From an uncultured Candidatus Saccharibacteria bacterium (lineage in GTDB: Bacteria; Patescibacteriota; Saccharimonadia; Saccharimonadales; Saccharimonadaceae): 64,000 nt of DNA. Positions within the stretch are counted from its first letter, which is position 1; every line of letters begins with the position of its first letter. The DNA lies in the NCBI GenBank assembly GCA_964616255.1, contig CAZTQW010000006.1, positions 2,389 through 66,388 on the forward strand, in the 5' to 3' direction. The notes below the pieces were generated by a model, which was given only the letters and a program-made list of their open reading frames with translations, ran no database searches and was not told the origin of the DNA. The position numbers and the translations under genes were made by a program. This document shows, piece by piece, positions 1 through 64,000 of this stretch.

Positions 1-1775
1 GCGGGGCTGTCGGGGGCAAAGAAAATCTTTAGATCACTGATAATACTAGCGATGATATTCCAGACCGCACTGGATTGTTCTCCGGCGAAATTCTGGAGCA
101 AATCTAACAACGAGGCGCTCGAAACATGGCCAGCTTTCGCGAGGAGCATGCGGTCAATCAGTAAACGTAGTTTTTGCTCTTGTGATAATGTAGCGAACTG
201 TTTCAGCTTTTCTTGGAACTCAGACTCGCCTAAATCGATTAGGTAATGCCCGGACATATCGTCTTTTACTTCTGGTAGGGGCCATTTCGTGTCGTCGGTA
301 GTACCGTCTAAGAGAAAACGTTGTTGTTCCCACCAGGCATGATCGCCATTGTGTGCGCTTTGCAAGGCGGGATAGCCCGGTTGCGAGATCCAGGCATGCA
401 TGAATTCGCGCACGTCAAAATCAGCAAAAACTTGCAGAGAGTTCCAGAGGTCATCGCCGCTAGTATTTTGATATTTATGTTTGTCGAAGTAATAACTAAG
501 CCCACGATAAAAAGCTGCATCGCCCATTCGGCGCATGAGCATAAGCATAAGATGCGCGCCTTTTGCATAGACAATCGCTGCATCAAAGAGTGTAGCAATC
601 TCGGCTGGATGATGAACTTCTTGCTTTACAGCCTGCACTCCGCGCAAAGCATCGCGGCGCAGAGCAGCTAGACAATCACCCGTGAAGAAATCTTCCCAGA
701 TATTAAACTCTGGATAAATTGCATCAGCCGCGCAATACTCGATCATGGTTGCAAAAGATTCATTCAGCCATAAATCGTCCCACCAAGCCATAGTTACTAA
801 ATCACCAAACCACTGGTGCGAAAGCTCGTGAGTGACCGTAGTAGCCACAGTCTTTTTTGTATCGAGCGCCGCAGTGGCATCAGCCAACATCATGGATTCG
901 CGGTAGATTACCAAACCCCAGTTTTCCATGGCCCCAGCTTCAAAATCGGGTAGGGCGACTTGATCGAGCTTAGGCAAAGGGTAGCTCGTATTGAACTTGT
1001 CGTCATAGTAATCTAAAGCTTGAGCGGCAGTCTCGTTGGCAAAAATCAGAGATTCGGTACTTTGGTTGAGTGGAGCATAAGAAGTGACTTTAATTCCGTG
1101 TCGATTGACCGTCGAGACACCACGAAATGGCCCGATCACCCAGGCCAAAAGATAAGTCGACATGGGGGGAGTCTCTTCAAAAACGAAACGGTTATTGTAT
1201 CTAGAACAACAAGGAGTATTGGCTAGTACAGTGTCTTCTGATTTAATATCGTCGAGATTGATACTGAGACGAAACTTGGCCTTGGCGGCAGGTTCGTCTA
1301 TGCAAGGAAAAGCTTCCCGGGCATAATGAGACTCGAATTGGGTGGCGACGATTTTTTTCTCTTCTCCATGATACTTATATGTGGAAATATAACAACCTTG
1401 CATATCATGCTTTAGGCGAGATTCAAATTCAATAATAATAGTACAGCCAAAATCATATTCTCGTAATTCAGGATTTTTCAGCCGGTCAGTGCGATAAAAA
1501 TTCGGAGCCATGTCAGGTGTAATCGGCACGGTAATTAAATTATCTTGATATTTATAAGTACACTTAATACCATCGTAAGTCTCAAAATCATAATCCATGC
1601 CGATCTTACGATAGCGCACGGACTTGATATTCATATTCACAGCATGAAACTTAGCATACTCAGCATAAACAATGCCCCTAATTGCTACTTGGCCAACTAT
1701 TACCTCATGCTTGCGGTCAATTTTAACATCTAATTTATAATCTCTAGGATCAAAGTATTGCTGTAGTCTTTCCAT
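1..1775 (-). CDS. pepN: M1-family aminopeptidase N, 3' end runs off the window start
   Basis: Not in the ORF track (no stop in window). Manual translation from ATG at 1775 (MERLQQYFDPRDY) gives LPDFEAGAMENWGL and VTHELSHQWFGDLVTMAWWDDLWLNESFA (GAMEN plus HEXXH-X18-E). TGTTATAAT lies 6 nt upstream of the ATG. Confidence 0.95.
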   Translation of the reverse strand, partial: MERLQQYFDPRDYKLDVKIDRKHEVIVGQVAIRGIVYAEYAKFHAVNMNIKSVRYRKIGMDYDFETYDGIKCTYKYQDNLITVPITPDMAPNFYRTDRLKNPELREYDFGCTIIIEFESRLKHDMQGCYISTYKYHGEEKKIVATQFESHYAREAFPCIDEPAAKAKFRLSINLDDIKSEDTVLANTPCCSRYNNRFVFEETPPMSTYLLAWVIGPFRGVSTVNRHGIKVTSYAPLNQSTESLIFANETAAQALDYYDDKFNTSYPLPKLDQVALPDFEAGAMENWGLVIYRESMMLADATAALDTKKTVATTVTHELSHQWFGDLVTMAWWDDLWLNESFATMIEYCAADAIYPEFNIWEDFFTGDCLAALRRDALRGVQAVKQEVHHPAEIATLFDAAIVYAKGAHLMLMLMRRMGDAAFYRGLSYYFDKHKYQNTSGDDLWNSLQVFADFDVREFMHAWISQPGYPALQSAHNGDHAWWEQQRFLLDGTTDDTKWPLPEVKDDMSGHYLIDLGESEFQEKLKQFATLSQEQKLRLLIDRMLLAKAGHVSSASLLDLLQNFAGEQSSAVWNIIASIISDLKIFFAPDSP

Positions 1776-1969
1776 AATTTTATTATAACATGGAGAAAAG
1801 GGCGATTTTTCGCGGAAAACTATTGACTTATTATTTTTTACGTGATAAAATCATTGATGTTTCTCAAAAAATATTACGCGATTTTGATTGTGCACTGAGC
1901 ATTTCATGGATTGCGAGAAAGGAATTCATGAGGAGGCCGTGCGCTTCTGCTGAATAATTTTGATTTTTA

Positions 1970-2512
1970 ATGACAATAGAAATAATATTAAACGAGCATG
2001 CAACTTACCGCAAAAATGAGCTACTAATCCAACAAGAATTAGTACGAGCAATCGAAAATAGACGTATTGGATTACGCGCCACCGAGATTTATACCAAGGC
2101 AAAGTTATCACGGCCAACTTTTTACTTACACTGTCGTAACTGTGATGATGCCTTGCGACAGTATGAGGCAAAGTTGCTATACGAATTTGAGAATCTTTCT
2201 GCCTTCAGCTATGTGGGGGCATCGGCCAATTCATGCGACTTAGCTTTTACTGTGCTGATGGGGTTCGTTAGTAAACACCAAGCTTATTTCTTAGCAAATT
2301 TCAAGAACTATAATTTTTACTTATTAACTAAGCTAATTGAAAAAGTTTTGTCAGGCCACTCTTCCCGTATCAGTGATCCGCAAAGCCAGACGGCCTATAT
2401 TGCGGCCATTGAGGCTTTGATCTCACATTGGGGTAGGCACGATCATTTTGCCAGCCGATTGATTCCCTATTACGTTCAGGCTTTACAGCACCCACCGCAT
2501 TTTCGGTGGTAG
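1970..2512 (+). CDS. TetR/AcrR-like transcriptional regulator
   Basis: N-terminal HTH-like segment (ATEIYTKAKLSRPTFYLH); TTGACT-17-TAAAAT promoter at about 1824-1852. Confidence 0.6.
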   Translation: MTIEIILNEHATYRKNELLIQQELVRAIENRRIGLRATEIYTKAKLSRPTFYLHCRNCDDALRQYEAKLLYEFENLSAFSYVGASANSCDLAFTVLMGFVSKHQAYFLANFKNYNFYLLTKLIEKVLSGHSSRISDPQSQTAYIAAIEALISHWGRHDHFASRLIPYYVQALQHPPHFRW

Positions 2513-2516
2513 GAAG

Positions 2517-3902
2517 CTAGTTTTGTAGAAGCTTAGCTAGCTTAGCCTTGATACCGGATTCTTCTGGTGATCCGGCCAGAGTATCCAAAGCAACCCGGAG
2601 CAGGCCGAGAGCAGTGACATAAGAATGATCTAGATTAACCCGTGTGAGATTATTAATGCCCGGAATGTCAGCAGATTCTACCAAATGCACAATCGGTCTC
2701 CTGGCAAAAGGTAAGCTCTTAAACCAATCTGTTGTAGCTAGGACGTCTTGAAGTTCGGTCAAACCAGCGCCACCGCCACAAAGCAGAATCTTATTTGGTA
2801 GCATATCGCTGAGATTAAATTCTTCTAGAGTAATTTCTACACCTGAGAGCCAGACAGCTAAATTACGTTGAATGGCAATCATCATGCGGTCTTTGAGATC
2901 GGCGGGAACTTTCGCAGGATTCTTGATTGATAGCTTATAGTGCTCGGCAGTTTCAAAATCTACGTCTAAAACTTCAGCGATTTGATGAGTGAAACTGCGA
3001 CCACCAATGCTAAACATTTTCGTGCCTTCGACACCGCCATCATCAATTACGGCAATGTCGGTTGTACCGCCACCGATATCCATCACGATACCAGAAAAAC
3101 CGCTTTCTACGTCATCACCCAAACAAGCACGGCAAACCGCAAAAGGCTCTACGGCTACCGCCAGTAGGTCGAGGGACAGTTCCGCGCAGACCTTTTCTAT
3201 GGCTGAAATATGCACTAGTGGAGCGAAAGCTGTATAGAATTGGATTACGACGTCTGTGCCTTTGAAACCAATGGGGTTAGAAATCTTATAACCGTCGATA
3301 CTAATGCTAACAATTGCCGAATTGATCAAACGAACTTGTACATTAGGGTTATTGGTTTCGTCGGCGATGGCCTTGCGAGCTTGTTCGCCAGCTCGATCCT
3401 GTACTCTTTTAATGATGAGAGCCATCTCTTGCTCAGTCAAAGGCTTGTTGCCACTCTTGCGGCGATAACGCACGGTGCTAGTATTACCTTTAATGAGCTC
3501 GCCTGCAATACCAACAACTGCTAATTTGCTGGTCGTACCGGATTGCTTCTCGGCTTGGCTCAGAGCCCGTTCGCAAACCGAAATTACGGCCGGGATATCA
3601 GCAATGGCTCCAGAATACATATTATTGGCGCCTTGCCTAGCTCTACCTACACCAATCACATCTAGACCACCCTGGTCGTTTTGTTTAGCTATTACAGCTT
3701 TAACATATTCTGTACCAATGTCAAGAGCAAGAATAGTATCCTCGTTCCGCACTTCAGCCTGCTCTTGTTCTTTATAAATCTCTGGTAGATCGTCCAATTG
3801 CGCAGGCTGCTCATCAGCTTCATCAGACGTCCGCTTGGCTATTTTGTTCAATTGAGCAGCTTTGGCAGATGCAGCAGATTTTACGTTATTGAAAAATCCC
3901 AT
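2517..3902 (-). CDS. ftsA: FtsA-like actin-fold cell division ATPase
   Basis: Motifs LALDIGTEYVKA, MDIGGGTTDIAV and LLCGGGAGL, plus an SHS2-like insert. It may be a paralog rather than the ftsZ-linked copy. Confidence 0.7.
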   Translation of the reverse strand: MGFFNNVKSAASAKAAQLNKIAKRTSDEADEQPAQLDDLPEIYKEQEQAEVRNEDTILALDIGTEYVKAVIAKQNDQGGLDVIGVGRARQGANNMYSGAIADIPAVISVCERALSQAEKQSGTTSKLAVVGIAGELIKGNTSTVRYRRKSGNKPLTEQEMALIIKRVQDRAGEQARKAIADETNNPNVQVRLINSAIVSISIDGYKISNPIGFKGTDVVIQFYTAFAPLVHISAIEKVCAELSLDLLAVAVEPFAVCRACLGDDVESGFSGIVMDIGGGTTDIAVIDDGGVEGTKMFSIGGRSFTHQIAEVLDVDFETAEHYKLSIKNPAKVPADLKDRMMIAIQRNLAVWLSGVEITLEEFNLSDMLPNKILLCGGGAGLTELQDVLATTDWFKSLPFARRPIVHLVESADIPGINNLTRVNLDHSYVTALGLLRVALDTLAGSPEESGIKAKLAKLLQN

Positions 3903-3909
3903 TTTGGTC

Positions 3910-6801
<2,892 letters not shown>

Positions 6802-6825
6802 TGTTATATACATAAGGAGTATTCT

Positions 6826-8571
6826 ATGAATAAAACCGGAGCACAACCCGACCTCACCAAGTCCAATCCAGAAGAGCCAAAAGTTGAGCTCCAGTCGGAT
6901 TCAGTTGAACCGCAAATTAAATCGCAAGTATCGCCGGTACCTCAAGTAGAAACTCAAACAGGAACTCAACCTGCTCCGATTAAGTCTGAGAAATCTCACA
7001 AAAAGTTAATTATTATCATCGTCAGTGTACTAGTGGTCCTCGCTGTTGCTGGTACTGCCGTAGCATGTACACTCCTACAAAACAAGACTAACACTAGCCA
7101 GGACCAACCAGATAATAGTCAAGATGATGATCAAGTGTCTACCGGCCCTCTTCCTGAGCAAATTTCCGATTTTGACCTAGCTTTCCTTAACAAGGATAAT
7201 GCTAGCAGCAACCAACTTTATAGTCCGCTTTCCATCAAATATGCCCTTGGTATGCTCGAAGTTGGTGCCGCTAATAACTCTGAGCAACAGATCGAAAGCG
7301 CCATTGGCTCACTTACTCCTCAAAAATACCCAAACAACAAAAACATGTCTTTTGCTAATGCCCTCTTTATCAATGATAAACTCCCTGACGATGCTATTAA
7401 GACATCTTACACTGCGGCACTCCGTGATCAATTTGGTGCTGAAGTCTTGCGGGTGCCTTTTAGCTCGGCCAGCTCCATCAATAATTGGGTGAAAGACAAG
7501 ACGTTTGGTTTGATCAGTGATCTATTAAATGATGAGATGTTGGCTCCAAAGGGTGGTCCCGAGCAAGCTTTCGCCCTCGTCAATGCTCTGGCTATTGATA
7601 TGGAATGGGTGAATAAGATCCAGCCTTTGCGCGAAAGTTACAGTGTTCACTTCCCATACATTAATTACAATTCCTATATTAATCCGTTCGAACTTGAAGG
7701 ATTTACTAAGCAGGCTTTCAATAATTCTGCCATCGACGTCAAGTCCCTCCGAATTGCTGCGACTATCCATAAATATGACTTGCTAAACGATCTCGGTGTA
7801 GACAATATACGTCAAATGGTCGCTGATGAGTATACCGAGTGGCTCGAGACCGAAGATGCTAAAATTTGTGCCGAATATCGTGACGAAGATTTTCCTTCTG
7901 TTAATGAATATGTTGATGACTATATAGAAGCTCTTGGTAACGGTGGCTATGAAACCGTCAAAAGTTCTACTGATTTCTCTCTGTATGATGACGATGAAAT
8001 TAAATCTTTTGCCAAGGATCTCAAGACCTACGATGGCATTACTCTGCAATACGTCGGCATAATGCCAAAGTCTCGCTCGCTTCAGAATTACATCAAGGGC
8101 CTTACTACCGAAAAATTAGCTACTACTATCAACCAACTTAAACCTATTGCCCTGGAGAATTTCTCTGATGGTGTGATTACTGATATTACTGGTAATATTC
8201 CAGTTTTTAAATTCCAGGATAAGCTTGACCTAGTTGAGGCACTTCAAGGTTTAGGTATTACTGATATCTTCAGTCCGTCTACGGCCGACCTTTCTAATCT
8301 TTCTAACGATTCTACCGGACTTTATATCGGTAATGCGGTCCATCAGACTACTGTTGATTTTAGTAATGATGGTATTAAGGCTTCCGCTGCTACTGCCCTT
8401 GTTGGTGGATATGGAGCTGGTGGTGACTGCCTCTACTACCATTATTTCGATGTCCCTGTTGAAAAAATTGACCTCACATTTGATAATCCTTATTTGTTCT
8501 TGATTCGCGATAAAGATTCTGGTAGTATCTGGTTTGTTGGTACGGTGTATCAGCCGACTCTATATCAGTAG
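6826..8571 (+). CDS. Membrane-anchored serpin (serine protease inhibitor family)
   Basis: LYSPLSIKYALGML, INNWVKDKTFGLI, LVNALAIDMEW, hinge GIKASAATA and C-terminal FDNPYLFLIRD...WFVGTVYQP; N-terminal TM anchor. Confidence 0.9.
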   Translation: MNKTGAQPDLTKSNPEEPKVELQSDSVEPQIKSQVSPVPQVETQTGTQPAPIKSEKSHKKLIIIIVSVLVVLAVAGTAVACTLLQNKTNTSQDQPDNSQDDDQVSTGPLPEQISDFDLAFLNKDNASSNQLYSPLSIKYALGMLEVGAANNSEQQIESAIGSLTPQKYPNNKNMSFANALFINDKLPDDAIKTSYTAALRDQFGAEVLRVPFSSASSINNWVKDKTFGLISDLLNDEMLAPKGGPEQAFALVNALAIDMEWVNKIQPLRESYSVHFPYINYNSYINPFELEGFTKQAFNNSAIDVKSLRIAATIHKYDLLNDLGVDNIRQMVADEYTEWLETEDAKICAEYRDEDFPSVNEYVDDYIEALGNGGYETVKSSTDFSLYDDDEIKSFAKDLKTYDGITLQYVGIMPKSRSLQNYIKGLTTEKLATTINQLKPIALENFSDGVITDITGNIPVFKFQDKLDLVEALQGLGITDIFSPSTADLSNLSNDSTGLYIGNAVHQTTVDFSNDGIKASAATALVGGYGAGGDCLYYHYFDVPVEKIDLTFDNPYLFLIRDKDSGSIWFVGTVYQPTLYQ

Positions 8572-8576
8572 TTAAT

Positions 8577-8608
8577 AAAAAAGACCCTGATGATGCTAGG
8601 GTCTTTTT
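8577..8608. terminator. Bidirectional intrinsic terminator
   Basis: AAAAAAGACCCT-gatgatgct-AGGGTCTTTTT between convergent genes. Confidence 0.85.
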
Positions 8609-8625
8609 CTGGGTACCCAGAATGA

Positions 8626-9393
8626 CTAGGAAGGCGCAGATGGAACGAAATTGATGGCAAGTTGACATAAAACGTCCAACATGCTAATTAGCTCGACTTG
8701 ATTGCGGTATTGGCACCTAGCCCGCTTCAGGGCATTACTAAACTCCACATTACAAAACATGATGTGTGTGGGAGGATCCGGTAACCGCAGCAAACTATCA
8801 GTTTGATTAAGGCACTGCGTCTCCAACTCCGTCTTAAAAGATTTTCCTTTGAGCTCAATACTATGACGAAGAGCCTGGTCAAGTTGGCTAATTGTACCCT
8901 TCTCTGGAAATACAACCTTAATGTCGTACTGCTTAGTAAAACTTTCCATAGCTTCCAGATTGAGGTCAAAACTAGTGCCCACAAGACCTAGCTTACATCC
9001 CGATATGCCACTGCGGCACATACTAGCCAGAGCGGAGCTGGGCTTTAAAACTGGCACGTCCACCTGTTGCTGCAAGTGGTCAAAATACTTTTCGTATCCC
9101 AAGAGCGATAATGCTATTGCCCGGCTCTCTTGCTCAGCGACAGCACTCCGGGCTTCTTGTGTCAAAATATGTCGAAGCAATTCTTGATCGCTCTCTTCAC
9201 TGGTAATTAGATCTATCAAACCTTTCTTGCTCTGTGCTCTCATAGTGCCATAAGCACAACAGCCAAACTTGCTGAGAGTGCCGTCCACAGATTCTTTCGA
9301 TAAATTACCGATGAAGCAGATATTCTTCTCAGCGAAGTTGCAGGCATTTTGGACTGCCTCAGGGTCAATTTTCGTGGTTCCTTCTGAAACCAT
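8626..9393 (-). CDS. Asp/Glu racemase-fold protein with a degenerate active site
   Basis: Similar to RacX/YgeA-like segments (VDVPVL, KLGLVGT, IKVVFPE, MFCNVEF). Likely start is ATG 9393 after GAAAGGAAG (ORF track gives 9435). Confidence 0.55.
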   Translation of the reverse strand: MVSEGTTKIDPEAVQNACNFAEKNICFIGNLSKESVDGTLSKFGCCAYGTMRAQSKKGLIDLITSEESDQELLRHILTQEARSAVAEQESRAIALSLLGYEKYFDHLQQQVDVPVLKPSSALASMCRSGISGCKLGLVGTSFDLNLEAMESFTKQYDIKVVFPEKGTISQLDQALRHSIELKGKSFKTELETQCLNQTDSLLRLPDPPTHIMFCNVEFSNALKRARCQYRNQVELISMLDVLCQLAINFVPSAPS

Positions 9394-9546
9394 TTTATCA
9401 CTTCCTTTCAATGTGCTATATGGAATATAATCCATGAATATAGTAAGATTGCAATCAAAAACCTACACGAGGCTTTCTCTCGCGTACCACTATATTAGCA
9501 TACATTACTAAAAAAGTCAATGGTGGCAAATGCAAGCAACTCGCAC

Positions 9547-12500
9547 CTACTGCACTTTGACACATTCGCTGCCCAATAGCTCCGTGAGTGGCCCCATTAG
9601 ATCGTCATTAACATCGATGCGAAATGGTAATTTCAATGGTCGTTTCTTCTCCCCTTCCTTGATCACCATAATGATTTCCTGTACTCCAGGATTTAGCTCA
9701 CAGAGATGACGAATTTCACTTAGGGCCTCGGTATTATCAGGATTCTCGATCAGCACGTAAAGCTTCTCGCCCCGCGGATCTTTAGGCGGATCTACTGGAG
9801 CATGCGATCCTTCGATACTTGAACTACTTGGAGCACTACCATATCCTGCACTTACCGTCGCAGCCCGACTTCTACGGCTAGGTTTAGGAGCGGCTGCTTT
9901 AGGAACAGGTAATTTTTGCCCAGTTGGTTGATACTGCTCAAGGATTTCATCGGCGACAAGTTCAACCTTGTCAGCGATAATTTTTGCATCACTACTGATG
10001 CTGCCATCTTTATCTTTGGCATTAACCCGTCCTATAACTTTAATTACATTATCTTGTTCTAGCTTCCCTCCGACTTCAGCATACAAACTGGGAAAAATAA
10101 TTACTTCTTGCTCAGCAATTTTATTCTCGAGCTTTACGAAGGCCATTTTGGTCCCGCTCTTGGTCATGATGGTGCGCACCGAGCTAATGAGTCCACCAAT
10201 GCTGAGCATCTTACCATCATTTTCGGGCGAAACGAGATCATAGCTGTGAGTCTGCTCGCTGAAATAAGTCTCGTAACGGTCAAGTGGGTGACTAGAAACA
10301 TACAGCCCCATGAGGTCGCGCTCCCAGAGCAAACGCTCTTTTTCTGGGAACTTAGTAGGCGCAGGCTTGATCTCTGGCTCTGGTATTGCACCGGCCTCGC
10401 CCATTGCCCCGAATAAGTCGGTCTGACCACTAGCAGCATCTTTTTGGCGCTTTGCTCCATAAGCTTGGATATTTTCAAGATTAAACAGCAAGTCGCTACG
10501 ATCAGCAAACCGATCAAAGCTCCCTGTCTTAATCGCCGCTTCCCATGACTTTTTGTTGAATTTACTTGAACTTACCCGAGCAGCAAAATCACAAACACTA
10601 GTAAAGGGGCCGTTCTTGTCGCGCTCCGGAATAACATATTCTTCTACCAGTGCCTTGCCCATATTCTTGATACCAGAAAGTCCGAAACGGATCGTCTTCT
10701 CTCCACCCACAATACCAAAATCACCGTATGATTCGTTAATATCAGGCCCTAAGACCTTGAGGCCCATGCGCTTACATTCGGTAATTTCAATGGCGAGACG
10801 ATCCGTCCAACGCATATCTGCGGTCATCAAGGCCGCCATGAAGGCATCGGGGTAATGAGCCTTAAGATATGCGGTCCAATAAGCTACTAGGCCATAGCAC
10901 GCGGCATGACTCTTATTAAAGCAGTAATTCGCGAAATCCAAAAGCTCCGTCCAGAATTGTTCAGCAATTTCTTCGGTAGCTCCACCCACTTCTACGGCAC
11001 CTTTGATGAATTCAGGCTTCACCTTATTCATAAGGTCAACTTTCTTTTTACCCACTGCCTTACGCAAGGTATCAGCCTGACCACCAGTAAATCCACACCA
11101 TTCGCGAGAAATCTGCATGAACTGCTCCTGATAGATCATGATACCATAAGTATTCTTAAGTGAGCTCTCTAGACCAGGGTGCAAGTAGGTAATTGGTTCT
11201 TCACCGTGTTTGCGACGAATGAAGCTATCAATGAACTGCATAGGCCCTGGGCGATAAAGGGCCACCATAGCGATGATATCCTCAAAACAGTTAGCTTTAA
11301 GATCGCGCAGATAACGTTTCATGCCGGCCGACTCCAGCTGAAAGACACCGGTGGTTTCTGCTCGCTGCAAGAGTTCGTAAGTTTTTTGATCGTCAAGCGG
11401 TAAATGCACCAGATCAACATCATCATGGTAGACTTTGCGGATCATTCTAAGTGCATTATTAATAACAGAAAGGTTGCTCAGACCCAAAAAGTCCATCTTG
11501 AGCAAGCCCATCTCTTCAATCTGACCCATGGGGAATTGAGCGGCAATCGGGCCCTTGGCCGAAACTTCCAGCGGAACAATCTTTTCTAGATCGTCCGGCG
11601 CGATAATTACACCACAAGCATGTACACCATGATTGCGAATTGTGCCTTCCATTTTGCTAGCAAAGTCTAGCACTTCTTTAGAAACAGGATTGGTTTGATA
11701 CTCGTTACGAAGATCGGGTACGTCTTTGATGGCATCGGCTAGGTGTACATGATGACCTTGCACCGGATCGGGTACTAGCTTGGCCAAGCGATCCGCATCA
11801 GCATAAGGCACTTCTAGCACTCGCGCTACGTCGCGCACGGCATTCTTAGCCATCATCTTACCAAAAGTGGCAATGTTGGAAACGCGCTCACTACCATATT
11901 TGCGCGCACAATATTCAATTACCTCGTCACGGCGAGTATCCTGAATGTCAGTATCAATATCTGGCATAGAGATACGGTCGGGGTTCAAAAAGCGCTCAAA
12001 AAGTAAATCATATTTCAGCGGATCGAGCTCGGTAATCCTCAGGGCATAAGCCAAAATACTACCAGCCGCCGAACCACGACCAGGGCCAAAAACGATGCGT
12101 TGACTCTTGCCCCAGTTAATAAAATCCTGCACGATTAAGAAATAACCGTTGTAGCCCATCTTATCTACCACTCCCAGCTCGTAGTCGATCCGAGGCAGTA
12201 CCTTCATTTTTTCTTCGGCGCGTTCTGGTGTCTGGTCAACTTCTTCTAGGATTTTCCGGCATTCTTCTACCGTAAGGTTAGTGGTTTCTTCGAGTTTCTT
12301 ATTGCCATAACGATAAACCAGCCCTTGAAAAACTAACTTATCGAGGTAGCTTTTTTCATTCTCGCCGTCTGGCAAGGGGAATTTAGGAATGAGGATTCTT
12401 CCTAGCTGTAAATCAACATTGCAGCGGTCGGCAATACGTCGAGTATTACGTACAGCCTCCGGAAAATCTTTACCCCAACGTGCGATAATGTCATTAGGTG

Positions 12501-13293
12501 GGATCACGTGTAACTCGAACTCTTTCAGGCTCATGCGGTTAGGGTTTGACAGATTAGAAGCCGTACCCACACAGAGCAGCACCTCGTGCGTATCTTGATC
12601 TTCGTGATGTAAATAGTGCGCATCACATGTCACTACAAGTGGCAAACCAGTCTCCTTGGAAATTTCTTGTAGCTTGAGGTTGATTTGATTTTGCACTTCC
12701 CAGTGAGTCGGAGACTCGGGGTGACCATGATCCTGCATTTCGAGATAAAATCGCCCATCATAGATCTTAGAGTACCATTCAACGAGCTCTTTCGTGCGCT
12801 TCTCATCGTTTGCCCGAATCGCTTCGGAGATTTCCGATCCAGCACAACCAGATAGGCAGATAATTCCCTCACGGTATTTTTCCATGATTTCGTGGTCGAT
12901 ACGCGGTTTATAATAGCGACCGTTAATCTCGGCTTGCGACATCAAATGGCAAAGGTTCTCAAAGCCCTTGTTATTCATGGCAAGGAGTGTAATGTGGAAG
13001 CGCTGTTTATCGTGGGCTGGGTCATGATCGGTCATTTTGCGCGCGGCAACATAAGCTTCTAGACCGAGAACGGGCTTAATCCCAGCATCATTACAGGTCT
13101 TATAAAGCTCTACTAGACCGCTCATAGTGCCGTGATCAGTGACGGCTACCCCTTCCATACCTTGCTCTTTGACGAATTCGACTAAATCTGGGATTTTTGT
13201 AAGTCCATCTAGTAGGGAGTAATGCGTATGGTTATGCAAATGCACGAAATCACTCGGTTTTAGTGGTTCAGAATCTTTAGTTACCTCCGTCAT
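9547..13293 (-). CDS. dnaE: DNA polymerase III alpha subunit
   Basis: PHP motif HLHNHTHYSLLDG, GPGRGSAAGS, MPDIDTD, KMDFLGLSNL, FNKSHAACY; 1248 aa with no intein. Confidence 0.98.
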   Translation of the reverse strand: MTEVTKDSEPLKPSDFVHLHNHTHYSLLDGLTKIPDLVEFVKEQGMEGVAVTDHGTMSGLVELYKTCNDAGIKPVLGLEAYVAARKMTDHDPAHDKQRFHITLLAMNNKGFENLCHLMSQAEINGRYYKPRIDHEIMEKYREGIICLSGCAGSEISEAIRANDEKRTKELVEWYSKIYDGRFYLEMQDHGHPESPTHWEVQNQINLKLQEISKETGLPLVVTCDAHYLHHEDQDTHEVLLCVGTASNLSNPNRMSLKEFELHVIPPNDIIARWGKDFPEAVRNTRRIADRCNVDLQLGRILIPKFPLPDGENEKSYLDKLVFQGLVYRYGNKKLEETTNLTVEECRKILEEVDQTPERAEEKMKVLPRIDYELGVVDKMGYNGYFLIVQDFINWGKSQRIVFGPGRGSAAGSILAYALRITELDPLKYDLLFERFLNPDRISMPDIDTDIQDTRRDEVIEYCARKYGSERVSNIATFGKMMAKNAVRDVARVLEVPYADADRLAKLVPDPVQGHHVHLADAIKDVPDLRNEYQTNPVSKEVLDFASKMEGTIRNHGVHACGVIIAPDDLEKIVPLEVSAKGPIAAQFPMGQIEEMGLLKMDFLGLSNLSVINNALRMIRKVYHDDVDLVHLPLDDQKTYELLQRAETTGVFQLESAGMKRYLRDLKANCFEDIIAMVALYRPGPMQFIDSFIRRKHGEEPITYLHPGLESSLKNTYGIMIYQEQFMQISREWCGFTGGQADTLRKAVGKKKVDLMNKVKPEFIKGAVEVGGATEEIAEQFWTELLDFANYCFNKSHAACYGLVAYWTAYLKAHYPDAFMAALMTADMRWTDRLAIEITECKRMGLKVLGPDINESYGDFGIVGGEKTIRFGLSGIKNMGKALVEEYVIPERDKNGPFTSVCDFAARVSSSKFNKKSWEAAIKTGSFDRFADRSDLLFNLENIQAYGAKRQKDAASGQTDLFGAMGEAGAIPEPEIKPAPTKFPEKERLLWERDLMGLYVSSHPLDRYETYFSEQTHSYDLVSPENDGKMLSIGGLISSVRTIMTKSGTKMAFVKLENKIAEQEVIIFPSLYAEVGGKLEQDNVIKVIGRVNAKDKDGSISSDAKIIADKVELVADEILEQYQPTGQKLPVPKAAAPKPSRRSRAATVSAGYGSAPSSSSIEGSHAPVDPPKDPRGEKLYVLIENPDNTEALSEIRHLCELNPGVQEIIMVIKEGEKKRPLKLPFRIDVNDDLMGPLTELLGSECVKVQ

Positions 13294-13473
13294 AGGTTAA
13301 TTGTAACATAAATCAGCATTTTTGAGCAGGTTTGGAGCAAAATGCTTGCTAAAATACAGAAACAATTGTAATATCTATTGACATAATATATAATCTGTGA
13401 TATAATTAGAGTATGGGGTATATGCCCTATCGTAGCTTAAGTTTTTCGTTTCTGAAAGAATGGGGGAAATTTT

Positions 13474-14034
13474 ATGAATGAAACAAAGAAATTAAATCCA
13501 ACTAGAACAGACTACGTCTGTTATTATGGCTGCCTGTTCCTATCAATAACCACTGGGTTTGCAACATTGACTGCGGAGCTCGGTCTGGTGATGGCAACTA
13601 TCTGCACGTGTTGTTTGATGGATACTAGTACAGTATTTAAAAACTGTCTGCTTGTGTGCGTTTACTGCGTTATGCTGTTTACGGCCGGAGTATTATCTCC
13701 TAGCCTGCGCCAGTTAGACAAAATCTTTGATACTGTGGGCTTTAATCCCAAGAGAGTTGCCACAGGTACAACTGGCGCATGTTGCGGTATGTTGCTTGTG
13801 CCACCTCTCGCTCTCGTGAGTTACGCAACGTATTTTACCGAACTGAAAACCATAATGGTCACGACGAGTTTAAGGACATTCTACAACTGGTGTCTTATAA
13901 TTATGGTGTTGGTGGACATATTATTTAATTTCATGGTAAAGGTAGTAAAGAGGCGGTACGAGCGGCAGGGATTTTGTTTCAAAGACGAAAAGGACGGAAA
14001 AACTAAGAAAAGAATCAGTAGATCACCGCGGTGA
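13474..14034 (+). CDS. Orphan Cys-rich integral membrane protein
   Basis: 186 aa with about 4 hydrophobic segments; TTGACA...TATAAT promoter at about 13378-13406 and its own terminator. Confidence 0.7.
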   Translation: MNETKKLNPTRTDYVCYYGCLFLSITTGFATLTAELGLVMATICTCCLMDTSTVFKNCLLVCVYCVMLFTAGVLSPSLRQLDKIFDTVGFNPKRVATGTTGACCGMLLVPPLALVSYATYFTELKTIMVTTSLRTFYNWCLIIMVLVDILFNFMVKVVKRRYERQGFCFKDEKDGKTKKRISRSPR

Positions 14035-14037
14035 TCT

Positions 14038-14063
14038 AGGCACCCTTCTGGGGTGCCTTTTTT
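14038..14063 (+). terminator. Intrinsic terminator
   Basis: AGGCACCC-ttctg-GGGTGCCT followed by a T-tract. Confidence 0.85.
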
Positions 14064-14159
14064 CTATTGACTTTTTTTCTAGATATGCTATCATAATAGT
14101 GTAACGAGGCCGATTATGATCGGCCTGTCTGTTGGCATGCTCATGAGAAAATTGAAAGG

Positions 14160-15335
14160 ATGGTGGGTACAATGAGTATAACATTAGAGTTGCCAAGAAC
14201 AGCACCGAAAACTGGTGAAAGTGTGGTTGAAGCTACATTGCCAGCTGATGTAATAACAGCTGAATCCGTGCAGGCCGAAGTAGATAACACTTTGACGCAA
14301 GTTGAGAAACTGTCACCTGAAGAACAGGAACAAGTGGACATCTTTGCAAAGCAAATTAACTTGCATGATAGTGAAGTGATTATGCGCTATGGTGAATCTA
14401 CTCAACAAAAACTGGAAAAGTTTACCGACGGTGCTTTGCAAGGTGTAGCAGGGCGAGATGTGGGCGAAATTGGAGATTTGCTTACGGAGATGACTACAAG
14501 TATCAAAGACTTCAATGAGAAGGCCGAAAGCAAGGTTATGGTTTTTATCCGCACCCTCAAGAAGAAAGCTGATATCTTGACCGTGAAGTATTCTGAGGTT
14601 TCAGAAACTTTGGAGAAGATCAAGAAGGAGTTGCTTGGTCAACGTACGACCCTGTTAGTAGACATCAAGATGTTGGACAAAATGTATAACGATAATCTTG
14701 AATACTACAAAGAGTTGACGATGTATATCATGGCAGGCTATCAAGCCCTCAAAGAAGCTCGCGAAGGCGAGCTATGCGAGCTGAAGCATAGAGCCGAAGT
14801 ATCAGGAGCACAGGAAGATGCTCTGCGATATAGCGACCTTAAGGATCGCTGTGAAAACTTTGAGAAGCAGTTGTATGACCTGGAACTCACGCGGTCGGTT
14901 TGCTTACAGACCGCGCCACAAATTCGCCTGGTACAAAAGACGGACGAACAATTAGTGCGCAAGATTCAGAGTAGTATCAATAATACTATTCCAATTTGGA
15001 AGCAAAAGATCGCTATCGCCTTAGCAATCCAGCACAATGAAGAAGCGGCTAAAGTGCAGAAAGGTATTACCGATCTAACTAGTCAAATGTTAGAAGATAA
15101 TGCTAAGAAGTTACACACCAGTGTAGTAGCTGCAGCCAGAGAGTCGGAGCGCGGGGTGATTGATGTGCAAGCTATTATTACAAGCAACACGGAACTTTTG
15201 GCAACATTTGATGACATCTGGTCTATACAGGAGGAAGGCTGTAAGGCTAGAGCAGATGCCAGAATTGAGCTGCGCAAAGCTGAGGAAAGCCTGAAGCAAA
15301 AATTATTGCAAGCCAGCCAACGTGCACAGAGTTAG
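14160..15335 (+). CDS. Toxic anion resistance protein, TelA family
   Basis: Coiled-coil protein with TelA-like motifs (YGESTQQKL, LYDLELTRSVCLQTAPQIRLVQ, KIQSSINNTIPIWK). Confidence 0.9.
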   Translation: MVGTMSITLELPRTAPKTGESVVEATLPADVITAESVQAEVDNTLTQVEKLSPEEQEQVDIFAKQINLHDSEVIMRYGESTQQKLEKFTDGALQGVAGRDVGEIGDLLTEMTTSIKDFNEKAESKVMVFIRTLKKKADILTVKYSEVSETLEKIKKELLGQRTTLLVDIKMLDKMYNDNLEYYKELTMYIMAGYQALKEAREGELCELKHRAEVSGAQEDALRYSDLKDRCENFEKQLYDLELTRSVCLQTAPQIRLVQKTDEQLVRKIQSSINNTIPIWKQKIAIALAIQHNEEAAKVQKGITDLTSQMLEDNAKKLHTSVVAAARESERGVIDVQAIITSNTELLATFDDIWSIQEEGCKARADARIELRKAEESLKQKLLQASQRAQS

Positions 15336-15354
15336 GCACTTTAACAAATAGGAG

Positions 15355-16122
15355 GTGAAGAAATTGAAAGAGTCTAAAAGTAAGATTGAAATTTGGACTT
15401 TCAAATTAGATATAGTCATTTTAAGTATCAGTATTCTGATATTTATTTTGTCGAGAACTCTGTTGAAAGACCAAATGATCATTCGGTTCGGTGTGCGGGC
15501 GATCAAAAATATTTATACTTTCGAGTTGGGCTTTTCTGCGACTATGGCAATCCTTACAGCATGGCGCGCTATGTGTTTTTGGAGATTACAATCCCAAGAC
15601 AAACACAGGCGGGCGCAGCAACGCGAACAAGAGGAGCAACAAGCTCAAGTAGTGACGGATTATGCCGAGGATAGTAGTAATCCACTTTTCACACGAAGAA
15701 GATTGGAACAAATTGCGCAAGAAATGCCGGATTTCGAAGGTTTAGTTAACCAGTGCTTAGCACAAATGAACCGCATGGATAAGCTGCAAATGAAGCAAGA
15801 AACTTTAATCGAAACTAATGACGCACGTTACCTGAAGGACACCGTGGTAGTTTTGGAAAATGTTGAACGCAGAATTTGCCAGAACTTTCGTACCGTGATT
15901 AATTTGTGTATTGCAGCGGAAGATTTGAAGCATCTCGACCTGAACAAAGTGCAACAAAGTCTTGATGACAATGAGCACAAACTTAGTAACACGCAGGAAC
16001 TCCTTAAAGCATCGGTAGACTGGATTAATCAGTATAATACTGATAGTCGTAACAGCGACCGAAGTGAGGTGGAGAATTGGATCGCGGTGATTCGCGATTC
16101 TTTAAAGGAGAATGAAAGATGA
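15355..16122 (+). CDS. XpaC-like membrane partner of TelA
   Basis: Two N-terminal TM segments and a helical C-terminus, between telA and the vWA lipoprotein; ATGA overlap with the next gene. Confidence 0.55.
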   Translation: MKKLKESKSKIEIWTFKLDIVILSISILIFILSRTLLKDQMIIRFGVRAIKNIYTFELGFSATMAILTAWRAMCFWRLQSQDKHRRAQQREQEEQQAQVVTDYAEDSSNPLFTRRRLEQIAQEMPDFEGLVNQCLAQMNRMDKLQMKQETLIETNDARYLKDTVVVLENVERRICQNFRTVINLCIAAEDLKHLDLNKVQQSLDDNEHKLSNTQELLKASVDWINQYNTDSRNSDRSEVENWIAVIRDSLKENER

Positions 16123-17783
16123 AAAAAATATTGAGCAGAATAATGTCCTTCGTGCTAATCGCAACCTGCCTGCTTAGCGGGTGTGGATCGACCGGTTACG
16201 AAGAAAACCAGACACTGACCTATAATGAAGCAATACAGGAACTTTCGTCAAAGCTGACGAAAGTTCACTCATCGACTGTTGATGCACCTTTGGATATTTA
16301 CGATTTGGACACACCAACCAAGACATTAGCGGATATTAATACTTTTCCGATCATCGTACAGGGGACCGGCACGATTGATATTGAAATTGCGGCCGCTACC
16401 GAGCTCTCGGCAGAAGCCCCAGACGATTTGATTAATGTCTTGGCTAAAAATTTTAATAGAAGTAAATTTGAACTAGATGGCAAGACCATCAGTGTGTCAA
16501 TTCGTAAGATCACTTCTGGTGAGGTATTGACTTACATGACGGAGGGAGACTACAAACCCGATGTTTACATTCCCTCGTCCTATGCCTGGGGCGATATGCT
16601 AAAAGCAAAAGGTGTGGGAACGATCAAGTTGACTGACCGAATCGCTGGCAATACTGCCGGGATTTTAATGGAAAAACAGACGCATGATAGCTTCATGGAA
16701 AAATATCATGAAGTAACGGTTGATAAAGTCTTAGAGGCTAGCTTGGCGGGAGATTTGACTTTCGCATACACTAACCCCTATACATCATCTACCGGTCTGA
16801 ATATTCTGGCAACCATGCTGCATAGTTTTGATGCAGATAATCCTTTGTCGGAAACGGCATCAGAAAAACTATTAGACTACCAGAGACAGTCGCCACCCGT
16901 GGCATACACTACGGCCGTACTACGCACTCAAGCTTCTAAGGGCATCATTAAAGCCATGGTCATGGAAGAACAGGCTTACAGAAATGCACCTGAGCTAAAA
17001 AATTACGTTTATGTTCCAGCCGGAATTAGACATGATCACCCGGTTTATACTTTTGATTATGTGACGACGGAAGAACAGGCGGTAGCAAAAAAGTTTGTCG
17101 AATATTGCTTAAGTAGTGAAGCGCAAAAAATCGCTGACGAGAAAGGCTTTAATCTGCACAACGAGTATCAGGAGCAAAGTTCCGGTCTGGACGGCGCAGG
17201 CTATTTGGCAGCCCAAAAAATTTGGAAGGCAAATAAAGATGGTGGTAAGCCCATTATTGCAGTCTTTGTGGCAGATATATCTGGATCAATGGACGGAGAA
17301 CCGCTCAATGCCTTAAAGGATTCTTTGATTTCAACGGCCAGCTACATCAGCAGTGATAATTATATTGGTTTAGTTTCCTACTCGGACGATGTCTATATCA
17401 ATTTGGGCATCGAGCAGTTTGATGAGACTCAGCGAGCATACTTCTCTGGTGCTGTAAAATCATTGACAGCAAATGGTAGTACTGCGACTTATGATGCTGT
17501 ACTTGTTGCCTTAAATATGCTACACGAGAAAGCGCAGGAAGTACCTGATGCAAAGCTGATGCTTTTTGTCTTGTCGGACGGCGAGCAAAATCGCGGCTAT
17601 GGGTTAAGTAAGATTACTGACGTCGTAGGCGGCATGAAGGTGCCAATCTATACTATCGGTTACAACTTGCAGAATTCTAATGCTCTGAAACAGCTCAGTG
17701 AGATTAACGAAGCTGCACTTATTAATGCACAAACTGATGATATTGTGAATCAGCTGCGTAATCTCTTTAACGTGCAGTTGTAA
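16119..17783 (+). CDS. Lipoprotein with substrate-binding-like domain and C-terminal vWA domain
   Basis: Lipobox LSGC; MIDAS motifs VADISGSMDG, ANGSTATYDAV and LSDGE. Confidence 0.9.
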   Translation: MKKILSRIMSFVLIATCLLSGCGSTGYEENQTLTYNEAIQELSSKLTKVHSSTVDAPLDIYDLDTPTKTLADINTFPIIVQGTGTIDIEIAAATELSAEAPDDLINVLAKNFNRSKFELDGKTISVSIRKITSGEVLTYMTEGDYKPDVYIPSSYAWGDMLKAKGVGTIKLTDRIAGNTAGILMEKQTHDSFMEKYHEVTVDKVLEASLAGDLTFAYTNPYTSSTGLNILATMLHSFDADNPLSETASEKLLDYQRQSPPVAYTTAVLRTQASKGIIKAMVMEEQAYRNAPELKNYVYVPAGIRHDHPVYTFDYVTTEEQAVAKKFVEYCLSSEAQKIADEKGFNLHNEYQEQSSGLDGAGYLAAQKIWKANKDGGKPIIAVFVADISGSMDGEPLNALKDSLISTASYISSDNYIGLVSYSDDVYINLGIEQFDETQRAYFSGAVKSLTANGSTATYDAVLVALNMLHEKAQEVPDAKLMLFVLSDGEQNRGYGLSKITDVVGGMKVPIYTIGYNLQNSNALKQLSEINEAALINAQTDDIVNQLRNLFNVQL

Positions 17784-17822
17784 ACTTGCATACTGGCTCT
17801 GAGATTTCTCACTTCCATAATT

Positions 17823-17847
17823 AGGACGGTCTTTGGCCGTCCTTTTT
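17823..17847 (+). terminator. Intrinsic terminator
   Basis: AGGACGGTC-ttt-GGCCGTCCT followed by TTTT. Confidence 0.75.
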
Positions 17848-18294
17848 CTATTCTTCGGTTTTCTTTGCAGCCTCTGCCCCGCGTGCCACAGCATCAGCTC
17901 CGCGCTCCATAGCATCAGCTTCTCTTTCCATCGCACTAGCAGTACGTTCGGCATTGTAGGCGGCATCTTCAGCGCGATCGGCTTCTTGATTGGCCTGCTC
18001 TACATCGCGAGCATGAGCTTGTTCGGCATACTTACGAGCTTGGTTCTCCATCACGTGATTCGCAAAAGTCTTAACGATACCACCAACCGATGTCATACCT
18101 TTGACATTATCGACGATATCATCAGCCTTGGCAGCGATTCCTTGACCCGTCTGGACAATTTTGCCCGCCTCATCGGCCAAGTGAATTAATTTTACAACCA
18201 AGATAATCGCCACAATCAAAAAAGTCAATAAAGTAATTGATAGTATTCCTACTAAAATCCATTCTGCAACGTTCATTATAATTATAACCTCCAA
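17848..18294 (-). CDS. Small membrane-anchored coiled-coil protein (DUF948/YoxC-like)
   Basis: N-terminal TM segment (WILVGILSITLLTFLIVAIILVV) followed by an Ala/Glu-rich helix. Confidence 0.6.
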   Translation of the reverse strand: MEVIIIMNVAEWILVGILSITLLTFLIVAIILVVKLIHLADEAGKIVQTGQGIAAKADDIVDNVKGMTSVGGIVKTFANHVMENQARKYAEQAHARDVEQANQEADRAEDAAYNAERTASAMEREADAMERGADAVARGAEAAKKTEE

Positions 18295-18303
18295 AATAAT
18301 TTG

Positions 18304-19173
18304 TTATTTATTAAGCTTTTCGCGTATTTCATCGCCAAAATCTTCACAATCCAGCGCATATTTGAGCTGAGCCATGAAGTAATTTTTAGGGTCGCCAGTA
18401 GTCACCCACTCACCGGCCGTGCGCTCGACATACACTGCGCCAAACTTCGCCATCTTGGTAATCGCGTCGACTGTCCAGAGTTCCCCATCGAGGCCAGTAT
18501 TGCGCGGGTCTAGATAGTCAAAAACTTCTGGAGTCAGCAAGTAGCGGCCGTAGCTTGTTAGGTTAGATGGAGCATCTTCGATCTTCGGCTTTTCGACGAT
18601 GTTATCCAGAGTGTTGGCCCCGGCTAACTTGATTACACCGTATTTATTAAGTACTTCCCGCGGCATTTCTTGGGCAATAATAATGGCCTTAGCATCTGGA
18701 TGCTGTGTATAGGAATCCATCAAAGTCTTCACGTCGGAGCTGCCAAAGACTACATCATCAGAATATGCCACAATAAAGGCCTCATCGTCGTTGATAAAGT
18801 TGCGGACTGAAGCGATCGGCGAGCCATTGCCATAAGGATAAGCTGGATCCTGCTCAATGACAGTGATTTTAGGGAGCTCAAGGACCTGACGGACTGGCTC
18901 GTAACGATCTTCTTTACCTTGCTTGCGCATAAGCTTAAAGATATGATTGGCGCAATTATTGAAATAATCTTCGTAAATAGCTTTGCCCTCGTGCGTTGCT
19001 ACGATAATGATCTCTTCGAGACCAGCTGCCGCACACTCCTCTACGACTAATTGCATAATTGGGCGATTACCTAGAGGCAACATCGCTTTAGGAATAGTCT
19101 TTGTAATGGGCAAAAAACGGCTAGCACACCCTGCATCAGTAATGATGGCTTTGGTTGGCTGATGATAATTCAT
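18304..19173 (-). CDS. galU: UTP-glucose-1-phosphate uridylyltransferase-like sugar-phosphate nucleotidyltransferase, copy 1
   Basis: KAIITDAGCASRFLPITKTIPKAMLP, IVEKP, SNLTSYGRYLLTPEVF. Confidence 0.8.
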   Translation of the reverse strand: MNYHQPTKAIITDAGCASRFLPITKTIPKAMLPLGNRPIMQLVVEECAAAGLEEIIIVATHEGKAIYEDYFNNCANHIFKLMRKQGKEDRYEPVRQVLELPKITVIEQDPAYPYGNGSPIASVRNFINDDEAFIVAYSDDVVFGSSDVKTLMDSYTQHPDAKAIIIAQEMPREVLNKYGVIKLAGANTLDNIVEKPKIEDAPSNLTSYGRYLLTPEVFDYLDPRNTGLDGELWTVDAITKMAKFGAVYVERTAGEWVTTGDPKNYFMAQLKYALDCEDFGDEIREKLNK

Positions 19174-19206
19174 AAAATCTCCTTTGAAACCCTATTATAG
19201 CACATT

Positions 19207-19851
19207 TTAGGCTTTTTTAGGGGCCTTTGGAGCTTTAGAACTATGGGACTGCGCTTTTTGTTTATGAGCCTTCTGAGCGGCCGAAGAACGTGCCTGGCGG
19301 TCTTCGCGCTGTTGCTCGCGGTTGTCAAAGCTATAAATTAGACTACAAACCCCCAGAATCAACATATAGGCCCCGAAAAAACGCACGAAATCGATATTGG
19401 CCAGATGACCAGAGTTGAAGATGACGATGCCAAAAATCAACCCGCAGACACCGCAGAGGCACCAAATAAAGCGATCAGTCGGGTCAACTGTGGTACGAAA
19501 GCCAATCAAAAGCTCAAAAACTCCCCGGAGAATAGTATATATCGTCATAATTACGAGGTGCCAGGTCATGCCTTCATTAATAGCAAAAAGTGTTAAGAGG
19601 CCAAAAATCGCATCAAACACCGCAATCGCAGTCGAGACCAGCCAGCCTTCCTGATTGTAGCTGCGGTATACGGAGTTTGCGAACTCAATTACTGCCAAAG
19701 ATAGCAAGAAAATGCCAACGATAGGAATGATACTGCGAGAACTCTCGCTATTAGTGAATAAGGTGAGACAACCAAAAAGTAGAGCCACCATTCCCTGGAA
19801 CACGAAGACGAGCCAGTGGCTATCAATGTATTTTCGCTTTATTTGCGCCAT
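19207..19851 (-). CDS. HdeD/DUF308 family membrane protein
   Basis: Six hydrophobic segments in repeated pairs; start at ATG 19851 after AGGAGG. Confidence 0.75.
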   Translation of the reverse strand: MAQIKRKYIDSHWLVFVFQGMVALLFGCLTLFTNSESSRSIIPIVGIFLLSLAVIEFANSVYRSYNQEGWLVSTAIAVFDAIFGLLTLFAINEGMTWHLVIMTIYTILRGVFELLIGFRTTVDPTDRFIWCLCGVCGLIFGIVIFNSGHLANIDFVRFFGAYMLILGVCSLIYSFDNREQQREDRQARSSAAQKAHKQKAQSHSSKAPKAPKKA

Positions 19852-19921
19852 AAAAAACCTCCTAATTTGTATTAGCATTATAGCATAGCGGAGTTTAACA
19901 GGCAATATAAACAGCTACTTA

Positions 19922-20102
19922 AGTCTAAATAGAGCCAAGGAGTGCCACCAATCTCGAGTTTTTCACCAATCCCCCGGTCAAAAGCGATTTTCTTTGCAAC
20001 CTTTTCACTTTTCATATCCTCGCGAAATTTTACTAAATCACCTTTTCCGTCCGAAGACTTTTCGAAGTAAGTCTCTAGCTGCTGTTGCATCTCGCTGCTA
20101 GT
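19922..20102 (-). pseudogene. Orphan C-terminal fragment of a DsbA/thioredoxin-fold gene
   Basis: Translation ...ETYFEKSSDGKGDLVKFREDMKSEKVAKKIAFDRGIGEKLEIGGTPWLYLD resembles the DsbA C-terminus (D...G....I.GTP). There is an in-frame TGA upstream and no CXXC region. Confidence 0.55.
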
Positions 20103-20193
20103 TCAGTTACACGATGATTTTACACGATCCTCAAACCTTTACAATCCCATTATACTCCATGTAGTTCAATTACACGATTGAATTTTACACGAC
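20099..20193. repeat. Imperfect ~30-bp direct repeat pair containing four TTACACGA(T/C) boxes
   Basis: TAGTTCAGTTACACGATGATTTTACACGAT (20099-20128) versus TAGTTCAATTACACGATTGAATTTTACACGAC (20162-20193); boxes at 20107, 20120, 20170 and 20185. Confidence 0.85.
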
Positions 20194-20311
20194 AAATTCA
20201 AATAAGACGACAGACTATGACTGTCGTAGCGAAAACACACTTTTGTGAGGCCTATTGTGGGCCTTTTTTGATACTGCTTAACCGTCTCCGGCTCAATAAT
20301 TGTCATACACT

Positions 20312-20388
20312 TGGTACACTCGGCGCGATTCGAACGCGCGACCCCTTGTTCCGAAGACAAGTGCTCTAATCCGCTGAGCTACGAGTGC
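20312..20388 (-). tRNA. tRNA-Arg (anticodon TCG)
   Basis: Cloverleaf GCACTCG...CGAGTGT-A-CCA; anticodon arm CTTGT-ctTCGga-ACAAG; T-loop GTTCGAATC; 77 nt. Confidence 0.97.
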
Positions 20389-20419
20389 ATGTCGTAATTA
20401 TACCACAAAATCCCCGAAC

Positions 20420-21055
20420 TTAGCTAGTCAAAACCGGTTCTTCCTGCCCGGCTCGAATCAGTTGACGAATCGCATCAAACAAATACGGCTTATAGACCGC
20501 GAGTTCTAAGGGCTCATTATATAAAATACACGAGAAGCAAGTCGAGCTCGTTAGTTCAATGATCATATATAATAATATGCCAGGATTTTTGAGATGGAGG
20601 CCGTTTTTTTCGGCGGCCGTGATCAGCATTTTCAGAACATCGACATTGTCCGTGGTAAAAATCTTACTGAGCTTCTGGTCAAATAATCCAAAGGAGAGGT
20701 TTTTGGAAATCAGGCGAAGGATTTCTTTGTTCTGAGCCAAAACGTCAACCACATACTCAATCACGAAGATAATCTGATCTTCAAAATTAACTAGCTCGGT
20801 CTGATGCAGAGCATTAAGGGCGCGTTGAAAAATCTCGTTCGACTTCTTAGCGATCACGCGATCTTTAAGCTCGTCTTTATCGCGAAAATAAAGATAAAAT
20901 GTGCCCTTCGCAACCCCAGAACGAGTAGCGATTTCCTGAATTGAGACTTCATCATAGCCTTGTTCTAGAAAAAGCTGATAGGCCGCATCGAGAATCCGGT
21001 CGTATTTATTGGCTTTTTTATTATGCCGCACGAGGCTATGTTCTAAAATCTTCAT
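20420..21055 (-). CDS. TetR family transcriptional regulator
   Basis: RILDAAYQLFLEQGYDEVSIQEIATRSGVAKGTFYLYFRDKDEL; divergent from the MMPL gene. Confidence 0.95.
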   Translation of the reverse strand: MKILEHSLVRHNKKANKYDRILDAAYQLFLEQGYDEVSIQEIATRSGVAKGTFYLYFRDKDELKDRVIAKKSNEIFQRALNALHQTELVNFEDQIIFVIEYVVDVLAQNKEILRLISKNLSFGLFDQKLSKIFTTDNVDVLKMLITAAEKNGLHLKNPGILLYMIIELTSSTCFSCILYNEPLELAVYKPYLFDAIRQLIRAGQEEPVLTS

Positions 21056-21101
21056 AATTACATTATACAGGTTAACTGCCAGCTATGCAAGTGACATAAA
21101 A

Positions 21102-21185
21102 ATGACTGTTGGTCATAAAGTCTCTTGACAAGTGATTATTATAGGGGTAAAATGTCATTAGAAAAAATGACTAGTGGTCATTTTT
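21102..21185 (+). promoter_or_regulatory. Sigma70 promoter flanked by two candidate TetR operators (ATGAC-N5-GTCAT)
   Basis: TTGACA at 21125-21130, 17 bp spacer, TAAAAT at 21148-21153. Operators are ATGACtgttgGTCAT (21102-21116) and AAAAATGACtagtgGTCATTTTT (21163-21185). Confidence 0.8.
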
Positions 21186-21257
21186 ATCAAAATAGAGTGG
21201 TCTGCACTATCCCATAAGATAAGTGAGGCCTCGAAAATAATTAAAAATAGGAGAATT

Positions 21258-23342
21258 ATGCATAAGTTTAGCGAGTTTATTTGCAAACATCGCTGGCTAA
21301 TCGTCATTATTTCGGGGCTATTGATGATTCCGGCCTTGTTTGGCTATCTCGCCACGCGAATCAATTATGATTTGCTGGTATACCTGCCTTCTGACATTGA
21401 GACTTTAGAGGGCCAGGAGATTTTGACTGAGGAATTTGGCATGGGGGCTTTCTCGGTCGCAGTGGTAGAAAACCTGCCACCGAAAGAACTATTGAAGCTT
21501 GAGGACAAGATTCGCAGTGTCGAAAGTGTGAATCAAGTTTTGAGCTTGGCGGATCTAGCGGGTACTGCGGTGCCATTAGATTTCTTGCCAACCGAAGTGC
21601 GCGAAAAAGCCATGCACGAAGACAACCAGCTCATGCTGATTACTTTTCGTGAAGGCACGAGCGACGAACAGACTTTGGCGGCAGTGGAGGAAATTCGCGT
21701 AATCGCTGGCGAAAGCTGCTTGATCGGCGGTATGAGTGCCATGGTGTTAGATACGAAGATTTTATTTAATAGCGAAACGGTATTATATGTCGCAATTGCC
21801 GTGAGCCTTTCACTCATCGTTTTGCTACTAGCGCTTGATTCATTTATTGTACCTTTCTTGATGATCGGTAGTATTGGTATTGCCTTACTGTTTAATATGG
21901 GCACAAATATTTTCTTAGGCGAGATTTCTTATATTACCAAAGCCATTAGTGCGGTCTTGCAGCTCGGTGTGACGATGGATTTTTCGATTTTCTTGTACCA
22001 TAAATACGAAGCAGCCAAACGACAAGAAAAGGATAAATTAAAAGCGATGGCAGGAGCTATTACCGAAACTGCTACTTCTGTCTTAGGTAGTGCCTTGACT
22101 ACGTTTGCAGGTTTCTTGGCGCTTTGCACTATGAGCCTCACTCTCGGTAGCGACATTGGTATTGTGATGGCTAAAGGTGTGGTGCTGGGTGTAGTTTGCG
22201 CCATTACGACTTTCCCGGCCCTACTACTAGTCTGCGATCGCTGGATCGAAAAGACCAAACACAAAGAATTATTGCCGAAATTCACGAACGTGCAGAAATT
22301 TATTATTAAATATCGAGTGCTAATTCTAGCAGTTTTCGCGATTTTGTTAGTGCCAGCTTACGTTGTTCAAACAAAAACTCAGGTTTATTATAAACTCGAT
22401 TCGTCGATTCCGGAGAGTTATGATTACACAAAAGCCATGACTACACTGCGTGACGAGTACGGTATGGAGTCGCAAATGATGGTGCTCGTGCGCAAAGAAA
22501 CTAGCACAGCTGACCTAAATAATATGGCACGTGAAATCACGCAAGTTGATGGAGTAGACGCAGCCTTAAGCCTGGCGATGTTGACGGATTATGGTTTGTC
22601 TGAGGATATTCTGAGCGAAAAAGTCCAGTCAATCGCCGAGAGTGAGAATTATAGCATGCTGCTAGTATTATCGGATTACAGCATTGCTTCAAACGAGTTA
22701 AATAATCAAATTTCCAAGATCAATGAAATTGTCGATCATTATGACGAAGGCGCGATCGTGGCAGGCGAAGGTCCGCTCATGAAAGATTTGGTCGAGATTT
22801 CCGATCGCGATTTTACGAATGTCAATGCGGTTTCGATTGGTGTAATATTCGTGATTATGGCAATCGTGCTGAAGTCGATTTCTCTACCAGTTCTATTAAT
22901 GGCAGCTATTGAATTTGCGATCTTCCTGAATTTAGGTGCGGCCTTTATAACGGGCACCGAAATTCCGTTTATCGCTTCAATCGTGATTGGTACGATTCAG
23001 CTGGGAGCGACGATTGACTATGCAATTCTGTTGACAACAAAATATCTGGAAGAACGTCAAAACGGCTCGGACAAAATTGAATCGGCCAAGCGAGCGCTGG
23101 GTAGTTCCATACAGTCGATTTTCGTCAGTGCAATGTGTTTCTTTGGCGCGACGATTGGTGTGGGTTTGATTTCGCAAATTGACATGATTGGCTCGCTTTG
23201 TACATTAATTGCCCGAGGTGCCATTATCAGTATGGTGATAGTAGTGACAGTGATTCCGGCGCTTTTGATGGTTTGCGACCCATTAATCCGTAAAACGACT
23301 CTAGGCTTTGGCCAGAAAAAACAAATTGTAGCTAAGAACTAA
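21258..23342 (+). CDS. MMPL/RND family transporter
   Basis: Two-repeat MMPL architecture (LQLGVTMDFSIFL; IQLGATIDYAILL); start at ATG 21258 after AGGAG. Confidence 0.92.
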   Translation: MHKFSEFICKHRWLIVIISGLLMIPALFGYLATRINYDLLVYLPSDIETLEGQEILTEEFGMGAFSVAVVENLPPKELLKLEDKIRSVESVNQVLSLADLAGTAVPLDFLPTEVREKAMHEDNQLMLITFREGTSDEQTLAAVEEIRVIAGESCLIGGMSAMVLDTKILFNSETVLYVAIAVSLSLIVLLLALDSFIVPFLMIGSIGIALLFNMGTNIFLGEISYITKAISAVLQLGVTMDFSIFLYHKYEAAKRQEKDKLKAMAGAITETATSVLGSALTTFAGFLALCTMSLTLGSDIGIVMAKGVVLGVVCAITTFPALLLVCDRWIEKTKHKELLPKFTNVQKFIIKYRVLILAVFAILLVPAYVVQTKTQVYYKLDSSIPESYDYTKAMTTLRDEYGMESQMMVLVRKETSTADLNNMAREITQVDGVDAALSLAMLTDYGLSEDILSEKVQSIAESENYSMLLVLSDYSIASNELNNQISKINEIVDHYDEGAIVAGEGPLMKDLVEISDRDFTNVNAVSIGVIFVIMAIVLKSISLPVLLMAAIEFAIFLNLGAAFITGTEIPFIASIVIGTIQLGATIDYAILLTTKYLEERQNGSDKIESAKRALGSSIQSIFVSAMCFFGATIGVGLISQIDMIGSLCTLIARGAIISMVIVVTVIPALLMVCDPLIRKTTLGFGQKKQIVAKN

Positions 23343-23356
23343 TTAGAAAGGATTTT

Positions 23357-24850
23357 ATGAAAAAAGTTTATCAAAATATCTTTGCGCTTTTTACCGCAGG
23401 CTTAGTAGCAGCGATACCAAGTTATTCCGTGGCGGCGATGAGCCAAGACGAGACCGTCTATGCTAAATTGCAAGCTTCGGGCGAAACTCGCAGCATTGCC
23501 GTAACTAAACATTTAATTAATGATACGAAGGAGGCACAGCTACACGACCTCGCGGATTTGGAAAATATCGAAAATCTCAATGGTGATGAAGTTTTTGCCA
23601 TGGTGGACGGTCAACTAGTCTGGACGGCAAATGGTAAGGATATTTACTATCGCGGTACTAGCGATAAAGAGTTGCCAGTGCAAGTAGAAGTAACTTATCT
23701 ACTAGACGGAGCAGAAAAATCTCTGGAAGAAATGCTAGGTAAGGCCGGCAAGGTAGAAATTCGCTTGCGCTATACCAATCATGCACGAGTTGGAGAGATG
23801 TACGTTCCCTTCGTGGCGGCCGTAGCGACGACTTTGGACGAAACGCAGGTGTCTAATGTGACCGTTAGTCATGGTAAATTCACCAGCAACGGTCGAAAGA
23901 TTGCGGTGGCAGCGGTAGCAACCCCCGGTCTCTACGAAAGCTTAGGGCTAGCAGAGTTAAAAAATTCAGACACAATAACGATTAGTTACGACACGACGAA
24001 GTTTGAGCTGGCGGATATTTATACCGTTATTACACCAAAATTAGTTGATAGTGCTGATCTAAAAGCTTTCTCTGAACTAGAACAACTTTATGGTAAAATG
24101 AATACTTTGTCAGGTAGTAGCCAGCAGCTCGTGGCCGGAGCTAGCGAACTGGCAGCTGGAGCTCAACAATTGCAAGCAGCCGTAAATGGTATTACAAATA
24201 AATTAGAAGTGCCAACCTTGATGCTGGGCGAAGATAAATTGGCTGAAATTAAAGCTGCCGCTCAGAATGCTGCCGCCCAAAAAGTTGAGGCCGAGCGCTC
24301 TACTATTGCTGCTACAATTAAACAGCAAGTGGAGGGCAATGCGATATTAGCTAATGCCCTGAAACTACAGGCGACTGAAATGTGCCAAGCTGAATTGGGG
24401 GCAAATTGTAGCTCTGCTGCCGTTCAACAATATTGGTCTAAATTGATGGCGAGTGTCGAGCAAGAGCTGATCGAAAGTTCTATGAATTTGGCAAAGATGA
24501 CCGCTAGTCAAACTGCGGCCCAAACTGCCGAGACCGTGGCTCTAGGCTTAATTGAGACCATGCAAAAAAGTTTAGCACCGCTGGTCAAGAATTCTTTGGC
24601 CTCTCTGACGGCGGGAGTGAATAAATTAGCAATGGGAGCAAATGAGCTGAGTGTCGGCATGAGTAAATTTGATCGCGAAGGGATTCAACCACTGAACAAT
24701 CTTGTGAATGGCAAACTACGAACGACCGCTAATAAGCTGGAGACTTTGACTCATCTCGCAGATGAATATAATAACTATGCCGGCATAGCTGAAGGCGCAG
24801 AAGGTACGACAAAATTCGTACTGATGATTGAAAGCAAAAAATCTAACTAG
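23357..24850 (+). CDS. Secreted YhgE/Pip-like partner of MMPL with X-X-X-Leu-X-X-Gly heptads
   Basis: Signal peptide, DETVYAKL, IYYRGTSDKELPV and LVAGASELAAGAQQL heptads. Confidence 0.7.
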   Translation: MKKVYQNIFALFTAGLVAAIPSYSVAAMSQDETVYAKLQASGETRSIAVTKHLINDTKEAQLHDLADLENIENLNGDEVFAMVDGQLVWTANGKDIYYRGTSDKELPVQVEVTYLLDGAEKSLEEMLGKAGKVEIRLRYTNHARVGEMYVPFVAAVATTLDETQVSNVTVSHGKFTSNGRKIAVAAVATPGLYESLGLAELKNSDTITISYDTTKFELADIYTVITPKLVDSADLKAFSELEQLYGKMNTLSGSSQQLVAGASELAAGAQQLQAAVNGITNKLEVPTLMLGEDKLAEIKAAAQNAAAQKVEAERSTIAATIKQQVEGNAILANALKLQATEMCQAELGANCSSAAVQQYWSKLMASVEQELIESSMNLAKMTASQTAAQTAETVALGLIETMQKSLAPLVKNSLASLTAGVNKLAMGANELSVGMSKFDREGIQPLNNLVNGKLRTTANKLETLTHLADEYNNYAGIAEGAEGTTKFVLMIESKKSN

Positions 24851-26505
24851 ACTAAATCAGAGTTCAAATAATAGTAGTACTCAAGCAACTCGCGGGAATA
24901 ATTCTTAATGACTGCGAGTTGCGGTTTTTGGCTAGTGGAGGCTGATTGTTGTCGTGAAGGCACAATGAGCATACGCGTAATACCAACTTGCTCGACAAAA
25001 GCTGGATTATGGCTAACCATGATAATTGTGCCGGTATAATTTTTAAGATTCTCGCCGATAATCTTTTGAGTATCCGGGTCAAAGTGGTTCGTTGGCTCAT
25101 CTAATATAACTAAATTTGCGCGTTGTAGAAGGATTTTACATAAAGCCACTCGAGCTTTTTCGCCGGGCGATAGTACTGCGACTTTTTTAAAAATATCGTC
25201 GCCATAAAACAAGAAATTCGAAAGCATGCTACGTAACTCAGTATCACTAAAATCATGATTATTAATATTCTCGAGAATCGTGCGCCGTTCATCAAGGATT
25301 TCTAATTCTTGAGCATAGTAAGCAATTGTGGTATTTTGGCTTAAAATCACCGAGCCACTTTGAGGCTGTAATTCGCCTACAATCAATTTCAACAAAGTAG
25401 ATTTACCTGCACCGTTTTCACCCACGATGAGAAATTTTTCTCCACGAGTCAAACTAAATGACAGGCGGTCGTGTAATAAAGCCTCGCCGGGATAACCAAA
25501 AGAAAGATTCTGAACTTCAAGAGGAGTCTTGCCACTGGTTTTCGCCGGAGTGATAGTCATAGCCACTCGAGCATATTCTTGTTCACGGGTGCCCAATTCG
25601 GCCAACTTTTTTGCTAGAACTTTTTCGCGCTGATGACCCATGCCAATCAAGGCCGTATTGGAACGTTTAGCGGCACGAGCCCGAGCTACGAACTCACTTA
25701 GGCGCTTAATCTCGCGCTCTTGTTCAGTGATGCGAGCATCTTCGGCAGCTTTTTCTTCGGCATACTGACGACGGAAATCATTGTAATTACCACGATAAAC
25801 TTTGATCTTGTGCGTAGATTTGTTTACAAAAAGAGTTTTATTAGTAACTTCATTGAGAAAATCTACGTCGTGTGAAATCACTAAGACAGTGCCTTGATAA
25901 TTACGCAGAAAGTTTGCTACAAATTTGCGTGTACCAACATCGAGATGGTTAGTTGGCTCATCTAAAAGTAGTAAGCTGGCATTTTCAAAAAGTACTCGAG
26001 CAAAAGCTACTTTGGACTTTTGACCGCCAGACAAATCGGACATTTTGTGATTCATTAAATCAGCCAGCTGCATTTTTTCTAAAATCCGTAGCAACTCGTA
26101 GTCGAAATTCGCCATGTCATACGAATCAATCGCATCTTGAAGTTGATTAATCCGTTCTAGAATGGCCTGACTGTCTGGGTATTTTGCTAACTTTTCGTAT
26201 TCGGCATTTAGTTGTTCCTGTAAATCATCAACTGGCCGCCCGGCCGCTACGTATTCCCAAACCGTCATAGCATCATGCTCGGGCGGAGTGGTAATTTCTT
26301 GTGGTAAATAACCCAAACGATGTTTAGGTAAGTCAATTTTACCACTGTCAAGCTGCTGTTCGCCTAGGATAATCCGAAAAAGTGTAGTCTTGCCTGCGCC
26401 ATTCACACCCACCACACCAACCTTGTCGTGATTTTCTAAATTAAAATCACAATCATCATAGATGATTTTTGTGCCATAAGCCAGGTGTAGATGCGATGCT
26501 CTCAT
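24847..26505 (-). CDS. ABC-F family ATP-binding protein
   Basis: Two ABC domains (GVNGAGKTT/LSGGQ/LLDEPTNHLD and GENGAGKST/LSPGE/ILDEPTNHFD) with no TM segments. Confidence 0.95.
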   Translation of the reverse strand: MRASHLHLAYGTKIIYDDCDFNLENHDKVGVVGVNGAGKTTLFRIILGEQQLDSGKIDLPKHRLGYLPQEITTPPEHDAMTVWEYVAAGRPVDDLQEQLNAEYEKLAKYPDSQAILERINQLQDAIDSYDMANFDYELLRILEKMQLADLMNHKMSDLSGGQKSKVAFARVLFENASLLLLDEPTNHLDVGTRKFVANFLRNYQGTVLVISHDVDFLNEVTNKTLFVNKSTHKIKVYRGNYNDFRRQYAEEKAAEDARITEQEREIKRLSEFVARARAAKRSNTALIGMGHQREKVLAKKLAELGTREQEYARVAMTITPAKTSGKTPLEVQNLSFGYPGEALLHDRLSFSLTRGEKFLIVGENGAGKSTLLKLIVGELQPQSGSVILSQNTTIAYYAQELEILDERRTILENINNHDFSDTELRSMLSNFLFYGDDIFKKVAVLSPGEKARVALCKILLQRANLVILDEPTNHFDPDTQKIIGENLKNYTGTIIMVSHNPAFVEQVGITRMLIVPSRQQSASTSQKPQLAVIKNYSRELLEYYYYLNSDLV

Positions 26506-26547
26506 TCAGATATTATAACATATTCGCGCGAAGTTTTAGCTCTGAGC

Positions 26548-26751
26548 TTCGTCCGTAACGGGTGGCTGAGCCTTAATAATAGTGCTCTAAAAAACTTTGG
26601 CCACGTTGGCCACAATTGGTCGCGCACTAGTGCTAATCTCGGATCGCCAATTAATGCACGGGCTTATTATATTGCATTTAGCAATCCACCTGTTGATTCA
26701 TCTATAATCAGTGCTCGGTTTTACGGTTTCCCCGTCCGCTGTTTGGTATAC
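26548..26751 (+). repeat. Cassette C1: start-less CLec/FISUMP-like C-terminal segment
   Basis: 204 nt, stop-free: FVRNGWLSLNNSALKNFGHVGHNWSRTSANLGSPINARAYYIAFSNPPVDSSIISARFYGFPVRCLVY; ends shared with C2 and C3. Confidence 0.85.
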
Positions 26752-26790
26752 CAGTTAATCTTCTGTACTACTTTTCTCAGTCCGCGTGAA

Positions 26791-27028
26791 TCTTTTGAGG
26801 GGCAGCCAACTCCTTGACTAGGTTCAAAAGATGTGCGAGAATGAGATTACAAATTTGTTGCTTACTTACGTTTCCGTTTTGGGACGTAAGTAATTTTTAG
26901 TTTCAAAACTGTGAGACTAAAGGCAAGTTTCCATACACGGAAATGTATTACCATACAAACTCTTCCTCCCTTCCCCTGCATAGTTTTCTAAGACTCTTTG
27001 TCAAGTTTCGGCTACCCTGAGTCTTAGA
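26791..27028. ncRNA. Densely structured intergenic segment, six adjacent stem-loops (candidate RNA)
   Basis: Stems at 26791-26831, 26862-26893 (TTACTTACGT/ACGTAAGTAA), 26896-26921, 26928-26943, 26944-26957 and 26987-27028 (TCTAAGACTC/GAGTCTTAGA). Confidence 0.5.
26862..26954 (-). CDS. Candidate 30-aa basic amphipathic peptide (type I toxin-like)
   Basis: MVIHFRVWKLAFSLTVLKLKITYVPKRKRK*, with GGGAGG about 10 nt upstream; below the ORF-track cutoff. Confidence 0.35.
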   Translation of the reverse strand: MVIHFRVWKLAFSLTVLKLKITYVPKRKRK

Positions 27029-27079
27029 CTAGCATAAATTGAGAGAAATTAACAAGCATATCCGTGATGTTTTTTATTA

Positions 27080-27283
27080 GTATACTAAACAGCGGACGGG
27101 GAGACCATACCAACGACTGTAATTAGCAGATGGGTTAACACCTGAAGCAGTGAAAGCAAGATTATAAGTATTGGCTGAAGTAGGAGATGAATAACTAGTA
27201 GGATTTTTTGACCAACCATGACCATCATGGCCGAATCGCCTCATAGTACTATTATTAAGATTAACCCACCCGCTACGGACGAA
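27080..27283 (-). repeat. Cassette C2: start-less CLec/FISUMP-like C-terminal segment
   Basis: 204 nt plus TAA: FVRSGWVNLNNSTMRRFGHDGHGWSKNPTSYSSPTSANTYNLAFTASGVNPSANYSRWYGLPVRCLVY*. It lies just past the terminator of the upstream gene. Confidence 0.85.
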
Positions 27284-27296
27284 GTAATCCCGATCG

Positions 27297-27331
27297 AAAA
27301 AAGCAAAAAAGACCCAACCACGGTCAGGCCT
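27297..27331 (-). terminator. Intrinsic terminator of the 27342-28166 gene
   Basis: On the minus strand: AGGCCTGAC-cgtg-GTTGGGTCT followed by TTTTTGCTTTTTT. Confidence 0.7.
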
Positions 27332-27341
27332 TTCGCTAGGC

Positions 27342-28166
27342 TTAATCGCGAAATTCATTCCATCTACGAATCTGCGTTCTTTTAGCATTGTAATGTACGA
27401 AATACAAGTCACCGATCTGCGCTCTTACACCATGCTGTTTTTCGCTGGCGGTTTCTCTAGAAAAGGGTTGCCAGTTTGCCAGTACTTCTTGTCCTAGCCA
27501 GCGGTTACAGACCTGGCCGGTATTATCCAACTCCACAGCAATCGTCGGAACTAGCTGCACTACGTGACGATTATCAGTGCGGCACCATTGATAACTGCAG
27601 TAATGCTCCCAGTTGATAAAACCACCACGATTTTGTGCCTCCAAAGCAGCATCATAGACTTGACAGCGAATGACTAGCATAGGCATATCAGCATCGTTTA
27701 CCAAAAGCCGGCCTACCTCGGCCTCGCCAAAGCTCTCATTAACCATTTCTATGCCCACCTTCTCCAAGGTGATACGGAAATTATCTTCGATATCCTGCGA
27801 ATTGCTGATATTCCAGTTCATCAAACAGCCATAGGCATATCTAAATGGAATTTGAAAGCGCTGGGCCTCGCTGCACACAAATGCCAAGCGCTCGTCTATC
27901 ACTAGATCATGCCAACGAGTACTATCTATAACTAAGCGCTCATCTGATGCATTTAAAATTGGCCATAGGAAATTTCGCTGAGCTAGCTGCACGATTAACA
28001 TTAAACAGGTAAAAATCCGTGCACTCTCTGCACTAAAAATATAAATCTGCCCTTTTGTCATACCCGTCACTATACCAACTTCAAGATAGTCGTCAAAGCT
28101 AGGATAAACTTGGACTATATTCTGGTTTGCGTCAAGGACGGCCGAGTCTTTTATGCCACCAATCAT
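27342..28166 (-). CDS. Orphan hypothetical protein (274 aa)
   Basis: Long ORF with TTGTCA-17-TATAAT promoter, AGGAGG SD and its own terminator; no family recognised. Confidence 0.75.
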   Translation of the reverse strand: MIGGIKDSAVLDANQNIVQVYPSFDDYLEVGIVTGMTKGQIYIFSAESARIFTCLMLIVQLAQRNFLWPILNASDERLVIDSTRWHDLVIDERLAFVCSEAQRFQIPFRYAYGCLMNWNISNSQDIEDNFRITLEKVGIEMVNESFGEAEVGRLLVNDADMPMLVIRCQVYDAALEAQNRGGFINWEHYCSYQWCRTDNRHVVQLVPTIAVELDNTGQVCNRWLGQEVLANWQPFSRETASEKQHGVRAQIGDLYFVHYNAKRTQIRRWNEFRD

Positions 28167-28296
28167 ATTACCCCTCCTTTTGAATGTGCGCCTACAATAG
28201 GTTCTTTTCTTATTATAGCAGTAATTACAGGGGTGACAAGAAAATAATCTTTCAGCCTTCCCTTTTTGAGATAATAGTGATATAATGTAATGAGAC

Positions 28297-28373
28297 GGGT
28301 CGGTAGCTCAGATGGTTAGAGCACGGGCCTCTTAAGCCTGGTGTCGTGGGTTCGATTCCCACCCGACTCACCA
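28297..28373 (+). tRNA. tRNA-Lys (anticodon CTT)
   Basis: GGGTCGG...CCGACTC-A-CCA; arm CGGGC-ctCTTaa-GCCTG; GTTCGATTC. Confidence 0.97.
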
Positions 28374-28450
28374 TATAAAGACAACACGTTTGATACAAAA
28401 GTGAGACTCTGATAGGAGTCTTATTTTGTGATATAATGATGTAGAGGTAT

Positions 28451-28527
28451 GTGCCCGTAGCTCAGTTGGATAGAGCACCAGCTTCCGGAGCTGGGTGTCG
28501 CACGTTCGAATCGTGTCGGGCATACCA
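28451..28527 (+). tRNA. tRNA-Arg (anticodon CCG)
   Basis: GTGCCCG...CGGGCAT-A-CCA; arm CCAGC-ttCCGga-GCTGG; GTTCGAATC. Confidence 0.97.
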
Positions 28528-28552
28528 TGTTTTAGCCTGAAGGAGCATACAA

Positions 28553-29635
28553 GTGATGAAAGTTTTGGAGAATGTACCGATTGCCGAGTTGACTACTATG
28601 CGTTTGGGCGGTGAAGCAAAATACGTATTAGAAGTAGCTAGTTTGGAAGAAATACAGGAGGCTTTTGATTTTGCTAAAAACCAGAATCTACCAGTCTGGG
28701 TAATGGGTGGCGGAGCTAATACTATTGGTCATGACGAAGGGTTTCCGGGTGTAATTATCTTGAATCGTTTACGGGGCATTTTTATACATGGTGATGAAGG
28801 ATTAATAGATGTTAAGGAGTTTGGCGGTTCAGAGCCTGCTCAAGATGAAGCGACTTTTACGGCAATGGCTGGCGAAAGTTGGGACAATCTAGTAGAGGTG
28901 GCCTGCGCCTGGGGCTATTCCGGAATCGAAGCTATGAGCATGATACCTGGCACAGTGGGAGCGGCGCCAGTACAAAATATCGGTGCTTACGGACAAGATA
29001 TTTCTAAGGTGATTGAGCAAGTTGAGGCTTATGATACACAGACTGGTGAATTAGTAAAACTGCCAAAATCGGAAATGCAGATGGGTTATCGACATACGAG
29101 ATTCAACTACGGCAGCGATGCTGGGAGATTTGTAATCTTGTCGGTTACGATTCGGTTGTATAAGGGTAGTCTGCAGCCGCCGTTCTATAATTCTTTACAA
29201 AGATATATAGATAATATGCATGAGACGAATTTTTCTCCAGAGAATATTCGCCGTATGACATGCGAGATTCGCAGTGAGAAGCTGCCCGATCCTGCCAAAA
29301 TTGCCAGTGCAGGTAGCTTCTTTAAGAATGTTTATGTGGATAAAACCGCAGCGGACGAGGCTGAAACAAAGGGTATTCCTGTGTGGCGCAGTAGCGACGG
29401 CAAGGGCAAAATTAACTCAGGTTGGTTGATTGAAGCCTGCGGGTTGAAAGGTGCTGAGCTATATGGCTTTAAAGTTAGCGATAAGGCTGCTTTGGTGCTG
29501 ATTAATGAAAGTGCTACGAGTTATGCGCAGCTGAAAAAAGCTCGATCGCAAATTATTGACGCAGTGAAAAATAAATTTGGCTATACTCTAGAGCAGGAGC
29601 CAGTAGAAATACCGAGCGGAGAAAAGATGATTTAG
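28553..29635 (+). CDS. murB: UDP-N-acetylenolpyruvoylglucosamine reductase
   Basis: TTMRLGGEA, MGGGANT, IPGTVGAAPVQNIGAYG, SAGSFFKN, LEQEPV. Confidence 0.95.
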   Translation: MMKVLENVPIAELTTMRLGGEAKYVLEVASLEEIQEAFDFAKNQNLPVWVMGGGANTIGHDEGFPGVIILNRLRGIFIHGDEGLIDVKEFGGSEPAQDEATFTAMAGESWDNLVEVACAWGYSGIEAMSMIPGTVGAAPVQNIGAYGQDISKVIEQVEAYDTQTGELVKLPKSEMQMGYRHTRFNYGSDAGRFVILSVTIRLYKGSLQPPFYNSLQRYIDNMHETNFSPENIRRMTCEIRSEKLPDPAKIASAGSFFKNVYVDKTAADEAETKGIPVWRSSDGKGKINSGWLIEACGLKGAELYGFKVSDKAALVLINESATSYAQLKKARSQIIDAVKNKFGYTLEQEPVEIPSGEKMI

Positions 29636-29674
29636 TGTAGTTTTATCTCTGGAAAATCAAAAAAGGAGTAAAGA

Positions 29675-30538
29675 ATGAAAATTTTGAATGGTGCTGAGTT
29701 GGCGGGTTACATGAAAGCAAATCAAGCTCACCAGGTGCGTGTCCTAAGGGCGGGAAAGATTCAGCCGAAGCTTGTGATTATTCGTGATAGCGACCAGGCT
29801 GTGATCGCGAAGTATGTAAAACTAAAGCGGAAATACGGTGAGGATATTGGAGTTGTGGTCGAAGATCTTTTAGTTGATGATGTCGCGAATGCTATTGACG
29901 AAGTGAACAAACGCGAAGATGTGCACGGTATGATTGTGCAATTACCACTGAAAAATATCAGTGGTACTAATGAGATAATTGGCCAAATTGATCCCGCGAA
30001 GGACGTTGATGGTTTGGCAACCTATATTCATCTAGTGAATAATGCTAAAAATGTTTATTCATCTGGTGATATATCTCTTGATAAGAATCAGTCGTGTTTT
30101 GAATCGGCGACAGCTACGGCAATTAACTGGTTGATGGCGGGGTATAATATTAAATTGCAGGGCTGCAAGATTGCTATTGTGGGTCACGGAAGGCTAGTGG
30201 GCGCCCCGCTAGAACGAATGTGGCAGAATTCGGGCTATGATGTGCGGGCCTTTAATAAAGGCGACAATCTAACTGAATTGCGAAATTTTGACGTAATTGT
30301 GAGCGCAACCGGTGTACCGCATTTAATTAAAAGTAGTATGGTAAAGCCTGGTGCCGTAGTCGTGGATGCTGGAACGGCGAGTGAAGACGGAGTGTTAGTG
30401 GGCGATGTAGAAGACTCGGTACGAGAGAGGGCTGATCTTAAGGCCATCACTCCGAAAGTTGGCGGTGTAGGACCTTTGACAGTGGCCGCTTTGTTCGAGC
30501 ATGTGCTAATAGCTACAAATAATGCAATTGCAAAATGA
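29675..30538 (+). CDS. folD: Bifunctional methylene-THF dehydrogenase/cyclohydrolase
   Basis: GMIVQLPL, IDPAKDVDGL, IVGHGRLVGAPL, ITPKVGGVGPLTVAALF. Confidence 0.95.
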   Translation: MKILNGAELAGYMKANQAHQVRVLRAGKIQPKLVIIRDSDQAVIAKYVKLKRKYGEDIGVVVEDLLVDDVANAIDEVNKREDVHGMIVQLPLKNISGTNEIIGQIDPAKDVDGLATYIHLVNNAKNVYSSGDISLDKNQSCFESATATAINWLMAGYNIKLQGCKIAIVGHGRLVGAPLERMWQNSGYDVRAFNKGDNLTELRNFDVIVSATGVPHLIKSSMVKPGAVVVDAGTASEDGVLVGDVEDSVRERADLKAITPKVGGVGPLTVAALFEHVLIATNNAIAK

Positions 30539-30579
30539 CGACGTTATTTCTACATGTCACCGTGTGGTAAAATAGAATA

Positions 30580-30996
30580 GTAAGTTTCGAACTTATGGGA
30601 CCCAGAGGGACTATTTTGAGTAAAAGGCTCCAGCACCCCGAGGCTCTCTTGTTAATATAGATCGTGAAGTTACTCTCTAAACATTCCTGAAAGAATTATG
30701 AGGCCAGAAGATTGATCAAGACCACGGCCTTGATTATATCAAGCTAACTTCTTCATCAAGCCACCAACGATATAGTTTGTACTTAATTTTCCCTTTCGTC
30801 CGTAGCGGGTGGGTTAATCTTAATAATAGTGCCTTGAGGTCATTCGGTTATAACGAAAATGTTTGGTCTCGCTCTGCAGCCGCCTACTCTTCCCCTACTT
30901 CAGCCACCGCTTACAACCTCAACTTTGACCCCGCAGGTGTCAACCCGTCCAATGGCCCGAAAAATCGTTGGAACGGTTTCCCCGTCCGCCTTTTTT
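30580..30996 (+). ncRNA. Candidate stand-alone ~415-nt RNA: structured leader plus cassette C3
   Basis: Extended -10 TGGTAAAAT at 30565-30573; hairpins at 30581-30595, 30701-30730 and 30729-30743; terminator-like GGAACGG/CCGTCC followed by TTTTTT at 30970-30996; no downstream + strand gene. Confidence 0.5.
30795..30989 (+). repeat. Cassette C3: CLec/FISUMP-like segment, Asn-codon rich (template-repeat-like)
   Basis: FVRSGWVNLNNSALRSFGYNENVWSRSAAAYSSPTSATAYNLNFDPAGVNPSNGPKNRWNGFPVR. The first 36 nt are identical to C2; it diverges from C1/C2 right after CCCCGTCCGC. Confidence 0.85.
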
Positions 30997-31017
30997 GTCG
31001 CGGTTCGGTGCCGATCT

Positions 31018-33015
31018 TTATTTGCCATGCACAAAATCCACAATAATTTGGGCTACTTTTTCTTTGCCTGCCAAGGCATTAATGCACAGATCATAATTCT
31101 CTGGTCTCCCCCATCTTTGTCCGGAAATCAGTTCGTAATATTCAGATCGTTTACGATCAGATTGCTCCATATTTTTTCGAGCTGCCTTTGCGTCGTCGCA
31201 GTACATTTCTTGAATATTTTTTATCCGGTATTGTTCTGGAGCATAAATATGCACTCGCACAACTTCTGGAAAATTACGCAGGACGTAATCAGCAGCTCGA
31301 CCAACAATTACACAGCTTCCTTGCTTAGCAATCTCTTTTAAAATTACGTCTTGAGCTTCAATGGCATATTTAGCTGGTGAAGTTGTCAAATAAAGTTCGT
31401 GTAAAACTTCTTGCTCATCATTACTGTTAACTTTATTAATATAATCTTTGGTCAAACCACTTTTCTCGGCCGCCAATGCTGTCAGCTCTTTGTAATAATA
31501 CGGAATGTTTAATTCTTTTGCAACCAACTCGCCAATCTTTTTGCCTTGGGAACCATGTTGACGCGAAATTGTGATAATAGGACCAGGATGCGAAGTTTGA
31601 ATCGCTGCATCTTCTGTTGTAGACCTTGCCACAGTATCCAAACGACGGAAATATGCAATCGCCAAAGTAGAAGCGATAATGATACCAATCACATCTGCTA
31701 CTGGCGCCGCCCAAAGAATACCATTAATATTATTCATGATGCGCGGCAGTATTAATACCAATGGAACAAAGAGAATAATATCGCGCGATAGTGAGACAAT
31801 GGCAGCCCTAAGTGGTTCACCAACAGCTTGAAAGAAAATTGAAATTACCTTAATGCCACAAGTAAACGTAATCAACATGAGAAAAATCCGGAAGGTCAGA
31901 GTTGCAAACTGCATATACAACTCAGGATTCTCGGAGTTAGAGCCGAAGATGCGGATAATTGGCTCTGGGCAAAATTCAAAAATAATTGTAGCGACTAGAC
32001 CAACAATCACTGTAGCTATCATGCATTTGCGGAAAGTTTCACGCACGCGTGCTGTGTTACCAGCACCGATATTGAAGCCAAGTATTGGTTGCGCACCAAT
32101 AATAATGCCCATCGCGATGCTCAAGACAATGGTAAACACCTTCATACAGATACCGATGATTGCTAATGGATCATTTGCACCGTATTCAGAGTTTGCTCCG
32201 TAAATGGCGAGCATTTTGTTACAAACCATGGAAATAACTACGATGGATAGCTGCGTGATTAAGGTGGAGATTCCGAGCTTTACGATATTGCTCATGACTT
32301 GACTTTGTGGCTTGAAGCTAGCAAGAGAAAGTTTAAAAGTTTTAGTACGAGTAAGGTAAATAATCGAAATAATGAGAGTTACAATTTGACCGGTAATGGT
32401 GGCCCAGGCGGCACCTTGAATGCCCCAGTTGAGTGCAAAGATAAAAATCGGATCGAGAATAATATTAGTGATCGCTCCCGCGACAGTAGCAATCATAGCA
32501 AAAGCTGGTGAACCATCGGCGCGAATCACCGAATTTAGCATGTAGCCCAACATATAAACTGGGAAAAAACTTAAAATGATAAAGAAATACTGCCTAGCAT
32601 AAACAATGTTATCTGCACTGGCTCCAAATAGCCCTAAAATTTGGTCTGCAAAAACAAATCCTAGTACCACTAAAACAATGCTAATCAAAAACGTGATGAG
32701 CGCACTGCCACCAACGGCATGATGTGCGTTCTTCGTATCTTTGCGCCCTTGGCAAATCGATAGAAAGGCAGCGGTACCATCGCCGAACATACCCGAAAGT
32801 GCCACTGCGGCTAAAGTCAGTGGAAACACAATTGAAGTAGCTGCGTTACCGACGGCTCCCAGGCCCTCAGCTGTACCATGTCCAATAAAGATTTGGTCAA
32901 CGATATTATAAAGTGACGTAATTAATAGTGCTAAAATGCACGGTATAGAAAATTCTAATAACAATTTTGAGATTTTTGCTTGACCAAGATATTTATTGTC
33001 TTTTCCACTATCCAT
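31018..33015 (-). CDS. MATE family efflux transporter fused to a C-terminal cytidylate-kinase-like domain
   Basis: LYNIVDQIFIG, IRADGSP, NIILDPIFIF (MATE), followed by ITISRQHGSQGKKIG...GSCVIVGRAADYVL. Confidence 0.9.
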   Translation of the reverse strand: MDSGKDNKYLGQAKISKLLLEFSIPCILALLITSLYNIVDQIFIGHGTAEGLGAVGNAATSIVFPLTLAAVALSGMFGDGTAAFLSICQGRKDTKNAHHAVGGSALITFLISIVLVVLGFVFADQILGLFGASADNIVYARQYFFIILSFFPVYMLGYMLNSVIRADGSPAFAMIATVAGAITNIILDPIFIFALNWGIQGAAWATITGQIVTLIISIIYLTRTKTFKLSLASFKPQSQVMSNIVKLGISTLITQLSIVVISMVCNKMLAIYGANSEYGANDPLAIIGICMKVFTIVLSIAMGIIIGAQPILGFNIGAGNTARVRETFRKCMIATVIVGLVATIIFEFCPEPIIRIFGSNSENPELYMQFATLTFRIFLMLITFTCGIKVISIFFQAVGEPLRAAIVSLSRDIILFVPLVLILPRIMNNINGILWAAPVADVIGIIIASTLAIAYFRRLDTVARSTTEDAAIQTSHPGPIITISRQHGSQGKKIGELVAKELNIPYYYKELTALAAEKSGLTKDYINKVNSNDEQEVLHELYLTTSPAKYAIEAQDVILKEIAKQGSCVIVGRAADYVLRNFPEVVRVHIYAPEQYRIKNIQEMYCDDAKAARKNMEQSDRKRSEYYELISGQRWGRPENYDLCINALAGKEKVAQIIVDFVHGK

Positions 33016-33316
33016 TTTGTCTCCTTTTGAATTCTAACATTTTGCCCAGTTGCGGAAAAGCACACAGTCTAACAATTATATGCTTTCTGGAAGATTACAA
33101 GCTGGGTTAATTCTTTATATTCTACTCAAGTCTGAAAATCGCGGCAAGTTGTGAATTTTACAACATTTTTTTCATTTTATTATTAACCAATGCCGCGACT
33201 ACTGATTTTGCGATCATTTTGATGTGGTATTTTTAGAAAAAAGTGGTATAATGAAAGATGGTGTCTTATACAGTACCTTATGAATTCGTTATATTAATCG
33301 TCTCGGATTTTTAGAT

Positions 33317-33368
33317 TATCTGGCAGTACTAGGGCTGGGAGAGTTCCTGTTTCTAGTACTGCTAGATA
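33317..33368 (+). promoter_or_regulatory. 16-bp stem hairpin in a 5' UTR
   Basis: TATCTGGCAGTACTAG / CTAGTACTGCTAGATA (one G-T pair), between TGGTATAAT (about 33244) and the GGAGG SD of ORF 33399. Confidence 0.7.
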
Positions 33369-33398
33369 GCAGAAATAAATATAGAGGAGGCATTTATA

Positions 33399-34064
33399 AT
33401 GAAAAATGCGCAAAAACAAACTGTTGGTACAAGTGACAAGGATACTAGTCCGAAACGTAGCTGGAACTTCTTTCCTAAGACAGCTAAGGAAATACCGCCA
33501 GTGAATGTGCTGCAGGAGTGGGGGAGAAAAAATCTGCAGTATATGGTCAAATATTGGGAAACGGTTTTAGCCAAAGGTGGTCATGCCACTGCTTGCTTAC
33601 TCCCGACCGACGTCATATGTCAGCTCACACAAAATATCGGGCAGGCCTTGATTTTGGCAGATGACGCATTTCCGTTGATTCCCGATCTGAGATTAGAAGA
33701 TAATTGGGTGGAAATTGGAGAGACCTTGATTTCATACGAGATTATCTGTGAGGCTGGGGCGCAGTATCGTAAGCTGAAACCTTATCCGGCAACCATACTG
33801 GGCTTCACAAAGTCCGAGCTGCCACCCGAGACTCGAGAGATTGAGCTTCAGATCGTCGAGAAAGATGCAGATTGTGGCTTTGATCAGGTGGTATACGATC
33901 TGTATTCGCCGTATATCATGAAAAATGCTGAAGTAGCATACTTCAGCTCGTATCCGGATGCGATTACTGTATGGTCAGATCTTTGCGGCATCTTTTACCA
34001 TGCTTTTCGCTTGAATAGCGAAATGAAAGGTGTATTAAGACGGTACTTTAACGCAGAGGCATAG
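33399..34064 (+). CDS. Orphan hypothetical protein (221 aa)
   Basis: GGAGG SD, own promoter and downstream terminator; no family recognised. Confidence 0.75.
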   Translation: MKNAQKQTVGTSDKDTSPKRSWNFFPKTAKEIPPVNVLQEWGRKNLQYMVKYWETVLAKGGHATACLLPTDVICQLTQNIGQALILADDAFPLIPDLRLEDNWVEIGETLISYEIICEAGAQYRKLKPYPATILGFTKSELPPETREIELQIVEKDADCGFDQVVYDLYSPYIMKNAEVAYFSSYPDAITVWSDLCGIFYHAFRLNSEMKGVLRRYFNAEA

Positions 34065-34083
34065 ATTATATAACGGATTTTCG

Positions 34084-34111
34084 AGTCCCGGCTGAACAGT
34101 CGGGACTTTTT
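34084..34111 (+). terminator. Intrinsic terminator
   Basis: AGTCCCGGCT-gaac-AGTCGGGACT followed by TTTT. Confidence 0.85.
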
Positions 34112-35897
34112 AATCGCGCTTAAGCATTACCGTAAAAGCTTCACTAGGAATATCAATTTTGCCAAAACGTTTCATACGAGCTTTACCGCGTTTTTGTTTT
34201 TCTAGTAATTTGGCCTTACGATCGCGATCGCCAGTATGGATCTTTACAGTCACATCTTTGCGATAAGCACCGATGGTCTCTCGCGCAATAATCTTTGCTC
34301 CAATCGCCGCTTGCAGAGCCACCTCGTAATTTTGACGAGGAATAACTTCTTTAAGTTTTTTTGTAATTTCCCTGCCTAGAGCATCAGCTTCGCTGCGATG
34401 GCACATGAGGCTAAGTGCGTCCATACGATTCCCGGCCACCAGAAAATCCAAACGCACCAAATCCTCTGGACGATAATCGCAGAGTTCGTAATTAAAACTG
34501 GCATAGCCCGAAGTGATACTCTTAAGTTGATCATAGAAGTCCGTAAGTAAATTTGCCATAGGCGCTTCAAAATCAATCACGGCACGATCCTCAATATAAC
34601 TCAAGTTGGTTTGGTGGCCGCGCTTTTCGTTAATCAGATTCAGCACCCCGCCAATCATATTCTGCGGTAAGATAATTTCGCCCTTGACCCACGGTTCGCG
34701 AATTTCGAGAATGCTTGATTGATCTGGCAAGTCAGCCGCCGAGCGAATGTTTAATTCCTCACCGGCCGCAGTCGTCACTTCGTAATTGGTTGATGGGTTG
34801 GTGATGATTAAATCGAGATTGAATTCGCGCTCTAAGCGCTCTTTGATGATATCCATATGTAGCAATCCCAAAAATCCAATGCGCAGGCCAAAGCCTAGGA
34901 CAGGAGAATTTTCCGGTTCGTAGACCAGCGCTGAATCGGACATTGCTAGCTTTTCGACAGCCTCTTTGAGGTCATCATATTGGTCGTTAGAAACAGGAAA
35001 GAAACCGGCATAGACAAAAGGCAAGACGTTTTTGTAACCGGGAAGAGGCTGCTCGGCGGGAGCTTTAGCCAAGGTGATAGTATCGCCAACCTTAGCCTCA
35101 CGCGTAGTTTTGAGATTGGTCACGATATAGCCAATAGCACCTTCATCAAGAAAATCTCTGGGGCTCATTTTGGGAGTTAATACCCCTACTTCTAAGGCTA
35201 GGCCATTAACTTCCGCAGCCATCATGCGAATTTCGTCGCCCTTCATCAACTTGCCGGCAAAAATCCGCACATAGAGCACCACCCCACGATAATCATCAAA
35301 GTAGGAATCGAAAATCAGGGCACGCAGTTTGGGCGCAGTTTCAAGTTTGGAGCCTCGGGGAGCGGGAGCCCTTGTGACAATTGCATCTAGAATTTCGGTG
35401 ACACCTTGGCCAGTTTTGCCGGAAGCCAGGATAATTTCTTCGCGCGGGCAACCAAGAAGATTAATAATCTGCGCACTAACTTTTTCCACGTCCGCAGCTG
35501 GCAGGTCTACCTTATTGATGACAGGAATAATGTATAAATCTTGTTCTAGGGCTAGGTAGACATTAGCTAAAGTTTGTGCTTGAATTCCCTGAGTAGCATC
35601 AACTACTAGTACCGCAGTCTCGACGGCCTGGAGCGAACGCGAAACTTCGTAAGAAAAATCAACGTGCCCGGGAGTATCTATTAAGTTGAGCTCGTAGCCG
35701 CGCAAGTGCATTTGTACAGGAGTAAGTTTGATCGTAATACCCTTTTCGCGCTCAAGCTCCATCGAGTCTAGCAACTGAGACTTCATCTCACGTTTAGAGA
35801 CAGTACTAGTCAGCTCCATCATACGATCGGCAATGGTTGACTTGCCGTGGTCGATATGAGCAATAATGCAGAAATTACGAATTTTATCGGGGTCCAT
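34110..35897 (-). CDS. lepA: Elongation factor 4 (LepA)
   Basis: IRNFCIIAHIDHGKST, EREKGITIK, LIDTPGHVDF, GFLGLLHMDI, KLLEKQKRGK; start corrected to ATG 35897. Confidence 0.98.
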   Translation of the reverse strand: MDPDKIRNFCIIAHIDHGKSTIADRMMELTSTVSKREMKSQLLDSMELEREKGITIKLTPVQMHLRGYELNLIDTPGHVDFSYEVSRSLQAVETAVLVVDATQGIQAQTLANVYLALEQDLYIIPVINKVDLPAADVEKVSAQIINLLGCPREEIILASGKTGQGVTEILDAIVTRAPAPRGSKLETAPKLRALIFDSYFDDYRGVVLYVRIFAGKLMKGDEIRMMAAEVNGLALEVGVLTPKMSPRDFLDEGAIGYIVTNLKTTREAKVGDTITLAKAPAEQPLPGYKNVLPFVYAGFFPVSNDQYDDLKEAVEKLAMSDSALVYEPENSPVLGFGLRIGFLGLLHMDIIKERLEREFNLDLIITNPSTNYEVTTAAGEELNIRSAADLPDQSSILEIREPWVKGEIILPQNMIGGVLNLINEKRGHQTNLSYIEDRAVIDFEAPMANLLTDFYDQLKSITSGYASFNYELCDYRPEDLVRLDFLVAGNRMDALSLMCHRSEADALGREITKKLKEVIPRQNYEVALQAAIGAKIIARETIGAYRKDVTVKIHTGDRDRKAKLLEKQKRGKARMKRFGKIDIPSEAFTVMLKRD

Positions 35898-35952
35898 AAG
35901 TATAATTATAACACATTTTGGCAGCTTGGAGCATACTAGTATTTTCGCATCT

Positions 35953-35970
35953 TTCGTCTGTAGCGGGTAG
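35953..35970 (+). repeat. C4: decayed 5' end of the cassette family
   Basis: TTCGTCTGTAGCGGGTAG versus TTCGTCCGTAGCGGGTGG (16/18); located in the lepA-tilS intergenic gap. Confidence 0.55.
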
Positions 35971-36021
35971 CTGCGTCCGGAGGACTTTATAATAGTTGGC
36001 GACATGATATAATCGGTCTTA

Positions 36022-36966
36022 ATGAAAGTTATATTGGCGGTTTCTGGCGGGGTGGATTCGATGGTAATGCTAGATCTTTTTATGCATCATGTGAATAATT
36101 CTGATAATTGTTATTCATCTGGTGATATAATTGTTGCTCATTTTGATCACGGCATACGCGAGAATTCAGTCCTTGACGCAGAATTCGTCCGACATACATC
36201 TTTAGCGTATGGTTGCAAATTTTATCTTGGGCAGGCTAAACTTGGCGACCAGGCTTCTGAGGCTATGGCTCGCGAAAACCGTTATAATTTTCTTCGTCAG
36301 CTTGCCGTCGAGCAAAGCGATGATGGGCAGCCGGTGCAAATCGCGACTGCGCATCATCTGAACGATTTAGCAGAAACCGTTATCGTAAATTTTCTGCGTG
36401 GTACCGGCTGGCGCGGACTAGCCGCCTTAGATAGCTCCGGCATTCTGCGGCCGTTTCTTGAGCCAAACTTCTTTGCTAATATTACAAATCATGAAATTTG
36501 GAGCAAACAAGACATTCTGCGTTATGCTGGCGAGCATCAAATTGTTTTTCGCGAGGATCAGTCTAATTCATCTGATGCATATTTGCGTAACCGCATACGT
36601 CAACAAATGAATAATTCTATTAACTTTGAAAAAATTTTTCAACTCTGGAAACAACAGAAGGATCTGAAAAAAGCGATTGATCAGACCATAGATGGTCTTT
36701 TGCTGCCAGATAATTCTGAGTGGCCAAGAACGTGGTTTCAGAATTTAGATCAGGATATGCTTGATCGAGAAGTTGCTTTGGAGCTTTTGCGGGCTGGAAC
36801 TTTGCAGGTCGGTATTTCGGCTACTCGCCCGCAACTGGAAAATTTGCGTCAAGCAATTTTAAGTTATAAGCCGGGGAAATATTTTAATTTACCAGGAGAT
36901 AAATTAGTGAAGATGAAAAAGAATTCATTTGCTTTATCTGAAGAATCACTTATGGCTGGGCAATAG
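36022..36966 (+). CDS. tilS: tRNA(Ile)-lysidine synthetase
   Basis: LAVSGGVDSMV, AHFDHGIR, ARENRYNFL, TAHHLNDLAET, LRNRIR. Confidence 0.95.
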   Translation: MKVILAVSGGVDSMVMLDLFMHHVNNSDNCYSSGDIIVAHFDHGIRENSVLDAEFVRHTSLAYGCKFYLGQAKLGDQASEAMARENRYNFLRQLAVEQSDDGQPVQIATAHHLNDLAETVIVNFLRGTGWRGLAALDSSGILRPFLEPNFFANITNHEIWSKQDILRYAGEHQIVFREDQSNSSDAYLRNRIRQQMNNSINFEKIFQLWKQQKDLKKAIDQTIDGLLLPDNSEWPRTWFQNLDQDMLDREVALELLRAGTLQVGISATRPQLENLRQAILSYKPGKYFNLPGDKLVKMKKNSFALSEESLMAGQ

Positions 36967-38026
36967 CTGCGTAATATTCTTCCAAAGTCAGATTCTCGGC
37001 ACTGATAGCTTGGGCGGCTTCATCACCAACGTAGCGCAAATGCCAGGCTTCAAAGTCGTATCCAGTCAGTTCAACTTTGTCTTCGGGATAACGCAAAATA
37101 AAACCGAATTCTGTTGCATGATTAGCCAGCCAGTCAGCAGCCGGAAGATTTGCAAAATTAGTCGTGGTGGCACCTGGCACAAACACATCAATAGCATAAC
37201 CCGTCTGATGCTCAGAAAATCCTGGCTTGGCTGCGTAATTCGGCGCCTCTGCTTCCCCCACCTGTTCAGCCCAACTCTGGAAGACTAATGCTTGGTCTTC
37301 ATAGCTACGATAACCAGAGGTAACGTAGAGTTGAAAACCCGCCGAGAGGGCTGCGGCATACAACTCCTCGAATTTTTCATAGGCTGTACTCTGCATGGTC
37401 AGACCGGGAGTGCCATATGCGGCGCTAATCGTAGTTAGATCTGGCACGAAATCCGCTTCAAGATAATAATATTTATTAACCAAGATAAGCGAGCCATACT
37501 CGAGTACTGCAGGCTGAGTATGGGTATAAAATTCGTAGTCGCGATTAGCATTGACTAAAGAAACTATTTGGCTACTAGATATAGCGGTTGACTCGTTAGT
37601 AATCTGAGAGTTTTCGAGCTGAGCAAAATAACGTTCTTTACGATCAGAAAGATAGTATGGTTCTTGCATAATCTGCAACATAGCCAGGGAGTAAATACGA
37701 TCAGGCTCAAAATCCCGATGATTTACCAATGCGACTGTTTCAGCACTATTCAAAGGGTTCTTCTCCAAGGCTAGTAGGTAGGTATCGAGCTTGGACTCGT
37801 CAAAATTAGTATCTCGGATAAGGTTGACAAAATCGTCATGGTGCGCATGCGCTAAGACTACATTAAGACTCTCGGGGTTAACTTTTTCGAGAATAACTGC
37901 ACTGTCCTGCGCAGAGTAACCGTGGCGCTGCAATTTTTGAGCGGGCGAAAAGTAATGAAAGGCTATACCTATGAGAGAGCTTATCAATAAGACCGAAATT
38001 CCAGTAGCTAACCAGGATTTTTTCAT
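36950..38026 (-). CDS. Membrane-anchored D,D-carboxypeptidase (VanY/M15B family)
   Basis: SGYRSYEDQ, PGFSEHQTGYAID (SxHxxGxAxD), EAWHLRYVG; N-terminal anchor. Confidence 0.9.
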   Translation of the reverse strand: MKKSWLATGISVLLISSLIGIAFHYFSPAQKLQRHGYSAQDSAVILEKVNPESLNVVLAHAHHDDFVNLIRDTNFDESKLDTYLLALEKNPLNSAETVALVNHRDFEPDRIYSLAMLQIMQEPYYLSDRKERYFAQLENSQITNESTAISSSQIVSLVNANRDYEFYTHTQPAVLEYGSLILVNKYYYLEADFVPDLTTISAAYGTPGLTMQSTAYEKFEELYAAALSAGFQLYVTSGYRSYEDQALVFQSWAEQVGEAEAPNYAAKPGFSEHQTGYAIDVFVPGATTTNFANLPAADWLANHATEFGFILRYPEDKVELTGYDFEAWHLRYVGDEAAQAISAENLTLEEYYAAIAQP

Positions 38027-38077
38027 AGCTTTATTATAACATGTGCTATAATAGCAATATCTAAAGTGGAGTTTATC

Positions 38078-38914
38078 ATGATTAAGAAAGCAATTATTCC
38101 GGTAGCTGGTTGGGGTACTCGTAGATTGCCAATTACGAAGATTATTGAGAAGTCAATGCTCCCCGTGGGGAATCGACCTCTGGTAGATTATTCTGTGCAA
38201 GAGCTAATCCGGGCGGGAGTAACTGATATATATATGGTGATATCCAATGTTGAACCTTGCCAGGTAAAGTCGTTTTATCGGGATAATTTGGCTCTGAATC
38301 AATACCTAATCGATCGTGGCAAAGCCGATCGCCTGGAGCTAGCCAAGACTCTCCCAGAAAACGTTAAAATCCATTATGTGACTCAGGATCCGGCGGGTAA
38401 GTATGGCACCGCGGTACCAATAGCTATGGTAGTCGAGGAGTATTCAATTAATGAGCCGGTTTTGGTGTTTATGGGTGATGATTTCGTTTGGAACCCTGAA
38501 GGAGAGTCGGCCAGCGAATCTCTTCTCCAATCAATCCAAAGTGATGACGAATCGGCTATTCTTGGGGTAGAAGTTGAGCCCAAACAAGTCGATAAGTATG
38601 GAGTTTTATCGGTTGAAGATGGTAAATTAACTGGCATCGTAGAAAAACCAGCTGTCGACGAAGCTCCTTCTAATTTAGTCAATGTTAGCAAATACATTAT
38701 GTCACCAAAGTTACTCCAAGAAATCGTCGAATACGTGAATGCGAATGATTTTGGGCCAATGGATCAAGAATATTTGGTCACGGATCCAATTGCCAGCTAT
38801 TTACAACATGGAGGTACTATGCGAGTGGCACCTACTAATGGAGAGTTTCTCGATGGAGGGAGTGTAGAAGGTTGGCTCCATGCTAATAATGTCGTATGTG
38901 GGTATCAGGGTTAA
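38078..38914 (+). CDS. Sugar-phosphate nucleotidyltransferase, GalU-like copy 2
   Basis: KAIIPVAGWGTRRLPITK, GTAVPI, VFMGDD, IVEKP; the ORF track starts at GTG 38066. Confidence 0.85.
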   Translation: MIKKAIIPVAGWGTRRLPITKIIEKSMLPVGNRPLVDYSVQELIRAGVTDIYMVISNVEPCQVKSFYRDNLALNQYLIDRGKADRLELAKTLPENVKIHYVTQDPAGKYGTAVPIAMVVEEYSINEPVLVFMGDDFVWNPEGESASESLLQSIQSDDESAILGVEVEPKQVDKYGVLSVEDGKLTGIVEKPAVDEAPSNLVNVSKYIMSPKLLQEIVEYVNANDFGPMDQEYLVTDPIASYLQHGGTMRVAPTNGEFLDGGSVEGWLHANNVVCGYQG

Positions 38915-38981
38915 ATAAAGTGTTATTCATCTGGTGATATAATTTTTAGCAGATTTTTCGGTTCTATGATATAATGAGTAT

Positions 38982-40580
38982 ATGAAAAAACAGCAGCATA
39001 TCCCTAGCTACCAGGCTTCGATTGGTCGTGTAGTAACAAAATTAAGAACCGAAAAAGGCTGGACGCAAGCTGATCTGGCGGAGGCGATTGGTAGTAGCCA
39101 GTCGGCAATTCATCGCATAGAAAAGGGTCATCAAAATGTTTCTTTGGAACAAATCAGGAAGCTTTCTCGAGCTTTAGGCAGCCAGATTCTCTCTATAAAT
39201 GACACAGTTTCGCAAAGTTATCGTATCAATGGCGGAAAAGAGCTTCATGGTGAAGCGACGATTAATTCTAGCAAAAATGCCGCTGTTGCTTTGCTTTGTA
39301 CTTCGTTATTAAATTCTGGGGTAACGAAGTTAAAGCATGTTGCGAGAATTGAGGAAGTTTTTAGAATTATCGAAGTCCTGGAATCGCTGGGTGTGAAATG
39401 CCGCTGGATTAATGAGAATCGTGATCTAGAAATTATATCACCAGATGAATTAGATTTAGAAAATATTAACGTGGAGGCAGCTCGCAAAACTCGTTCTATC
39501 TTGATGTTTATGGGTCCATTACTGCATAAGTTTCACCGCTTTCGTTTGCCCTATGCAGGTGGTTGCACCTTGGGGACACGGACGATTGAGCCGCATCTAA
39601 GAGCTTTGTCGGCTTTTGGGCTGAAGGTAGACGCAACGAGTTGTAGTGGTTTCTATGAAGCGAGTGTCAAGCCGCCTAAACGACCATTGAATAAAGATGC
39701 CGCCTATATCGATCAGGTCGATATTCCCTTCCCACCGAAGCGCATTGTCTTGATCGAGCGAGGCGACACGGTGACGGAGAACGTTTTGATGGCAGCTGCA
39801 CTCTATCCAGGGGAGACAACCATTGTCGGAGCCTCTTCAAATTATATGGTGCAGGATTTATGTTTCTTCTTGGAAAAACTGGGAGTAAAGATACGTGGTA
39901 TCGGATCAACAACGTTGCGAGTGCAAGGTCAGGCACAGATTAATATGGACGTAGAATATTCGCCGGCTGAAGATCCCATTGAAACCATGTCTTTTATCGC
40001 GGTGGCCCTGGTGACGAAGTCAAATTTGACAATTCGGCGAGCACCCATTGAGTTTCTAGAGATTGAGCTAGAAATTCTTAAAAGCATGGGGGCAAAGATC
40101 GATCGTTCACCAGAATATTATAGTGCAAATGGGCGCACCCGGTTAGTTGATCTGAAAATTCACAAATCAAAGTTAGTGGCACCAACCGACAAAATTGCCC
40201 CAATGCCGTTTCCGGGTTTAAATATTGATAATCTGCCGTTCTTTTCCGTAATTGCGGCTACTGCTGAGGGACGAACTTTGATTCACGACTGGGTGTTTGA
40301 AAACCGAGCAGTCTATGTAACATATTTAGAGAATCTTAATGCTAAAGTTGAGCTACTTGATGCTCATCGTGTCTATGTTGAGGGGCCGACTAATTGGCGT
40401 GCTGCCGAGCTGGTAGCGCCTCCAGCTTTAAGGCCAGCCGTGGTAGTTTTGATAGCGATGTTGGCAGCACCAGGAACTTCCATTCTACGAAATATTTATT
40501 CTATCAATCGTGGATACCAAGATTTTGCTGAGAGATTAGATCAATTGGGGGCAGATATTAAGCCGCTGATGGGAATTTAG
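38982..40580 (+). CDS. murA: UDP-N-acetylglucosamine 1-carboxyvinyltransferase with N-terminal XRE HTH domain
   Basis: HTH (LRTEKGWTQADLAEAIGSSQSAIHRIEKG) followed by SSKNAAVALL, PYAGGCTLGTR and PFPGLNIDN. Confidence 0.93.
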   Translation: MKKQQHIPSYQASIGRVVTKLRTEKGWTQADLAEAIGSSQSAIHRIEKGHQNVSLEQIRKLSRALGSQILSINDTVSQSYRINGGKELHGEATINSSKNAAVALLCTSLLNSGVTKLKHVARIEEVFRIIEVLESLGVKCRWINENRDLEIISPDELDLENINVEAARKTRSILMFMGPLLHKFHRFRLPYAGGCTLGTRTIEPHLRALSAFGLKVDATSCSGFYEASVKPPKRPLNKDAAYIDQVDIPFPPKRIVLIERGDTVTENVLMAAALYPGETTIVGASSNYMVQDLCFFLEKLGVKIRGIGSTTLRVQGQAQINMDVEYSPAEDPIETMSFIAVALVTKSNLTIRRAPIEFLEIELEILKSMGAKIDRSPEYYSANGRTRLVDLKIHKSKLVAPTDKIAPMPFPGLNIDNLPFFSVIAATAEGRTLIHDWVFENRAVYVTYLENLNAKVELLDAHRVYVEGPTNWRAAELVAPPALRPAVVVLIAMLAAPGTSILRNIYSINRGYQDFAERLDQLGADIKPLMGI

Positions 40581-40648
40581 GAAATTTAACGAGGATATGC
40601 TTGTTAAAAAATTTATTTTTGTTATATGATGACGATATGCGCGCAAAG

Positions 40649-40672
40649 TCACGGCAAGATATCTGCCCGTGA
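40649..40672. promoter_or_regulatory. Imperfect palindrome over the recA -35 region
   Basis: TCACGGCAAGATATCTGCCCGTGA; the -10 TGCTATAAT is at 40684-40692. Confidence 0.45.
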
Positions 40673-40715
40673 AGTATATAAGATGCTATAATTAAAGGTA
40701 ATAAAGGAAGGTAAT

Positions 40716-41771
40716 ATGGCAAAAAAGACAGCAAAGGAAGCAGCGGGTGCAGACGCAGGAAAAATGCAAGCATTGGATCTAGCAATCGCGCAAATTACAA
40801 AACAATTTGGCGATGGATCGATCATGAAATTAGGGGAGACTCAGAAAATTGATGTGGAGTTATTACCATCTGGATCTTTGTCTCTCGACCTAGCTCTGGG
40901 CGGAGGCTATCCGAAAGGACGAATCATTGAGATTTATGGACCAGAGTCTTCGGGTAAGACAACTTTAGCCCTCCACGCAATCGCAGAGATTCAAAAACAA
41001 GGTGGTCAGGCAGCTTTTATTGATGCTGAGCATGCTCTGGATCCGGCTTACGCGAAAAGAATTGGAGTCGATACTGATAACTTGTTTATTTCTCAGCCTG
41101 ATAACGGCGAGTCGGCTTTGGAAATTTGTGAGACTTTGGTGCGCAGTGGAGCAGTAGATTTAATCGTGGTCGATTCCGTGGCGGCTTTGGTGCCACAGGC
41201 AGAAATTGATGGTGACATGGGCGATGCACAGATGGGCTTGCAAGCCAGATTAATGTCACAGGCAATGCGTAAGCTGACCGGCATTATCTCTAAGTCGAAG
41301 GCAACTGTGATTTTTATCAATCAGATTCGCATGAAGATTGGTGTAATGTTTGGTAATCCTGAGACTACGACTGGTGGCAATGCTTTGAAGTTTTATGCTT
41401 CTGTGCGTATGGATATTCGTCGGATTGGACAAATTAAGGAAGGCGACAGTATTTCTGGTAACCGCACCAAGGTGAAGATCGTGAAGAACAAGATCGCAGC
41501 ACCATTTAGAACGGCTGAGTTTGATATTATGTATAATGAAGGGATTAGTAAGACTGGAGATGTCTTGGATCTGGCGATTCAGAAAGGCATCGTAGAGAAA
41601 GCTGGTGCATTTTTGAAATATAATGGTGAGACGATTGCACAGGGGCGCGAGGCAGCTAAGGCCTTGCTAAAATCTAAGCCGGAGTTACTGGCTGAAATTG
41701 AGGCTAAGGTACGTGAGAGTGGTGCACCTAGCCTTGAGGAAGAAATTATCTCGGTTGACGAAAACGCATAG
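40716..41771 (+). CDS. recA: Recombinase A
   Basis: [47 protein letters not shown]. Confidence 0.99.
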
Positions 41772-41782
41772 TCTAACCGGAG

Positions 41783-42742
41783 GTGGGTATGTTAGAGATT
41801 GAATCCTTTAAACCTGAAGATAGGTGGTTAGACGAAACAGAGGCTAATGAATGGGACGACGAAGATGCGGCGGAAGATGAAGCTGCAGAAATAGCAGGAA
41901 TAGCAGGAGTCGATGTCAAGGATCAGGCTAAAGTATCGATTCCTGCTGGCAACAAGTCTGATTCCGTGGTCGATCAGCGGCGCCGCGAAGCTGAGTTGAT
42001 TTATGGTTCTGAAGAAGAAGTTTCGGGGGTGATGGCAAAGGATTGGCTGAGATTAACTGAGCAGCCGGATTATTATTCAATCACAAAGATGACCGCCGGA
42101 GTGCGCGATCCTAATCGAGTGAATATCTTTCTTGATGGGCATTTTGCCTTTTCGTTAGATGTCACTCAAACCGTAGATTTTGGTTTGAAAGTTGGTCAGC
42201 ATATCTCGCCAAAGAAGCTTGAAAAGCTCAGGCGCGCTTCGGAATTTGGCAAGCTATATCAGCGGACTCTGGAGTGGGTGGTTAGTCGGCCGCACTCCGT
42301 GCGGGAAACTAGGGATTATTTGCGTAGACGACAAATTAAGCGCAAAATGCTCAATCGACAGCGCGTAAAAGAGGAGAAGAAACCTCTAGCGGAAATTGAA
42401 GATGATGTGATGCAGTTAGTGCTCGAGAGATTGGTTGAGAAAAAATTTTTAGACGATCGTAAATTCGCGGAATTTTACGTCGAGAATCGTTACGTTCGCA
42501 AAGGGATTAGCCAAAAGCGCCTGCGTATGGAACTAGCACAAAAAGGTGTCGATCATGATATTGCAGCGGCGGCCATGCAAAAAATCCCTCGTGACGAACA
42601 AGAAGAAATGGCAAAAATGATTGCGAAAAAACGCAAGAAATATCCTGATGATTTTCGTTTAATCGGGTACTTGGTGCGGCAGGGATTTGGGTTTCAGGCG
42701 GCAAAAGAAGCAGTGGAGGCTTCGCATCAGCCAGATGAATAA
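41783..42742 (+). CDS. recX: RecX regulatory protein with acidic N-terminal extension
   Basis: Directly follows recA; RPHSVRETRDYL, LDDRKFAEFYV, LRMELAQKGV, YLVRQGFGF. Confidence 0.88.
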   Translation: MGMLEIESFKPEDRWLDETEANEWDDEDAAEDEAAEIAGIAGVDVKDQAKVSIPAGNKSDSVVDQRRREAELIYGSEEEVSGVMAKDWLRLTEQPDYYSITKMTAGVRDPNRVNIFLDGHFAFSLDVTQTVDFGLKVGQHISPKKLEKLRRASEFGKLYQRTLEWVVSRPHSVRETRDYLRRRQIKRKMLNRQRVKEEKKPLAEIEDDVMQLVLERLVEKKFLDDRKFAEFYVENRYVRKGISQKRLRMELAQKGVDHDIAAAAMQKIPRDEQEEMAKMIAKKRKKYPDDFRLIGYLVRQGFGFQAAKEAVEASHQPDE

Positions 42743-42794
42743 GCTAAGTAGGTGTTTAGGTCCGATATTATAACGAGTGTTATAATATTCCCCA

Positions 42795-43391
42795 CTATTC
42801 GTCGAGCTTTTTGGCTTCGGATTCTGAGGCGAAATCGGGCTCGCGGAAAGGATTAATGAAATTAACTAGGTCAGGGTTAGTCTTGGCTTTTGCCTTTGGC
42901 TTTTCGTGCTCGTCTGAGATCGTGATAGTGTAATCATCGACATCTGTTATTCGTGCCCTAGAAATGATTAGCTCAGGGTCAAGAAATGATTTGAGCCATG
43001 GACGCTGTACGACAATTTGTTGTACCTGCCAACTCTCTGGCTCAACCGAAAAATCAGTAACTTTCCCTAATTTCTCGCCCTTCTTACTCTGAACTTTTAG
43101 GCCTACTAAGGAAAAATTAAGCTCCAAGACATTCTTGATATTAATAACTTCATCTTCTTCGACTAGCTCGTCTACTGAGTCAATAATCATACCCAGACGA
43201 GAGAATTCCCTAATGCTATGCACCGGCAAAATGTTTCCCGCCTCGCGACCCACAAGTGGCCCTTCGACTTTAAAGGCGATAATCTTGAGCTCGTTAGGAT
43301 CAACTACTGGCTCAACTACTTGAGCAATTTTTCCGCTCACATGTAGACTAAGTATGGGACAATTAGTAAGTCGTGAGCTATTGATTAACAT
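42795..43391 (-). CDS. PRC-barrel domain protein
   Basis: Two PRC-like repeats (GKIAQVVEPVVDP; GEKLGKVTDFSVE). Confidence 0.75.
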   Translation of the reverse strand: MLINSSRLTNCPILSLHVSGKIAQVVEPVVDPNELKIIAFKVEGPLVGREAGNILPVHSIREFSRLGMIIDSVDELVEEDEVINIKNVLELNFSLVGLKVQSKKGEKLGKVTDFSVEPESWQVQQIVVQRPWLKSFLDPELIISRARITDVDDYTITISDEHEKPKAKAKTNPDLVNFINPFREPDFASESEAKKLDE

Positions 43392-43412
43392 ACTATTATT
43401 ATAGCATAAAAG

Positions 43413-45104
43413 TTATTTAACAAGCGGCGGTTGCCACATAGCAGGATAATCTGGCAATCCCAGTAGCATAGCAATCGTCGCAGCTACATTAGCCAGCCCG
43501 GCCTCGTTTAAGCCTGCACTGTGGTATTTTTTCGCATTTGTAGTATTATCGTAAAAAATACAAGGGACTGGATTAGTAGTATGGGCAGTCTTCGGGTTAC
43601 CTTCTTTATCTAGCAATTCCTCTGCATTACCATGATCGGCCGTAATAATCATCATGCCGCCGAGATCATCGACTTTTTTAGCTAAGCGCGCTAGCTGAAG
43701 ATCAATTGCCTCTATCGCTACAATGGTCGGCTCTAGCTCAGCGAAATGCCCAACCATATCTCCGCCCGGATAATTAATACGTACGAACTGATACTTATCT
43801 AGATTTTCTAGCACTACATCAGTGATTTCGGCTGATTTCATCCAGGGGCGAGTATTAAAAGGTTGAGTATCAGATGGAATCTCGAGCTGCGTCTCGCGCG
43901 GAGATTTTTTGTAGCTATTGCCGTTGAAATAATAAGTAATATGACCATATTTCACAGTTTCCGATACTGCTAGTTGTGAAATTTTATTCCGACCTAGATA
44001 TGTACTAAGTGGCGACTCGATTTTGACTGGAGGCACCAGGATATTAGCCGGAATATGGCGATCGCTATCATATTCTGTCAGACCTGCAAAATAAATTTCT
44101 GGTACATGGCCACGTTCAAACTTCGTAAAATCTTTCAAATCAAAAGCACTCGCAATCTCGATCGCGCGATCTGCCCGGAAATCATAATAAATCATGGCAT
44201 CGCCATCGCGAATTTGCCCAATGGCCTGGGCCCCTTGTCTAGTATTAGCACTAGAAGCCTTAGCTCGAGCGGCGCGTCCTTCTAGAACGGAGCTCGCGGC
44301 GCTGTTTTCAACAATCACGAAAGCCGGTAGATACTGGTCTTGCACCTGAGGATTTTCGCGTCTTAGGACTTTGATAGCTTCACTGGCCGATTTAAACTCG
44401 CGTGGGGCTTTGCCCTGCACCATCATATCCCAACCTAATTTGACCATTGACCAGTCATTCTCATAACGATCGGCTGTGGCAACCATACGTCCAGCGCCAG
44501 ATGCAATACGAAAATCTGCATCTTTGAATTGGGCACAAAATTTTTCTAGACGGTTAATGTACTTTGGTTCAGACTTCGGTGCAACATCACGACCATCAAA
44601 GACGCAATGGATCCGAATTTTCCGCACACCTTCGGCATAAGCTTGCTGAATCATTTGCTCCAAGTGCTTAATATCACTATGTACACCACCGTCAGAAAAG
44701 ATTCCACAGAAATGTAGGGTGCCAATCTGAGGCTTTTTAAGATTCGCTTCGTCTTTGCTCTTAACACTATTATTGGCATCCAACCATTTCATGGCACCTT
44801 TCCAGGCTTTAGAATTCCAGATATCACCAGTCGCGAAGGCCGCTTCAACCTGAGCAATTCCCTGCTGGATAATTTGTCCAGAACCCAGCGCATTATGACC
44901 AACCTCGGAATTGCCCATTTGACCAGGCATAATTCCTACCGCCTCACCCGAAGCTGCTAGCGGAATATTGAGATAATTCAGCATCGCTTTATCAAGAAAC
45001 TCGGTATGAGCCTGGCGCACGGCATTACCGCTGCGTCGAACCGATAAACCGACTCCGTCCATTACCACCAATACCACTGGACCGTCATAATGCAACTGTT
45101 TCAT
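43413..45104 (-). CDS. gpmI: 2,3-bisphosphoglycerate-independent phosphoglycerate mutase
   Basis: LVVMDGVG, MGNSEVGH, SDGGVHS, FRADRA, DMVGH, ITADHGNAE, TAHTTNPVP. Confidence 0.97.
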   Translation of the reverse strand: MKQLHYDGPVVLVVMDGVGLSVRRSGNAVRQAHTEFLDKAMLNYLNIPLAASGEAVGIMPGQMGNSEVGHNALGSGQIIQQGIAQVEAAFATGDIWNSKAWKGAMKWLDANNSVKSKDEANLKKPQIGTLHFCGIFSDGGVHSDIKHLEQMIQQAYAEGVRKIRIHCVFDGRDVAPKSEPKYINRLEKFCAQFKDADFRIASGAGRMVATADRYENDWSMVKLGWDMMVQGKAPREFKSASEAIKVLRRENPQVQDQYLPAFVIVENSAASSVLEGRAARAKASSANTRQGAQAIGQIRDGDAMIYYDFRADRAIEIASAFDLKDFTKFERGHVPEIYFAGLTEYDSDRHIPANILVPPVKIESPLSTYLGRNKISQLAVSETVKYGHITYYFNGNSYKKSPRETQLEIPSDTQPFNTRPWMKSAEITDVVLENLDKYQFVRINYPGGDMVGHFAELEPTIVAIEAIDLQLARLAKKVDDLGGMMIITADHGNAEELLDKEGNPKTAHTTNPVPCIFYDNTTNAKKYHSAGLNEAGLANVAATIAMLLGLPDYPAMWQPPLVK

Positions 45105-45107
45105 AAC

Positions 45108-46205
45108 TTACGGCCTCGGAACTTGTTGGGTAATACAATGAATGTTACCGCCGCCAAGTAGAATTTCGCGAGCATAGATTGGCTCAACTACTCGATCGGG
45201 GAAGCAAGCTTGAAGAGCATCAATTGCGGCTTGATCATGCTCGTCATTAAAGACTGGTAAGATAATTGCGCCGTTACAGTTGTAATAATTAATATAGCTA
45301 GCCGGCAAACGGTCGCCTTCGTTACGTGGGAATGTTCCCTCTACCATATCAACCCCATCGGATTCTTCTTGAGTAATGGTGACGACATTCGGTACATGAA
45401 TCTTGACGATTTCTAGTTTACGGCCTTTGGCATCGGTTTCACTTTCCAGATAATCCAGAGCAGCCTTTGATCGTTCATACTGTGGATCGTTTTCATTATC
45501 TTCCCAAGCCAAAACAACTTTGCCCGGGGCAACAAATTGACAAATATTATCAACGTGGCCGTTAGTGTCTTCGTCCATATAAATTCCCTTCGGAATCCAG
45601 AGGACTTTTTCGGCACCAAGATAATCTTTGAGCTTTTGTTCAATTTCTTCCTTGCTCATACCTGGGTTACGTCCTGGATCAAGCAAAGTTTCTTCTGTGG
45701 TTAGAATCGTGCCCTCACCATCGGAATGCACCGAACCACCTTCAAGAATAAAATCGGGAGTGCGGTAACGGTCGACACCTTCGATAGCGCACATTTTAGC
45801 AGCAATCAGATCGTCTTGATCCCAAGGGAAATAAATTCCGTTCACTAAACCACCGTAACCATTAAAGCCCCAGTCCACTGCACGCATATGGCCCTTACCA
45901 TCGACTAGGAAAGTTGCACCAGTATCTCGAATCCAGGAGTCATTGTTAGTAATCTCAACAATTTGCACATTCGGCATGTTAAGATTTAACGCGGTCGGAT
46001 ATTCGCGTGGACTTACCCCAATAACCACCGGTTCATATTTTGCGATTGTTTGAGCAACCTTACAAAATACGTGCTCAGCTTCTTCGGCATTATGCCGCCA
46101 GTTATCACCGCGTTCCGGCCACAACAAATACGTGCAGCGATGCTCTGATAGCTCAGATGGCATATAGAATCCATCTTGTTTCGGAGTAGAATCTGTAATT
46201 CTCAT
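45108..46205 (-). CDS. aguA: Agmatine deiminase
   Basis: WPERGDNW, DSWIRDTGA, LEGGSVHSDGEGT, DTNGHVDN, PASYINY, GGGNIHCITQQVP with the catalytic Cys intact. Confidence 0.95.
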   Translation of the reverse strand: MRITDSTPKQDGFYMPSELSEHRCTYLLWPERGDNWRHNAEEAEHVFCKVAQTIAKYEPVVIGVSPREYPTALNLNMPNVQIVEITNNDSWIRDTGATFLVDGKGHMRAVDWGFNGYGGLVNGIYFPWDQDDLIAAKMCAIEGVDRYRTPDFILEGGSVHSDGEGTILTTEETLLDPGRNPGMSKEEIEQKLKDYLGAEKVLWIPKGIYMDEDTNGHVDNICQFVAPGKVVLAWEDNENDPQYERSKAALDYLESETDAKGRKLEIVKIHVPNVVTITQEESDGVDMVEGTFPRNEGDRLPASYINYYNCNGAIILPVFNDEHDQAAIDALQACFPDRVVEPIYAREILLGGGNIHCITQQVPRP

Positions 46206-46228
46206 AAAATCCTTTTCTTAAATTATAG

Positions 46229-47701
46229 TTAACGTGTACTCTTAGCTCGCACTCGTTTCGTGCTGCGCTTGCGGGACTTTTGCTGAGCTTGTTTGCGGCT
46301 CATATTATAGACCATGATTTCGCCAATGATAATTGCAATGGCAGCACCAACAATCAATGGCCAGTTGTATTCAAACATTTCGAGATTAAATTCTGGGAAC
46401 AAAGTGAAGAACAAAGCAACTAGAATTAAGAGGAATGGCACTAAACCAAATAAGGTGATTTTGATTCTGCCACCGTTAATCCAGTATCCTTTTTTCACAG
46501 CTGGACCTTGCTTGTGGAGCTTGAGGAAGGCCATGAACATAGGAAGGTAGGAAAGCAAAAGCGTCACGAGGCTGAGCGAGAAGAAAGTCCAGAAGAGATT
46601 GGATAATTCAGGAACAAACTGCGCCACGATAATACCGGCGATAGCGATAATCGCACCGACTACACCAGTCCAGATTGAGACAACATATGGCACACCATTT
46701 TTGTTGCGCTTTGCCCAAGATTTTGGAAAAGTTCCGTCTTCGGCAGCATAAGCGATCACGGAGTTTACACCGAAATTCCAAGAAGAGATGTTGGCTACGA
46801 GGGTATAAATGAACATGCCACCTACCACAACCGTAATAGCTTTGATCGCAGCAGCAGAGAACCCAACGGTCGTTAGTAAGATATTGTAGCTATCAAGCAG
46901 CCCTGAGTCCGTGCTGATTTCTTCAAGCGGGATTGCCACACCGATACCGAATGAAGCTAAGAGATAAAATACGGCAATTAAAATACCTCCGACAATCACG
47001 GCTTTCGGAATTTCTTTTTTCGGATTTTGCATGTCTTCACTAAAGGTCGAAACTACTTCGAAGCCCAACATGTTAAAGATGATCAAAGCAACAAAGCCTA
47101 GACCAGTAAAATCGAATTTACCATCGGCACCGACCATTGGTAAGAAATCTGTCCAAGAATTAACTGGATTAGCACTGCCTTGAGTTACCAGAACATAAAT
47201 ACCAAGTGCACCAATTCCGGCCATGAAGACAAACTTACAAAATGCCCCGAGATTGGAAAGCCAAGCACTTTGAGAAATACGTAGCACACCCAGTACGGAA
47301 ACCAGGAGAATGTAGCCAATCTGAATGGCTAGAATTACCGGCCAAGTCATGTCGAACCCAAGCATTTGCAATAAATAAGTGGTGACAAGATCAGCAAGCG
47401 ATGCTACCCAGAGTGGATAATTCACCCAGTAGTACCAAGCTACGCGACCCGCCCATTTTTCGCCAAAGGCCTTCTTGACCCAGGTGTACATGCCACCCTC
47501 AGACGGATACTGGGTGCCAAGCTCTGCAGAAATTAATCCGTAGGGAACAAAGAAGCCGATAAGCATAATCGCCCACCAGACATACTGTGAATTGCCGATA
47601 GATGCAGTCGGTGCAACCGCATCACCAACTAGGATAATACAGACAGTAGCTAGTACTGCACTGAATAGCCTAAACTTTGGTTTTTTATTTTTTGTAGGCA
47701 T
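46229..47701 (-). CDS. aguD: APC-family permease, probable agmatine/putrescine antiporter
   Basis: About 12 TM segments, ELGTQYPSEGGMYTWVKKAFG, GFEVVSTFSE; lies between ptcA and aguA. Confidence 0.8.
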   Translation of the reverse strand: MPTKNKKPKFRLFSAVLATVCIILVGDAVAPTASIGNSQYVWWAIMLIGFFVPYGLISAELGTQYPSEGGMYTWVKKAFGEKWAGRVAWYYWVNYPLWVASLADLVTTYLLQMLGFDMTWPVILAIQIGYILLVSVLGVLRISQSAWLSNLGAFCKFVFMAGIGALGIYVLVTQGSANPVNSWTDFLPMVGADGKFDFTGLGFVALIIFNMLGFEVVSTFSEDMQNPKKEIPKAVIVGGILIAVFYLLASFGIGVAIPLEEISTDSGLLDSYNILLTTVGFSAAAIKAITVVVGGMFIYTLVANISSWNFGVNSVIAYAAEDGTFPKSWAKRNKNGVPYVVSIWTGVVGAIIAIAGIIVAQFVPELSNLFWTFFSLSLVTLLLSYLPMFMAFLKLHKQGPAVKKGYWINGGRIKITLFGLVPFLLILVALFFTLFPEFNLEMFEYNWPLIVGAAIAIIIGEIMVYNMSRKQAQQKSRKRSTKRVRAKSTR

Positions 47702-47704
47702 TAA

Positions 47705-48721
47705 TTATTCCTCCTCTTGCCTTTTTATTTTATCTAGGGTGGCCTCTGCCACTCCACCGAAGTATGCTAATAAACCACGTTGCGCCGTGAGACGATTTTC
47801 GGCTTGGTCCCATGCAATCGAATTTGGACTATCCAAAACTTCATCAGTTACTTCTTCGTTACGATTTGCAGGCAAACAATGCATGAACTTCGCGTTAGGA
47901 TTACCAGTCAAGGCCATGAGCTCATTGTTAACTTGATATTTAGGATAAAATTCGCGCATGTAAACTTCTTTGGGTGTCTCTTTGTCGTATAGTCCATACC
48001 AAACGTCAGTATAAACAAAATCAGCACCTTGAATGCGCTCGGGGTTATCAGTTACATAGACACTACCGCCGTAGACTTGGTTGTTAGCTCGGCCAATTTG
48101 CAGATAATCATCGGACAGCCACTTGGCCGGCGGACCATATTGCACAAAATTCATGCCCATTTTAGTCGTAATCATCATGAGCGAAGCGCAAACTTGCGTG
48201 CAATCACCTACGAAAACCACCTTGACTTGGCTCCAAGGTTTGCCCTCAGGCAAGTGATCAAAGATCGTGATAATATCACCAAGCTCTTGGGTAGGGTGAT
48301 TGTAATCAGACATACCATTGATAACTGGAACTGACGACTGGGCAGCAAGCTCCATGATACTTTCGTGACGATCGACACGTGCCATAATGATGTCACACAT
48401 TCGACTAATTACCTTGGCCGTATCACCGATAGTCTCATGACCGCCGAGCTGGATCGCTCCAGGAGCTAAATTTAAAGCATGTCCACCGAGTTGTTCCATG
48501 CCAACCTCAAAAGAGACACGGGTTCGCGTAGACTTCTGCTCAAAAATCATCGCTAAATTTTTATGGTATAGAGTTTCGAGTGTGCCACCCGCTTTAATGT
48601 ATGTCCGAATCGCTGTCGAAAGCTTAACCATGTCCAGCATTTCGGCCTGATCAAAATCAGTTGTGCTAATATAATCTTTGCGCGTAGGAACTACGTGACT
48701 TAAAACATAAGGATTATCCAT
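47705..48721 (-). CDS. ptcA: Putrescine carbamoyltransferase
   Basis: STRTRVSFE, GMSDYNHPTQELGD, TDVWYGLY, FYPKYQVN, HCLP match the putrescine transcarbamylase subtype; aguA is in the same operon. Confidence 0.88.
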   Translation of the reverse strand: MDNPYVLSHVVPTRKDYISTTDFDQAEMLDMVKLSTAIRTYIKAGGTLETLYHKNLAMIFEQKSTRTRVSFEVGMEQLGGHALNLAPGAIQLGGHETIGDTAKVISRMCDIIMARVDRHESIMELAAQSSVPVINGMSDYNHPTQELGDIITIFDHLPEGKPWSQVKVVFVGDCTQVCASLMMITTKMGMNFVQYGPPAKWLSDDYLQIGRANNQVYGGSVYVTDNPERIQGADFVYTDVWYGLYDKETPKEVYMREFYPKYQVNNELMALTGNPNAKFMHCLPANRNEEVTDEVLDSPNSIAWDQAENRLTAQRGLLAYFGGVAEATLDKIKRQEEE

Positions 48722-48814
48722 AATGGTATTATAACATACTTATGGATAATGAGGAGAAAACACAAGAAAAATCCCTCTTAAAACGTAGTCGAGCGAAATT
48801 GGCAGCCTAAATTT

Positions 48815-49882
48815 CTAGGCGAAGTTCACCGAATTAAGGTGTTCTCTAGCCTTCAAAGTGACTGCACGACCACGAGGAGTGCGCTCAATTAAGCCGAGCT
48901 GCAATAAGTACGGTTCGTAGTAATCTTCAATCGTAGCGGCCTCATCACCAGTAAGCGCAGCGATGGTGTTGAGGCCGACAGGGCGATCGCCGTAATTTTC
49001 GAGCATTAATTGTAGCATGTTGCGGTCGGCTGGATCGAGACCTAAATCGTCCACCTCCATCATGTCTAAAGCCGCGATCGCCAGATCATAAGTAATATAA
49101 CCGTCAGCATGAACGTCAGCATAATCTCGCACTCGTTTGGTCAAACGGTTAGCAATCCGCGGAGTGAGGCGCGAACGAGTAGCCAGCAAACCTGTGGCTT
49201 CTGGAGCGATGCCAGTACCTAATAAATTGGCTGTACGACTAATGATTCTTTCGATTTCCGGAATTTTGTAATATTCGAGACGGTGAATTAGGCCAAAGCG
49301 GTCACGCAGCGGGCCGGCGAGTGATCCGGTGCGAGTTGTCGCACCGATCACCGTGAACTTTGGCAAGTCTAAACGCACCGAGCGCGCGGCGGGGCCTTTG
49401 CCGATCACGATGTCGAGCTTGTAATCTTCCATAGCGGAATAAAGGATTTCTTCGACTGCCCGGCGCAGACGATGAATCTCGTCAATGAATAAAACATCAC
49501 CACTCTGCAAATTAGTAAGAATCGAAGCTAAATCCCCCGCGCGCTCAATCGCCGGCCCGCTAGTAATCCTGAGGCTTGCCCCCATCTCGTGTGCAATTAC
49601 ATTAGCCATGGTAGTCTTGCCAAGACCGGGTGGGCCATACAGCAAGACATGATCTAGCGATGTACCATCATCACGTTTCTTCACGGCATCAATCGCCAGC
49701 TTCAAGTTGGCTTTTAATCGTTCTTGACCGATATAATCAGCAAAAGTTGTAGGTCGGAGCGAAGCTTCTTCGGCTTGTTCAGAAGGATCATTATCGTTCA
49801 AATTAGAATCCACGAGACGATGTTTCTCGCCGGCGGCTTGCTTAGCTAGTTCCTCCAAATCTGTGCTTCTTTCGATTCCCAT
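48815..49882 (-). CDS. ruvB: Holliday junction branch migration helicase RuvB
   Basis: [57 protein letters not shown]. Confidence 0.98.
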
Positions 49883-49932
49883 TGCATATCATTATAGCAC
49901 AAAACAGAGAGTAAATCTGCTATACTAGAGAT

Positions 49933-51144
49933 ATGAATAATGAGTTAATTCTTCCGAAACAAACTGCCAATCTAGATGTTTTTGATGCGACTCTGAAAAT
50001 TTATAGTGAAGCTAATGGTGCATGGGTGACAAATCGCAATTATAAAGACCGCATTCAAGAATTAGTTCCCCGTCTCACGACTGGAGCACGCGATGAGGCT
50101 TTCATGGTCAAACAATCGGAGATGGCGCGCTATTTTGGCTTCGTGGAGTATGATTTCGAGCAACACCGAGCACGGATTACCTCTACTGGAAAAGAATTCT
50201 ACGAAGCTCGAATTAATCATGATCAGCCGAAGATTAATGATTTAATTTTGCAGGCAATTCTGCATCACAGTTTTGGTCGCAATAATTCAGCAATCAAAGG
50301 TAGCAATTCTGATGTCGACCCACCAAAACTGTTCGTAAAGGCAATTCTGGATACTACAGAAATTGACGATGACTCGGAAAGCGAAACTAGCGATGTGACT
50401 GATGGCATTAACAGAACTGATTTAGCTTATTTAATCTATTTGACTCACGATAAAGGAATTAGTTATGAAGATGCAATTAACTTGTTGCTCGGCTATTACA
50501 CTCTGCCAGCAGATTTGCCAAATAAATACACGGATGTGAAATTTCCCAAATTTCTGAAAAACTTAGGAATCGTACTCACGCATAATGGAAATTATCTTCT
50601 GAGTCCGGAAATCATGCTCCAATATGCTGAGCAAATTAAAAATCTTACTATTTATAATACTAATCATGCTAGCGAAATTACCAATGAAGATCTTGCGCAT
50701 GAGGCGATCATGCAAGCTACGGAGTATCCGAATTTAGAAAGTGATGATTTTATTAAGCAGAATGAACGCGAACCAGTCAAAGTCGTGAACACGCAAACCA
50801 CCTACAAGCGAGATGCGCGCCTCGCCAAAACCGCACTAGTGCGATCAAATTATAAATGTCTGCTCGATGAGGATCATACGACTTTTCCAGACAAAGATGG
50901 TCATTCTTATGTCGAGGCACATCATTTGATTCCGATGTCGGCCCAAAAAGATTTTGACATCAACATTGATCGTATAGAAAACATTGTTTCGCTTTGCCCA
51001 AATTGTCATAGGGCGATTCATTATGGCGACGATGCTACGAGACGCAGTTTATTAGAAAGATTATATGACCTGAAACGAGCTGATTTTGCGCAAGCCGAAC
51101 TCGATATTAGTTTTGATGATCTTTACAAAAAATATTATGCGTAA
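49933..51144 (+). CDS. Putative restriction endonuclease with C-terminal HNH domain
   Basis: CLLDEDHTTF...YVEAHHLIPM...NIVSLCPNCHRAIHYG; convergent with two C5 methyltransferases. Confidence 0.8.
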   Translation: MNNELILPKQTANLDVFDATLKIYSEANGAWVTNRNYKDRIQELVPRLTTGARDEAFMVKQSEMARYFGFVEYDFEQHRARITSTGKEFYEARINHDQPKINDLILQAILHHSFGRNNSAIKGSNSDVDPPKLFVKAILDTTEIDDDSESETSDVTDGINRTDLAYLIYLTHDKGISYEDAINLLLGYYTLPADLPNKYTDVKFPKFLKNLGIVLTHNGNYLLSPEIMLQYAEQIKNLTIYNTNHASEITNEDLAHEAIMQATEYPNLESDDFIKQNEREPVKVVNTQTTYKRDARLAKTALVRSNYKCLLDEDHTTFPDKDGHSYVEAHHLIPMSAQKDFDINIDRIENIVSLCPNCHRAIHYGDDATRRSLLERLYDLKRADFAQAELDISFDDLYKKYYA

Positions 51145-52288
51145 GCCGGCAGCCGTGTGTGAGCTCGAGAGCGATATTCTTTACTAGCATTGGTGGAATA
51201 CCTTCACCAATAACTTGGCGCACTAGTCGATCTTCGGCCCATTCTGGAATACCCCAATCAGTCGGCAGAGAAAAAACAATCAAAAGTTCATAAATCGTCA
51301 AACACCGAGCATCGGAATAAATTCGCACACCGTCAGCATCATGGCCCAGGCATTTGCCGGGGTGAACACAACACAATGACGAGATTACACCATTGTTTTG
51401 TGTAATCGTACGAGCAGGCTTATCCCATTCAAAACGTCGATAGGTATTATAATGACCATTCACCCGCTCGCCGTTATCTTTTTTAGGATAATAGACTGGG
51501 TTATGGAAGGCCGTCTCGCCCGTAGGAGTATGCATCATCGTAATCACGTGTTTTTTAGCATGAACTGGCGGGTGGTGAAATTTTGACAGAGCTTCGGCCT
51601 GTTCTTTTTTGTCATAAAAATCTGGAAAAAGCTTCAAGGTCTCGTCAATTCCCTCGCGTAACATGGGGTCCACAGACGGCAAATGATAAAGAGCCTTGCG
51701 TAAATTAATATGCGGCTTAGGCGCGGGCATCTGCCAAGTGTAAGATAAATCTTTGCGCGACAGGAGAAAAATATTACGCCGACGCATCTGTGGAACTTCA
51801 TAATCCATAGCACTAACTAAACTCTGATCAGCAAAATTATAGTCAGGTGCCAATTCTTGCTTGATATATTCGGGGATCATCATGGTCTGCTCACGCACAT
51901 GAATCTCGGTTTTGAGAAGTTGCGGAACGTTTTCGAGCAGGACGTACTTCGGCTTCAGTTCCTTAATCATCTTCACCGCATAAAAAATTAGTTGATTGCG
52001 CTCATCGTAACGATCACGTTTGCCCGCCAGACTCATGCCTTGGCAAGGCGGAGTAGCAATGACGAAATCCACTTGTTGCCGACGAGCACGTTGTAAAATT
52101 TGTGCAAAAACCGCTTCATCAGCAATGTCACCAGTAATGACTTCCGTCGCCGGATACAAATACTGATAAAATCGGGAACGTGTTGGATCGATTTCATTAG
52201 CTATGACAATATCAATACCACAATCATGTAGGTAGGTTTCGGCAATACCGACATTGGCGAAGAGGGACAGGCCGCGTAATCTATTCAT
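51107..52288 (-). CDS. DNA (cytosine-5)-methyltransferase 2
   Basis: Motif I SLFANVGIAE, catalytic PPCQG, ENV, QMRRR, motif X GEGIPP. Confidence 0.95.
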   Translation of the reverse strand: MNRLRGLSLFANVGIAETYLHDCGIDIVIANEIDPTRSRFYQYLYPATEVITGDIADEAVFAQILQRARRQQVDFVIATPPCQGMSLAGKRDRYDERNQLIFYAVKMIKELKPKYVLLENVPQLLKTEIHVREQTMMIPEYIKQELAPDYNFADQSLVSAMDYEVPQMRRRNIFLLSRKDLSYTWQMPAPKPHINLRKALYHLPSVDPMLREGIDETLKLFPDFYDKKEQAEALSKFHHPPVHAKKHVITMMHTPTGETAFHNPVYYPKKDNGERVNGHYNTYRRFEWDKPARTITQNNGVISSLCCVHPGKCLGHDADGVRIYSDARCLTIYELLIVFSLPTDWGIPEWAEDRLVRQVIGEGIPPMLVKNIALELTHGCRLTHNIFCKDHQN

Positions 52289-53416
52289 GGATCCTCACTA
52301 ACTCTTGCATAATATTCTTTACTAGCATTGGTGGAATACCTTCACCAATAACTTGGCGCACGAAATGCTCGGAAGCCCAGCTCGGTATATTCCAATTATC
52401 TGGCAAAGACATAATACGCATCAACTCAAAAACCGTCAGCACGCGCGCATCAGAATAAATATCGAAGCCGTCCTGGTCTTTACCAAGGTAGTGCCCAGGG
52501 TGAACGTTATTCTGCGAGCCAATTGTGCGATTATACATCGTAATAGTATAACCCGGTCGATCCCAAGCCTGACGCTTGTAAGTATTTTTAAAACCTTTGA
52601 CCAATGTGCCATCTTTTTTTCTAGGCTTAAACCGGTCGATATTACGAAAGGCCGTCTCACCCGTAGGAGTATGCATTAAACTAATGACCTGACGATAAAT
52701 ATGTTTGGGAGGATAGTGCCAAGGTGAGACTTTCAGCCCAGCGACCTTTTTTTGCTCAAAATCAGGAAAGAGCTTTTTCCGCTCCGCTAAAGGCAAGTCG
52801 TGCACTTCGGGATCTAGTGATGGTAAGTTGCCAATTGCTTCGGCCATAGTAATAATATGTTCATGCTTGGGTGGGGTATGCCAGACATAAGGCAAATCTT
52901 TGCGGGTTAAAAGCATAATTGCGCGCTCGCGAGTTTGCGGTACACTATAATCTTCTGCATTCATAACGAATTGACTGTTGAAGTTATAGTTTTCGCCCAG
53001 TTCTTGCTGCACATAATCCGGTATCAAAACTTTATCACCTCGATAAGGAATACATGTGCGCAGTTGCTCGGGCACGTTCTCTAAAAAGACGTACTTCGGC
53101 TTCAGTTCCTTAATCATCTTGACGGCATAAGTAATCAAGAAGTTACGTTCGTCATTCTGATCCTTCTTTCCGGCCGTACTCATTCCCTGGCAGGGCGGAG
53201 TGGCCATAATCAAATCAACCGACTGCTGCCTAGCATAGTCTAAAAGACATTCCTGGACAGCGCTATCCTTGATGTCCCCCGTGACCATTTTTGTCTGGGG
53301 ATACAAATGCTGATAAAATCGGGAACGTGTTGGATCGATTTCATTAGCTATGACAATATCAATACCACAATCATGTAGGTAGGTTTCGGCAATACCGACA
53401 TTGGCGAAGAGGGACA
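51174..53416 (-). repeat. Identical DNA blocks shared by the two methyltransferase genes
   Basis: 107 bp (52163-52269 = 53310-53416), 33 bp (51941-51973 = 53088-53120) and 50 bp (51174-51223 = 52312-52361). Confidence 0.9.
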
Positions 53417-53438
53417 TTGCCTTGATTTTTGGTCGCAT
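52281..53438 (-). CDS. DNA (cytosine-5)-methyltransferase 1
   Basis: SLFANVGIAE, PPCQG, ENV, QTRER, GEGIPP; paralog of the adjacent gene. Confidence 0.95.
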   Translation of the reverse strand: MRPKIKAMSLFANVGIAETYLHDCGIDIVIANEIDPTRSRFYQHLYPQTKMVTGDIKDSAVQECLLDYARQQSVDLIMATPPCQGMSTAGKKDQNDERNFLITYAVKMIKELKPKYVFLENVPEQLRTCIPYRGDKVLIPDYVQQELGENYNFNSQFVMNAEDYSVPQTRERAIMLLTRKDLPYVWHTPPKHEHIITMAEAIGNLPSLDPEVHDLPLAERKKLFPDFEQKKVAGLKVSPWHYPPKHIYRQVISLMHTPTGETAFRNIDRFKPRKKDGTLVKGFKNTYKRQAWDRPGYTITMYNRTIGSQNNVHPGHYLGKDQDGFDIYSDARVLTVFELMRIMSLPDNWNIPSWASEHFVRQVIGEGIPPMLVKNIMQELVRIHE

Positions 53439-53448
53439 GGCCTAGAGA

Positions 53449-53997
53449 TTAGTAGTTCTCGGCGCGAATCTCAAAGAAAGCCTGAGGATGCGCACAAACT
53501 GGGCAAACTTCTGGGGCTTCTTCGCCAGCGAAGACGTAGCCGCAATTACGACACTTCCACACTGTGACTTTATCACTCTTGAAGACTACATCATGTTCAA
53601 CATTATTATAAAGTTTGCGATAGCGCTCTTCGTGTTCTTTTTCGATCGCGGCTACACCGTCAAACTTCGCAGCAATTTCCTCATAACCCTCTGAGCGAGC
53701 TTCCTCAGCAAATTGCTTGTACATATCAGTCCACTCGTAGTTTTCGCCTTTGGCAGCTGCCTCAAGATTGGTGGCGGTATCAGCGACTGCACCACCGTGG
53801 AGATATTTGTACCACATTTTAGCATGCTCTTTTTCGTTGTGGGAAGTTTCATCAAAAATGCTACTGATTTGTTCGTAACCGTCTTTTTTGGCCCGAGATG
53901 AGTAGAATTGATAACGAATGGCTGCTTGTGATTCACCAGCTAGGGCAGCTTCAAGGTTCTTCCAGGTTTTACTGTTTGGATCTAATTCTTTTGCCAT
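53449..53997 (-). CDS. rbr: Rubrerythrin
   Basis: [27 protein letters not shown] and a rubredoxin-like domain (WKCRNCGY...CPVCAHP). Confidence 0.95.
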
Positions 53998-54042
53998 ATT
54001 AACTCCTTACATTATCTCTTGATTATAACACGATTCTGTTTT

Positions 54043-55215
54043 TTAGACACTGCCATTATTTGGACAAGGGCCTTGGTCAGTCCAACAATTAGCCGTGATC
54101 CAGAAATTCTTTAGGAATGATTTATCTCCATCTCCTGTGAGCTCTACTTCGTATTCTGGGTATGGGAAGAAGAGATCGGCGGGATCTAGCCTTGTCTCGA
54201 CTCGACGCACGAGCTGATTGGCACGACCAGTGGAGTCGACACTGATTTGGACGTTTTCGAATGGAATAGGATCGCCGCCATCGTCTAATAGCTCCACCAT
54301 GAAATCGGTGACGATATCTCCATATGGCATAGAGATTATCAACATGGCATTTTGTATATCAGTCCCCATTCCTGCTTCTAAGGTGACTGAACACGCGAAC
54401 TCATCACCCATTTTACACTGAACTAGATATGGTTCATTCGGTTTTGATGATAAGCCTGCGTTTGCTACATCATTATTATCGAAAAAATTGCCGGCCCTAG
54501 ATGCGTTAGTTGTGCTAGGCAAAAACAGCATGCTGCCGTAGTTAGGATCCTCGCTTTTATTAAAAGCATCGAGATTAATTGTGCCTTTTGTCTTCAGTAA
54601 CGTAACCGACAGAGCTGGCGGTGTATATGAGTCGTTCTTGTTCGGTAGTTTCTTACTATTTCCTGCAGTTTTTCCGAATTTAGTACCATTAACTTCAGAA
54701 TACCAATTTATTCTGATTTTTTTAACATTAGACAGCTCAGTACTACCTATACCTAGAGGAACTACTTTTGTTCTATTGTCGGACGTAAGAGTAGAACGAT
54801 AATCACCGACTATGTTCTCAAGGATCACACATGTATAGGCCTGTTCAGTACTGTTGCCAGCGGATTCTTGAATTTTGACTTCACCAGCTCCGCTGCCAGG
54901 ATAGAGGAAAGACTTTAACTTAAATGTGCCACCTTCTGCACCCTCACTATTACATTCTCCACCGAACAAATCGCCAATGTCTGCAGAATTATAATTCTTA
55001 TAAAACTTGTTTACCGCTAATTTAGCATCTTCTACACCAGCCATGGCCGAGTCATAGGCGGATTGACTAAGGTCGTCATTTCCTGTTTGCTGAGACTCCG
55101 ATAAAATAATCCGAATGAAGCTGAGGGTGATGACCCCGAATAGAATCGTTGCGAAGATAACTACATACAACGAGGCAACCCCTTTCTTACTTAAACTTTT
55201 ATTAATCTTTTTCAT
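54043..55215 (-). CDS. PilX/GspK-like minor pilin
   Basis: Prepilin-like KKG/VASLYVVIFATILFGVITLSF lacking Glu5; SQSAYDSAMAGVEDA. Confidence 0.75.
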   Translation of the reverse strand: MKKINKSLSKKGVASLYVVIFATILFGVITLSFIRIILSESQQTGNDDLSQSAYDSAMAGVEDAKLAVNKFYKNYNSADIGDLFGGECNSEGAEGGTFKLKSFLYPGSGAGEVKIQESAGNSTEQAYTCVILENIVGDYRSTLTSDNRTKVVPLGIGSTELSNVKKIRINWYSEVNGTKFGKTAGNSKKLPNKNDSYTPPALSVTLLKTKGTINLDAFNKSEDPNYGSMLFLPSTTNASRAGNFFDNNDVANAGLSSKPNEPYLVQCKMGDEFACSVTLEAGMGTDIQNAMLIISMPYGDIVTDFMVELLDDGGDPIPFENVQISVDSTGRANQLVRRVETRLDPADLFFPYPEYEVELTGDGDKSFLKNFWITANCWTDQGPCPNNGSV

Positions 55216-55216
55216 A

Positions 55217-56197
55217 CTAGTCTACTCCAGCCGTACGGGCGGCAAAATTAAATTTATTAATCGCACAATAATTAAATTCTGAGCCAAGATCATTAAGACT
55301 GCTAGTGTCTCCCGAGATAACTTCACCAGTTACTGGATCCACCACACTATTTGGCTGACAATAATCACCTGTCCTAACGATATCTATATTGCCTCTTGTA
55401 GTTGCTAAAGTAAAAGTACCAGACATGTATGTACGTAGTGTCATGTTGTCTTGACTGATTGGGAAAATTGTAAATTCATACAGTTCCAAATCAAGATCAA
55501 AAGCACTCAGCATCATGCCGCCTTCTGGTTTTGAAATGGGATTTTCTGGCGATGATGCAGCATTTCTCATTCTTGTAATATCAAATACGACATCTGCCTC
55601 TACAAATGAATCGCTTACTCCTTCATAGGTAGAAGTGTAGTCATTCTTAAGTTTCGCTGTACACAATCTGTAAGTAGGATCTTTAATTCGTACAAGCCTC
55701 GGCTTATCTACTTTTTCGAGATTTCCGTCTGTATCTATGTATTGTAGCGACACAGTACTTTTATTAGGGCCGTTCAACCCATAATATGTATTCCACATGT
55801 ATGAATAGGTTCCAGAACAGAAAATTCCATTAAGTTGTCTGCCTTTTTCGTCTCTTCTATCTTGATAAACAAATTTGAAAGCATGTTGTTTTTTGCATTC
55901 TTTAACTCTATGAGCATTACTTTCGCTCTGATTAAGAAAATCACCATTGCATAAGCTTGTGGTATCAACAGCAGGCGCAGTATTAATCCCAGCAATAAAC
56001 TCATCTGTTAGGCCACGTCCTACACTATTTACTGCTTTGATAGTTAAACCTTTCTGATATATTGTCATTATATTACTAGTTATAACGGCGATAGTAATTA
56101 GTAATACTGCAACGAAAGCCATAGTGAGGGATAACTCTACCATAGTAAAACCACTCTTTGCACTGGAATAACCTAATGTTTTTTTTCCAAACTTCAT
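55217..56197 (-). CDS. Type IV minor pilin
   Basis: Prepilin motif KSG/FTMVELSLTMAFVAVLL. Confidence 0.85.
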   Translation of the reverse strand: MKFGKKTLGYSSAKSGFTMVELSLTMAFVAVLLITIAVITSNIMTIYQKGLTIKAVNSVGRGLTDEFIAGINTAPAVDTTSLCNGDFLNQSESNAHRVKECKKQHAFKFVYQDRRDEKGRQLNGIFCSGTYSYMWNTYYGLNGPNKSTVSLQYIDTDGNLEKVDKPRLVRIKDPTYRLCTAKLKNDYTSTYEGVSDSFVEADVVFDITRMRNAASSPENPISKPEGGMMLSAFDLDLELYEFTIFPISQDNMTLRTYMSGTFTLATTRGNIDIVRTGDYCQPNSVVDPVTGEVISGDTSSLNDLGSEFNYCAINKFNFAARTAGVD

Positions 56198-57057
56198 TAC
56201 ATACCCTCCGGATTATATAATCGAATAACAGTGTCGATAGATTGGGGAGTATTACCAGTCGGGCCATTCCAGCAACTCTGAATATAAAAATCATAATACT
56301 CCTCTGTACTACCAGCACTGGCTGTCTCTGATTTACCTCTGACAGCAATAATCCATAGCCCTTCAACTTTTGCGACCCTATTATATTTTGCTTGATCTAG
56401 ATACTGCACATCTGAGTTTGTAGATTGATTCCCCGTGTCATTTTTAAAAATTATGCGGGCATTAAGTGGTGATTCGGTAAATAAACTATTTTTCGAAGTT
56501 ACACTACCACTCGCACCGTAAGATGTCTGGACGGTTGGTATAAATGAAACATCAGGGCTTACTTGATGACTACCTGTTGGGATAGTTTGTAAGTCTCTGG
56601 TATTGAGAACAAAAGCTTTTCTATCTGTTAGCATTTTATTATCATTTTCATATATCTTAGAACAACCTTGAACGATCACGTCGCCTAAGTTCGCCATATT
56701 GACTCCAGTAGCGGTTGTCATAGTAGTAGAATCAATAGCACTCTCCGTAATCGCCTTCCAGAGCTTAGTATATTGTTGATATTTTTCATCAGCTGCCATT
56801 TCACTTTGATACTCAGGAAGTGTGAGTTCGGAAATATATGAGCTATGGATAAATCTCAATGCTTCAGCTTGTGCATTAAGCTCATTGCGGGTTGTCACGA
56901 CTTCTAGCGAGCCCTCGGCCTGGGCTACCCCCATATTCATCATAGCTACTGATATTACTGCCACCAGACAGAATACTGCGATAGCAAACATAACCTCAAT
57001 GATAGTGTCACCGCGTTTAGTCTGGTATATATTTTTTGTTAACTTTCTTACTTGCAT
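56197..57057 (-). CDS. Type IV minor pilin
   Basis: Prepilin motif KRG/DTIIEVMFAIAVFCLVAV. Confidence 0.85.
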   Translation of the reverse strand: MQVRKLTKNIYQTKRGDTIIEVMFAIAVFCLVAVISVAMMNMGVAQAEGSLEVVTTRNELNAQAEALRFIHSSYISELTLPEYQSEMAADEKYQQYTKLWKAITESAIDSTTMTTATGVNMANLGDVIVQGCSKIYENDNKMLTDRKAFVLNTRDLQTIPTGSHQVSPDVSFIPTVQTSYGASGSVTSKNSLFTESPLNARIIFKNDTGNQSTNSDVQYLDQAKYNRVAKVEGLWIIAVRGKSETASAGSTEEYYDFYIQSCWNGPTGNTPQSIDTVIRLYNPEGM

Positions 57058-57911
57058 TTTGAGCTTCCTAATTCATCATCGTCGTCCATATTAATGATAC
57101 TAACTGCCGAAGTATTACGACCATCTTCTGCTAAACGCACATTGCGCATGGGCGCCTGTAAACTGGATTGATCTGCTTTGATGCAGAAGTTTACGGTTTC
57201 TGGAACAAAACTAGCTGAATGATTATTTAGCTCATCACGTAGAGATGTATTGGCAGAGCTATCTCCTGGCTTACAGTGCTCTTTAATATCAAATGTCCCT
57301 TCGATATTGTCGGAACTACCGCCATAATATACAGTACGGACAACTCCAGATTTCGGTGAACGAACAATGAAGACCGTGCCCTTGAACGTTGGCTTCGTTC
57401 CCCCTTCGGTAGCCGCTGGCGCATAAATTTTAGCCTCCCATGGTGGTAAATAAGATGTTACCGTACTAGCCTGAACTTCATTTCCACTGCTATCTACCTC
57501 GCCACAATAAAACTGAAGATTGACTCCTTCTTTACCACCAGAGCCATTTTCACTTAAGCTCTTAACAAAATTATCGACCTTAGTTGAGCTCCTGCCGACT
57601 AAGGTCGCGGTGTATATATGTTGTGACTTATTATCAGAGTTATCTCCGTCCAACCCAAACACAATTGCTTTACCATAGATCGCTAAAGTATTATCATTCC
57701 CCCCTTGCTCTTTCAGAGTTTCTGGGCTGATGACCTCGGCATAAGTCTGCCGCAAAAATTCGGCGAACGAGCGCACAGAATCCGTGTAGCGCTGGCTAGC
57801 GATCGCTGAGTAAGTGCCGCCGATGACTCCGATTAACATTAACCCTGTAATTGCCAAAAAAAGCATCACCTCAAGAATGGTGAACCCTTTTTTCTCTGTA
57901 TTCCTCCTCAT
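57048..57911 (-). CDS. Type IV minor pilin
   Basis: Prepilin motif KKG/FTILEVMLFLAITGLML. Confidence 0.88.
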   Translation of the reverse strand: MRRNTEKKGFTILEVMLFLAITGLMLIGVIGGTYSAIASQRYTDSVRSFAEFLRQTYAEVISPETLKEQGGNDNTLAIYGKAIVFGLDGDNSDNKSQHIYTATLVGRSSTKVDNFVKSLSENGSGGKEGVNLQFYCGEVDSSGNEVQASTVTSYLPPWEAKIYAPAATEGGTKPTFKGTVFIVRSPKSGVVRTVYYGGSSDNIEGTFDIKEHCKPGDSSANTSLRDELNNHSASFVPETVNFCIKADQSSLQAPMRNVRLAEDGRNTSAVSIINMDDDDELGSSKCK

Positions 57912-57982
57912 GTTTCTATATTATCATAAGTTTTTTAATAAATGAACTCTTGATTTTTGCATTTTATATATTATTCATGCTG

Positions 57983-58414
57983 CTAAATGCCAAACAGGAA
58001 CGACAGCCATTGTTCAAAATTACTTCTAGTCTCAGTAGCTAAACTTTCTTCGGTGACGACAACTTTATGTTTGTTCTTGGCTAGCTCGGAATTATCGGGT
58101 AAGTAGACCATAGTTTCGCCCGCTAGCATTTTGCCCTGATATTTGCGCGCAGCTAACTCTTGGTATTCATCAGAAAGATAGTAATTATTCTCGAGTTCCA
58201 AAGTTTCAACTTCTAGTTCTAGGAGAGCTTTCTCACGTTGTTTTCCGGCCAGTTCTTCTGCCAGGCTCCAGTTGCGCGACATAGAGCTGACGGAGCCCCA
58301 TGTCCACATCAGGCTAAAAATCAATGCTCCGAGCAGAAAAATATTATCAAACACAAAAAGATCATGTTTGAGCCAATATTGAAACTTGCGCAACCGAGTT
58401 TTGATCCCGCTCAT
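57983..58414 (-). CDS. FtsB/FtsL-like septum formation initiator
   Basis: Short N-tail, one TM segment, coiled coil, YQELAARK...MLAGETMVYLP. Confidence 0.65.
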   Translation of the reverse strand: MSGIKTRLRKFQYWLKHDLFVFDNIFLLGALIFSLMWTWGSVSSMSRNWSLAEELAGKQREKALLELEVETLELENNYYLSDEYQELAARKYQGKMLAGETMVYLPDNSELAKNKHKVVVTEESLATETRSNFEQWLSFLFGI

Positions 58415-58490
58415 GAGTATATTATATCATGAGTACTTCGCTTATGATTGCATCTGATAGCTATATATAGTACAATGATTGCTAGTAACT

Positions 58491-58571
58491 GTGTGGGGGA
58501 AGTCTAGTACATTAATAATGAAGATAAAGATAGTATTTTGTCTTTCTTAATGTACTTGACTTCCCCCGCAC
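58491..58571 (+). promoter_or_regulatory. 81-nt long hairpin in a 5' UTR
   Basis: GTGTGGGGGAAGTC/GACTTCCCCCGCAC (14 bp), then AGTACATTAA/TTAATGTACT (10 bp), then an inner A/T stem; downstream of TTGCAT-17-TACAAT (58448-58476). Confidence 0.75.
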
Positions 58572-58606
58572 CAACCTACAACACACAAAAAAGGAAGGTG
58601 AAAGAG

Positions 58607-59359
58607 ATGGATGAGCAGACCTTGGAAGTATTATCTGCGATAGTTGGGCTTGGAATTGTTGCTATAGTAGCAATATGGTGGCACAGGTTGTCGAAAAAAC
58701 CACCAGAAGATAAGTTTAAGGTATGTAGAGACTACACTTGGTGTATTTGGGAAAAGGGAGCACATGGTGTCTGGAAAGAGAAAAGATTAGGTAGCATACT
58801 ATCACAATGGGAGCAGAAGGAGCTTGATGGCTTAAGAGAGCTTACGACTGAGGATATTCGTAAGATCAATGCTGAGAGAGTCGAGCAGGTAGACCATCGA
58901 GGCAATCCATATTGGTATTTATCAGATAGTTTTATTCAGGAATGTAAATTCCGGAATCCAGGCAGAGCTAGAGGCTGTGGCTATCGATGCATGATTTGTG
59001 GAGGCGAGCACAATCTCAGGACTAGCGATGATAACCCGCGCGAAGGTTTCTGTCCGAGTTGCGCGGCTGCGCTTAAAATTGCTATGCAGAAATATCAAGA
59101 TTTGTCCGATGGTGAACGAAGGGATATGTATGACAAAGAGATTTTAGAAATGATGATAGCTCTAGACCTTGAGGACGGAGTAATATCGCTTGAGCATGCT
59201 AAGGAAGACTATACCAGAATAGAAGAATTAACACAGAGAATGGCTTGTGGCAGGGCCCGGGCGGAAGAAGATCGTAAAAGACAAGAAGAGGAAAAGAGGC
59301 AACAAATTGCGCAGAAAGATCAGGCTATTGCCCGCGGTAAGCACCGAATTTTGTCATGA
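58607..59359 (+). CDS. Orphan membrane-anchored protein with putative C4 zinc ribbon
   Basis: N-terminal TM segment; CMIC-X15-CPSC; C-terminal charged coil; start at ATG 58607 after AGGAAGGTG. Confidence 0.7.
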   Translation: MDEQTLEVLSAIVGLGIVAIVAIWWHRLSKKPPEDKFKVCRDYTWCIWEKGAHGVWKEKRLGSILSQWEQKELDGLRELTTEDIRKINAERVEQVDHRGNPYWYLSDSFIQECKFRNPGRARGCGYRCMICGGEHNLRTSDDNPREGFCPSCAAALKIAMQKYQDLSDGERRDMYDKEILEMMIALDLEDGVISLEHAKEDYTRIEELTQRMACGRARAEEDRKRQEEEKRQQIAQKDQAIARGKHRILS

Positions 59360-59450
59360 TAAAAATCTCAAGTCTCCCTCCCGCTGCCTTTATCCTCAAA
59401 AACCGAATAGAGTCGAAGTGCAGCTGCTTCGCCTATTCACAAGACAATTG

Positions 59451-59479
59451 ATAAACCCTGTTTACAAAACAGGGTTTAT
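59451..59479. terminator. Bidirectional terminator
   Basis: ATAAACCCTGTTT-aca-AAACAGGGTTTAT, a perfect 13-bp stem between convergent genes. Confidence 0.85.
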
Positions 59480-59480
59480 T

Positions 59481-62400
59481 TTATGGGCTAGGTGGTGTGA
59501 GGCCATTTTGTGCGTTATAAATATCAGCCTCGATATTTGCGCGCGTAATTGCTTGAGCGCGCTGCAACTCAGCCCCAGTCAAAGTGTTACCAGTGGCAAT
59601 ATTTATATATGTGCCATCAGGACGTTGTCTAACTCCAGGAGGAAGCGCCACATGCGCCCTAGCTTGCGGTGTGTTATGTTGGACTTTGAAGCTATCGCCT
59701 GTATGAGCATCATTATATGTACTGCCATATTGGCCACTAAATTTATCGCTAGCGCTAACAATACGATTAGCTGCGATAGTCTGACCTGAACCACCCTGTT
59801 CAATCAGGCTTCCGTCTGCAGCACGGGTGAAGACATGATTATTACCGCCAGCATCACGATTGACATATTGACCATTGGATTGCCTATTATAGAGATTCCC
59901 TGCATCATCATATAGGCTTGTACTTGAAGCCATCGCGTTGAAGGCAGCGCGGCGAATACTGTTGAGCTTGGACTCATTATCTGTCTTAACATGGATATTC
60001 TCATTAGTTAGTGCATCAGTTGCATTGCGGTAAAGAGCATCCAGCTGGTTCGCATCCATAGTGCCGCTATTGACACTCTCCAACAAGCTGTCCAGAGCCT
60101 CGTCGTTAGCATCAGCTAAATCAGACGCACTGCTCTTGTAATTCTGTGCTGCATAATGATCATTACGATATTTGTAAATAGGATTGTCGTCTGCGTCCCT
60201 ACCAACCTCAACTTCCTTAAATTCTCCATGATTAAACACTCCAGACCCATTACCAGTTAGTGCATCTTTTACGGTAGCAGAGAATCCACGATTTCCTTTC
60301 TTGAATGCACCACCGTTTTCTGCCATAAGGGTTTGAGAGACGAATTTCATACCACTTGATAGTCTAGCATTTCTACCCTCGTTGAGGGCCGCCTGCTGCT
60401 CCGCCCTCAATCTCCTATTATAGACATTAGCTATCACATCTTGTCCATCGGCTGTCGCGCCGATAAACTTCTGTAAAGCGCGCACTCTAGCTTGCGCTTC
60501 TTGATTATCTGGATCCGCTTCAAGTTCACTAATGGCTTGATCGTATGCCTGTTCTTGAGCCTTGAGGTCGGCTTTAAATGCGGTGTCATTATCATAAGTA
60601 TCCATAAAGTGCTTAAGTAACTGCGCTGATTGACGAGACTTAATACCTTCCATCCCGTCTTCCGCCGTCTGGTCTGCTATCTGATTAGCAAGCATGTAGG
60701 CACCAGCAGCATTAATTGCTCTAGTCTGAGCTCGGTTCCTAGCATTAGAGTTAAGCAGGCTGTCACTAGCACTTGACATGCCAATTCTGTTCAACCCTCT
60801 AGCCAACCGTCCACGGAGATCTCTATTATCTTTGAAACGATTTACTCGACGCATAGCATCTTGTCCAGCTCTTCTTTGCTGCAAGTCCTTCATACCTTCT
60901 GTTCCACGGACAGCACCGGTAAGTCCACGGCTCCACCGATCACGCAAGCCCATCATGCGATTCCCTAGATTCCCCATAGCTTGGAACGAACTACGCACGA
61001 TCGTAGGGATAAAGAACACTGGAACAATTTGAATTAACATCGCCACCAGCTGAAAGAAGAATCCTGCCCCAGTACTATGGCCTACCTTCAAAAGTAGCTT
61101 CGAAGCAAATTCACCTCCACCGACTAGTGCTCCACAAATTGGATATAAAAGCAGAAGCGATGTTAGTATCTTAAACCAACGATCATAAACTTTTTTAGTA
61201 TTAGGCAAGGCATAACAAACGATCGCTATTGGAGACAGAACCACTAATATTATAATTCCAGCCTTACGCACACCGAGCAGAATTGCAAAGAAAAGCACTG
61301 AGATTACTGCACCAATCATAAATAGAATCAAAGGCACTACCCAGATGGCTGTATTATTTACTAGGAAGTTGATTCCAACAAAAGCCACAGCGCCCGTAGT
61401 TACCCAGGCTGCCACACCTTTGGCAAATGACGCGATCGAAGTTGCCGTATTTGTAGGTACTTCTATTGATATATTATTAAATAGATCATAGATACTGGCC
61501 CCTACAATATTAGATACGTCAACTGCAATTTGGCAGATAATGAATGACAAGTTCACTAATACGGCCACGATAATCAACTTTGGTAAAATTTTCTTGACGT
61601 TATAATTATCCAGTCCAACACCTGTAACTTGGGAGAAAATCACGACCAAGAACACAATTACAAAAGCAATATTGGCATAATTACGAATATCTACCCAAAC
61701 ACTACGGGTATCATCTCCCATTAGGTCAGCCTGCATTTCGAGATTTGGAGCGATCGCGTCAACATAAACACCCTCTGTGACCGTTGCGAGTATATTTAAT
61801 ACCGGGCACAAAATCCAACTAAGGGAACTAGAACTATTGTAACATGTCGGAGCAGTTTCTTCGTCAATCTCTCCAGAATCGCCTGGTCCGTCTGGTTTGA
61901 CGGGCGGCGGTGTAGGTGGTTCTGGTTCCGATACCTGACCATTTACATCAGTATACTCGTAGCACATAATTACATCGTTTTGTTCGTACCAGTAAATTTG
62001 CTCATCTTCGCCCTTACCAAAGGTGTTAGTCTTCTTCAAAATCGCATCTAGCTCATTTAGAGTTTTTTGAGCCTTCTGGCGATACTCATCACTGGTAGTG
62101 CTCTGCTTTAATAAGGCATCAGCAGCATGTCGAGAGGCGAGAGCGGCACTGTTACAGGCTTGCTTCTGTTCGTCTTTAAAAGCCTTCAGCTGCGCGCCAT
62201 TCATTTCCAGAATTTCTGCAAAGGTTTTTTCGATTTTGCTACCCAAATAATTATTTGAGTCCCAGACTACAACTTTTTTCTGGGCATTTTTCGTGGCTTT
62301 AACATAACAGGATTGTATGGTGCCATCGTCAGAAACAATGTCATATGGACCAATGTAACCATCACCTTTGAGCTGACTACTATCTAGTCCAGAACCGCAT

Positions 62401-63404
62401 TTGGAATTAATTACGTAGTAATTCTTCAAGTACCAATCTAGCAAAGTACGTTGTTCAATTGCGTCCAGAGCTAGATCCTCATGTTTTTTATATTTTGAAA
62501 GATAGCTTATAGCTTTATTCGCAGCTGCCACTGTATCGGTGATACTGAATGTTACATCATGCTCGCTACCTTTCGTCTCGACACTATTACCTTCACGAGT
62601 ATAAGTCCAGCCTCCACCACTATTTAATAATACTTCTTCCGGAGCACAGCCTTGACTCTTGAACTCGTTAGTAAAGTCACTCCAACTACTGCCAGCAGAA
62701 AATTTTACGGAGCCAATTGTCTGCCACCCCGAACCGGAAAAAGCATGTTTCTGACAAGTAATCTTGTTTTTGCTAGATTTAATTTTGATTGATTTACCGA
62801 CTTTATTATTAGCAGTGCCCACAGTCCCCAGCTCAGTATTATCCGAGGTCTGATATTTGACGTCCATTTTTTCAGACTGAATCTTGCCGCTACTATCCAC
62901 CACGGCGCAAACCGATATAATGTTCGTGTAGGTGTATTTGATGTTCGCATTTTTTGAGACACCAGTGTAAGTCGTAGTTAGACAAGTGTCATTGGAACTA
63001 CCAGACTTTTCGTAGCCTATATTAGTCAAGAAGCCTGAGACATCGCCAGTGGATTTTGGTGGGGTAATGCCACCGATAGAATACATGCCCGCGAATTTTT
63101 TGCCACTGCCACTAAGCACTTCTTTACAATTGATAGAATCAGTTTGAGCAATGCCAGTAGGAAGATAAATTTCACGCGCACCCTTTTTCTGAACGATAGA
63201 GTTAGCATCGTTGTATTTGCTAAGATCCAAAGGGCTTTTATAAGCTCCAGCTTGATAGCAGTCATAAAGGCCAGACAAGGCAGCTTTGATCACTAAGCCA
63301 TCACCACTCTCAGCCAGAACAGGACGGTTCAGCATAAATAGGCTAGCTAGGGCGGTTACAAGAATGCTGATGACTAGACTAATTTTTAGACGTTTTTGAT
63401 TCAC
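59481..63404 (-). CDS. Large secreted/membrane protein with central TrbL/VirB6-like multi-TM region
   Basis: 1307 aa: signal anchor, Cys-containing extracellular region, PPTPPP linker, SLSWILCP...RNYANIAFVIVFLVVIFSQ...KKILPKLII multi-TM block and a long polar tail. Confidence 0.65.
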   Translation of the reverse strand: MNQKRLKISLVISILVTALASLFMLNRPVLAESGDGLVIKAALSGLYDCYQAGAYKSPLDLSKYNDANSIVQKKGAREIYLPTGIAQTDSINCKEVLSGSGKKFAGMYSIGGITPPKSTGDVSGFLTNIGYEKSGSSNDTCLTTTYTGVSKNANIKYTYTNIISVCAVVDSSGKIQSEKMDVKYQTSDNTELGTVGTANNKVGKSIKIKSSKNKITCQKHAFSGSGWQTIGSVKFSAGSSWSDFTNEFKSQGCAPEEVLLNSGGGWTYTREGNSVETKGSEHDVTFSITDTVAAANKAISYLSKYKKHEDLALDAIEQRTLLDWYLKNYYVINSKCGSGLDSSQLKGDGYIGPYDIVSDDGTIQSCYVKATKNAQKKVVVWDSNNYLGSKIEKTFAEILEMNGAQLKAFKDEQKQACNSAALASRHAADALLKQSTTSDEYRQKAQKTLNELDAILKKTNTFGKGEDEQIYWYEQNDVIMCYEYTDVNGQVSEPEPPTPPPVKPDGPGDSGEIDEETAPTCYNSSSSLSWILCPVLNILATVTEGVYVDAIAPNLEMQADLMGDDTRSVWVDIRNYANIAFVIVFLVVIFSQVTGVGLDNYNVKKILPKLIIVAVLVNLSFIICQIAVDVSNIVGASIYDLFNNISIEVPTNTATSIASFAKGVAAWVTTGAVAFVGINFLVNNTAIWVVPLILFMIGAVISVLFFAILLGVRKAGIIILVVLSPIAIVCYALPNTKKVYDRWFKILTSLLLLYPICGALVGGGEFASKLLLKVGHSTGAGFFFQLVAMLIQIVPVFFIPTIVRSSFQAMGNLGNRMMGLRDRWSRGLTGAVRGTEGMKDLQQRRAGQDAMRRVNRFKDNRDLRGRLARGLNRIGMSSASDSLLNSNARNRAQTRAINAAGAYMLANQIADQTAEDGMEGIKSRQSAQLLKHFMDTYDNDTAFKADLKAQEQAYDQAISELEADPDNQEAQARVRALQKFIGATADGQDVIANVYNRRLRAEQQAALNEGRNARLSSGMKFVSQTLMAENGGAFKKGNRGFSATVKDALTGNGSGVFNHGEFKEVEVGRDADDNPIYKYRNDHYAAQNYKSSASDLADANDEALDSLLESVNSGTMDANQLDALYRNATDALTNENIHVKTDNESKLNSIRRAAFNAMASSTSLYDDAGNLYNRQSNGQYVNRDAGGNNHVFTRAADGSLIEQGGSGQTIAANRIVSASDKFSGQYGSTYNDAHTGDSFKVQHNTPQARAHVALPPGVRQRPDGTYINIATGNTLTGAELQRAQAITRANIEADIYNAQNGLTPPSP

Positions 63405-64000
63405 TTAGCCTCCTTCTCGCTAGGTAGAATAATTGGATTCTGGAATTGTTTACTAATTGCCCAACAATCTTGTGTGAGAAATTGAATTAGCGAGACAATG
63501 GTTTCTTCCGCTAAGAAATCATACTGATCGGCCGTGTCGATATGTTGAAGAAGTGCCGCTTCATCAATTTGTGGGCAGGAATTATTAACTTCGCCCGATG
63601 TTAAACAGCCGGCAGCATTGTATTGTTCGTAATAATCAATGAAAGCCGAGTACTGAGCTATTTTATAATCCACATAGCTATCAGCATAGATCACATTAAA
63701 TTCCAACAGTGGCTCGAATATTTCTTTGATGTAGGACACTGCAGCTGATTTACCAGAATCTACTAGAGTTGAGATGATGGTTGATTCGTTTGGTTCGGCT
63801 AATTGGCGGTAGGCTCGTAAGAACTGAAAGGCGCTACGATATTCATCTAAAGCTGCTAACAAAGTAGAATTAGCCGAGTCACCCATTTCATGGTATTTAT
63901 CTACTGACTCATTAAGCAGGGTCTCAGTCTTGTCCCAATAGGCTTGCCCAAATGCATCGCCCTCCATCTGTTCTTCCAAATCATAAACTGACCAGCGGTC
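63401..64000 (-). CDS. Hypothetical protein, 5' end beyond the window
   Basis: The frame stays open from 63979 to the window end; 4-bp overlap with the next gene. Confidence 0.7.
   Translation of the reverse strand, partial: DRWSVYDLEEQMEGDAFGQAYWDKTETLLNESVDKYHEMGDSANSTLLAALDEYRSAFQFLRAYRQLAEPNESTIISTLVDSGKSAAVSYIKEIFEPLLEFNVIYADSYVDYKIAQYSAFIDYYEQYNAAGCLTSGEVNNSCPQIDEAALLQHIDTADQYDFLAEETIVSLIQFLTQDCWAISKQFQNPIILPSEKEAK

What the first reader, a model, noticed from the sequence alone, without database searches (positions are those of the whole stretch)
26548..35970. Family of start-less, variable CLec/FISUMP-like cassettes scattered between genes: candidate diversification system
Seen: three intergenic ~200-bp segments, C1 (26548-26751 +), C2 (27080-27283 -) and C3 (30795-30989 +). 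All begin at TTCGTCCGTA(G/A)CGGGTGG and end at GGT(T/C)TCCCCGTCCGC. C1 and C2 are both exactly 204 nt and end TGTTT(G/A)GTATAC. By manual alignment C1/C2 are about 63% identical overall but 31/36 and 25/27 at the ends; C2/C3 are about 69% with the first 36 nt identical. All three frames are stop-free and many differences are synonymous, yet none has a credible start or upstream domain. Known: the peptide pattern (FVRSG...WS...AY.L.F...V.PS...R..G[FL]PVRCL) is that of the C-terminal ligand-binding segment of CLec/FISUMP-like domains, the typical DGR target, and DGRs are common in CPR. Inference: these are a silent donor library for gene conversion into a surface-protein gene (pilS/vls-like), remote DGR templates, or ectopically inserted DGR cDNAs. 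No RT or full-length acceptor gene is in this window.
Basis: partly seen in the sequence, partly recalled or inferred. Interest (0 to 1): 0.9.

Follow-up and report, generated by a model that had tools for sequence, protein, structure and literature searches.

The report
Retroelement template and orphan hypervariable cassettes
Three start-less 200-bp copies of the tip of a surface-lectin domain sit between housekeeping genes of a probable Saccharibacteria genome; one is the master template of a diversity-generating (adenine-mutating) retroelement whose enzyme and target lie elsewhere, and the other two are solitary members of a family present at dozens of copies per genome.

Summary

They belong to a family of over 1,600 mostly short ORFs. 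The family is homologous to the last third of FISUMP/Lcl-type lectin-like domains.

C3 behaves as a DGR template repeat. In the source sample, a second copy at similar depth differs from it at 11 of 14 listed places at C3 adenines (p=5e-6), mostly in AAY codons. Related strains carry other bases at the same sites, while their C3 is unchanged. C3 has 11 AAY codons and a special 3' tail, shared with two other Asn-rich copies.

C1 and C2 are old paralogues (dN/dS 0.2-0.45, no A-bias against C3) with no partner copy in this genome.

In relatives, cassettes at fixed loci are replaced wholesale between near-identical strains. One sub-family shows NNY-codon variation with A-depleted invariant columns.

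No reverse transcriptase, Avd or full-length target gene was found, either in the window or in 348 kb of related loci.

Verdict: a new variant of a known kind. A gene-conversion donor library is neither shown nor excluded.

The parts
30795..30989 (+). C3: template-repeat (TR)-type cassette, 65 codons FVRSGWVNLNNS...NGFPVR, with 11 AAY (Asn) codons
   Evidence: In the source sample the unitigs split into a branch identical to C3 and a second branch at similar depth with 10+9 differences. Of the listed changed places, 11 of 14 are at C3 adenines (p=5e-6). Strains X5/X6 carry other bases at the same adenines while their C3 copy has 0-1 differences. Its AAY count is among the top 4 of 58 unique cassettes.
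30990..31020 (+). TR-type 3' tail CTTTTTTGTCGCGGTTCGGTGCCGATCTTTA. It replaces the TGTTTGGTATAC+stop tail of the other cassettes (IMH*-like) and runs up to the stop codon (31018-31020) of the convergent gene.
   Evidence: The same GTCGCGGT(T/G)CGGTGCCGATCT follows the two other Asn-rich cassettes, L141 4405-4605 and L146 9899-10096. Depth over the tail is 8-12x the genome's in the source sample, and at least 3 further contigs at genome-like depth carry it.
30715..30770 (+). About 55-nt upstream flank of C3 shared with the other TR-type copies (ATCAAG...CTTGAT inverted repeat, AACTTCTTCA). Function unknown; possibly a promoter or the 5' part of the template RNA.
   Evidence: Three-way alignment with L141 and L146, although the neighbouring genes differ. 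No significant fold was found (z 0.34).
26548..26751 (+). C1: solitary target-type cassette, 68 codons FVRNG...PVRCLVY, with no stop directly after CLVY
   Evidence: Its central part is single-copy in the source sample (depth 41). It has 1 difference in 283 nt in four related strains. There is no A-bias against C2 or C3. Its 3' flank (26752-26795) resembles that of L003/L004 cassette 2.
27077..27283 (-). C2: solitary target-type cassette, 68 codons FVRSG...PVRCLVY plus TAA stop (27077-27079), convergent with C1
   Evidence: It is identical in strains X5/X6, but its body is not matched at >=88% in X7/X9, whose flanks are present. The 3' flank TAATAAAAAACATCACGGATATGC is shared with a cassette at another locus (L005).
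35953..35996 (+). C4: decayed 5' stub of a cassette (TTCGTCTGTAGCGGGTAG...TTATAATAGT, with an 8-nt insertion) in the lepA/tilS divergent intergenic region

Best explanation
The segments are members of a widespread family of about 200-bp cassettes, probably confined to Saccharibacteria. They derive from the C-terminal, ligand-binding third of a FISUMP/C-type-lectin-like surface domain. They are substrates, templates and relics of a diversity-generating retroelement (DGR)-type system.

Shown: C3 is a template repeat. A second copy elsewhere in the same genome equals C3 except, almost only, at C3's adenines. Those positions carry different bases in different strains, while C3 itself stays constant.

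Shown: across the family, both ends of the cassettes are conserved at the DNA level, including four-fold degenerate sites. The interior is conserved only at the protein level.

Inferred: C3 is transcribed. A reverse transcriptase encoded outside the window copies it with adenine-specific errors. The cDNA then replaces the body of a cassette with matching ends. The 36-nt 5' block TTCGTCCGTAGCGGGTGGGTTAATCTTAATAATAGT would serve as the 5' homology anchor. The G+C-rich TCCCCGTCCGC plus the target-type tail would serve as the IMH-like 3' site.

C1 and C2 are target-type cassettes of other, older sub-families that currently have no matching template in this genome. C4 is a decayed stub.

Inferred: the cassettes are start-less because they are the 3' remnants of former target genes. 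The part covered by templates is kept intact, or was until recently, by being overwritten, while the rest decayed or was deleted.
For: (1) TR/VR pair for C3. At >=88% likeness, changed places are A>N 11 of 14 in X1 and X3, 7 of 10 in X5 and 4 of 7 in X6, against 20.5% A in C3 (p 5e-6, 1e-3, 0.04). The hit codons are N20, E21, N22, N41, N43, D45, N50 and N53, all with listed changes. K56, N57 and N60 are additional sites taken from the looser 80%-likeness run and attributed to the same partner copy by inference. X1 and X5/X6 differ from each other at the same adenines (30853 T/G, 30858 T/C, 30915 G/T, 30951 G/C). Unitig depths add up (43+58 to 115), and the partner:template depth ratio of 0.7-1.5 in five samples fits one copy of each per genome.

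(2) C3, L141_4405 and L146_9899 share the special tail and have 11-12 AAY codons at homologous positions, although their scaffolds have diverged (pS 0.33-0.54).

(3) L146_9899 against four cassettes of its sub-family: 49-66% of mismatches lie at its A (20% A), against 8-14% in the reverse direction (p 1e-7 to 2e-4). L064_3486 against L064_2318, within one MAG: 16 of 31, p 3e-5.

(4) Five cassettes of one sub-family at three loci: 58 variable columns, 45 of them at codon positions 1-2. Variable codons form NNY sets (GGT/AAT/ATT/CAT and similar). Only 8 of 140 invariant columns are A. dN/dS is 1.1-8.

(5) At ldh|tdk, four samples are 100% identical for 412 nt up to TTCGTCCGTAGTGG, then differ throughout the cassette, and re-converge at GGTTTCCCC. 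At rplJ|rplA, 75 of the 396 differing alignment positions (BLAST: 279 mismatches, 98.3% identity) in 17.2 kb fall in the 201-nt cassette. About 40 different '93-aa' ORFs share an identical leader and differ in the cassette.

(6) Third-position entropy is 0-0.4 at codons 1-3 and 74-78, against 1.2-2.0 at conserved internal Gly/Ser/Pro codons.

(7) All 58 unique cassettes are intact over 63-68 codons.

(8) The cassette is homologous to the part of lectin-like domains that DGRs usually vary.
Against: No reverse transcriptase or Avd was found. The searches covered the 64-kb window (Pfam on 20 of 48 long ORFs, a YxDD scan of all frames, and the window ends), the regions next to other TR-type copies, and 348 kb of related loci. 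In known DGRs the template normally lies beside the RT.

Three of the 14 listed changes are not at adenines: codon S16 TCA changes to GTC in one strain and AAC in another.

The variant partner of C3 is itself preceded by a stop codon 10 codons upstream, so no real target gene is in evidence.

Whole-cassette swaps include indels and many non-A, third-position changes, which adenine mutagenesis from one template cannot make. They require several templates per genome, ordinary recombination, or DNA uptake.

The replication attempt failed in part. The L146 TR-type copy is identical in mouse-gut runs from several studies but has no same-depth variant partner at >=80% in two of them.

All read-level evidence comes from assembled unitigs, not raw reads.
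Confidence: 0.7

Rival explanations
1. The cassettes form a silent donor library for homologous gene conversion (pilS/vls/MgPar-like). They are promoter-less, start-less 3' segments whose conserved ends serve as homology anchors, and segments are copied into an expressed adhesin gene elsewhere to vary its ligand-binding tip.
For: The copies are start-less, intact and dispersed, with DNA-level conservation of both ends. The copy number is in the dozens: depth peaks are 20-180x over the end motifs. Tandem and head-to-head arrays exist. Copies are 5'-truncated to different extents but share a common 3' end. Whole-cassette replacement with indels occurs between otherwise identical strains. The TR-type copies of L141 and L146 differ as a mosaic within orthologous flanks.
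Against: No full-length gene carrying these ends was found in three word-index searches or in an exhaustive HMM search of 1.84 billion representatives. All strong single-cassette hits are under 210 aa, and the longest copies are still 5'-truncated. The adenine-specific, AAY-centred variation and its directionality are not produced by gene conversion. The end anchors are short (14-36 nt).
Confidence: 0.18
2. The cassettes are ordinary gene debris: decaying 3' fragments of a once-expanded surface-protein family, with no present activity. The adenine pattern would be a fossil of a DGR that has since been lost.
For: C4 is a decayed stub. C3 has lost the CLVY end. C1 and C2 are solitary and stable across several strains. 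No RT was found. T. denticola isolates without RT or TR still keep target genes, and truncated 58-136-aa targets are recorded there (PMC4891356).
Against: All 58 unique copies are intact over 63-68 codons, although pairwise synonymous divergence is saturated. Synonymous sites at the ends are frozen across distant lineages. Strains with 97-100% identical flanks carry different bases at C3's adenines or entirely different cassettes, which indicates recent events.
Confidence: 0.08
3. The cassettes are a mobile or recombinase-driven element: a MITE-like repeat, or shufflon-type segments inverted or exchanged by a tyrosine recombinase acting on the conserved 5' motif.
For: The copies are dispersed, intergenic, in both orientations and in high number. 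Head-to-head cassettes have inverted 5' motifs 11 nt apart in L001. A 191-aa tyrosine recombinase lies next to cassettes in L140, L141, L146, L149 and L162. The 5' motif can form an 8-pair hairpin.
Against: By inspection of the ends there are no terminal inverted repeats or target-site duplications. No recombinase homologue is present in the window. The recombinase in the other loci belongs to an integrase-relaxase-coupling-protein element. The interior is under protein-level constraint. Inversion cannot produce adenine-specific changes.
Confidence: 0.04

Closest known systems
Diversity-generating retroelements (Bordetella phage BPP-1 type; the CPR-restricted DGR clade 2 of Roux et al. 2021, PMC8144416)
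   Same: A non-coding template copy matches the 3' end of a lectin-fold domain. Differences from the partner copy are concentrated at template adenines, mainly in AAY codons. The template is constant and the partner varies between strains. A shared G+C-rich 3' block is followed by divergent template and target tails, like IMH*/IMH. The varied region is the C-terminal ligand-binding part of a CLec-related domain.
   Different: No RT or Avd lies within at least 30 kb of the template on either side, nor near three other TR-type copies. Several TR-type copies appear per genome. There are dozens of start-less target-type cassettes between housekeeping genes, rather than one to a few full-length target genes. 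The identified partner copy is not inside a long ORF. Whole cassettes of different sub-families, including indels, replace each other at fixed loci.
Remote and truncated DGR targets of Treponema denticola (PMC4891356)
   Same: There are several targets far from the RT/TR core. Truncated 58-136-aa 'suspicious' targets occur. Targets persist in isolates that lack RT and TR. Some VRs match another strain's TR type.
   Different: In T. denticola most targets are full-length FGE-sulfatase-type genes, 2-7 per genome. Here nearly all copies are bare cassettes, at an estimated dozens per genome of about 1 Mb.
Silent-cassette antigenic variation (Neisseria pilS/pilE, Mycoplasma genitalium MgPar, Borrelia vls)
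   Same: These systems also have promoter-less, 5'-truncated copies of the variable part of a surface protein. The copies are dispersed or in arrays, with conserved flanking blocks, and they make up a sizeable share of a small genome.
   Different: No expression locus was found here. The variation has an adenine-specific, template-directed signature that RecA-type conversion does not give.
FISUMP (TIGR02145 / PF09603) and Lcl_C/DUF1566 (PF07603) lectin-like domains
   Same: The cassette aligns with the last ~60 residues of such domains (G..G.yWS...AY.L.F.....PS....R..GfpVRC).
   Different: The cassettes lack the first two thirds of the domain. Fuller copies in relatives (P0052, P0164, L145) add the CP(K/G)W.LP segment but are still 5'-truncated. 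Complete genes were seen only in a distant oral lineage (L130), and those have different DNA ends.

Membership tests
Diversity-generating retroelement | Template/variable repeat pair whose differences lie (almost) only at template adenines | tested here: met
   C3 against its same-genome partner: 11 of 14 listed changed places at A (p 5e-6). X5 gives 7/10 and X6 gives 4/7. The exception is codon S16 (T and C changed).
Diversity-generating retroelement | Template constant while the variable repeat differs between strains or over time | tested here: met
   C3 has 0-1 differences in X1, X2, X3, X5 and X6. The partner carries different bases at the same adenines in X1 against X5/X6. Variation within one sample was not testable from contigs.
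Diversity-generating retroelement | AAY-rich template codons at the varied positions | tested here: met
   C3 has 11 AAY codons of 65. The three copies with the TR-type tail rank within the top 4 of 58.
Diversity-generating retroelement | Shared G+C-rich 3' element with different downstream sequence in template and target (IMH*/IMH) | tested here: met
   All share TCCCCGTCCGC. After it, C3 has CTTTTTTGTCGCGG, the partner has TGCCTGGCAGAC, and the other cassettes have TGTTTGGTATAC. Function was not tested.
Diversity-generating retroelement | DGR-clade reverse transcriptase, normally adjacent to the template | tested here: not met
   No RT was found in the window, next to L141/L146/L162 TR-type copies, or in 348 kb of related loci. 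Whether one exists elsewhere in the genome could not be tested.
Diversity-generating retroelement | Accessory protein (Avd or HRDC-type) | tested here: not met
   No candidate small ORF lies in the 256 nt between folD and C3 or downstream of C3. Only the flanks were examined.
Diversity-generating retroelement | Variable repeat at the 3' end of an expressed protein-coding target gene | tested here: inconclusive
   The partner copy is preceded by a stop 10 codons upstream, with an ATG 8 codons upstream. The hypervariable ldh|tdk copies are 5'-truncated domain fragments. No full-length target was found.
Silent-cassette gene conversion system (pilS/vls/MgPar-like) | Promoter-less partial copies with conserved flanking blocks | tested here: met
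Silent-cassette gene conversion system (pilS/vls/MgPar-like) | A full-length expressed gene sharing the cassette ends | tested here: not met
   None appeared among 6+15+68 word-index hits or among the best 150 of 1,628 HMM hits. Long hits are read-through arrays or a Bacteroidota-type giant protein. The rest of this genome was not available.
Silent-cassette gene conversion system (pilS/vls/MgPar-like) | Variants that are mosaics of resident cassettes | tested here: inconclusive
   Whole-cassette swaps and a mosaic difference between the L141 and L146 TR-type copies were seen. Donors within the same genome could not be identified.
FISUMP / C-type-lectin-like domain | Significant match to the family profile | tested here: inconclusive
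   Single cassettes have no hit. Relatives P0024 (74 bits) and P0151 (44 bits) pass the TIGR02145 cut-off of 41.65 on its C-terminal third. HHalign gives 96.7%. Only the last third of the domain is present.
FISUMP / C-type-lectin-like domain | Lectin-like fold | tested here: inconclusive
   The AlphaFold2 model of the fullest relative (P0163) has pLDDT 38 and is unusable. There was no PDB sequence match.
Shufflon / invertible segments | Dedicated recombinase next to segments bounded by inverted recombination sites | tested here: not met
   No homologue of the L146 recombinase is in the window. C1 and C2 are tail-to-tail, not bounded by inverted 5' motifs next to a constant gene part.

The most novel reading that the evidence does not exclude
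Saccharibacteria may carry a dispersed, trans-acting DGR network. It would comprise several template cassettes per genome, marked by a conserved 3' tail and located far from any RT. It would also comprise dozens of orphan 'variable-repeat' cassettes lodged between housekeeping genes. Retrohoming would continually rewrite these orphans and so preserve them as intact, start-less reading frames long after their genes decayed. Because all sub-families share the same end motifs, any template, or ordinary recombination, could replace any cassette. The orphan pool would then double as a reservoir that is shuffled into whichever copy is expressed. This would be a hybrid of mutagenic retrohoming and cassette-based antigenic variation in an epibiont with a genome of about 1 Mb.
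Probability: 0.3. Interest if true: 0.9.

Novelty: new variant of a known kind. Interest (0 to 1): 0.72.

Why it matters
Saccharibacteria are obligate epibionts whose host range depends on surface recognition. A hypervariation system acting on a lectin-like tip is a plausible determinant of host attachment. If the picture holds, three points follow.

(1) DGR surveys that require an RT next to the TR, and a VR inside a called gene, would miss this whole class.

(2) It would be a case where a diversification machine maintains large numbers of gene fragments, an unusual way for sequence to persist in reduced genomes.

(3) It gives concrete, assayable sites: C3, its partner copy, and the ldh|tdk and rplJ|rplA cassettes. 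These could be used to measure retrohoming in culturable Saccharibacteria-host pairs.

If no RT exists in these genomes, the adenine-specific pattern would itself need a new explanation.

Tried and rejected
- Rfam (gathering) found only three tRNAs in the window.
- Pfam and NCBIfam on single cassettes found nothing.
- A 14-mer scan of GTDB genomes was mostly chance hits. Only L064, L078 and L117 carry cassettes.
- An HMM of the full FISUMP-type domain found no N-terminal two thirds in the window or in related loci.
- Treating C3 as template for C1 or C2 was rejected: 20-24% of mismatches lie at A, equal to composition, and third positions dominate.
- C1 and C2 as templates for cassettes from other samples gave only weak bias (p 0.007-0.03 before multiple testing), so nothing is claimed.
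- Folding C3 with its flanks as RNA gave z = 0.34, no special structure.
- The promoter scan found nothing convincing upstream of C3.
- RNA runs hold only a few low-depth contigs (<=8.5), so transcription is undecided.
- The AlphaFold2 model had pLDDT 38 and was not used for fold search. The PDB sequence search found nothing relevant.
- The tyrosine recombinase next to cassettes in L146/L141 turned out to be part of an integrase-relaxase-coupling-protein element with no RT in 14.8 kb, and it has no homologue in the window.
- The search for a same-sample variant partner of the L146 TR-type copy found none at similar depth.
- Literature searches found no description of such cassettes in Saccharibacteria.

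Full report
OBSERVATION

The three segments are exactly where and as described. The 18-nt 5' motif occurs three times without mismatch, plus once with two mismatches at 35953, against 0.04 hits expected by chance. The 3' motif accompanies the three full copies.

C1 and C2 are 204 nt each. They are 63% identical overall, 31/36 at the 5' end and 25/27 at the 3' end. C2 and C3 share their first 36 nt exactly.

Each cassette reads FVR(S/N)G...G(F/L)PVR without a stop. Each is preceded by an unrelated leader with no conserved start.

All copies lie between housekeeping genes: ABC-F, tRNA-Lys and tRNA-Arg, murB, folD, a MatE/cytidylate-kinase-like fusion, lepA and tilS. The fourth hit is a 44-nt 5' stub between lepA (true start 35897) and tilS.

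WHAT FAMILY IT IS

Single cassettes match no Pfam or NCBIfam model. A word-index search found only 72-103-aa ORFs, each consisting of a random leader followed by FVRSG...PVRCLVY and a stop.

An exhaustive profile search of 1.84 billion representatives found 1,628 relatives, 285 of them below E 1e-10. Most are short. Many are read-throughs of two to five tandem cassettes, some translated in a second frame: ISSVVA is the +1 frame of YFVRSG.

Multi-cassette relatives pass the FISUMP (TIGR02145) cut-off on profile positions about 110-176 of 176. A profile-profile comparison with the FISUMP-type domains of a 6,311-aa protein gives 96.7% probability over the last 60 columns.

A structure model of the fullest relative failed (pLDDT 38), so the fold itself is untested.

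Relatives with cassettes include GTDB MAGs labelled Candidatus Saccharibacteria (L064, L078). The window's sequence is found in rat and mouse gut metagenomes. The Saccharibacteria assignment of the window itself is an inference from these relatives.

ARCHITECTURE ELSEWHERE

In other contigs, cassettes occur singly, in tandem with spacers of 3 to about 100 nt, and head to head. They again sit between core genes, for example nusA, rplJ|rplA, near rplK, and ldh|tdk.

Across 58 unique cassettes, every one is intact over 63-68 codons.

Third-codon-position entropy is about 0 at codons 1-3 and 74-78. It is 1.2-2.0 at conserved internal Gly, Ser and Pro codons. The ends are therefore constrained as DNA, and the interior as protein.

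Pairwise dN/dS between sub-families is about 0.4, with saturated dS. The window's own three cassettes give 0.2-0.45.

Depth over the end motifs in the source sample is 20-180 times the genome's depth of about 43. Density in the loci held is one cassette per 5-20 kb. Dozens of copies per genome are therefore likely.

Some copies extend further 5' into the domain, reaching CP(K/G)W.LP and beyond. All of these still begin after a stop codon. Complete genes (N-terminal membrane anchor plus one or two domains) were seen only in a distant oral lineage, and their DNA ends are different.

HYPERVARIATION AT FIXED LOCI

At ldh|tdk, contigs from four samples are identical for 412 nt up to and including TTCGTCCGTAGTGG. 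They then differ throughout the cassette, including 9-nt and 3-nt indels, and re-converge at GGTTTCCCC.

About forty '93-aa' ORFs from other strains share the leader MLEKYGLQSSVASGxYNIAREPLY and differ only in the cassette. One of them, P0186, sits at the same ldh | X | (NYN) | tdk locus.

Two contigs that are 98.3% identical over 17.2 kb have 75 of their 396 differing alignment positions (BLAST: 279 mismatches) inside the 201-nt cassette between rplJ and rplA. A second cassette on the same contigs is near background.

ADENINE SIGNATURE

Five cassettes of one sub-family, at three different loci, align without indels. Of 58 variable columns, 45 are at codon positions 1-2. The variable codons form NNY sets such as GGT/AAT/ATT/CAT. 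Only 8 of 140 invariant columns are A. dN/dS is 1.1-8.

Ordered pairwise tests single out certain cassettes as template-like. For L146_9899 against four relatives, 49-66% of mismatches lie at its A, against 8-14% in the reverse direction (p 1e-7 to 2e-4). L064_3486 against L064_2318, within one MAG, gives p 3e-5.

Three cassettes have the highest or near-highest AAY counts (11-12): window C3, L141_4405 and L146_9899. These three also share a special 3' tail, GTCGCGGT(T/G)CGGTGCCGATCT, in place of TGTTTGGTATAC plus a stop. They share about 55 nt of upstream flank as well.

THE DECISIVE TEST IN THIS GENOME

Contigs of the source sample and of related strains were laid on C3.

In X1 and X3 the assembly graph splits into two branches. 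One is identical to C3 (depth 43-45). The other has 10 and 9 differences in its two halves (depth 58-68 in X1, 26-31 in X3). The two rejoin in a shared unitig whose depth is the sum of the branches.

At >=88% likeness, the changed places are A>N for 11 of 14 in X1 and X3, 7 of 10 in X5, and 4 of 7 in X6. C3 is 20.5% A, giving p = 5e-6, 1e-3 and 0.04.

The hit codons are N20, E21, N22, N41, N43, D45, N50 and N53, all with listed changes. K56, N57 and N60 are additional sites taken from the looser 80%-likeness run and attributed to the same partner copy by inference. The one exception is codon S16.

X5 and X6 carry different bases from X1 at the same adenines, while their own C3 has 0-1 differences.

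After CCGTCCGC, the variant copy continues with TGCCTGGCAGAC. That matches neither C3's tail nor the common tail. The variant copy is preceded by a stop 10 codons upstream.

This is the relation of a DGR template repeat (C3) to a variable repeat located outside the window.

C1 AND C2

Against C3 and against each other, C1 and C2 show no adenine bias, and many of their differences are at third positions. Their central parts are single-copy in the source sample.

C1 has one difference in 283 nt across four related strains. C2 is identical in two strains, but its body is not matched at >=88% in two others whose flanks are present.

They are best read as solitary target-type cassettes of older sub-families. 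C4 is a decayed remnant.

WHAT IS MISSING

No reverse transcriptase or Avd was found. The searches covered the window and the regions next to the other TR-type copies. Those copies lie in an integrase-relaxase-coupling-protein element that IMG/VR lists as viral. A motif scan of 348 kb of related loci also found nothing.

No full-length target gene with these ends was found.

The L146 TR-type copy is invariant in mouse-gut runs from several studies. It has no same-depth variant partner in two runs tested. In a third run, a 2x-depth contig has 6 of 9 listed changes at template adenines.

RNA evidence is too thin to use. All read-level evidence rests on assembled unitigs.

MECHANISM

Shown:
- a template/variable pair with adenine-specific, strain-specific differences;
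- DNA-level conservation of both cassette ends;
- cassette-bounded hypervariation and replacement in relatives.

Inferred:
- An RT encoded elsewhere copies template RNA, and the cDNA replaces cassette bodies between the 5' block and the G+C-rich 3' block.
- Several templates per genome, recombination, or both account for the swaps between sub-families. Depth over the TR tail is 8-12x, and at least three further contigs carry it.
- The cassettes are start-less because only the template-covered part of former target genes is kept intact.

COMPARISON AND NOVELTY

The system works like a DGR and meets four sequence-level criteria. It fails the criterion of an adjacent RT, and the criterion of a real target gene is undecided.

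Remote and truncated targets, and targets that outlive their RT, are known in Treponema denticola (PMC4891356). A CPR-restricted DGR clade is also known (PMC8144416).

I found no description of a family of dozens of orphan cassettes per genome, of multiple RT-distant templates, or of such elements in Saccharibacteria.

I rate it a new variant of a known kind. A pilS-like donor library remains a live secondary reading and could coexist with retrohoming.

Noticed in passing
window 27342-28166 (-): A 274-aa ORF with no Pfam match lies next to C2. In related strains X5/X6 the stretch 27422-28032 is absent, and the contigs join 27421 to 28033.
   Followed up: partly
window 31018-33015 (-): A single 665-aa ORF combines a MatE/polysaccharide-exporter-like N-terminal part with a cytidylate-kinase-like C-terminal domain. 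Its stop codon abuts the tail of C3.
   Followed up: no
window 59481-63404 (-) and 63401-63979 (-), 58538-59359 (+): A 1,307-aa ORF and its neighbours have no Pfam match. They could be surface proteins. They were not compared with the FISUMP-type genes beyond an HMM scan that found nothing.
   Followed up: partly
L130 5349-6320 (also L131-L133): In an oral-metagenome relative, a FISUMP-type gene carries an in-frame TGA exactly where its paralogues have a conserved Trp (KC W MTQNLRL). The same TGA is present in four samples. It is either a fixed nonsense mutation or a read-through or recoded codon.
   Followed up: no
L126 about 10075-10115: A perfect 17-bp hairpin (CGCCCCCTTCTCAAAAT GAA ATTTTGAGAAGGGGGCG-like) lies inside the putative N-terminal part of the ldh|tdk cassette ORF. 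It looks like a terminator for antisense transcription and argues that this part is not coding.
   Followed up: no
L163 (IMG/VR UViG_3300035327_000487), L141, L146, L162: A TR-type cassette and two other cassettes sit in an element with a 191-aa tyrosine recombinase, a Replic_Relax protein, a TraG/VirD4-like coupling protein and an MT-A70 methyltransferase. IMG/VR lists it as viral. The TR-type copy is identical in mouse-gut runs from 2017 to 2025.
   Followed up: partly
L003 1627-1725 vs L004 867-1068: Two samples share the same two tandem cassettes, identical in sequence apart from one substitution in the second, but differ by a 103-nt insertion or deletion in the spacer between them.
   Followed up: no
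window 30795-30813 (and the same motif in C1, C2): The conserved 5' motif TTCGTCCG-TAG-CGGGTGGG can form an 8-pair hairpin with G-T pairs. The terminator scan flagged it.
   Followed up: no
window 26558: C1 has A where all other copies of the 5' motif, and C1 itself in four related strains, have G (TAACGGG vs TAGCGGG).
   Followed up: partly

Follow-up and report, generated by a model that had tools for sequence, protein, structure and literature searches.

A bipartite DNA motif at the promoter of an HTH-MurA fusion gene and within other genes of Saccharibacteria

The HTH-murA locus and motif copies in the window

The 64-kb stretch of DNA analysed here (hereafter the window) belongs to Saccharibacteria and carries folD, tilS, murA and recX, each of which contains or adjoins at least part of a short repeated DNA motif (Table 1). 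The murA product joins two domains on one polypeptide: an XRE/HTH_3 domain at residues about 12-70 (DNA 38982-39200; Pfam HTH_3, 6e-15) and UDP-N-acetylglucosamine 1-carboxyvinyltransferase at residues 78-527 (Pfam EPSP_synthase, 5e-42; NCBIfam MurA, 2e-92). The nearest solved relatives of the HTH domain, C.BclI, C.AhdI, HipB, ClgR and SinR, are all dimeric operator-binding proteins. We found no description of an HTH-MurA fusion in the literature.

Table 1. Motif copies, promoter elements and the HTH-murA gene, with positions counted from the first letter of the window
Feature	Position	Strand	Sequence and remarks
folD unit 1	30025-30041	+	TATTCATCTAGTGAATA; TATTCA-TCTAG-TGAATA, arms perfectly palindromic
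folD unit 2, full copy	30056-30073	+	TATTCATCTGGTGATATA; peptide YSSGDI
tilS unit 1, degenerate, more symmetric	36081-36097	+	TATGCATCATGTGAATA
tilS unit 2, full copy	36112-36131	+	TATTCATCTGGTGATATAAT, 31 bp past unit 1; peptide YSSGDII
Degenerate copy, C-terminal half of tilS	36596-36613	-	TATTCATTTGTTGACGTA; peptide RQQMNN; weak assignment
Primary site upstream of murA	38924-38943	+	TATTCATCTGGTGATATAAT: TATTCA left arm, 5-nt spacer, right arm
Second murA promoter	38967-38975	+	TGATATAAT, 6 nt, ATG at 38982; leaderless; no left arm
HTH-murA gene	38982-40580	+	XRE/HTH_3 and MurA domains; candidate motif binder
Site inside murA	39434-39451	-	AATTCATCTGGTGATATA, then AT; peptide EIISPDEL; 510 bp from promoter site
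Half copy, 3' end of recX	42731-42742	-	Exact left half TTATTCATCTGG, then cTGATG

The 16-mer core of the motif, TTCATCTGGTGATATA, occurs in four exact copies within 9.4 kb (30058, 36114 and 38926 on the plus strand, 39434 on the minus strand), a count that no shuffled sequence attained (0 expected); allowing 0-3 mismatches, 0.64 matches are expected in the window, and the expectation for an exact 12-mer of the motif is 0.01. The first-pass annotation, which had described a ~20-bp motif present four times in this interval, was therefore correct, and its details also stand: the tilS and murA-upstream copies are identical (the 24-mer TGTTATTCATCTGGTGATATAATT is the same letter for letter at 36109-36132 and 38921-38944), the copy within murA lies on the opposite strand (TGTTATTCATCTGGTGATATAATT with two mismatches, 39431-39454), and no further full copy exists in the 64-kb window, only the exact left half in recX. 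That half copy matches a 12-mer exactly; if up to one mismatch is allowed, 0.53 matches would be expected. The TAA stop codon of recX forms part of its left arm. The same annotation had raised the possibility of an assembly artefact; the copies are not one, because independent metagenome assemblies carry the same sequence and contigs from independent runs span all of them (X1 and X2 with 0 differences, X5 from a ~99%-identical strain).

The motif takes the bipartite form TATTCAY-N3-RTGATATAWT, with a free spacer that varies in sites other than those used for finding the locus. Information content is at background beyond ~22 bp and the flanks of the copies are unrelated; the motif is a short site rather than a long mobile element. 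It contains an extended -10, as the first-pass annotation had noted: the right arm matches the general extended -10 promoter of the genome, and at the primary murA site this arm doubles as an extended -10 (TGATATAAT). RTGNTATAAT elements number 28 in the window against 3.4 expected and are often followed by N6-ATG; in 11/28 of these TGNTATAAT elements, the start codon of a long ORF lies 5-8 nt on.

Within folD and tilS, partner copies do lie 31 bp upstream of the full copies, as had been noted earlier (TATTCATCTAGTGAATA and TATGCATCATGTGAATA). The two-copy units of these genes resemble one another beyond the arms: 56-nt units are 80% identical, and 49-bp units, part of the spacer included, match at 41/49 positions. 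Unit 1 of folD falls inside a 10-residue insert, YIHLVNNAKN, and FolD is ~10 residues longer here than in relative L088 and in solved FolD structures; the unit 2 site is also found in the FolD of relatives L050 and L088 and is degenerate in L084. Similarly, unit 1 of tilS lies in a ~14-residue segment missing from the TilS of L050, and TilS carries 14 to 24 extra, lineage-specific residues (~14 relative to L050). Unit 2 lies about 90-110 nt 3' of the tilS start, and at the corresponding place the tilS of relative L001 has a pair of copies with a 33-bp spacing. Further downstream, where the window has only its weak copy in the C-terminal half, L050 has a good pair 32 bp apart at the orthologous place. 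Comparison with relatives thus identifies lineage-specific peptide inserts in FolD (~10 residues) and TilS, in keeping with the earlier suggestion for these two proteins; in MurA, the motif occupies a variable stretch and there is no insertion.

Sites across relatives

Among the matches listed with titles, the 16-mer is strongly enriched in Saccharibacteria (30/80 loci), and the Saccharibacteria matches have extra conserved flanking bases in common that other matches do not have. Exact copies number 1-2 in each of the relatives' contigs of 100-250 kb, or ~1 per 100 kb, compared with 4 per 64 kb here, and relatives' loci, 383 kb in all, contain few additional copies.

The site best conserved in position is the one upstream of murA. 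It is present at the orthologous place in 8/8 GTDB loci and, with few exceptions, in the 80 metagenome murA loci, which were found by catalytic-domain peptides without reference to the motif. Among the 46 metagenome loci of at least 64% identity, all but two have an upstream site with two or fewer arm mismatches; upstream DNA is almost absent from L264, and variant arms occur in L269 (AATACCATCTGTGATATA) and L279. The HTH domain is likewise a constant feature of MurA, occurring in 80/80 metagenome loci and in all 120 homologues among the matches listed. Some relatives carry a site at the promoter of the nucleotidyltransferase gene upstream of murA as well.

Across clades, the arms change as pairs. 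A more distant clade reads TTGAC-TATATCA-N4-TGATATA, with the dyad between -35 and -10, and in contigs of ~70% GC the dyad is ATCTCA-N4-TGAGAT; both are perfect dyads. The arm pairs TATTCA/TGATATA, TATATCA/TGATATA and ATCTCA/TGAGAT thus shift symmetrically, and the MurA recognition helix apparently shifts with them: SQSAIHRIE occurs with TAT[T/G]CA/TGATATA, SQSAINRIE with TATGCA, TATACCA or TATATCA together with TGATATA, and SQSAVNRIE with ATCTCA/TGAGAT, a symmetric T-to-G / A-to-C change. This covariation of AIH, AIN and AVN helix types with the arms is based on only 2-3 independent clade transitions.

These comparisons bear on whether the copies are simply strong, possibly bidirectional promoters read by RNA polymerase alone, with no dedicated repressor, in which case the intragenic copies would give rise to internal or antisense transcripts (for example, an antisense RNA across the 5' 450 nt of murA). 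RNA polymerase may account for part of the conservation, because the right arm, RTGATATAAT, is indistinguishable from an ordinary promoter. The right arm is also the murA promoter itself in L100, L013 and many metagenome loci, in which it directly forms a leaderless TATAAT-N6-ATG promoter, and in L005 and L100 the internal murA copy is TGGTATAAT, which departs from TGNTATAAT at the free position. As a full explanation, however, we regard promoters alone as improbable: the other 25 TGNTATAAT promoters of the window have no left arm; in the clade with TTGAC, this canonical -35 precedes the dyad and the -10 follows it, so that the dyad is not a promoter element there; the high-GC clade has ATCTCA-N4-TGAGAT; and the symmetric change of both arms, together with the 32-bp pairing of sites, indicates a dimeric binder.

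Beyond murA, relatives have sites in or before murB, murD, murE, folD, fmt, tilS, argS, trmH, tsaD, trxB and recF, and the peptidoglycan genes murA, murB, murD and murE make up 4 of roughly 15 site-bearing gene families. Pairs spaced 31-33 bp, direct or inverted, were found in 12 places. The murD gene has two sites; at the N-terminal one, which is not the site that retrieved the locus, the arm codons GAT TAT TCA...TAT GAT ATA are identical in 5/8 species, and the sole base that varies among these five lies in the spacer. Conserved residues flanking this site vary in their codons, with 55% codon identity overall where the amino acid is identical. In another clade, AAT ATC AGC CTT GAT ATG is invariant within the HTH-coding region. 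By these codon comparisons, the arms are under codon-level constraint where the site is intragenic.

Sites occupy orthologous positions across species, and some of them come and go. Most murA loci of at least 70% identity have the internal murA site, at +428 to +443, and loci at 66% or below lack it. Its peptide, ISPDE, is present in 60/120 close homologues among the matches listed, so this site turns over. Individual sites are evidently dispensable, since about half of the close relatives lack the internal murA site and the TilS of L050 has no N-terminal site.

Chromosomal and mobile-repeat alternatives

The promoter site and the internal site of murA form an inverted pair, and most relatives whose MurA is 70% identical or more share this promoter/internal pairing. 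What the first-pass annotation had read as a chromosomal signal, a change of orientation between 38.9 and 39.4 kb, is accordingly real as a pair of inverted copies, whose two members are the murA promoter site and the internal site. Two readings of such an arrangement, a chromosome-organising site of the matS/parS/Noc type or inverted repeats at which an invertase would flip the 476-bp 5' segment of murA, are in our judgement scarcely credible. Gene orientation and GC skew do switch near 42.75 kb, no more than 13 kb from any copy in the window, and the inverted pair does flank the 5' end of murA. Against the former, L085 has a pair of copies at the origin as well, next to dnaN-recF, and there is no parS-like sequence (no match to the parS consensus TGTTNCACGTGAAACA at three or fewer mismatches, to which the motif is unrelated). 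Against the latter, recombinase sites would be expected to have longer arms, MurA is intact and in one orientation in all 200 homologues and loci, and contigs of four runs, which can miss rare variants, contain no inversion joints at 38.9/39.4 kb; an inverton would present both orientations. The earlier idea of a chromosome-organising or replication site is thus not supported, the best-conserved position being the promoter of the HTH-bearing murA. A DnaA-box reading fares no better: in L085, DnaA boxes (TTWTNCACA) cluster between dnaA and dnaN and are unlike the motif, whose core TTATTCATC does not fit that consensus, and only some variants read TTATTCAC.

Alternatively, the motif could be a miniature mobile or self-propagating in-frame repeat (RPE- or REP-like), or an uptake signal spread by biased uptake or recombination. 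The copies coincide with the lineage-specific inserts of FolD and TilS, whose 49-bp units are alike even in part of the spacer, and they occur in both orientations and several reading frames; Saccharibacteria are, moreover, naturally competent. Rickettsia palindromic elements, to which the first-pass annotation had compared the motif, similarly tie palindromic DNA to in-frame peptide inserts in essential genes. These elements are mobile and about 100-150 bp long with conserved ends, however, and the copies here share only ~22 bp, lie at orthologous positions across species and are under sequence constraint, so the comparison does not carry over. The uptake sequences of Neisseria (DUS) and Pasteurellaceae (USS) resemble the motif in being short, lineage-wide, present in both orientations, and read in particular frames in variable protein regions. 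Among known uptake sequences, the usual density is about 1 per kb, roughly evenly spread; the motif, whose four copies in the window are all confined to 9.4 kb, is 10- to 100-fold sparser, and it has two arms around a free spacer and is anchored at a promoter, the position conserved best. Viral contigs contained no motif copies beyond chance. Overall, we consider mobility or uptake highly improbable as the origin of the sites.

A candidate operator of HTH-MurA

We propose, at a probability of roughly 0.55, that a dimeric HTH regulator uses the motif as its operator, the most likely candidate being the N-terminal XRE-type HTH of MurA itself. Several features of an XRE-family operator are present: a dyad of about 14-20 bp, conserved arms around a free spacer, and a location, conserved across orthologues, over or beside the HTH-murA promoter. 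A protein-binding site rather than a coding coincidence, as the first-pass annotation had suggested, therefore seems to be the part of its interpretation that survives, along with the extended -10 and the FolD and TilS inserts; the chromosomal, DnaA-box and RPE-like parts do not.

Several observations count against this proposal, the dispensability of individual sites and the promoter-like right arm among them. MurA is as a rule an abundant monomer, an unusual state for a sequence-specific repressor; the site is asymmetric in this clade, with a left arm one base shorter; and the additional targets span different functions (translation, one-carbon metabolism, redox and repair). Another protein could be the binder, as the adjacency of operator and HTH gene is circumstantial. 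It is possible, though unlikely, that the site serves another regulator acting over murA and other genes, with the MurA HTH in a separate role: the dyad-operator evidence fits this equally well, and the target set is wider than cell-wall genes. Yet the operator follows the HTH-murA promoter over very divergent clades and GC contents, the arms appear to shift together with the MurA recognition helix, and no other HTH gene is recurrent beside intergenic copies.

An HTH-MurA repressor would resemble trigger enzymes such as BirA (acting at bioO), PutA and NadR, in which an enzyme carries a DNA-binding domain and a dyad operator lies over its own or a pathway promoter. The fusion of enzyme and DNA-binding domain is present in all 200 homologues and loci examined, the dyad site overlaps or adjoins the gene's own promoter, and sites occur at the own-pathway genes murA, murB, murD and murE, as well as at many non-pathway genes. 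Unlike those systems, the enzyme here is MurA, the first committed step of peptidoglycan synthesis, the DNA-binding domain is of the XRE type, and many sites are intragenic. Restriction-modification controller (C) proteins, HipB and SinR, among the nearest solved sequence relatives of the MurA HTH, are small XRE dimers that autoregulate from paired dyad operators over their own promoters. In contrast to C proteins, the HTH here is fused to a 450-residue enzyme, and in contrast to C-boxes (GACT...AGTC), the murA motif is unrelated in sequence, its pairs are ~32 bp apart, and its sites extend over a putative regulon.

In the proposed mechanism, HTH-MurA would bind as a dimer or as pairs of dimers, for which a pair spacing of ~32 bp corresponds to three helical turns, and would sit on the -10 region and thereby repress its own promoter. 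The extra copies would place their genes in one regulon, comprising folD, tilS and the inside of murA in the window and murB, murD, murE, fmt, argS, trmH, tsaD, trxB and recF in relatives. Such copies might act as roadblocks or as auxiliary operators, through looping or cooperative binding; they might also be internal or antisense promoters under regulation, which is possible because the right arm is a full extended -10. Intragenic auxiliary operators are known from lac O2, in lacZ at +401, and gal OI, in galE. The murA promoter site is similarly accompanied by a downstream intragenic site (+430 to +510 in this clade; ~+150 in another). Unlike the lac and gal cases, this downstream site lies inside the candidate regulator's own gene, looping is only putative, and further sites lie in unrelated genes with no obvious promoter nearby. 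DNA binding by HTH-MurA may be modulated by the ligand state of the enzyme, as in BirA-type enzyme-repressors. Finally, intragenic sites may have arisen where the coding sequence already had GAT-ATA (Asp-Ile), and some would have been completed or doubled through small in-frame insertions, which would explain the FolD and TilS peptides.

The murA, folD and tilS sites

The first-pass annotation had placed copies of a ~20-bp motif in tilS, in folD and around murA, and on re-checking its coordinates and sequences are correct. The motif is bipartite, TATTCAY-N3-RTGATATAWT. A 24-mer is identical in tilS and 5' of murA and recurs on the minus strand with two mismatches, and shuffled sequences never attained the count of the 16-mer core. 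The partner copies (unit 1) that it reported upstream of the full copies (unit 2) in folD and tilS are likewise real, with 56-nt units that are 80% identical. No other full copy is present in the 64 kb, as had also been noted, and an exact left half is the sole further trace. The genes around these copies are murB, folD, a MATE/cytidylate-kinase-like fusion, lepA, tilS, a VanY-type peptidase, a nucleotidyltransferase, murA, recA and recX.

The region is unchanged in contigs of independent public runs and is also found in a strain of ~99% identity; the suspicion of an assembly artefact is therefore rejected. Contigs from the public runs had no rearrangement joints at the motif copies, which speaks against an invertible segment. 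Two further suggestions also fell away, a parS site after a search for parS and a DnaA box by comparison with the dnaA-dnaN region of L085, a locus fetched from a relative. A chromosome-organising or invertase site is the least probable of the readings that we considered. The dnaA-dnaN spacer of L085 (5913-6151), a probable oriC, contains at least seven DnaA boxes of the canonical form TTWTNCACA; just downstream, a direct motif pair lies on the recF promoter.

The source is a rodent-gut Saccharibacterium whose closest species-representative genome has ~80-82% DNA identity. In a 16-mer scan of 185,579 species genomes, Saccharibacteria/Nanosyncoccus, which make up a tiny fraction of the database, account for 30 of the 80 titled loci among the matches listed; extra conserved flanking bases occur, among these matches, only in Saccharibacteria/Nanosyncoccus loci. 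Across a profile of 67 copies, information is confined to ~22 bp (A-W-TATTCATCTGGTGATATA-W-T-T) and the flanks are unrelated, so that the motif is a site and not a 100-bp element, and the earlier comparison with Rickettsia-type miniature repeats does not hold. Exact copies number one or two per 100-250 kb contig of relatives, and 383 kb of loci held few further copies beyond the ascertained site, a density that points to tens of sites per genome rather than thousands. A mobile or uptake repeat is a highly improbable reading of the motif. In viral contigs the bipartite pattern gave chance-like matches with random spacers, and a phage origin was rejected; a search of the window for known RNA families returned only three tRNAs.

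Free and constrained positions were read from partner copies not used to fetch a locus. These keep the arms TATTC(A/G) and TGATATA(A/T)T around three free central bases, with position 7 always a pyrimidine and position 11 nearly always a purine; the extra sites number 52 against an expectation of ~16, and in 14 the arms are perfect. In sequence, the right arm, RTGATATAAT, matches the genome's general promoter exactly, and the copies might thus be promoters read by RNA polymerase alone, a reading to which we give a low probability. The promoter element TGNTATAAT occurs 28 times in the window versus 3.4 expected; eleven of these have the start codon of a long ORF 5-8 nt further on and three precede tRNAs. 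These counts and spacings imply that transcripts of this organism would be largely leaderless. The layout, TGNTATAAT followed by 6 nt and ATG, has no Shine-Dalgarno sequence, and D7, a 24-nt repeat family in the window, is merely this promoter-plus-start signal.

Coordinates of features in the window, and placement of the motif in genes of relatives
Feature	Position	Strand	Remark
24-mer TGTTATTCATCTGGTGATATAATT	36109-36132		in tilS; identical to the copy 5' of murA
24-mer TGTTATTCATCTGGTGATATAATT	38921-38944		5' of murA
24-mer TGTTATTCATCTGGTGATATAATT	39431-39454	-	two mismatches
16-mer core TTCATCTGGTGATATA	30058, 36114, 38926	+	exact
16-mer core TTCATCTGGTGATATA	39434	-	exact
folD unit 1, TATTCATCTAGTGAATA	30025		more symmetric copy, 31 bp 5' of full copy
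tilS unit 1, TATGCATCATGTGAATA	36081		more symmetric copy, 31 bp 5' of full copy
Exact left half TTATTCATCTGG	42731-42742	-	its TTA is the recX stop codon
Example promoter/starts, TGNTATAAT-N6-ATG	36005-36024, 38967-38984, 5515-5532		
Example promoter/start, TGNTATAAT-N6-ATG	1782-1768	-	
~200-nt repeat, three copies	26547-26760, 27073-27284, 30795-30994		73-87% alike
665-aa ORF	31018-33015	-	MATE/polysaccharide-export-type membrane domain and C-terminal cytidylate-kinase-like domain
Paralogous neighbouring genes (393 and 385 aa)	51107-53438	-	DNA 70-92% identical in several blocks
murD (relatives)			two sites ~600 bp apart
murE (relatives)			motif in gene
murB (relatives)			motif at 3' end
Thioredoxin reductase gene (relatives)			two sites ~117 bp apart
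argS (relatives)			two sites
SpoU-type methyltransferase gene (relatives)			two sites
fmt (relatives)			motif in gene
Glycosyltransferase gene (relatives)			motif in gene
tsaD, recF, ruvC, a tRNA (relatives)			motif upstream

HTH-MurA and its promoter site

In the window, murA encodes an N-terminal XRE-type helix-turn-helix (Pfam HTH_3, 6e-15) joined to a complete MurA, an architecture (HTH-MurA) shared by 120 of 120 homologues among the matches listed. Eighty metagenome murA loci were fetched through the catalytic-domain peptides IHDWVFE and ERGDTVTE, and the sample is therefore independent of the motif; all 80 encode the HTH. Among the 46 loci with protein identity of at least 64%, a site with at most two arm mismatches lies 26-70 nt before the protein-match start in all but two. 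The exceptions include L264, for which hardly any upstream DNA is available, and L269 and L279, which have variant arms (AATACCATCTGTGATATA in L269). Very often the right arm in the metagenome loci is the murA promoter itself (…GTGATATAAT-N6-ATG). In a more distant clade the dyad is perfect (TATATCA-N4-TGATATA or TATACCA-N4-TGATATA) and sits between the -10 and a canonical -35, TTGAC, and contigs of ~70% GC have ATCTCA-N4-TGAGAT at the same murA position.

The recognition helix is nearly invariant (T-S-Q-S-A-I/V-H/N-R-I-E), and its few changes parallel the arm types: where Ile gives way to Val, the two arms change symmetrically, T to G and A to C. Because the dyad is kept on the promoter of the HTH gene through this divergence and both arms change together, it bears the mark of a dimeric, autoregulated repressor. 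Such repressors are also the nearest relatives of the HTH with solved structures, namely restriction-modification controller proteins, HipB, ClgR and SinR, which supports this reading. A different regulator could instead bind the motif; with the dyad co-occurring and co-varying with the HTH of MurA, albeit over few helix changes, we regard this as unlikely.

Eleven of the loci (L298, L301, L303-L305, L307-L310, L312 and L314) encode an HTH-MurA ~60% identical to that of the window on contigs whose GC content, 67-72%, is much higher than is usual for Saccharibacteria; their putative operator is ATCTCA-N4-TGAGAT, and the fusion may have passed to or from another phylum. In the sub-clade L235-L248, the motif (TATTCATTATRTGATATAAT) is also found on the nucleotidyltransferase promoter ~1 kb upstream of murA, and the site that separates this gene from murA has the inverted orientation.

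Sites within coding sequence

Relatives carry the motif in orthologous positions at murA (upstream and internal, inverted and 470-530 bp apart), folD and tilS. Translated, intragenic copies give YSSGDI in the sense direction and ISPDE or YHQMN in the antisense direction; what they have in common is DNA, not a peptide. Pairs 31-33 bp apart, or three helical turns, are very frequent and occur in direct or inverted orientation in about a dozen places.

Constraint at the DNA level is evident at the N-terminal site of MurD, which is not the site by which loci were fetched. Five of eight species have the same arm codons there (GAT TAT TCA TCN TAT GAT ATA), the sole variable base falling in the free spacer; codons vary in the adjacent conserved FRSPSVPP, and overall 55% of codons agree where the amino acid is identical. 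In the TATATCA/TGATATA clade (L282-L302, L311 and L313), a second dyad, AATATCAGCCTTGATATG, lies in the HTH-coding region at ~+130 from the match start, ~150 bp downstream of the promoter site, and its codons AAT ATC AGC CTT GAT ATG (peptide NISLDM) are invariant in about 17 loci. With intragenic sites placed differently in two clades, the promoter-plus-intragenic layout has arisen at different positions. The MurA internal peptide was not strictly conserved, ISPDE being present in only 60 of 120 close homologues, which argues that individual sites turn over; TilS of L050 is without the N-terminal site.

The peptides in FolD and TilS had been taken for insertions, and both are. In FolD, 10 residues around unit 1 are common to the window organism, L050 and L084 and are absent from L088 and solved structures; unit 2 replaces a native loop, leaving its length unchanged. 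TilS has 14 inserted residues in the window organism, none in L050, and 24 in L001, where two in-frame copies lie 33 bp apart. On the sense strand, every site uses Asp-Ile (GAT ATA), in many cases the conserved D-I-I of TilS and the Mur ligases; the sites may have grown from such seeds, sometimes doubled by small duplications.

Proposed regulation and other features of the window

The short dyad, its murA-promoter position, its ~32-bp pairing, its codon-level conservation and its association with the MurA HTH are established by sequence, and the motif is very probably the operator of a regulator. We propose, with a probability of roughly 0.55, that HTH-MurA binds the motif, represses its own promoter and controls other site-bearing genes, maybe in a ligand-dependent manner. 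Bound as a dimer or as pairs of dimers, it would cover the -10 and repress murA; other copies would bring peptidoglycan genes and mixed housekeeping genes under its control, and could serve as auxiliary operators, roadblocks, or regulated internal or antisense promoters. By analogy with BirA, binding may vary with the ligand state of the enzyme. The system would resemble the enzyme-repressors BirA/bioO, PutA and NadR, with an XRE domain of controller-protein type and intragenic sites like lac O2. More tentatively, HTH-MurA, whose enzyme part catalyses the first committed step in making the cell wall, might be an enzyme-repressor ancestral to and near-universal in Saccharibacteria that senses its substrate/product state, represses its own promoter and runs a cell-wall, tRNA-modification, one-carbon and repair regulon through many operators in coding sequence, selection on which would have rewritten and lengthened FolD, TilS and MurD.

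How genes are regulated in Saccharibacteria, or in the wider candidate phyla radiation, has hardly been explored. If MurA does bind DNA at a conserved operator, these reduced epibionts would have a regulatory circuit open to direct testing, one that couples transcription to peptidoglycan precursor flux. The motif is also a plain example of how cis-regulatory DNA constrains essential proteins and adds to their length, which matters when lineage-specific inserts in alignments are interpreted. With the clade-specific operator and the TGNTATAAT-N6-ATG rule, gene starts and promoters in these genomes can be annotated better; both also supply regulated promoters for the genetics now being developed in cultured Saccharibacteria. 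We found no description of the HTH-MurA fusion, the motif, or a Saccharibacteria regulon or operator in the literature, the coverage of which was incomplete; novelty is therefore provisional.

Genes converge at about 42750 (plus strand 28.5-42.7 kb, minus strand 42.8-58.4 kb), and the cumulative GC skew has its maximum at 42-44 kb; the convergence point could be a replication terminus, and no convincing dif-like site emerged from a search around the skew switch at 42.75 kb. In the lepA frame (34110-36005, minus strand), an upstream ATG at 36005 gives a mechanical 631-aa ORF. Translation probably begins close to 35890 (595 aa), directly behind TGTTATAAT at 35905-35913 (minus strand), in which case the promoters of lepA and tilS diverge and are separated by about 100 bp.

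Two of the three ~200-nt repeats are inverted and face each other, and in X1, a public run with contigs spanning the window copies, assembly depth at 30.6-31.0 kb is ~4x that of the flanks and contigs break there. The repeats may be gene fragments, since their reading frame is similar to the C-terminal portion of a paralogous surface-protein domain (…NGFPVR…). The adjacent paralogues include one 145-nt block at 92% identity and are a recent tandem duplication. The joining of MATE and cytidylate-kinase-like domains in one ORF is unusual.

Follow-up and report, generated by a model that had tools for sequence, protein, structure and literature searches.

A probable stand-alone DGR template-RNA gene in a Saccharibacteria genome from the rodent gut

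Introduction

In the diversity-generating retroelement (DGR) of the Bordetella phage BPP-1, the elements follow each other in the order mtd variable repeat (VR), avd, TR and brt, and the template needs flanking structured RNA (Handa et al., NAR 2018, PMC6182149; bioRxiv 10.1101/2023.10.23.563531). The DGRs of Trichodesmium and Treponema are established to act in trans on remote sites (PMC4143802; PMC8867640; PMC5758913). The TR of Trichodesmium erythraeum is an abundant 265-nt ncRNA produced from its own promoter, with at least 12 VRs and remote targets (PMC4143802; PMC8867640), and remote targets were similarly described in Treponema denticola (PMC5758913). Surveys of DGRs start from the reverse transcriptase (RT) and seek a TR/VR pair within a few kb (PMC8144416); they are therefore blind to template genes that are unlinked from an RT and to the cassettes of such genes.

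Here we report on a 64,000-nt stretch of a rodent-gut Saccharibacteria genome, hereafter the window, in which positions 30565 to about 31020 constitute, with a probability that we put at about 0.78, a DGR template-RNA gene that stands on its own. A preliminary description made from the letters of the window had singled out one cassette of this region, C3, as a DGR template repeat (TR) within its own RNA gene, and comparison with related sequences suggests that this proposal is largely right. What is unusual in this template gene is its distance from any RT gene.

A template unit conserved in Saccharibacteria

The conserved unit (window positions 30565-31020) is composed of an extended -10 promoter, a structured leader of about 215 nt, the 195-nt cassette C3 and an invariant 3' tail. 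It recurs in 9-10 distinct Saccharibacteria loci with differing gene neighbourhoods (folD/MATE, ABC-F, gyrA, ICE-like, SHMT, RNase HII/ychF), none of them beside an RT. When the leader was used as a profile, it found 13 places, each immediately 5' of a TR-type cassette, and no others in 575 kb. The extended -10 element reported at 30565-30573 (+ strand) is present as TGGTAAAAT, and the corresponding motif TGnTAnAAT lies about 61 nt 5' of GGCTCCAGC in all 8 related units, a spacing that is thus fixed. Transcription of the unit is predicted to start at about 30579-30581.

As previously stated, no protein gene follows C3 on the + strand, the next gene being a convergent MATE/cytidylate-kinase-like ORF (31018-33015). 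The hairpin and T6 at 30970-30996 had been taken for a terminator, a view that we abandon: the T-run is not kept in relatives, the invariant TGTCGCGGTTCGGTGCCGATCTTT continues to 31019, and a consensus terminator scan made no call at this hairpin. Of the free-standing template RNA of about 415 nt initially proposed, the separate template unit is retained and the 3' limit at 30996 is not, the RNA most likely extending to about 31020 or beyond. A strong hairpin follows the tail in 7 other units and is lacking in that of the window. No transcript reads for the unit were found in four raw-read metatranscriptomes; contigs from RNA-labelled runs do span it, but they extend beyond both of its ends or may derive from DNA. 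We infer both the transcription of the unit and the ends of its RNA.

A structured leader and an invariant tail

Support for structure in the leader comes from comparison, because the single-sequence folding energy of the unit is no better than that of shuffles (z = +1.3) and is as such uninformative. Across relatives, 9-10 distinct loci have kept the leader with covarying positions, as would be expected of the structured RNA first suggested. Indeed, compensatory changes occur in 18 of the 42 pairs of the fold, compared to 6.9±1.9 in shuffles (0/500 reach 18) and to 3-7 pairs in slid controls, and 94% of the alignment cells are paired versus 86.5% in shuffles. The 5'-end hairpin already noticed in the single sequence proved real (helix 1, GTAAGT/ACTTAT, 30580-30596, + strand), with 6 pairs, 4 of which show compensatory changes, and 100% of cells paired; its pairing is preserved as AAGTT/AACTT, AAGC/GCTT, AGACT/AGTCT or GGAC/GTCC. 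Domain 2 (30597-30648, + strand) is formed by the nested helices 2-4, GGGA.CC..GGGACT...GAG/CTC..AGC.CCC..GG.TCTC, and contains the invariant GGCTCCAGC; these helices are 92-98% paired and include 4 pairs with compensatory change. In domain 3 (30666-30751, + strand; helices 5-7), the long-range helix GAAGTTA (30666-30672)/TAACTTC (30745-30751) encloses two hairpins, the distal of which (30712-30721 with 30726-30735) exhibits compensatory changes in 8 of its 10 pairs. It is this arrangement that the comparison backs, instead of the inner stems AGGCC/GGCCT and CTTGAT/ATCAAG drawn earlier. Rfam 15 recognized only 3 tRNAs over the whole window, and gave no family and no retron match for 30400-31150, even at E<=10 (best scores at E 0.8-9, far under gathering scores); this sets the leader apart from the known housekeeping RNAs, in agreement with the initial expectation.

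Between domains 2 and 3, the leader strand (A)TAGATCG (30657-30664, + strand; consensus AAAGATCG) is predicted by RNAalifold, applied to the full unit, to form 8 pairs with CGATCTTT in the tail (31012-31019), one C>U change being retained as a G-U pair; the two strands are otherwise invariant and hence outside the reach of covariation. Such a pairing would close the RNA around the template. The tail (30990-31020, + strand) is specific to TR-type cassettes and begins with a pyrimidine-rich spacer, after which comes the invariant GTCGCGGTTCGGTGCCGATCTTT; its GCGG..CGG is also predicted to pair with CCG.CCGC at the template 3' end. The tail shows no variation among 6 lineages that are about 60-75% alike elsewhere. 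Some 20-mer matches to the tail in three other sequences (L011, L013 and L016) lie within GC-rich genes and were set aside as chance. Together, leader and tail would serve as a scaffold for RT binding, priming and stop.

The template and its adenine-altered partner

Cassette C3 (30795-30989, + strand, 195 nt) starts with the 5' anchor TTCGTCCGTAGCGGG (30795-30809), continues with an Asn-codon-rich body and ends with the GC-rich 3' element CCCCGTCCGC (30980-30989). It is in frame with C1 and C2, two other cassettes of the window, and carries AAC or AAT codons where these have other residues; the count of 11 AAY codons, with 34 of 40 A's at codon positions 1-2, bears out what had been said of its Asn codons. 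The point at which C3 parts from C1 and C2 was also correctly placed, directly after the GC-rich element, identified here as CCCCGTCCGC. More generally, all cassettes have (GG)TTTCCCCGTCCGC in common and the flanks beyond differ by type, VR-type cassettes continuing with TGTTTGGTA(T/A)AC and TR-type cassettes with the pyrimidine-rich spacer and GTCGCGGTTCGGTGCCGATC. A shared GC-rich 3' element with diverging flanks appears to correspond to the IMH/IMH* arrangement of DGRs. Values of dN/dS between templates range from 0.16 to 0.62 and, being below 1, suggest a protein-level constraint on the templates. The template loci themselves may differ at A-type sites between samples (P0043 versus P0200).

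If C3 were a working template, a copy altered only at adenines should exist in the genome or population, as the preliminary description had reasoned. Such a copy was found in the metagenomes holding this genome, at the same single-copy depth, the adenine rule being limited to the part downstream of 30842; the copy also differs from C3 at the non-A positions 30840-30841 and further 5'. In the assembly graph of metagenomes X1/X2, two paths run over C3, one with the window sequence (10.6/9.4x) and one with the variant (10.2/8.8x), and both share a unitig at 30859-30914 at 21x. The 9 differences of this variant downstream of 30842 (30852, 30853, 30857, 30858, 30915, 30916, 30921, 30928 and 30951) all fall on an A of C3, A making up 20% of those positions (p = 6e-7). 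All those found in strain X5 (30853, 30858, 30915, 30942, 30943 and 30951) likewise fall on an A, as does 30962, additionally changed in X19/X25. Taking X1, X2, X5, X14, X19 and X25 together, the variant differs from C3 at 12 distinct sites downstream of 30842, and each of the 12 is an A in C3. The runs X19/X25, labelled with some doubt as RNA, contain the same variant running on into TGTTTGGTATACAAGTTGA, which is the 3' flank of the cognate cassette (5' flank ..TTACTTTAATTAAC), and a protein from an NCBI assembly (P0005) exhibits the matching codon changes N>V, N>Y, D>G, N>D and K>R. The section of C3 seen copied with A-mutagenesis is about 30842-30979. The placing of the cognate cassette in the same genome as C3 is indirect and derives from equal depth rather than from a joined assembly.

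Pairs drawn from related genomes behave similarly. Between the TR of L001 and the VR of L043, mismatches affect 7/31 template A's versus 3/164 other positions (p = 1e-4), so that 7/10 mismatches are at a template A; between the TR of L021 and the VR of L044, they affect 15/42 A's versus 4/153 other positions (p = 2e-8), that is, 15/19 mismatches at a template A. A TR/VR pair differing (almost) only at template adenines, which is a hallmark of DGRs, is thus observed. Between strains, C3 with its flanks (about 400 nt) exhibits 0-1 differences, versus a divergence of 2.1% in the adjacent folD (X5). Because the cognate differs at template adenines between close strains while the template and its flanks are near identical, the adenine pattern points to recent or ongoing activity.

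Cassettes in gene remnants

C1 (26548-26760, + strand; cassette 26548-26751) is an intergenic VR-type cassette without upstream ORF, and is stable between strains, with 1 difference in 300 nt. C2 (27077-27283, - strand; cassette 27080-27283), a VR-type cassette that ends with ..GLPVRCLVY-stop and is flanked by TGTTTAGTATAC, has a strain-variable interior: runs X5/X6 have another sequence, less than 90% alike, in place of 27108-27245, between flanks with 1 letter changed. The identity of C3 is 54% with C1 and 68% with C2, and the mismatches are devoid of A bias, which rules out a TR/VR pair inside the window and upholds the earlier judgement that both are too diverged to be direct current products of C3. 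At present, C3 serves neither of these two VR-type cassettes. As part of our best explanation, C2 is probably served by other templates and C1 no longer served; the genome family contains several template genes of this kind, together with tens of VR-type cassettes.

The cassettes are homologous to positions 128-187 of 187 of the Pfam domain Fib_succ_major, and to Lcl_C; what they would encode is the final third of a domain of the FISUMP/Lcl_C (C-type-lectin-like) type, the identity of the translated product being presumed. The C-terminal part of a C-type-lectin-like domain is the one classically varied by DGRs. All VR-type cassettes examined lie in truncated 3' remnants of FISUMP/C-type-lectin-like genes and end at a stop codon. 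Stops of all three kinds occur just 5' of every one of them, and at most about 55 further codons of the FISUMP domain survive upstream. No full FISUMP domain was found in about 340 kb, and no full-length gene among 55+120 listed homologues, all of at most 224 aa. An intact target gene with a C-type-lectin or Ig fold that ends in a VR, as typifies DGRs, was thus not found here.

Several ways of reading these remnants were tried and rejected. Stop-codon reassignment or read-through of the broken ORFs is contradicted by the repeated presence of all three stops upstream. A 274-aa ORF located 5' of C2 was considered as the N-terminus of the target, but it has no Pfam match, does not share the frame of C2 in the window and is separated by a stop in L001. 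A self-folding small protein encoded by the cassette was discarded in view of an AlphaFold2 pLDDT of 44. Finally, the shared upstream flank NYNIAREPLY, which had suggested the same locus with different templates, is itself repeated at different loci.

Search for a reverse transcriptase

Neither an RT (RVT_1) nor an Avd-type Pfam match was found among the 52 window ORFs of at least 120 aa. No RT was present around the TR in L001, L009, L010, L012, L015, L021 and L038 (8 related units overall), and a YxDD motif scan combined with tblastn of two DGR RTs gave no match over 324 kb. A DGR-clade RT, with its (I/L/V)GxxxSQ motif, was thus absent near the TR both in the window and around related units. 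Since neither the 64-kb window nor the surroundings of any related unit contain an RT, the template is, at least locally, uncoupled from its RT gene, as had been proposed. Scans of IMG/VR for the tail and anchors returned one integrative-element-like contig (L023/L038) without RT, plus unrelated canonical phage DGRs, and annotated phage records contained no match to the C3 peptide. The adenine-specific pattern argues for the existence of an RT in this genome, which would be encoded elsewhere.

Proposed mechanism and rival explanations

In the mechanism that we propose, the extended -10 promoter would drive the synthesis of an RNA of about 440 nt or longer, made of the structured 5' leader of about 215 nt, the 195-nt template repeat C3 and the invariant tail of about 30 nt, the latter being predicted to pair at once with the leader and the GC-rich end of the template on its 3' side. 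A distant DGR-type RT would copy the template to cDNA, misincorporating opposite adenines. This cDNA would then replace a VR cassette with the common anchors, namely TTCGTCCGTAGCGGG on the 5' side and, on the 3' side, CCCCGTCCGC followed by the IMH-like TGTTTGGTATAC.

A bolder version, which taken as a whole we regard as rather unlikely, is that these Saccharibacteria run a distributed DGR. Several independent template-RNA genes, with 5' scaffolds permuted in comparison with the Bordetella RNA, would be scattered over the genome and an integrative element, and all would be served by one RT, distant or on another replicon such as a phage or mobile element. Any template could rewrite any of the tens of cassettes because templates share universal 5' and 3' anchors, and the cassettes would form a promoterless, truncated and silent reservoir, diversified by the DGR and expressed only after recombining with a FISUMP surface-protein gene of full length, or else through unconventional translation.

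Among the rival explanations, the one that survives best holds that C3 and its partner are left from a DGR now deprived of its RT, so that the adenines record the past activity of a disused unit. The lack of RT in the window and near any unit, the truncated genes in which VR cassettes lie, the static C1 and the downstream hairpin missing from the window unit would all fit such a relic. We consider it improbable, given that the cognate varies at template adenines between close strains against a template and flanks with 0-1 difference per about 400 nt and a folD diverging by 2.1%, that the whole unit, including its non-coding leader, is strongly conserved across lineages 60-75% alike, and that dN/dS is below 1.

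Still less probable is an origin of the cassettes independent of any RT, in which RecA-mediated gene conversion moves silent, truncated copies, among them C1, C2, C3 and their relatives, into an expression site, C3 being one donor. Gene conversion does not restrict changes to the adenines of a single invariant partner, with A>G, A>T and A>C all seen here, and it leaves unexplained the conserved promoter, structured leader and tail that accompany Asn-rich copies only; moreover, no expression-site gene was found among the listed homologues or in about 340 kb. However, some traits of the family do recall such exchanges. The truncated 3' remnants have conserved 5' and 3' anchors, occur on both strands and are sometimes tandem in changing frames, and recA, ruvB and recX are encoded within the window. 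The same diversified cassette is also found under different upstream flanks (P0033 versus L002 18393-18599), and P0015 fuses a VR-type flank to a TR-type tail. Gene conversion may thus act in addition to the DGR.

That the unit is another RT-associated ncRNA (retron-like msr/msd or template of a defence RT) which embeds the cassette and yields free cDNA, no gene being rewritten, is hardly credible: the promoter, structured RNA, template and terminal inverted pairing AAAGATCG/CGATCTTT recall the a1/a2 layout of retron RNAs and an intact target gene is absent, but retron and DRT RNAs adjoin their RT, which is not so here, the template is codon-structured with its A's at positions 1-2 and homologous to DGR TRs, its genomic partners are changed at A's, which shows integration into DNA, and no Rfam retron family matches.

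If the template-RNA gene is what we propose, DGR activity would be under-counted in host-associated Saccharibacteria, and perhaps in other reduced genomes. The conserved leader and tail would provide a compact RNA scaffold, defined by comparison and directly searchable, and the 5' position of the leader, versus the mostly 3' scaffold of Bordetella, would represent a natural permutation for testing the RNA needs of a DGR RT. The presence of actively rewritten cassettes in gene remnants raises the question of whether mutagenic homing merely keeps "zombie" cassettes intact or whether, in this obligate epibiont, it supplies surface variation at a further level that works by recombination.

Comparison with known systems

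The Neisseria pilS, Mycoplasma genitalium MgPar and Anaplasma msp2 pseudogene systems resemble the present family in their many promoterless, 5'-truncated copies of the variable end of a surface-protein gene, dispersed or in tandem and bearing conserved anchors. These silent-cassette systems proceed by recombination only, with neither template RNA nor adenine-specific changes, and they differ from the family described here in that no expression site was found for the latter. Retron msr/msd ncRNAs lie directly beside their RT, whereas terminal pairing is predicted here with no adjacent RT.

Gut phage DGRs with VRs of the FISUMP/C-lectin type (IMG/VR L039, L040 and L042) are closer, their TR peptide being homologous (..NAYNLNFNSGGVNPANNNNRRYGF.. 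versus ..TAYNLNFDPAGVNPSNGPKNRWNGF..) and their TR sharing 81% DNA identity over 57 nt with that of the L010 type. On the contrary, their RT ORF begins within about 10 nt after the TR, and they lack both a 5' leader like that of the Saccharibacteria and the GTCGCGGTTCGGTGCCGATC tail. Generally, leader and tail show no sequence similarity to canonical DGR loci.

With BPP-1, the locus shares an invariant Asn-codon-rich template, an adenine-specific difference between TR and VR, a GC-rich 3' element beyond which the TR and VR flanks part (IMH*/IMH) and a variable part at the C-terminus of a C-type-lectin-like fold; the predicted tail pairings also parallel two duplexes in the DGR RNA of the Bordetella phage, the distal one and the one between template and primer. 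However, avd, TR and brt are adjacent in BPP-1, whereas no avd or RT lies within at least 10 kb in any of the 9-10 loci. The structured spacer of BPP-1 (about 140 nt) is located 3' of the TR, whereas here the bulk of the structure (about 215 nt) precedes the TR and the 3' tail is only about 30 nt, and, unlike in BPP-1, the target is not an intact gene. In Trichodesmium and Treponema, the TR adjoins the RT gene and the VRs lie in protein-coding genes, whereas the Saccharibacteria TR gene is unlinked and multi-copy, with VRs in truncated remnants. As in Trichodesmium erythraeum, the TR would nonetheless be a transcription unit of its own, one template being matched by several dispersed VRs.

C1, C2 and C3

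The three related cassettes C1 (26548-26751, +), C2 (27080-27283, -) and C3 (30795-30989, +) are each ~200 nt long and have a common reading frame, and the sequence features listed in the preliminary description are present in the window. Their 5' ends (TTCGTCCGTAGCGGG) are near-identical in DNA and a 3' element (GGTTTCCCCGTCCGC) is common to all, after which C1 and C2 run into TGTTTGGTATAC and C3 into CTTTTTTGTCGCGGTTCGG. C3 holds 11 AAY codons; of the 40 adenines it contains, 34 lie at codon positions 1-2. Its identity is 54% with C1 and 68% with C2, the mismatches being distributed across all four bases; therefore, no pair of template repeat (TR) and variable repeat (VR) exists within the window and C1 and C2, as had been proposed, are too diverged to be direct products of C3. 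C1 looks static, with one letter in 300 differing between strains. In strains X5 and X6, sequence <90% alike stands in place of the C2 interior (27108-27245), between flanks with a one-letter difference, and C2 may be a live target of another template outside the window. The spacer between the convergent C1 and C2 (26817-27077) contains an inverted repeat (TTACTTACGT..ACGTAAGTAA, ~26865-26895) and a block (26843-26861) with substitutions and 1-nt indels between strains.

An Adenine-Specific Partner of C3

Logan contigs of DNA runs holding the genome, mapped on 30770-31040, form two paths of equal depth over C3. In run X1, the window-identical path is found at 10.6x and 9.4x, the variant path at 10.2x and 8.8x, and a unitig common to both (30859-30914) at 21x, with single-copy flanks at 9.4-10.8x. 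The X1 variant differs from C3 by A>G at 30852, 30857, 30915, 30928, and 30951 and by A>T at 30853, 30858, 30916, and 30921 (p = 6e-7 for nine hits among 147 positions, 30 of them A), and its non-A changes are confined to the 5' edge (30840-30842, TCA>GTC). In X5, a strain 2.1% divergent in folD, only 0-1 differences occur on the C3 path, and the other path carries changes unlike those of X1 (30853 A>G, 30858 A>C, 30915 A>T, 30942 A>C, 30943 A>T, 30951 A>C). The X1-type variant recurs with 30962 A>C in runs X19 and X25, where it extends into TGTTTGGTATACAAGTTGA, a VR-type flank, and protein P0005 from an NCBI assembly has matching codon changes (N>V, N>Y, N>V, N>Y, D>G, N>D, K>R). The copy differing from C3 only at adenines that the preliminary description had called for was thus found, all 12 distinct variant sites downstream of 30842 being A in C3. 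Since A>G, A>T, and A>C are all present, the changes bear the signature of the reverse transcriptase (RT) of a diversity-generating retroelement (DGR) and not of deamination or recombination. With this adenine-specific, strain-variable partner, the proposed role of C3 as a DGR template holds: C3 is the template, itself invariant, and the second copy is its VR.

Two further TR/VR pairs from related genomes show a like adenine bias, mismatches affecting 7/31 A's vs 3/164 other bases between L001-TR and L043-VR, and 15/42 vs 4/153 between L021-TR and L044-VR. In X1, contigs bearing the tail of the template unit have 2-7 differences at a depth near single-copy, and cassette ends show a tens-fold excess depth; there are several templates and many cassettes, which departs from the textbook DGR.

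A Conserved Template Unit with a Structured Leader

The related locus L010 is alignable to 30565-31019 over its entire length. More copies were found in public collections via the 20-nt tail and Asn-rich cassette ORFs, making 9-10 distinct units in all (the window, L001/L017, L009, L010/L014/L023/L038, L012, L015, L021/L022, and L043). All of them combine an extended -10 (TGnTAnAAT), set at a constant distance, with a leader of ~190-215 nt, a TR-type cassette and an invariant tail, (G/A)TCGCGGTTCGGTGCCGATCTTT, in neighborhoods that are all different (folD/MATE, ABC-F, gyrA, an integrative-conjugative-like region, SHMT/flavin reductase, RNase HII/ychF). A leader sequence profile matched 13 places in 575 kb of DNA, one of them in the window and each directly 5' of a TR-type cassette. 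The Rfam search suggested earlier gave no match to the unit, and the leader is not a known family.

Folded singly, the C3-unit sequence is no more stable than shuffles. RNAalifold on eight units gave seven leader helices with 94% paired cells vs 86.5% in shuffles, and 18 of 42 leader pairs changed on both sides vs 6.9±1.9 in shuffles (0/500 reach 18) and 3-7 when partners were slid by 1-3 columns. The structure comprises a hairpin (30580-30596), a nested domain (30597-30648), and a long-range helix (30666-30672 with 30745-30751) enclosing a strongly covarying hairpin (30712-30721 with 30726-30735). Over the full unit, leader AAAGAUCG (30657-30664) is predicted to pair with tail CGAUCUUU (31012-31019), and the template 3' end CCG.CCGC with tail GCGG..CGG; both pairings are conserved and, because they are invariant, lie outside the covariation test. 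A strong hairpin lies 6-14 nt 3' of the tail in 7/8 units, with differing sequences and two UACG loops, but is missing from the window unit. The T6 (30990-30995) is not conserved among units and therefore the terminator proposed earlier is not the conserved 3' end. Of the promoter-to-terminator unit first described, the leader is upheld by covariation and the promoter, which we infer purely from conservation, is retained, whereas the T6 is not.

In several relatives, a VR-type cassette lies immediately 5' of the template-unit promoter (L010 9517-10201; L014; L015 9899-10540; L021 ~9640-10290; L023/L038), and in L010, L015, and L038 the pair shares its region with integrase, relaxase, and TraG/VirD4-like genes, the L038 contig being listed as viral in IMG/VR. 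A 2-kb stretch 3' of gyrA in L043 (3100-5311) holds a template unit (-, ~4219-4721), two more cassettes (-) and one VR cassette (+) derived from a different, L001-type template. In the protein collection, P0043 and P0200 represent a single template locus, with the same tail and downstream flank, that shows A-type codon changes between samples, and in the P0015 ORF an upstream flank of VR type is fused to a tail of TR type; template and variable loci may thus recombine from time to time.

Reverse Transcriptase and Transcription

No RT was detected by Pfam among all 52 window ORFs of at least 120 aa, in the genes surrounding eight other units, by motif scans, or by tblastn searches of 324 kb with two DGR RTs as queries. 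In RNA-labelled runs, contigs span the C3 unit and there is no depth on the window flanks, but these contigs partly belong to other strains, overrun both ends or may include DNA. Four raw-read metatranscriptomes yielded no reads.

Encoded Peptide and Decayed Targets

A profile built from 51 cassette ORFs matches 3334 representative proteins, mostly short ORFs or ORFs through tandem cassettes in shifting frames. The long genuine matches are multi-domain surface proteins in which the cassette aligns with positions 128-187 of the 187-position Pfam Fib_succ_major model, and with Lcl_C; by this homology, the cassette corresponds to the C-terminal third of a C-type-lectin-like domain. The dN/dS between templates of different lineages (0.16-0.62) indicates protein-level selection on the peptide, past or present. 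Each of the ~40 VR-type cassettes examined has all three stop kinds a few codons upstream. Some retain ~55 additional domain codons (..SICPKGWKLP..), none has the full domain, no close homologue in the protein collection exceeds 224 aa, and the cassette alone has no predicted fold (pLDDT 44), making the VR-type cassettes truncated 3' remnants. Possibly, repeated homing preserves the cassettes in decayed genes: it would keep this part intact, non-A positions being restored by rewriting from the template, and stops never arise in NNC codons. Such maintenance leaves the protein-level constraint unexplained.

Genomic Setting

The window belongs to a Candidatus Saccharibacteria genome; titles of related contig records place this source genome in the rodent gut, and the runs holding 97-98% of the window's words are mouse or rat gut samples. 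C3 follows murB (28553-29635, +) and folD (29675-30538, +) and is convergent with a MATE/cytidylate-kinase-like ORF (31018-33015, -), beyond which lies lepA (34110-36005, -). A ~56-nt segment of folD (30025-30080), coinciding with a ~22-residue gap between the two Pfam domains, recurs with 80-93% identity inside a tilS-like gene and just 3' of an NTP-transferase gene (36081-36136 and 38918-38947), which suggests a short insertion common to the three. At 49933-53438, an HNH endonuclease gene precedes a tandem pair of paralogous C-5 cytosine DNA methylase genes, 70-92% identical in segments, probably a restriction-modification or orphan-methylase cluster. On the - strand at 54043-63404, no Pfam match was obtained for five consecutive ORFs of 143-390 aa or for a further ORF of 1307 aa.

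Comparison with Known DGRs

Expression of TRs as abundant ncRNAs of their own, the presence of many scattered VRs and action in trans have already been described (PMC4143802, PMC5758913), and DGR surveys state that targets distant from the RT are invisible to them (PMC8144416). In the literature searched, we found no template gene unlinked from an RT in every locus, no multi-copy DGR template genes, no conserved 5' scaffold of a DGR template and no DGR cassettes in truncated genes. Unlike in the textbook DGR, neither an RT nor an intact target gene was found in the DNA searched here. With its boundaries corrected, and the RT and product set aside, the initial interpretation of C3 as a DGR template is supported. 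The TRs of canonical phage DGRs (IMG/VR L039, L040, L042) are homologous to the Saccharibacteria cassette and, whereas the Saccharibacteria units lack an adjacent RT, these phage elements carry theirs directly after the TR.

What the first reader, a model, noticed from the sequence alone, without database searches (positions are those of the whole stretch)
45108..48721. Agmatine deiminase operon (ptcA-aguD-aguA) in a CPR genome, without carbamate kinase and running into gpmI
Seen: putrescine carbamoyltransferase, an APC antiporter and agmatine deiminase with intact catalytic motifs, spaced 3 and 23 bp apart, then gpmI only 3 bp downstream. No carbamate kinase or regulator is at the locus. Known: in Enterococcus, Streptococcus and Lactobacillus the AgDI pathway yields ATP through carbamate kinase, plus ammonia and putrescine; oral Saccharibacteria are reported to have acquired the analogous arginine deiminase system. 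Inference: a parallel, Firmicute-derived acquisition giving ATP or acid protection from agmatine and releasing putrescine to host or gut. If carbamate kinase is absent genome-wide, the purpose may be pH control or carbamoyl-phosphate supply.
Basis: partly seen in the sequence, partly recalled or inferred. Interest (0 to 1): 0.7.

Follow-up and report, generated by a model that had tools for sequence, protein, structure and literature searches.

The report
Agmatine-to-ATP operon in gut Saccharibacteria
A tiny rodent-gut episymbiont (Saccharibacteria) carries an intact agmatine-breakdown operon; its "missing" ATP-making kinase very probably sits elsewhere in the genome, and the cassette is common in gut Saccharibacteria rather than a one-off acquisition.

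Summary
On the minus strand lie ptcA (47705-48721), an APC antiporter aguD (46229-47701), aguA (45108-46205) and gpmI (43413-45104), with gaps of 3, 23 and 3 bp. No carbamate kinase (CK), arcA, arcB or regulator is found in the 64 kb.

The interpretation needs revising:
- **Spread.** The trio is not specific to this genome. More than 120 Saccharibacteria AguA proteins are 65-88% identical. In at least 21 of 80 species-level Saccharibacteria CK loci the same cassette lies beside arcC. There it sits alone or with the arginine deiminase genes, always just upstream of gpmI.
- **This lineage.** A rearrangement put ruvB upstream and separated arcC from the cassette.
- **CK elsewhere.** In the four runs that hold the window at 100%, one contig is collinear with a conserved "small protein-arcC-FAD oxidoreductase" locus. 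Its depth tracks the window's depth (22.5/16.6/33.7/15.6 against 23.6/14.3/33.0/15.9). The genome very probably has CK, so the pathway most likely yields ATP.
- **Operon.** ptcA has a -10 box 6 nt before its ATG, which suggests a leaderless transcript. aguD, aguA and gpmI have Shine-Dalgarno sites. I read this as a four-gene operon.

The closest named relatives are Bacilli clusters with the same gene order. This is a new member of a known kind, and I found no paper describing it for Saccharibacteria.

The parts
48728..48736 (-). Promoter-like extended -10 box (TGtTATAAT). The hexamer is at 48733-48728 and ends 6 nt before the ptcA ATG, so a leaderless transcript start is inferred.
   Evidence: Sequence read. 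The same box lies 6-7 nt before ptcA in 24 distinct Saccharibacteria upstream sequences, including the window; 7 more AgDI loci failed the scan because it picked the wrong ATG, and 2 of those show the box by eye. In the window, 9 of 47 genes have such a box at exactly offset 6, against a background of about 1 per offset. No RNA evidence.
47705..48721 (-). ptcA, putrescine carbamoyltransferase (N-carbamoylputrescine + Pi <-> putrescine + carbamoyl phosphate).
   Evidence: TIGR04384 481 bits against OTC 321. Best PDB matches are E. faecalis PTC structures 3txx/4a8h, E = 1e-118; 58% identity to E. faecalis PtcA by BLASTP. STRTR, HPTQ and HCLPA are present, as are the PTC-type IQLGGHETI and DVWYGLY loops. 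dN/dS is 0.012 against L004.
46229..47701 (-). aguD, an APC-family permease, inferred to be an agmatine/putrescine antiporter.
   Evidence: Pfam AA_permease_2. It is 41-44% identical to the permease that sits between ptcA and aguA in E. faecalis, Listeria and Secundilactobacillus. A Shine-Dalgarno site GAGGAGGA lies upstream. dN/dS is 0.008. Substrate not tested.
45108..46205 (-). aguA, agmatine deiminase (agmatine + H2O -> N-carbamoylputrescine + NH3).
   Evidence: TIGR03380 538 bits, cut-off 382. Best PDB hits are S. mutans 2ewo and E. faecalis 2jer. The Asp/His/Asp/Cys catalytic positions are conserved. dN/dS is 0.041.
43413..45104 (-). gpmI, cofactor-independent phosphoglycerate mutase. 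It is the inferred fourth gene of the operon.
   Evidence: TIGR01307 379 bits. It starts 3 bp after the aguA stop, with a GAGG inside the aguA 3' end. It lies directly downstream of the cassette, on the same strand, in every related locus whose downstream flank was recovered.
43398..43403 (-). The next leaderless-type -10 box (TATAAT 6 nt before the PRC-barrel gene at 42795-43391). It marks the likely start of the next transcription unit.
48815..49882 (-). ruvB, the upstream neighbour with its own -10 box. In this lineage it takes the place that arcC/pgi hold in Ca. Nanosyncoccus-type loci.
   Evidence: NF000868 477 bits. Synteny in L004-L009, L095-L098 and L105-L107.

Best explanation
This is a working agmatine deiminase (AgDI) pathway of a rodent-gut Saccharibacterium.

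Proposed mechanism:
1. AguD takes up agmatine in exchange for putrescine.
2. AguA deiminates agmatine to N-carbamoylputrescine and releases NH3.
3. PtcA phosphorolyses N-carbamoylputrescine to putrescine and carbamoyl phosphate.
4. A carbamate kinase encoded elsewhere in the same genome (in a conserved 'small protein-arcC-FAD oxidoreductase-DsbD' locus) converts carbamoyl phosphate and ADP to ATP, NH3 and CO2.

ptcA-aguD-aguA-gpmI are probably one operon, transcribed from a promoter whose -10 box lies 6 nt before the ptcA ATG (leaderless mRNA). No dedicated regulator is present.

Evolution: the trio is an old cassette of Bacilli-like origin. In gut Saccharibacteria it alternates or co-exists with the arginine deiminase cassette at one site, between arcC/pgi and gpmI. 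In the window's lineage a rearrangement uncoupled arcC from it.

Shown: gene identities, motifs, purifying selection, synteny across species, and a CK-like contig that co-varies in depth with the window. Inferred: substrate specificity of AguD, the operon and leaderless start, the intactness of the genome's own arcC, and ATP yield.
For: - Family and structure matches and motifs.
- Strong purifying selection despite saturated synonymous divergence: dN/dS is 0.008-0.041, as tight as ruvB.
- More than 120 Saccharibacteria AguA homologues at 65-88% identity.
- 80 GTDB Saccharibacteria arcC loci carry an ADI cassette (47), an AgDI cassette (14) or both (7-9) between arcC/pgi and gpmI-galU.
- The window-type locus (ruvB-ptcA-aguD-aguA-gpmI-PRC-recX-recA) is seen in eight assemblies, plus Logan and ENA contigs.
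- arcC (TIGR00746 374 bits, cut-off 358) lies on the contig of a mouse-gut relative with that locus type.
- The same p131-arcC-oxidoreductase-DsbD context occurs in four further metagenome contigs.
- One contig in X1-X4 matches two different arcC references, and is collinear with the p131-arcC-oxidoreductase context on the one that carries it. Its depth follows the window: 22.5/16.6/33.7/15.6 against 23.6/14.3/33.0/15.9, r = 0.985. Other CK-like contigs in those runs differ widely in depth.
- Bacilli clusters have the order ptcA-permease-aguA-arcC.
- Promoter and Shine-Dalgarno pattern.
Against: - I never saw the sequence of the CK-like contig from X1-X4. Only about 77-80% identical pieces and collinear spacing are known, so an intact ORF is not proven. 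Co-abundance in four runs of a single study is strong evidence but not proof of one genome.
- The L106 contig that links arcC to the locus differs after recA from 18 or more other contigs of that species, so it may be a rare rearrangement or a mis-join.
- PtcA is 19 bits below the curated TIGR04384 cut-off.
- There is no usable RNA evidence for the operon or the leaderless start (one search was too sparse).
- No enzyme or transport assay exists for any Saccharibacteria AgDI protein.
Confidence: 0.72

Rival explanations
1. A truncated pathway without carbamate kinase. The trio serves only to make NH3 (acid protection) and putrescine, and carbamoyl phosphate decays or is used otherwise.
For: No CK in the 64 kb window. 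No window-type contig, up to 193 kb, carries a CK from the two hit lists.
Against: A CK-homologous contig has the window's depth profile in four runs. arcC is present in a relative with the same locus type. ptcA is under very strong purifying selection, which is hard to explain if its product were wasted. Agmatine/putrescine exchange alone should give no energy (general knowledge, not tested here).
Confidence: 0.1
2. A polyamine supply route. The genes mainly provide putrescine to a cell that cannot make polyamines, and ATP is a by-product or irrelevant.
For: AguA is also the first step of the putrescine biosynthetic route in plants and Pseudomonas (general knowledge). Saccharibacteria have very reduced biosynthesis (PMC8764695).
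Against: The biosynthetic route uses N-carbamoylputrescine amidohydrolase, not PTC. The permease matches the one in catabolic Bacilli clusters. In many species the cassette sits directly beside arcC and can stand in place of the catabolic ADI cassette.
Confidence: 0.12
3. PtcA is really a catabolic ornithine carbamoyltransferase and the cluster is a variant arginine deiminase system.
For: It also passes the generic OTC model TIGR00658 (321 bits, cut-off 281).
Against: The PTC model scores 160 bits higher. The OTC SMG loop is replaced by the PTC loop DVWYGLY. The true arcB of relatives is only about 34% identical and carries DVWLSMG. There is no arcA in the window. No arcA-like contig was recruited from X1-X4 at 80% or more, although CK, gpmI and galU of the same reference were.
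Confidence: 0.02
4. A recent transfer from a Firmicute into this genome, or a contig that is mis-binned and not CPR.
For: The closest named relatives are Bacilli.
Against: Identity to Bacilli is only 41-58%, against 65-98% to other Saccharibacteria. G+C content is unremarkable. Flanking genes and synteny are shared with many Saccharibacteria MAGs. The cassette uses the genome's own leaderless promoter style, whereas the Bacilli ptcA genes have Shine-Dalgarno leaders.
Confidence: 0.02

Closest known systems
AgDI gene cluster of Bacilli (ptcA/aguB-aguD-aguA-aguC/arcC in Enterococcus faecalis, Listeria monocytogenes, Secundilactobacillus, Streptococcus mutans)
   Same: The same three proteins occur in the same order. 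PtcA is 58%, AguD 41-44% and AguA 48-58% identical, with PTC and AgDI motifs intact. Saccharibacteria AguA forms one clade next to Listeria/Secundilactobacillus AguA in an NJ tree.
   Different: There is no aguC/arcC after aguA; gpmI follows instead. There is no AguR/LuxR- or RpiR-type regulator. The promoter is leaderless rather than followed by a Shine-Dalgarno leader. PtcA has a 12-residue N-terminal extension and a shorter C-terminal tail. CK is unlinked here, or shared with an ADI cassette in Ca. Nanosyncoccus-type relatives.
Arginine deiminase system of mammal-associated Saccharibacteria (arcA-arcB-arcE-arcC; Tian et al. 2022, PMC8764695)
   Same: The logic is the same: guanidino-group deimination, then carbamoyl phosphate, then ATP through carbamate kinase, with NH3 release and an antiporter. 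In gut relatives the genomic site is the same (between arcC/pgi and gpmI) and the arcC is the same. A Firmicute-like origin was proposed for both.
   Different: The substrate is agmatine, not arginine. The enzymes differ (AguA of the PAD_porph family against ArcA; PTC against OTC). The antiporter is of the APC family rather than the YfcC/DcuC type. arcA, arcB and arcE are absent from the window. arcA and the YfcC-type antiporter recruited no contig from the source runs; the arcB result there is unclear.
Biosynthetic agmatine route (AguA plus N-carbamoylputrescine amidohydrolase) of plants and Pseudomonas
   Same: The first enzyme and the intermediate are the same; Arabidopsis AguA is the third-best PDB match.
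   Different: The second step here is phosphorolytic (PTC) and conserves energy. No nitrilase-family amidohydrolase is at the locus.

Membership tests
AgDI pathway cluster (aguBDAC type) | Agmatine deiminase of the AguA equivalog family with the catalytic Cys/His/Asp set | tested here: met
   TIGR03380 538 bits against a cut-off of 382. The WIRD, GHVD and NIHCITQ positions align with E. faecalis D96/H218/D220/C357 (residue numbers recalled from the literature).
AgDI pathway cluster (aguBDAC type) | Putrescine carbamoyltransferase rather than OTC: PTC-type loops, higher score on the PTC model | tested here: met
   PTC model 481 bits against OTC 321. DVWYGLY and IQLGGHETI are present. 58% identity to the crystallised E. 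faecalis PTC.
AgDI pathway cluster (aguBDAC type) | PtcA reaches NCBIfam's curated cut-off for TIGR04384 (500 bits) | tested here: not met
   481.3 bits. The relative in L001 scores 462.9. The whole Saccharibacteria clade sits just under a cut-off that I assume was calibrated mainly on Firmicutes.
AgDI pathway cluster (aguBDAC type) | Agmatine/putrescine antiporter encoded between ptcA and aguA | tested here: inconclusive
   The position is the same and identity to the Bacilli cluster permease is 41-44%. No curated AguD model exists in NCBIfam (the best hits are TyrP/GadC, far below cut-off). Substrate not testable here.
AgDI pathway cluster (aguBDAC type) | Carbamate kinase (aguC/arcC) in the cluster | tested here: not met
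   Absent from the 64 kb window. Probably present elsewhere in the genome. Adjacent to the cassette in at least 21 other Saccharibacteria species.
AgDI pathway cluster (aguBDAC type) | Dedicated regulator (AguR or similar) next to the cluster | tested here: not met
   The neighbours are ruvB and gpmI. Only a constitutive-looking -10 box is present.
Arginine deiminase system (arcABC) | arcA arginine deiminase and arcB OTC present | tested here: not met
   No tblastn hit for ADI or the YfcC-type antiporter in the window. The OTC query hits only ptcA, at 34%.
Candidatus Saccharibacteria (CPR/Patescibacteria) genome | Flanking core genes and synteny shared with Saccharibacteria assemblies | tested here: met
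   RuvB is 97%, GpmI 89% and PRC 91% identical to GCA_949738505.1 in the same gene order. Source names given for AguA relatives read 'Candidatus Saccharibacteria bacterium'. CK-island relatives are titled Ca. Saccharibacteria or Ca. Nanosyncoccus. No 16S rRNA gene is in the window.

The most novel reading that the evidence does not exclude
Gut Saccharibacteria carry interchangeable 'carbamoyl-phosphate feeder' cassettes, arginine (arcB-arcA-arcE) or agmatine (ptcA-aguD-aguA), at one conserved site next to a shared carbamate kinase and the glycolytic genes pgi and gpmI. Co-resident episymbionts would then partition arginine against agmatine. In the rodent-gut lineage of this window, agmatine has replaced arginine as the only feeder of a now solitary arcC. 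Agmatine is a product of the arginine-decarboxylase acid response of other bacteria, possibly of the host bacterium itself. On this reading it would be a main ATP source and a metabolic link between epibiont and host.
Probability: 0.3. Interest if true: 0.6.

Novelty: new member of a known kind. Interest (0 to 1): 0.42.

Why it matters
The only energy-yielding amino-acid pathway studied so far in Saccharibacteria is the arginine deiminase system, which has been linked to their adaptation to mammals (PMC8764695, PMC11659515). No paper in the searchable library describes an agmatine pathway in this phylum.

The data here show that a second, agmatine-based feeder of carbamate kinase is common in ruminant and rodent gut Saccharibacteria. 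It swaps with, or adds to, the arginine cassette at the same site.

Three consequences follow:
- Surveys that count any 'OTCace' protein as arcB could miscount the arginine system.
- There is a testable nutrient, agmatine, for cultivating gut Saccharibacteria.
- These organisms could be a source of luminal putrescine and ammonia.

The finding is not surprising in mechanism: every enzyme is an orthologue of a well-studied one.

Tried and rejected
- **Exact look-up.** The window's AguA is not on record, so the source contig could not be extended.
- **Cluster membership.** The listing of cluster members on CK hits, meant to recover assembly accessions, returned none.
- **Representative search with AguA.** It gave only unnamed 50%-cluster representatives at 51% identity or less. 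Naming ten proteins (seven top representatives and three basal AguA hits) showed Atopobiaceae at 49% and Carnimonas at 44%, both further away than Bacilli. This is too thin for a real origin test.
- **CK hits followed up as possible window-lineage kinases.** P0186, P0507 and P0500 turned out to be ordinary arcC-ADI-gpmI islands or a short arcC-arcA contig.
- **Presumed RNA runs X14/X17.** Only 150-200 nt contigs at depth 2-5 were recovered, so there was no information on co-transcription. One 203-nt contig of an untyped run spans the aguA-gpmI junction.
- **Tetranucleotide and G+C comparison.** This was meant to decide whether the arcC half of L106 belongs to the same genome. It did not discriminate: E. 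faecalis scored as high as true relatives.
- **Generic promoter/terminator scan.** It gave no more hits than shuffles for promoters, and no convincing terminator inside the operon. The position-specific analysis was informative instead.
- **Rejected readings.** OTC identity of PtcA, a non-CPR contig, and recent transfer from a Firmicute are treated under the rival explanations.
Full report
**1. Observation**

The minus strand carries four tightly packed ORFs: ptcA 47705-48721, aguD 46229-47701, aguA 45108-46205 and gpmI 43413-45104. They are separated by 3, 23 and 3 bp. ruvB (48815-49882) lies upstream and a PRC-barrel gene (42795-43391) downstream.

- NCBIfam puts AguA well above the agmatine deiminase cut-off (538 against 382 bits).
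- PtcA scores 481 bits on the putrescine carbamoyltransferase model, against 321 on the best OTC model. That is 19 bits under the curated PTC cut-off.
- The best solved structures are E. faecalis PTC for PtcA (E = 1e-118) and S. mutans and E. faecalis agmatine deiminases for AguA.
- Alignment shows the PTC-type loops IQLGGHETI and DVWYGLY, where a true Saccharibacteria arcB has DVWLSMG. It also shows STRTR, HPTQ and HCLPA, and the Asp/His/Asp/Cys set of AguA.
- tblastn with Saccharibacteria carbamate kinase, ADI, OTC, YfcC-type antiporter and PGI finds none of these in the window.
- An independent 9684-bp Logan contig reproduces 41520-51203 without a single difference.

**2. Whose genome**

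- Runs X1-X4 hold every sampled word of the region. Mouse and rat gut metagenomes hold about 70% of the words, that is, strains about 99% identical.
- The nearest assembly, GCA_949738505.1, has the same gene order. RuvB is 97%, PtcA 96% and AguD 98% identical, although nucleotide identity is only 81%.
- AguA relatives that carry a source name are 'Candidatus Saccharibacteria bacterium'.
- G+C content at the locus is unremarkable.

This is a rodent-gut Saccharibacterium. The genes are native to it, not a recent import.

**3. How widespread**

More than 120 AguA proteins at 65-88% identity were returned. All that carry a source name, and all whose context I examined, are Saccharibacterial.

I scanned one genome per GTDB species with a Saccharibacteria carbamate kinase profile. 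The 80 best loci are all titled Ca. Saccharibacteria or Ca. Nanosyncoccus, except two titled only 'bacterium isolate', and are mostly from ruminant guts. Mapping the genes shows one conserved island, pgi-arcC-[cassette]-gpmI-galU:

| Cassette beside arcC | Loci (of 80) |
|---|---|
| ADI set (arcB-arcA-YfcC/DcuC-type antiporter) | 47 |
| AgDI set (ptcA-aguD-aguA) | 14 |
| Both | 7-9 |
| Other (six with no cassette in the recovered flank, four with a partial cassette; mostly at contig ends) | 10-12 |

gpmI directly follows the cassette on the same strand in every case with enough flank. So 'running into gpmI' is ancestral synteny.

A second arrangement is ruvB-ptcA-aguD-aguA-gpmI-PRC-recX-recA-murA-galU, without arcC or pgi. 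It is the window's own arrangement. It recurs in GCA_949738505.1, GCA_964523355.1, GCA_948544185.1, GCA_951800845.1, GCA_964442535.1, GCA_949467475.1, GCA_948868785.1 and several Logan and ENA contigs. One of these is explicitly labelled mouse gut metagenome.

In an NJ tree the Saccharibacteria AguA proteins form one clade. The window-type loci make up a large sub-clade, apart from the more basal P0101 mouse-gut lineage. The whole clade sits next to Listeria/Secundilactobacillus AguA, with E. faecalis further out.

**4. Origin**

E. faecalis, L. monocytogenes and Secundilactobacillus records show ptcA-APC permease-aguA. arcC follows in the two records that extend far enough; the Listeria stretch ends just after aguA. 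The window's proteins are 58% (PtcA), 41-44% (AguD) and 48-58% (AguA) identical to them. Named representatives from Atopobiaceae and Carnimonas are more distant, at 49% and 44%.

This fits a single, old, Bacilli-like acquisition. The outgroup sampling is thin, so I rate it as plausible rather than shown.

**5. Is the pathway complete?**

Four lines of evidence bear on it.

- (a) In a mouse-gut species with the window-type locus (AguA P0101, present in 271 index blocks), one assembly carries a 313-residue carbamate kinase on the same contig, 7.4 kb beyond aguA. It scores 374 bits on TIGR00746 (cut-off 358). The other contigs of that species diverge at that point, so the linkage distance is uncertain.
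- (b) A JGI/ENA scan with that kinase found four more contigs with the same micro-synteny: small protein p131, arcC, then a convergent FAD oxidoreductase and DsbD-like gene. No arcA or arcB is within 10 kb.
- (c) I laid the contigs of X1-X4 on one of these loci (L111). One contig (4476, 4507, 4507 and 9700 bp in the four runs) aligns collinearly. It covers 110 nt of p131, 314 nt in the middle of arcC and 392 nt of the oxidoreductase, with 1039 letters between the last two where the reference has 1052. The same contig also matches two conserved arcC segments of an unrelated reference, L115.

| Run | CK-like contig depth | Window locus depth |
|---|---|---|
| X1 | 22.5 | 23.6 |
| X2 | 16.6 | 14.3 |
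| X3 | 33.7 | 33.0 |
| X4 | 15.6 | 15.9 |

The correlation is r = 0.985. Other CK-like contigs in the same runs have depths such as 52.8/198/52.5/209, which correlate negatively with the window.

- (d) ptcA and aguD are under very strong purifying selection: dN/dS is 0.012 and 0.008 against L004, with dS above 1.5, compared with 0.023 for ruvB. That would be odd if carbamoyl phosphate were wasted.

I conclude, at roughly 80%, that the genome has an unlinked arcC. I did not see that contig's sequence, so its intactness is inferred.

On the same reference (L115), arcA and the YfcC-type antiporter recruited essentially nothing from X1-X4. Yet arcC, gpmI and galU recruited contigs from several co-resident Saccharibacteria. 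This weakly suggests that these rodent-gut lineages lack the arginine system altogether. It is negative evidence at an 80% identity threshold.

**6. Transcription**

The ptcA ATG is preceded by TGtTATAAT, and the hexamer ends 6 nt before the A of the ATG. The same placement (6-7 nt) is found before ptcA in 24 distinct upstream sequences, including the window, whose intergenic sequence is otherwise unalignable. Seven more AgDI loci failed the scan because it picked the wrong ATG, and two of those show the box by eye. By contrast, arcB in relatives and ptcA in Bacilli have a -10 box followed by a Shine-Dalgarno leader.

Within the window, -10-like hexamers upstream of start codons peak sharply at offset 6: 9 of 47 genes, against about 1 per offset elsewhere. 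aguD, aguA and gpmI instead have Shine-Dalgarno sequences and no such box. The next box stands before the PRC-barrel gene.

I therefore read ptcA-aguD-aguA-gpmI as one operon with a leaderless first gene and no dedicated regulator. This rests on sequence alone. The available presumed RNA runs were too sparse to test it.

**7. Comparison with what is known, and novelty**

The enzymes are orthologues of the well-studied AgDI pathway of lactic acid bacteria. The logic parallels the Saccharibacteria arginine deiminase system of Tian et al. (PMC8764695).

Three things differ:
- arcC is not the fourth gene. It is unlinked here, and shared with the ADI cassette in Ca. Nanosyncoccus-type genomes.
- gpmI is the fourth gene.
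- There is no regulator.

Full-text searches found no paper that treats agmatine deiminase or putrescine carbamoyltransferase in Saccharibacteria or Patescibacteria. Public annotation already names the proteins.

I file this as a new member of a known kind. The most interesting side result is that ADI and AgDI behave as interchangeable cassettes at one site beside carbamate kinase.

**8. Verdict**

Identity, CPR origin and Bacilli affinity hold. The 'parallel acquisition' and 'no carbamate kinase' readings do not.
- Interest is moderate (0.42). The finding is useful for the physiology and cultivation of gut Saccharibacteria, but ordinary in mechanism.

Noticed in passing
window-wide; examples 9547-13293(-), 20420-21055(-), 24847-26505(-), 36950-38026(-), 38982-40580(+), 42795-43391(-), 57983-58414(-): A TATAAT-like box ends exactly 6 nt before the start codon of 9 of 47 genes, against a background of about 1 per offset. 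These are typically the first genes of gene runs and lack a Shine-Dalgarno site. This suggests that leaderless mRNAs are a general feature of this Saccharibacterium. I found no paper discussing this for the phylum.
   Followed up: partly
window 49933-53438: An HNH endonuclease gene and two tandem C-5 cytosine methyltransferase genes lie between ruvB and rubrerythrin. In relatives (L005, L006, L007 and L096), rubrerythrin lies directly next to ruvB, so this looks like an inserted restriction-modification module. The two methylase genes share an identical 50-nt stretch (51174 and 52312), and all Logan assemblies break there.
   Followed up: partly
window 45981-46094 (inside aguA, codons ~38-75): Strains about 99% identical, from mouse and rat gut metagenomes (X5-X8), carry a 114-nt replacement patch of the same length here. 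AguA is also less conserved against L004 (88%) than PtcA and AguD (96-98%). This may be a recombination tract.
   Followed up: no
L105 vs L106 (GCA_949467475.1 / GCA_948868785.1), locus position ~15692: Two assemblies of one mouse-gut species are 99.98% identical for 15.7 kb and then diverge just after recA. One continues with murA-galU, as the window does. The other continues with DsbD-FAD oxidoreductase-arcC-VTT-RNase Y. This is either a rearrangement or a mis-join; composition could not decide.
   Followed up: partly
window 43413-45104 and relatives: GpmI is long and variable in length among these Saccharibacteria: 532 to 627 residues, and 563 here. The NCBIfam match is split into two stretches, which implies a lineage-specific insertion in the middle of the enzyme.
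   Followed up: no
window 38982-40580(+): MurA (EPSP_synthase fold) carries an N-terminal Cro/C1-type HTH domain. The fusion is conserved in all window-type relatives.
   Followed up: no
window 31018-33015(-): A single 665-residue ORF joins a MatE efflux domain to a C-terminal cytidylate-kinase-like domain.
   Followed up: no
window 6826-8571(+): A serpin-family protein with a long low-complexity N-terminal region and a signal-anchor-like segment. This is unusual cargo for a reduced genome.
   Followed up: no
window 59481-63404(-): A 1307-residue multi-pass membrane protein has no Pfam match at E <= 1e-5. It lies next to a run of pilin-like genes at 54043-58414.
   Followed up: no
L010-L089 (GTDB Saccharibacteria arcC loci): arcC and the first cassette gene are often divergently transcribed, with only about 40-110 bp between them. 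They share a recurring CTTGTGCTTAAAA motif upstream of the -10 box. This may be a common promoter or operator region for the island.
   Followed up: no
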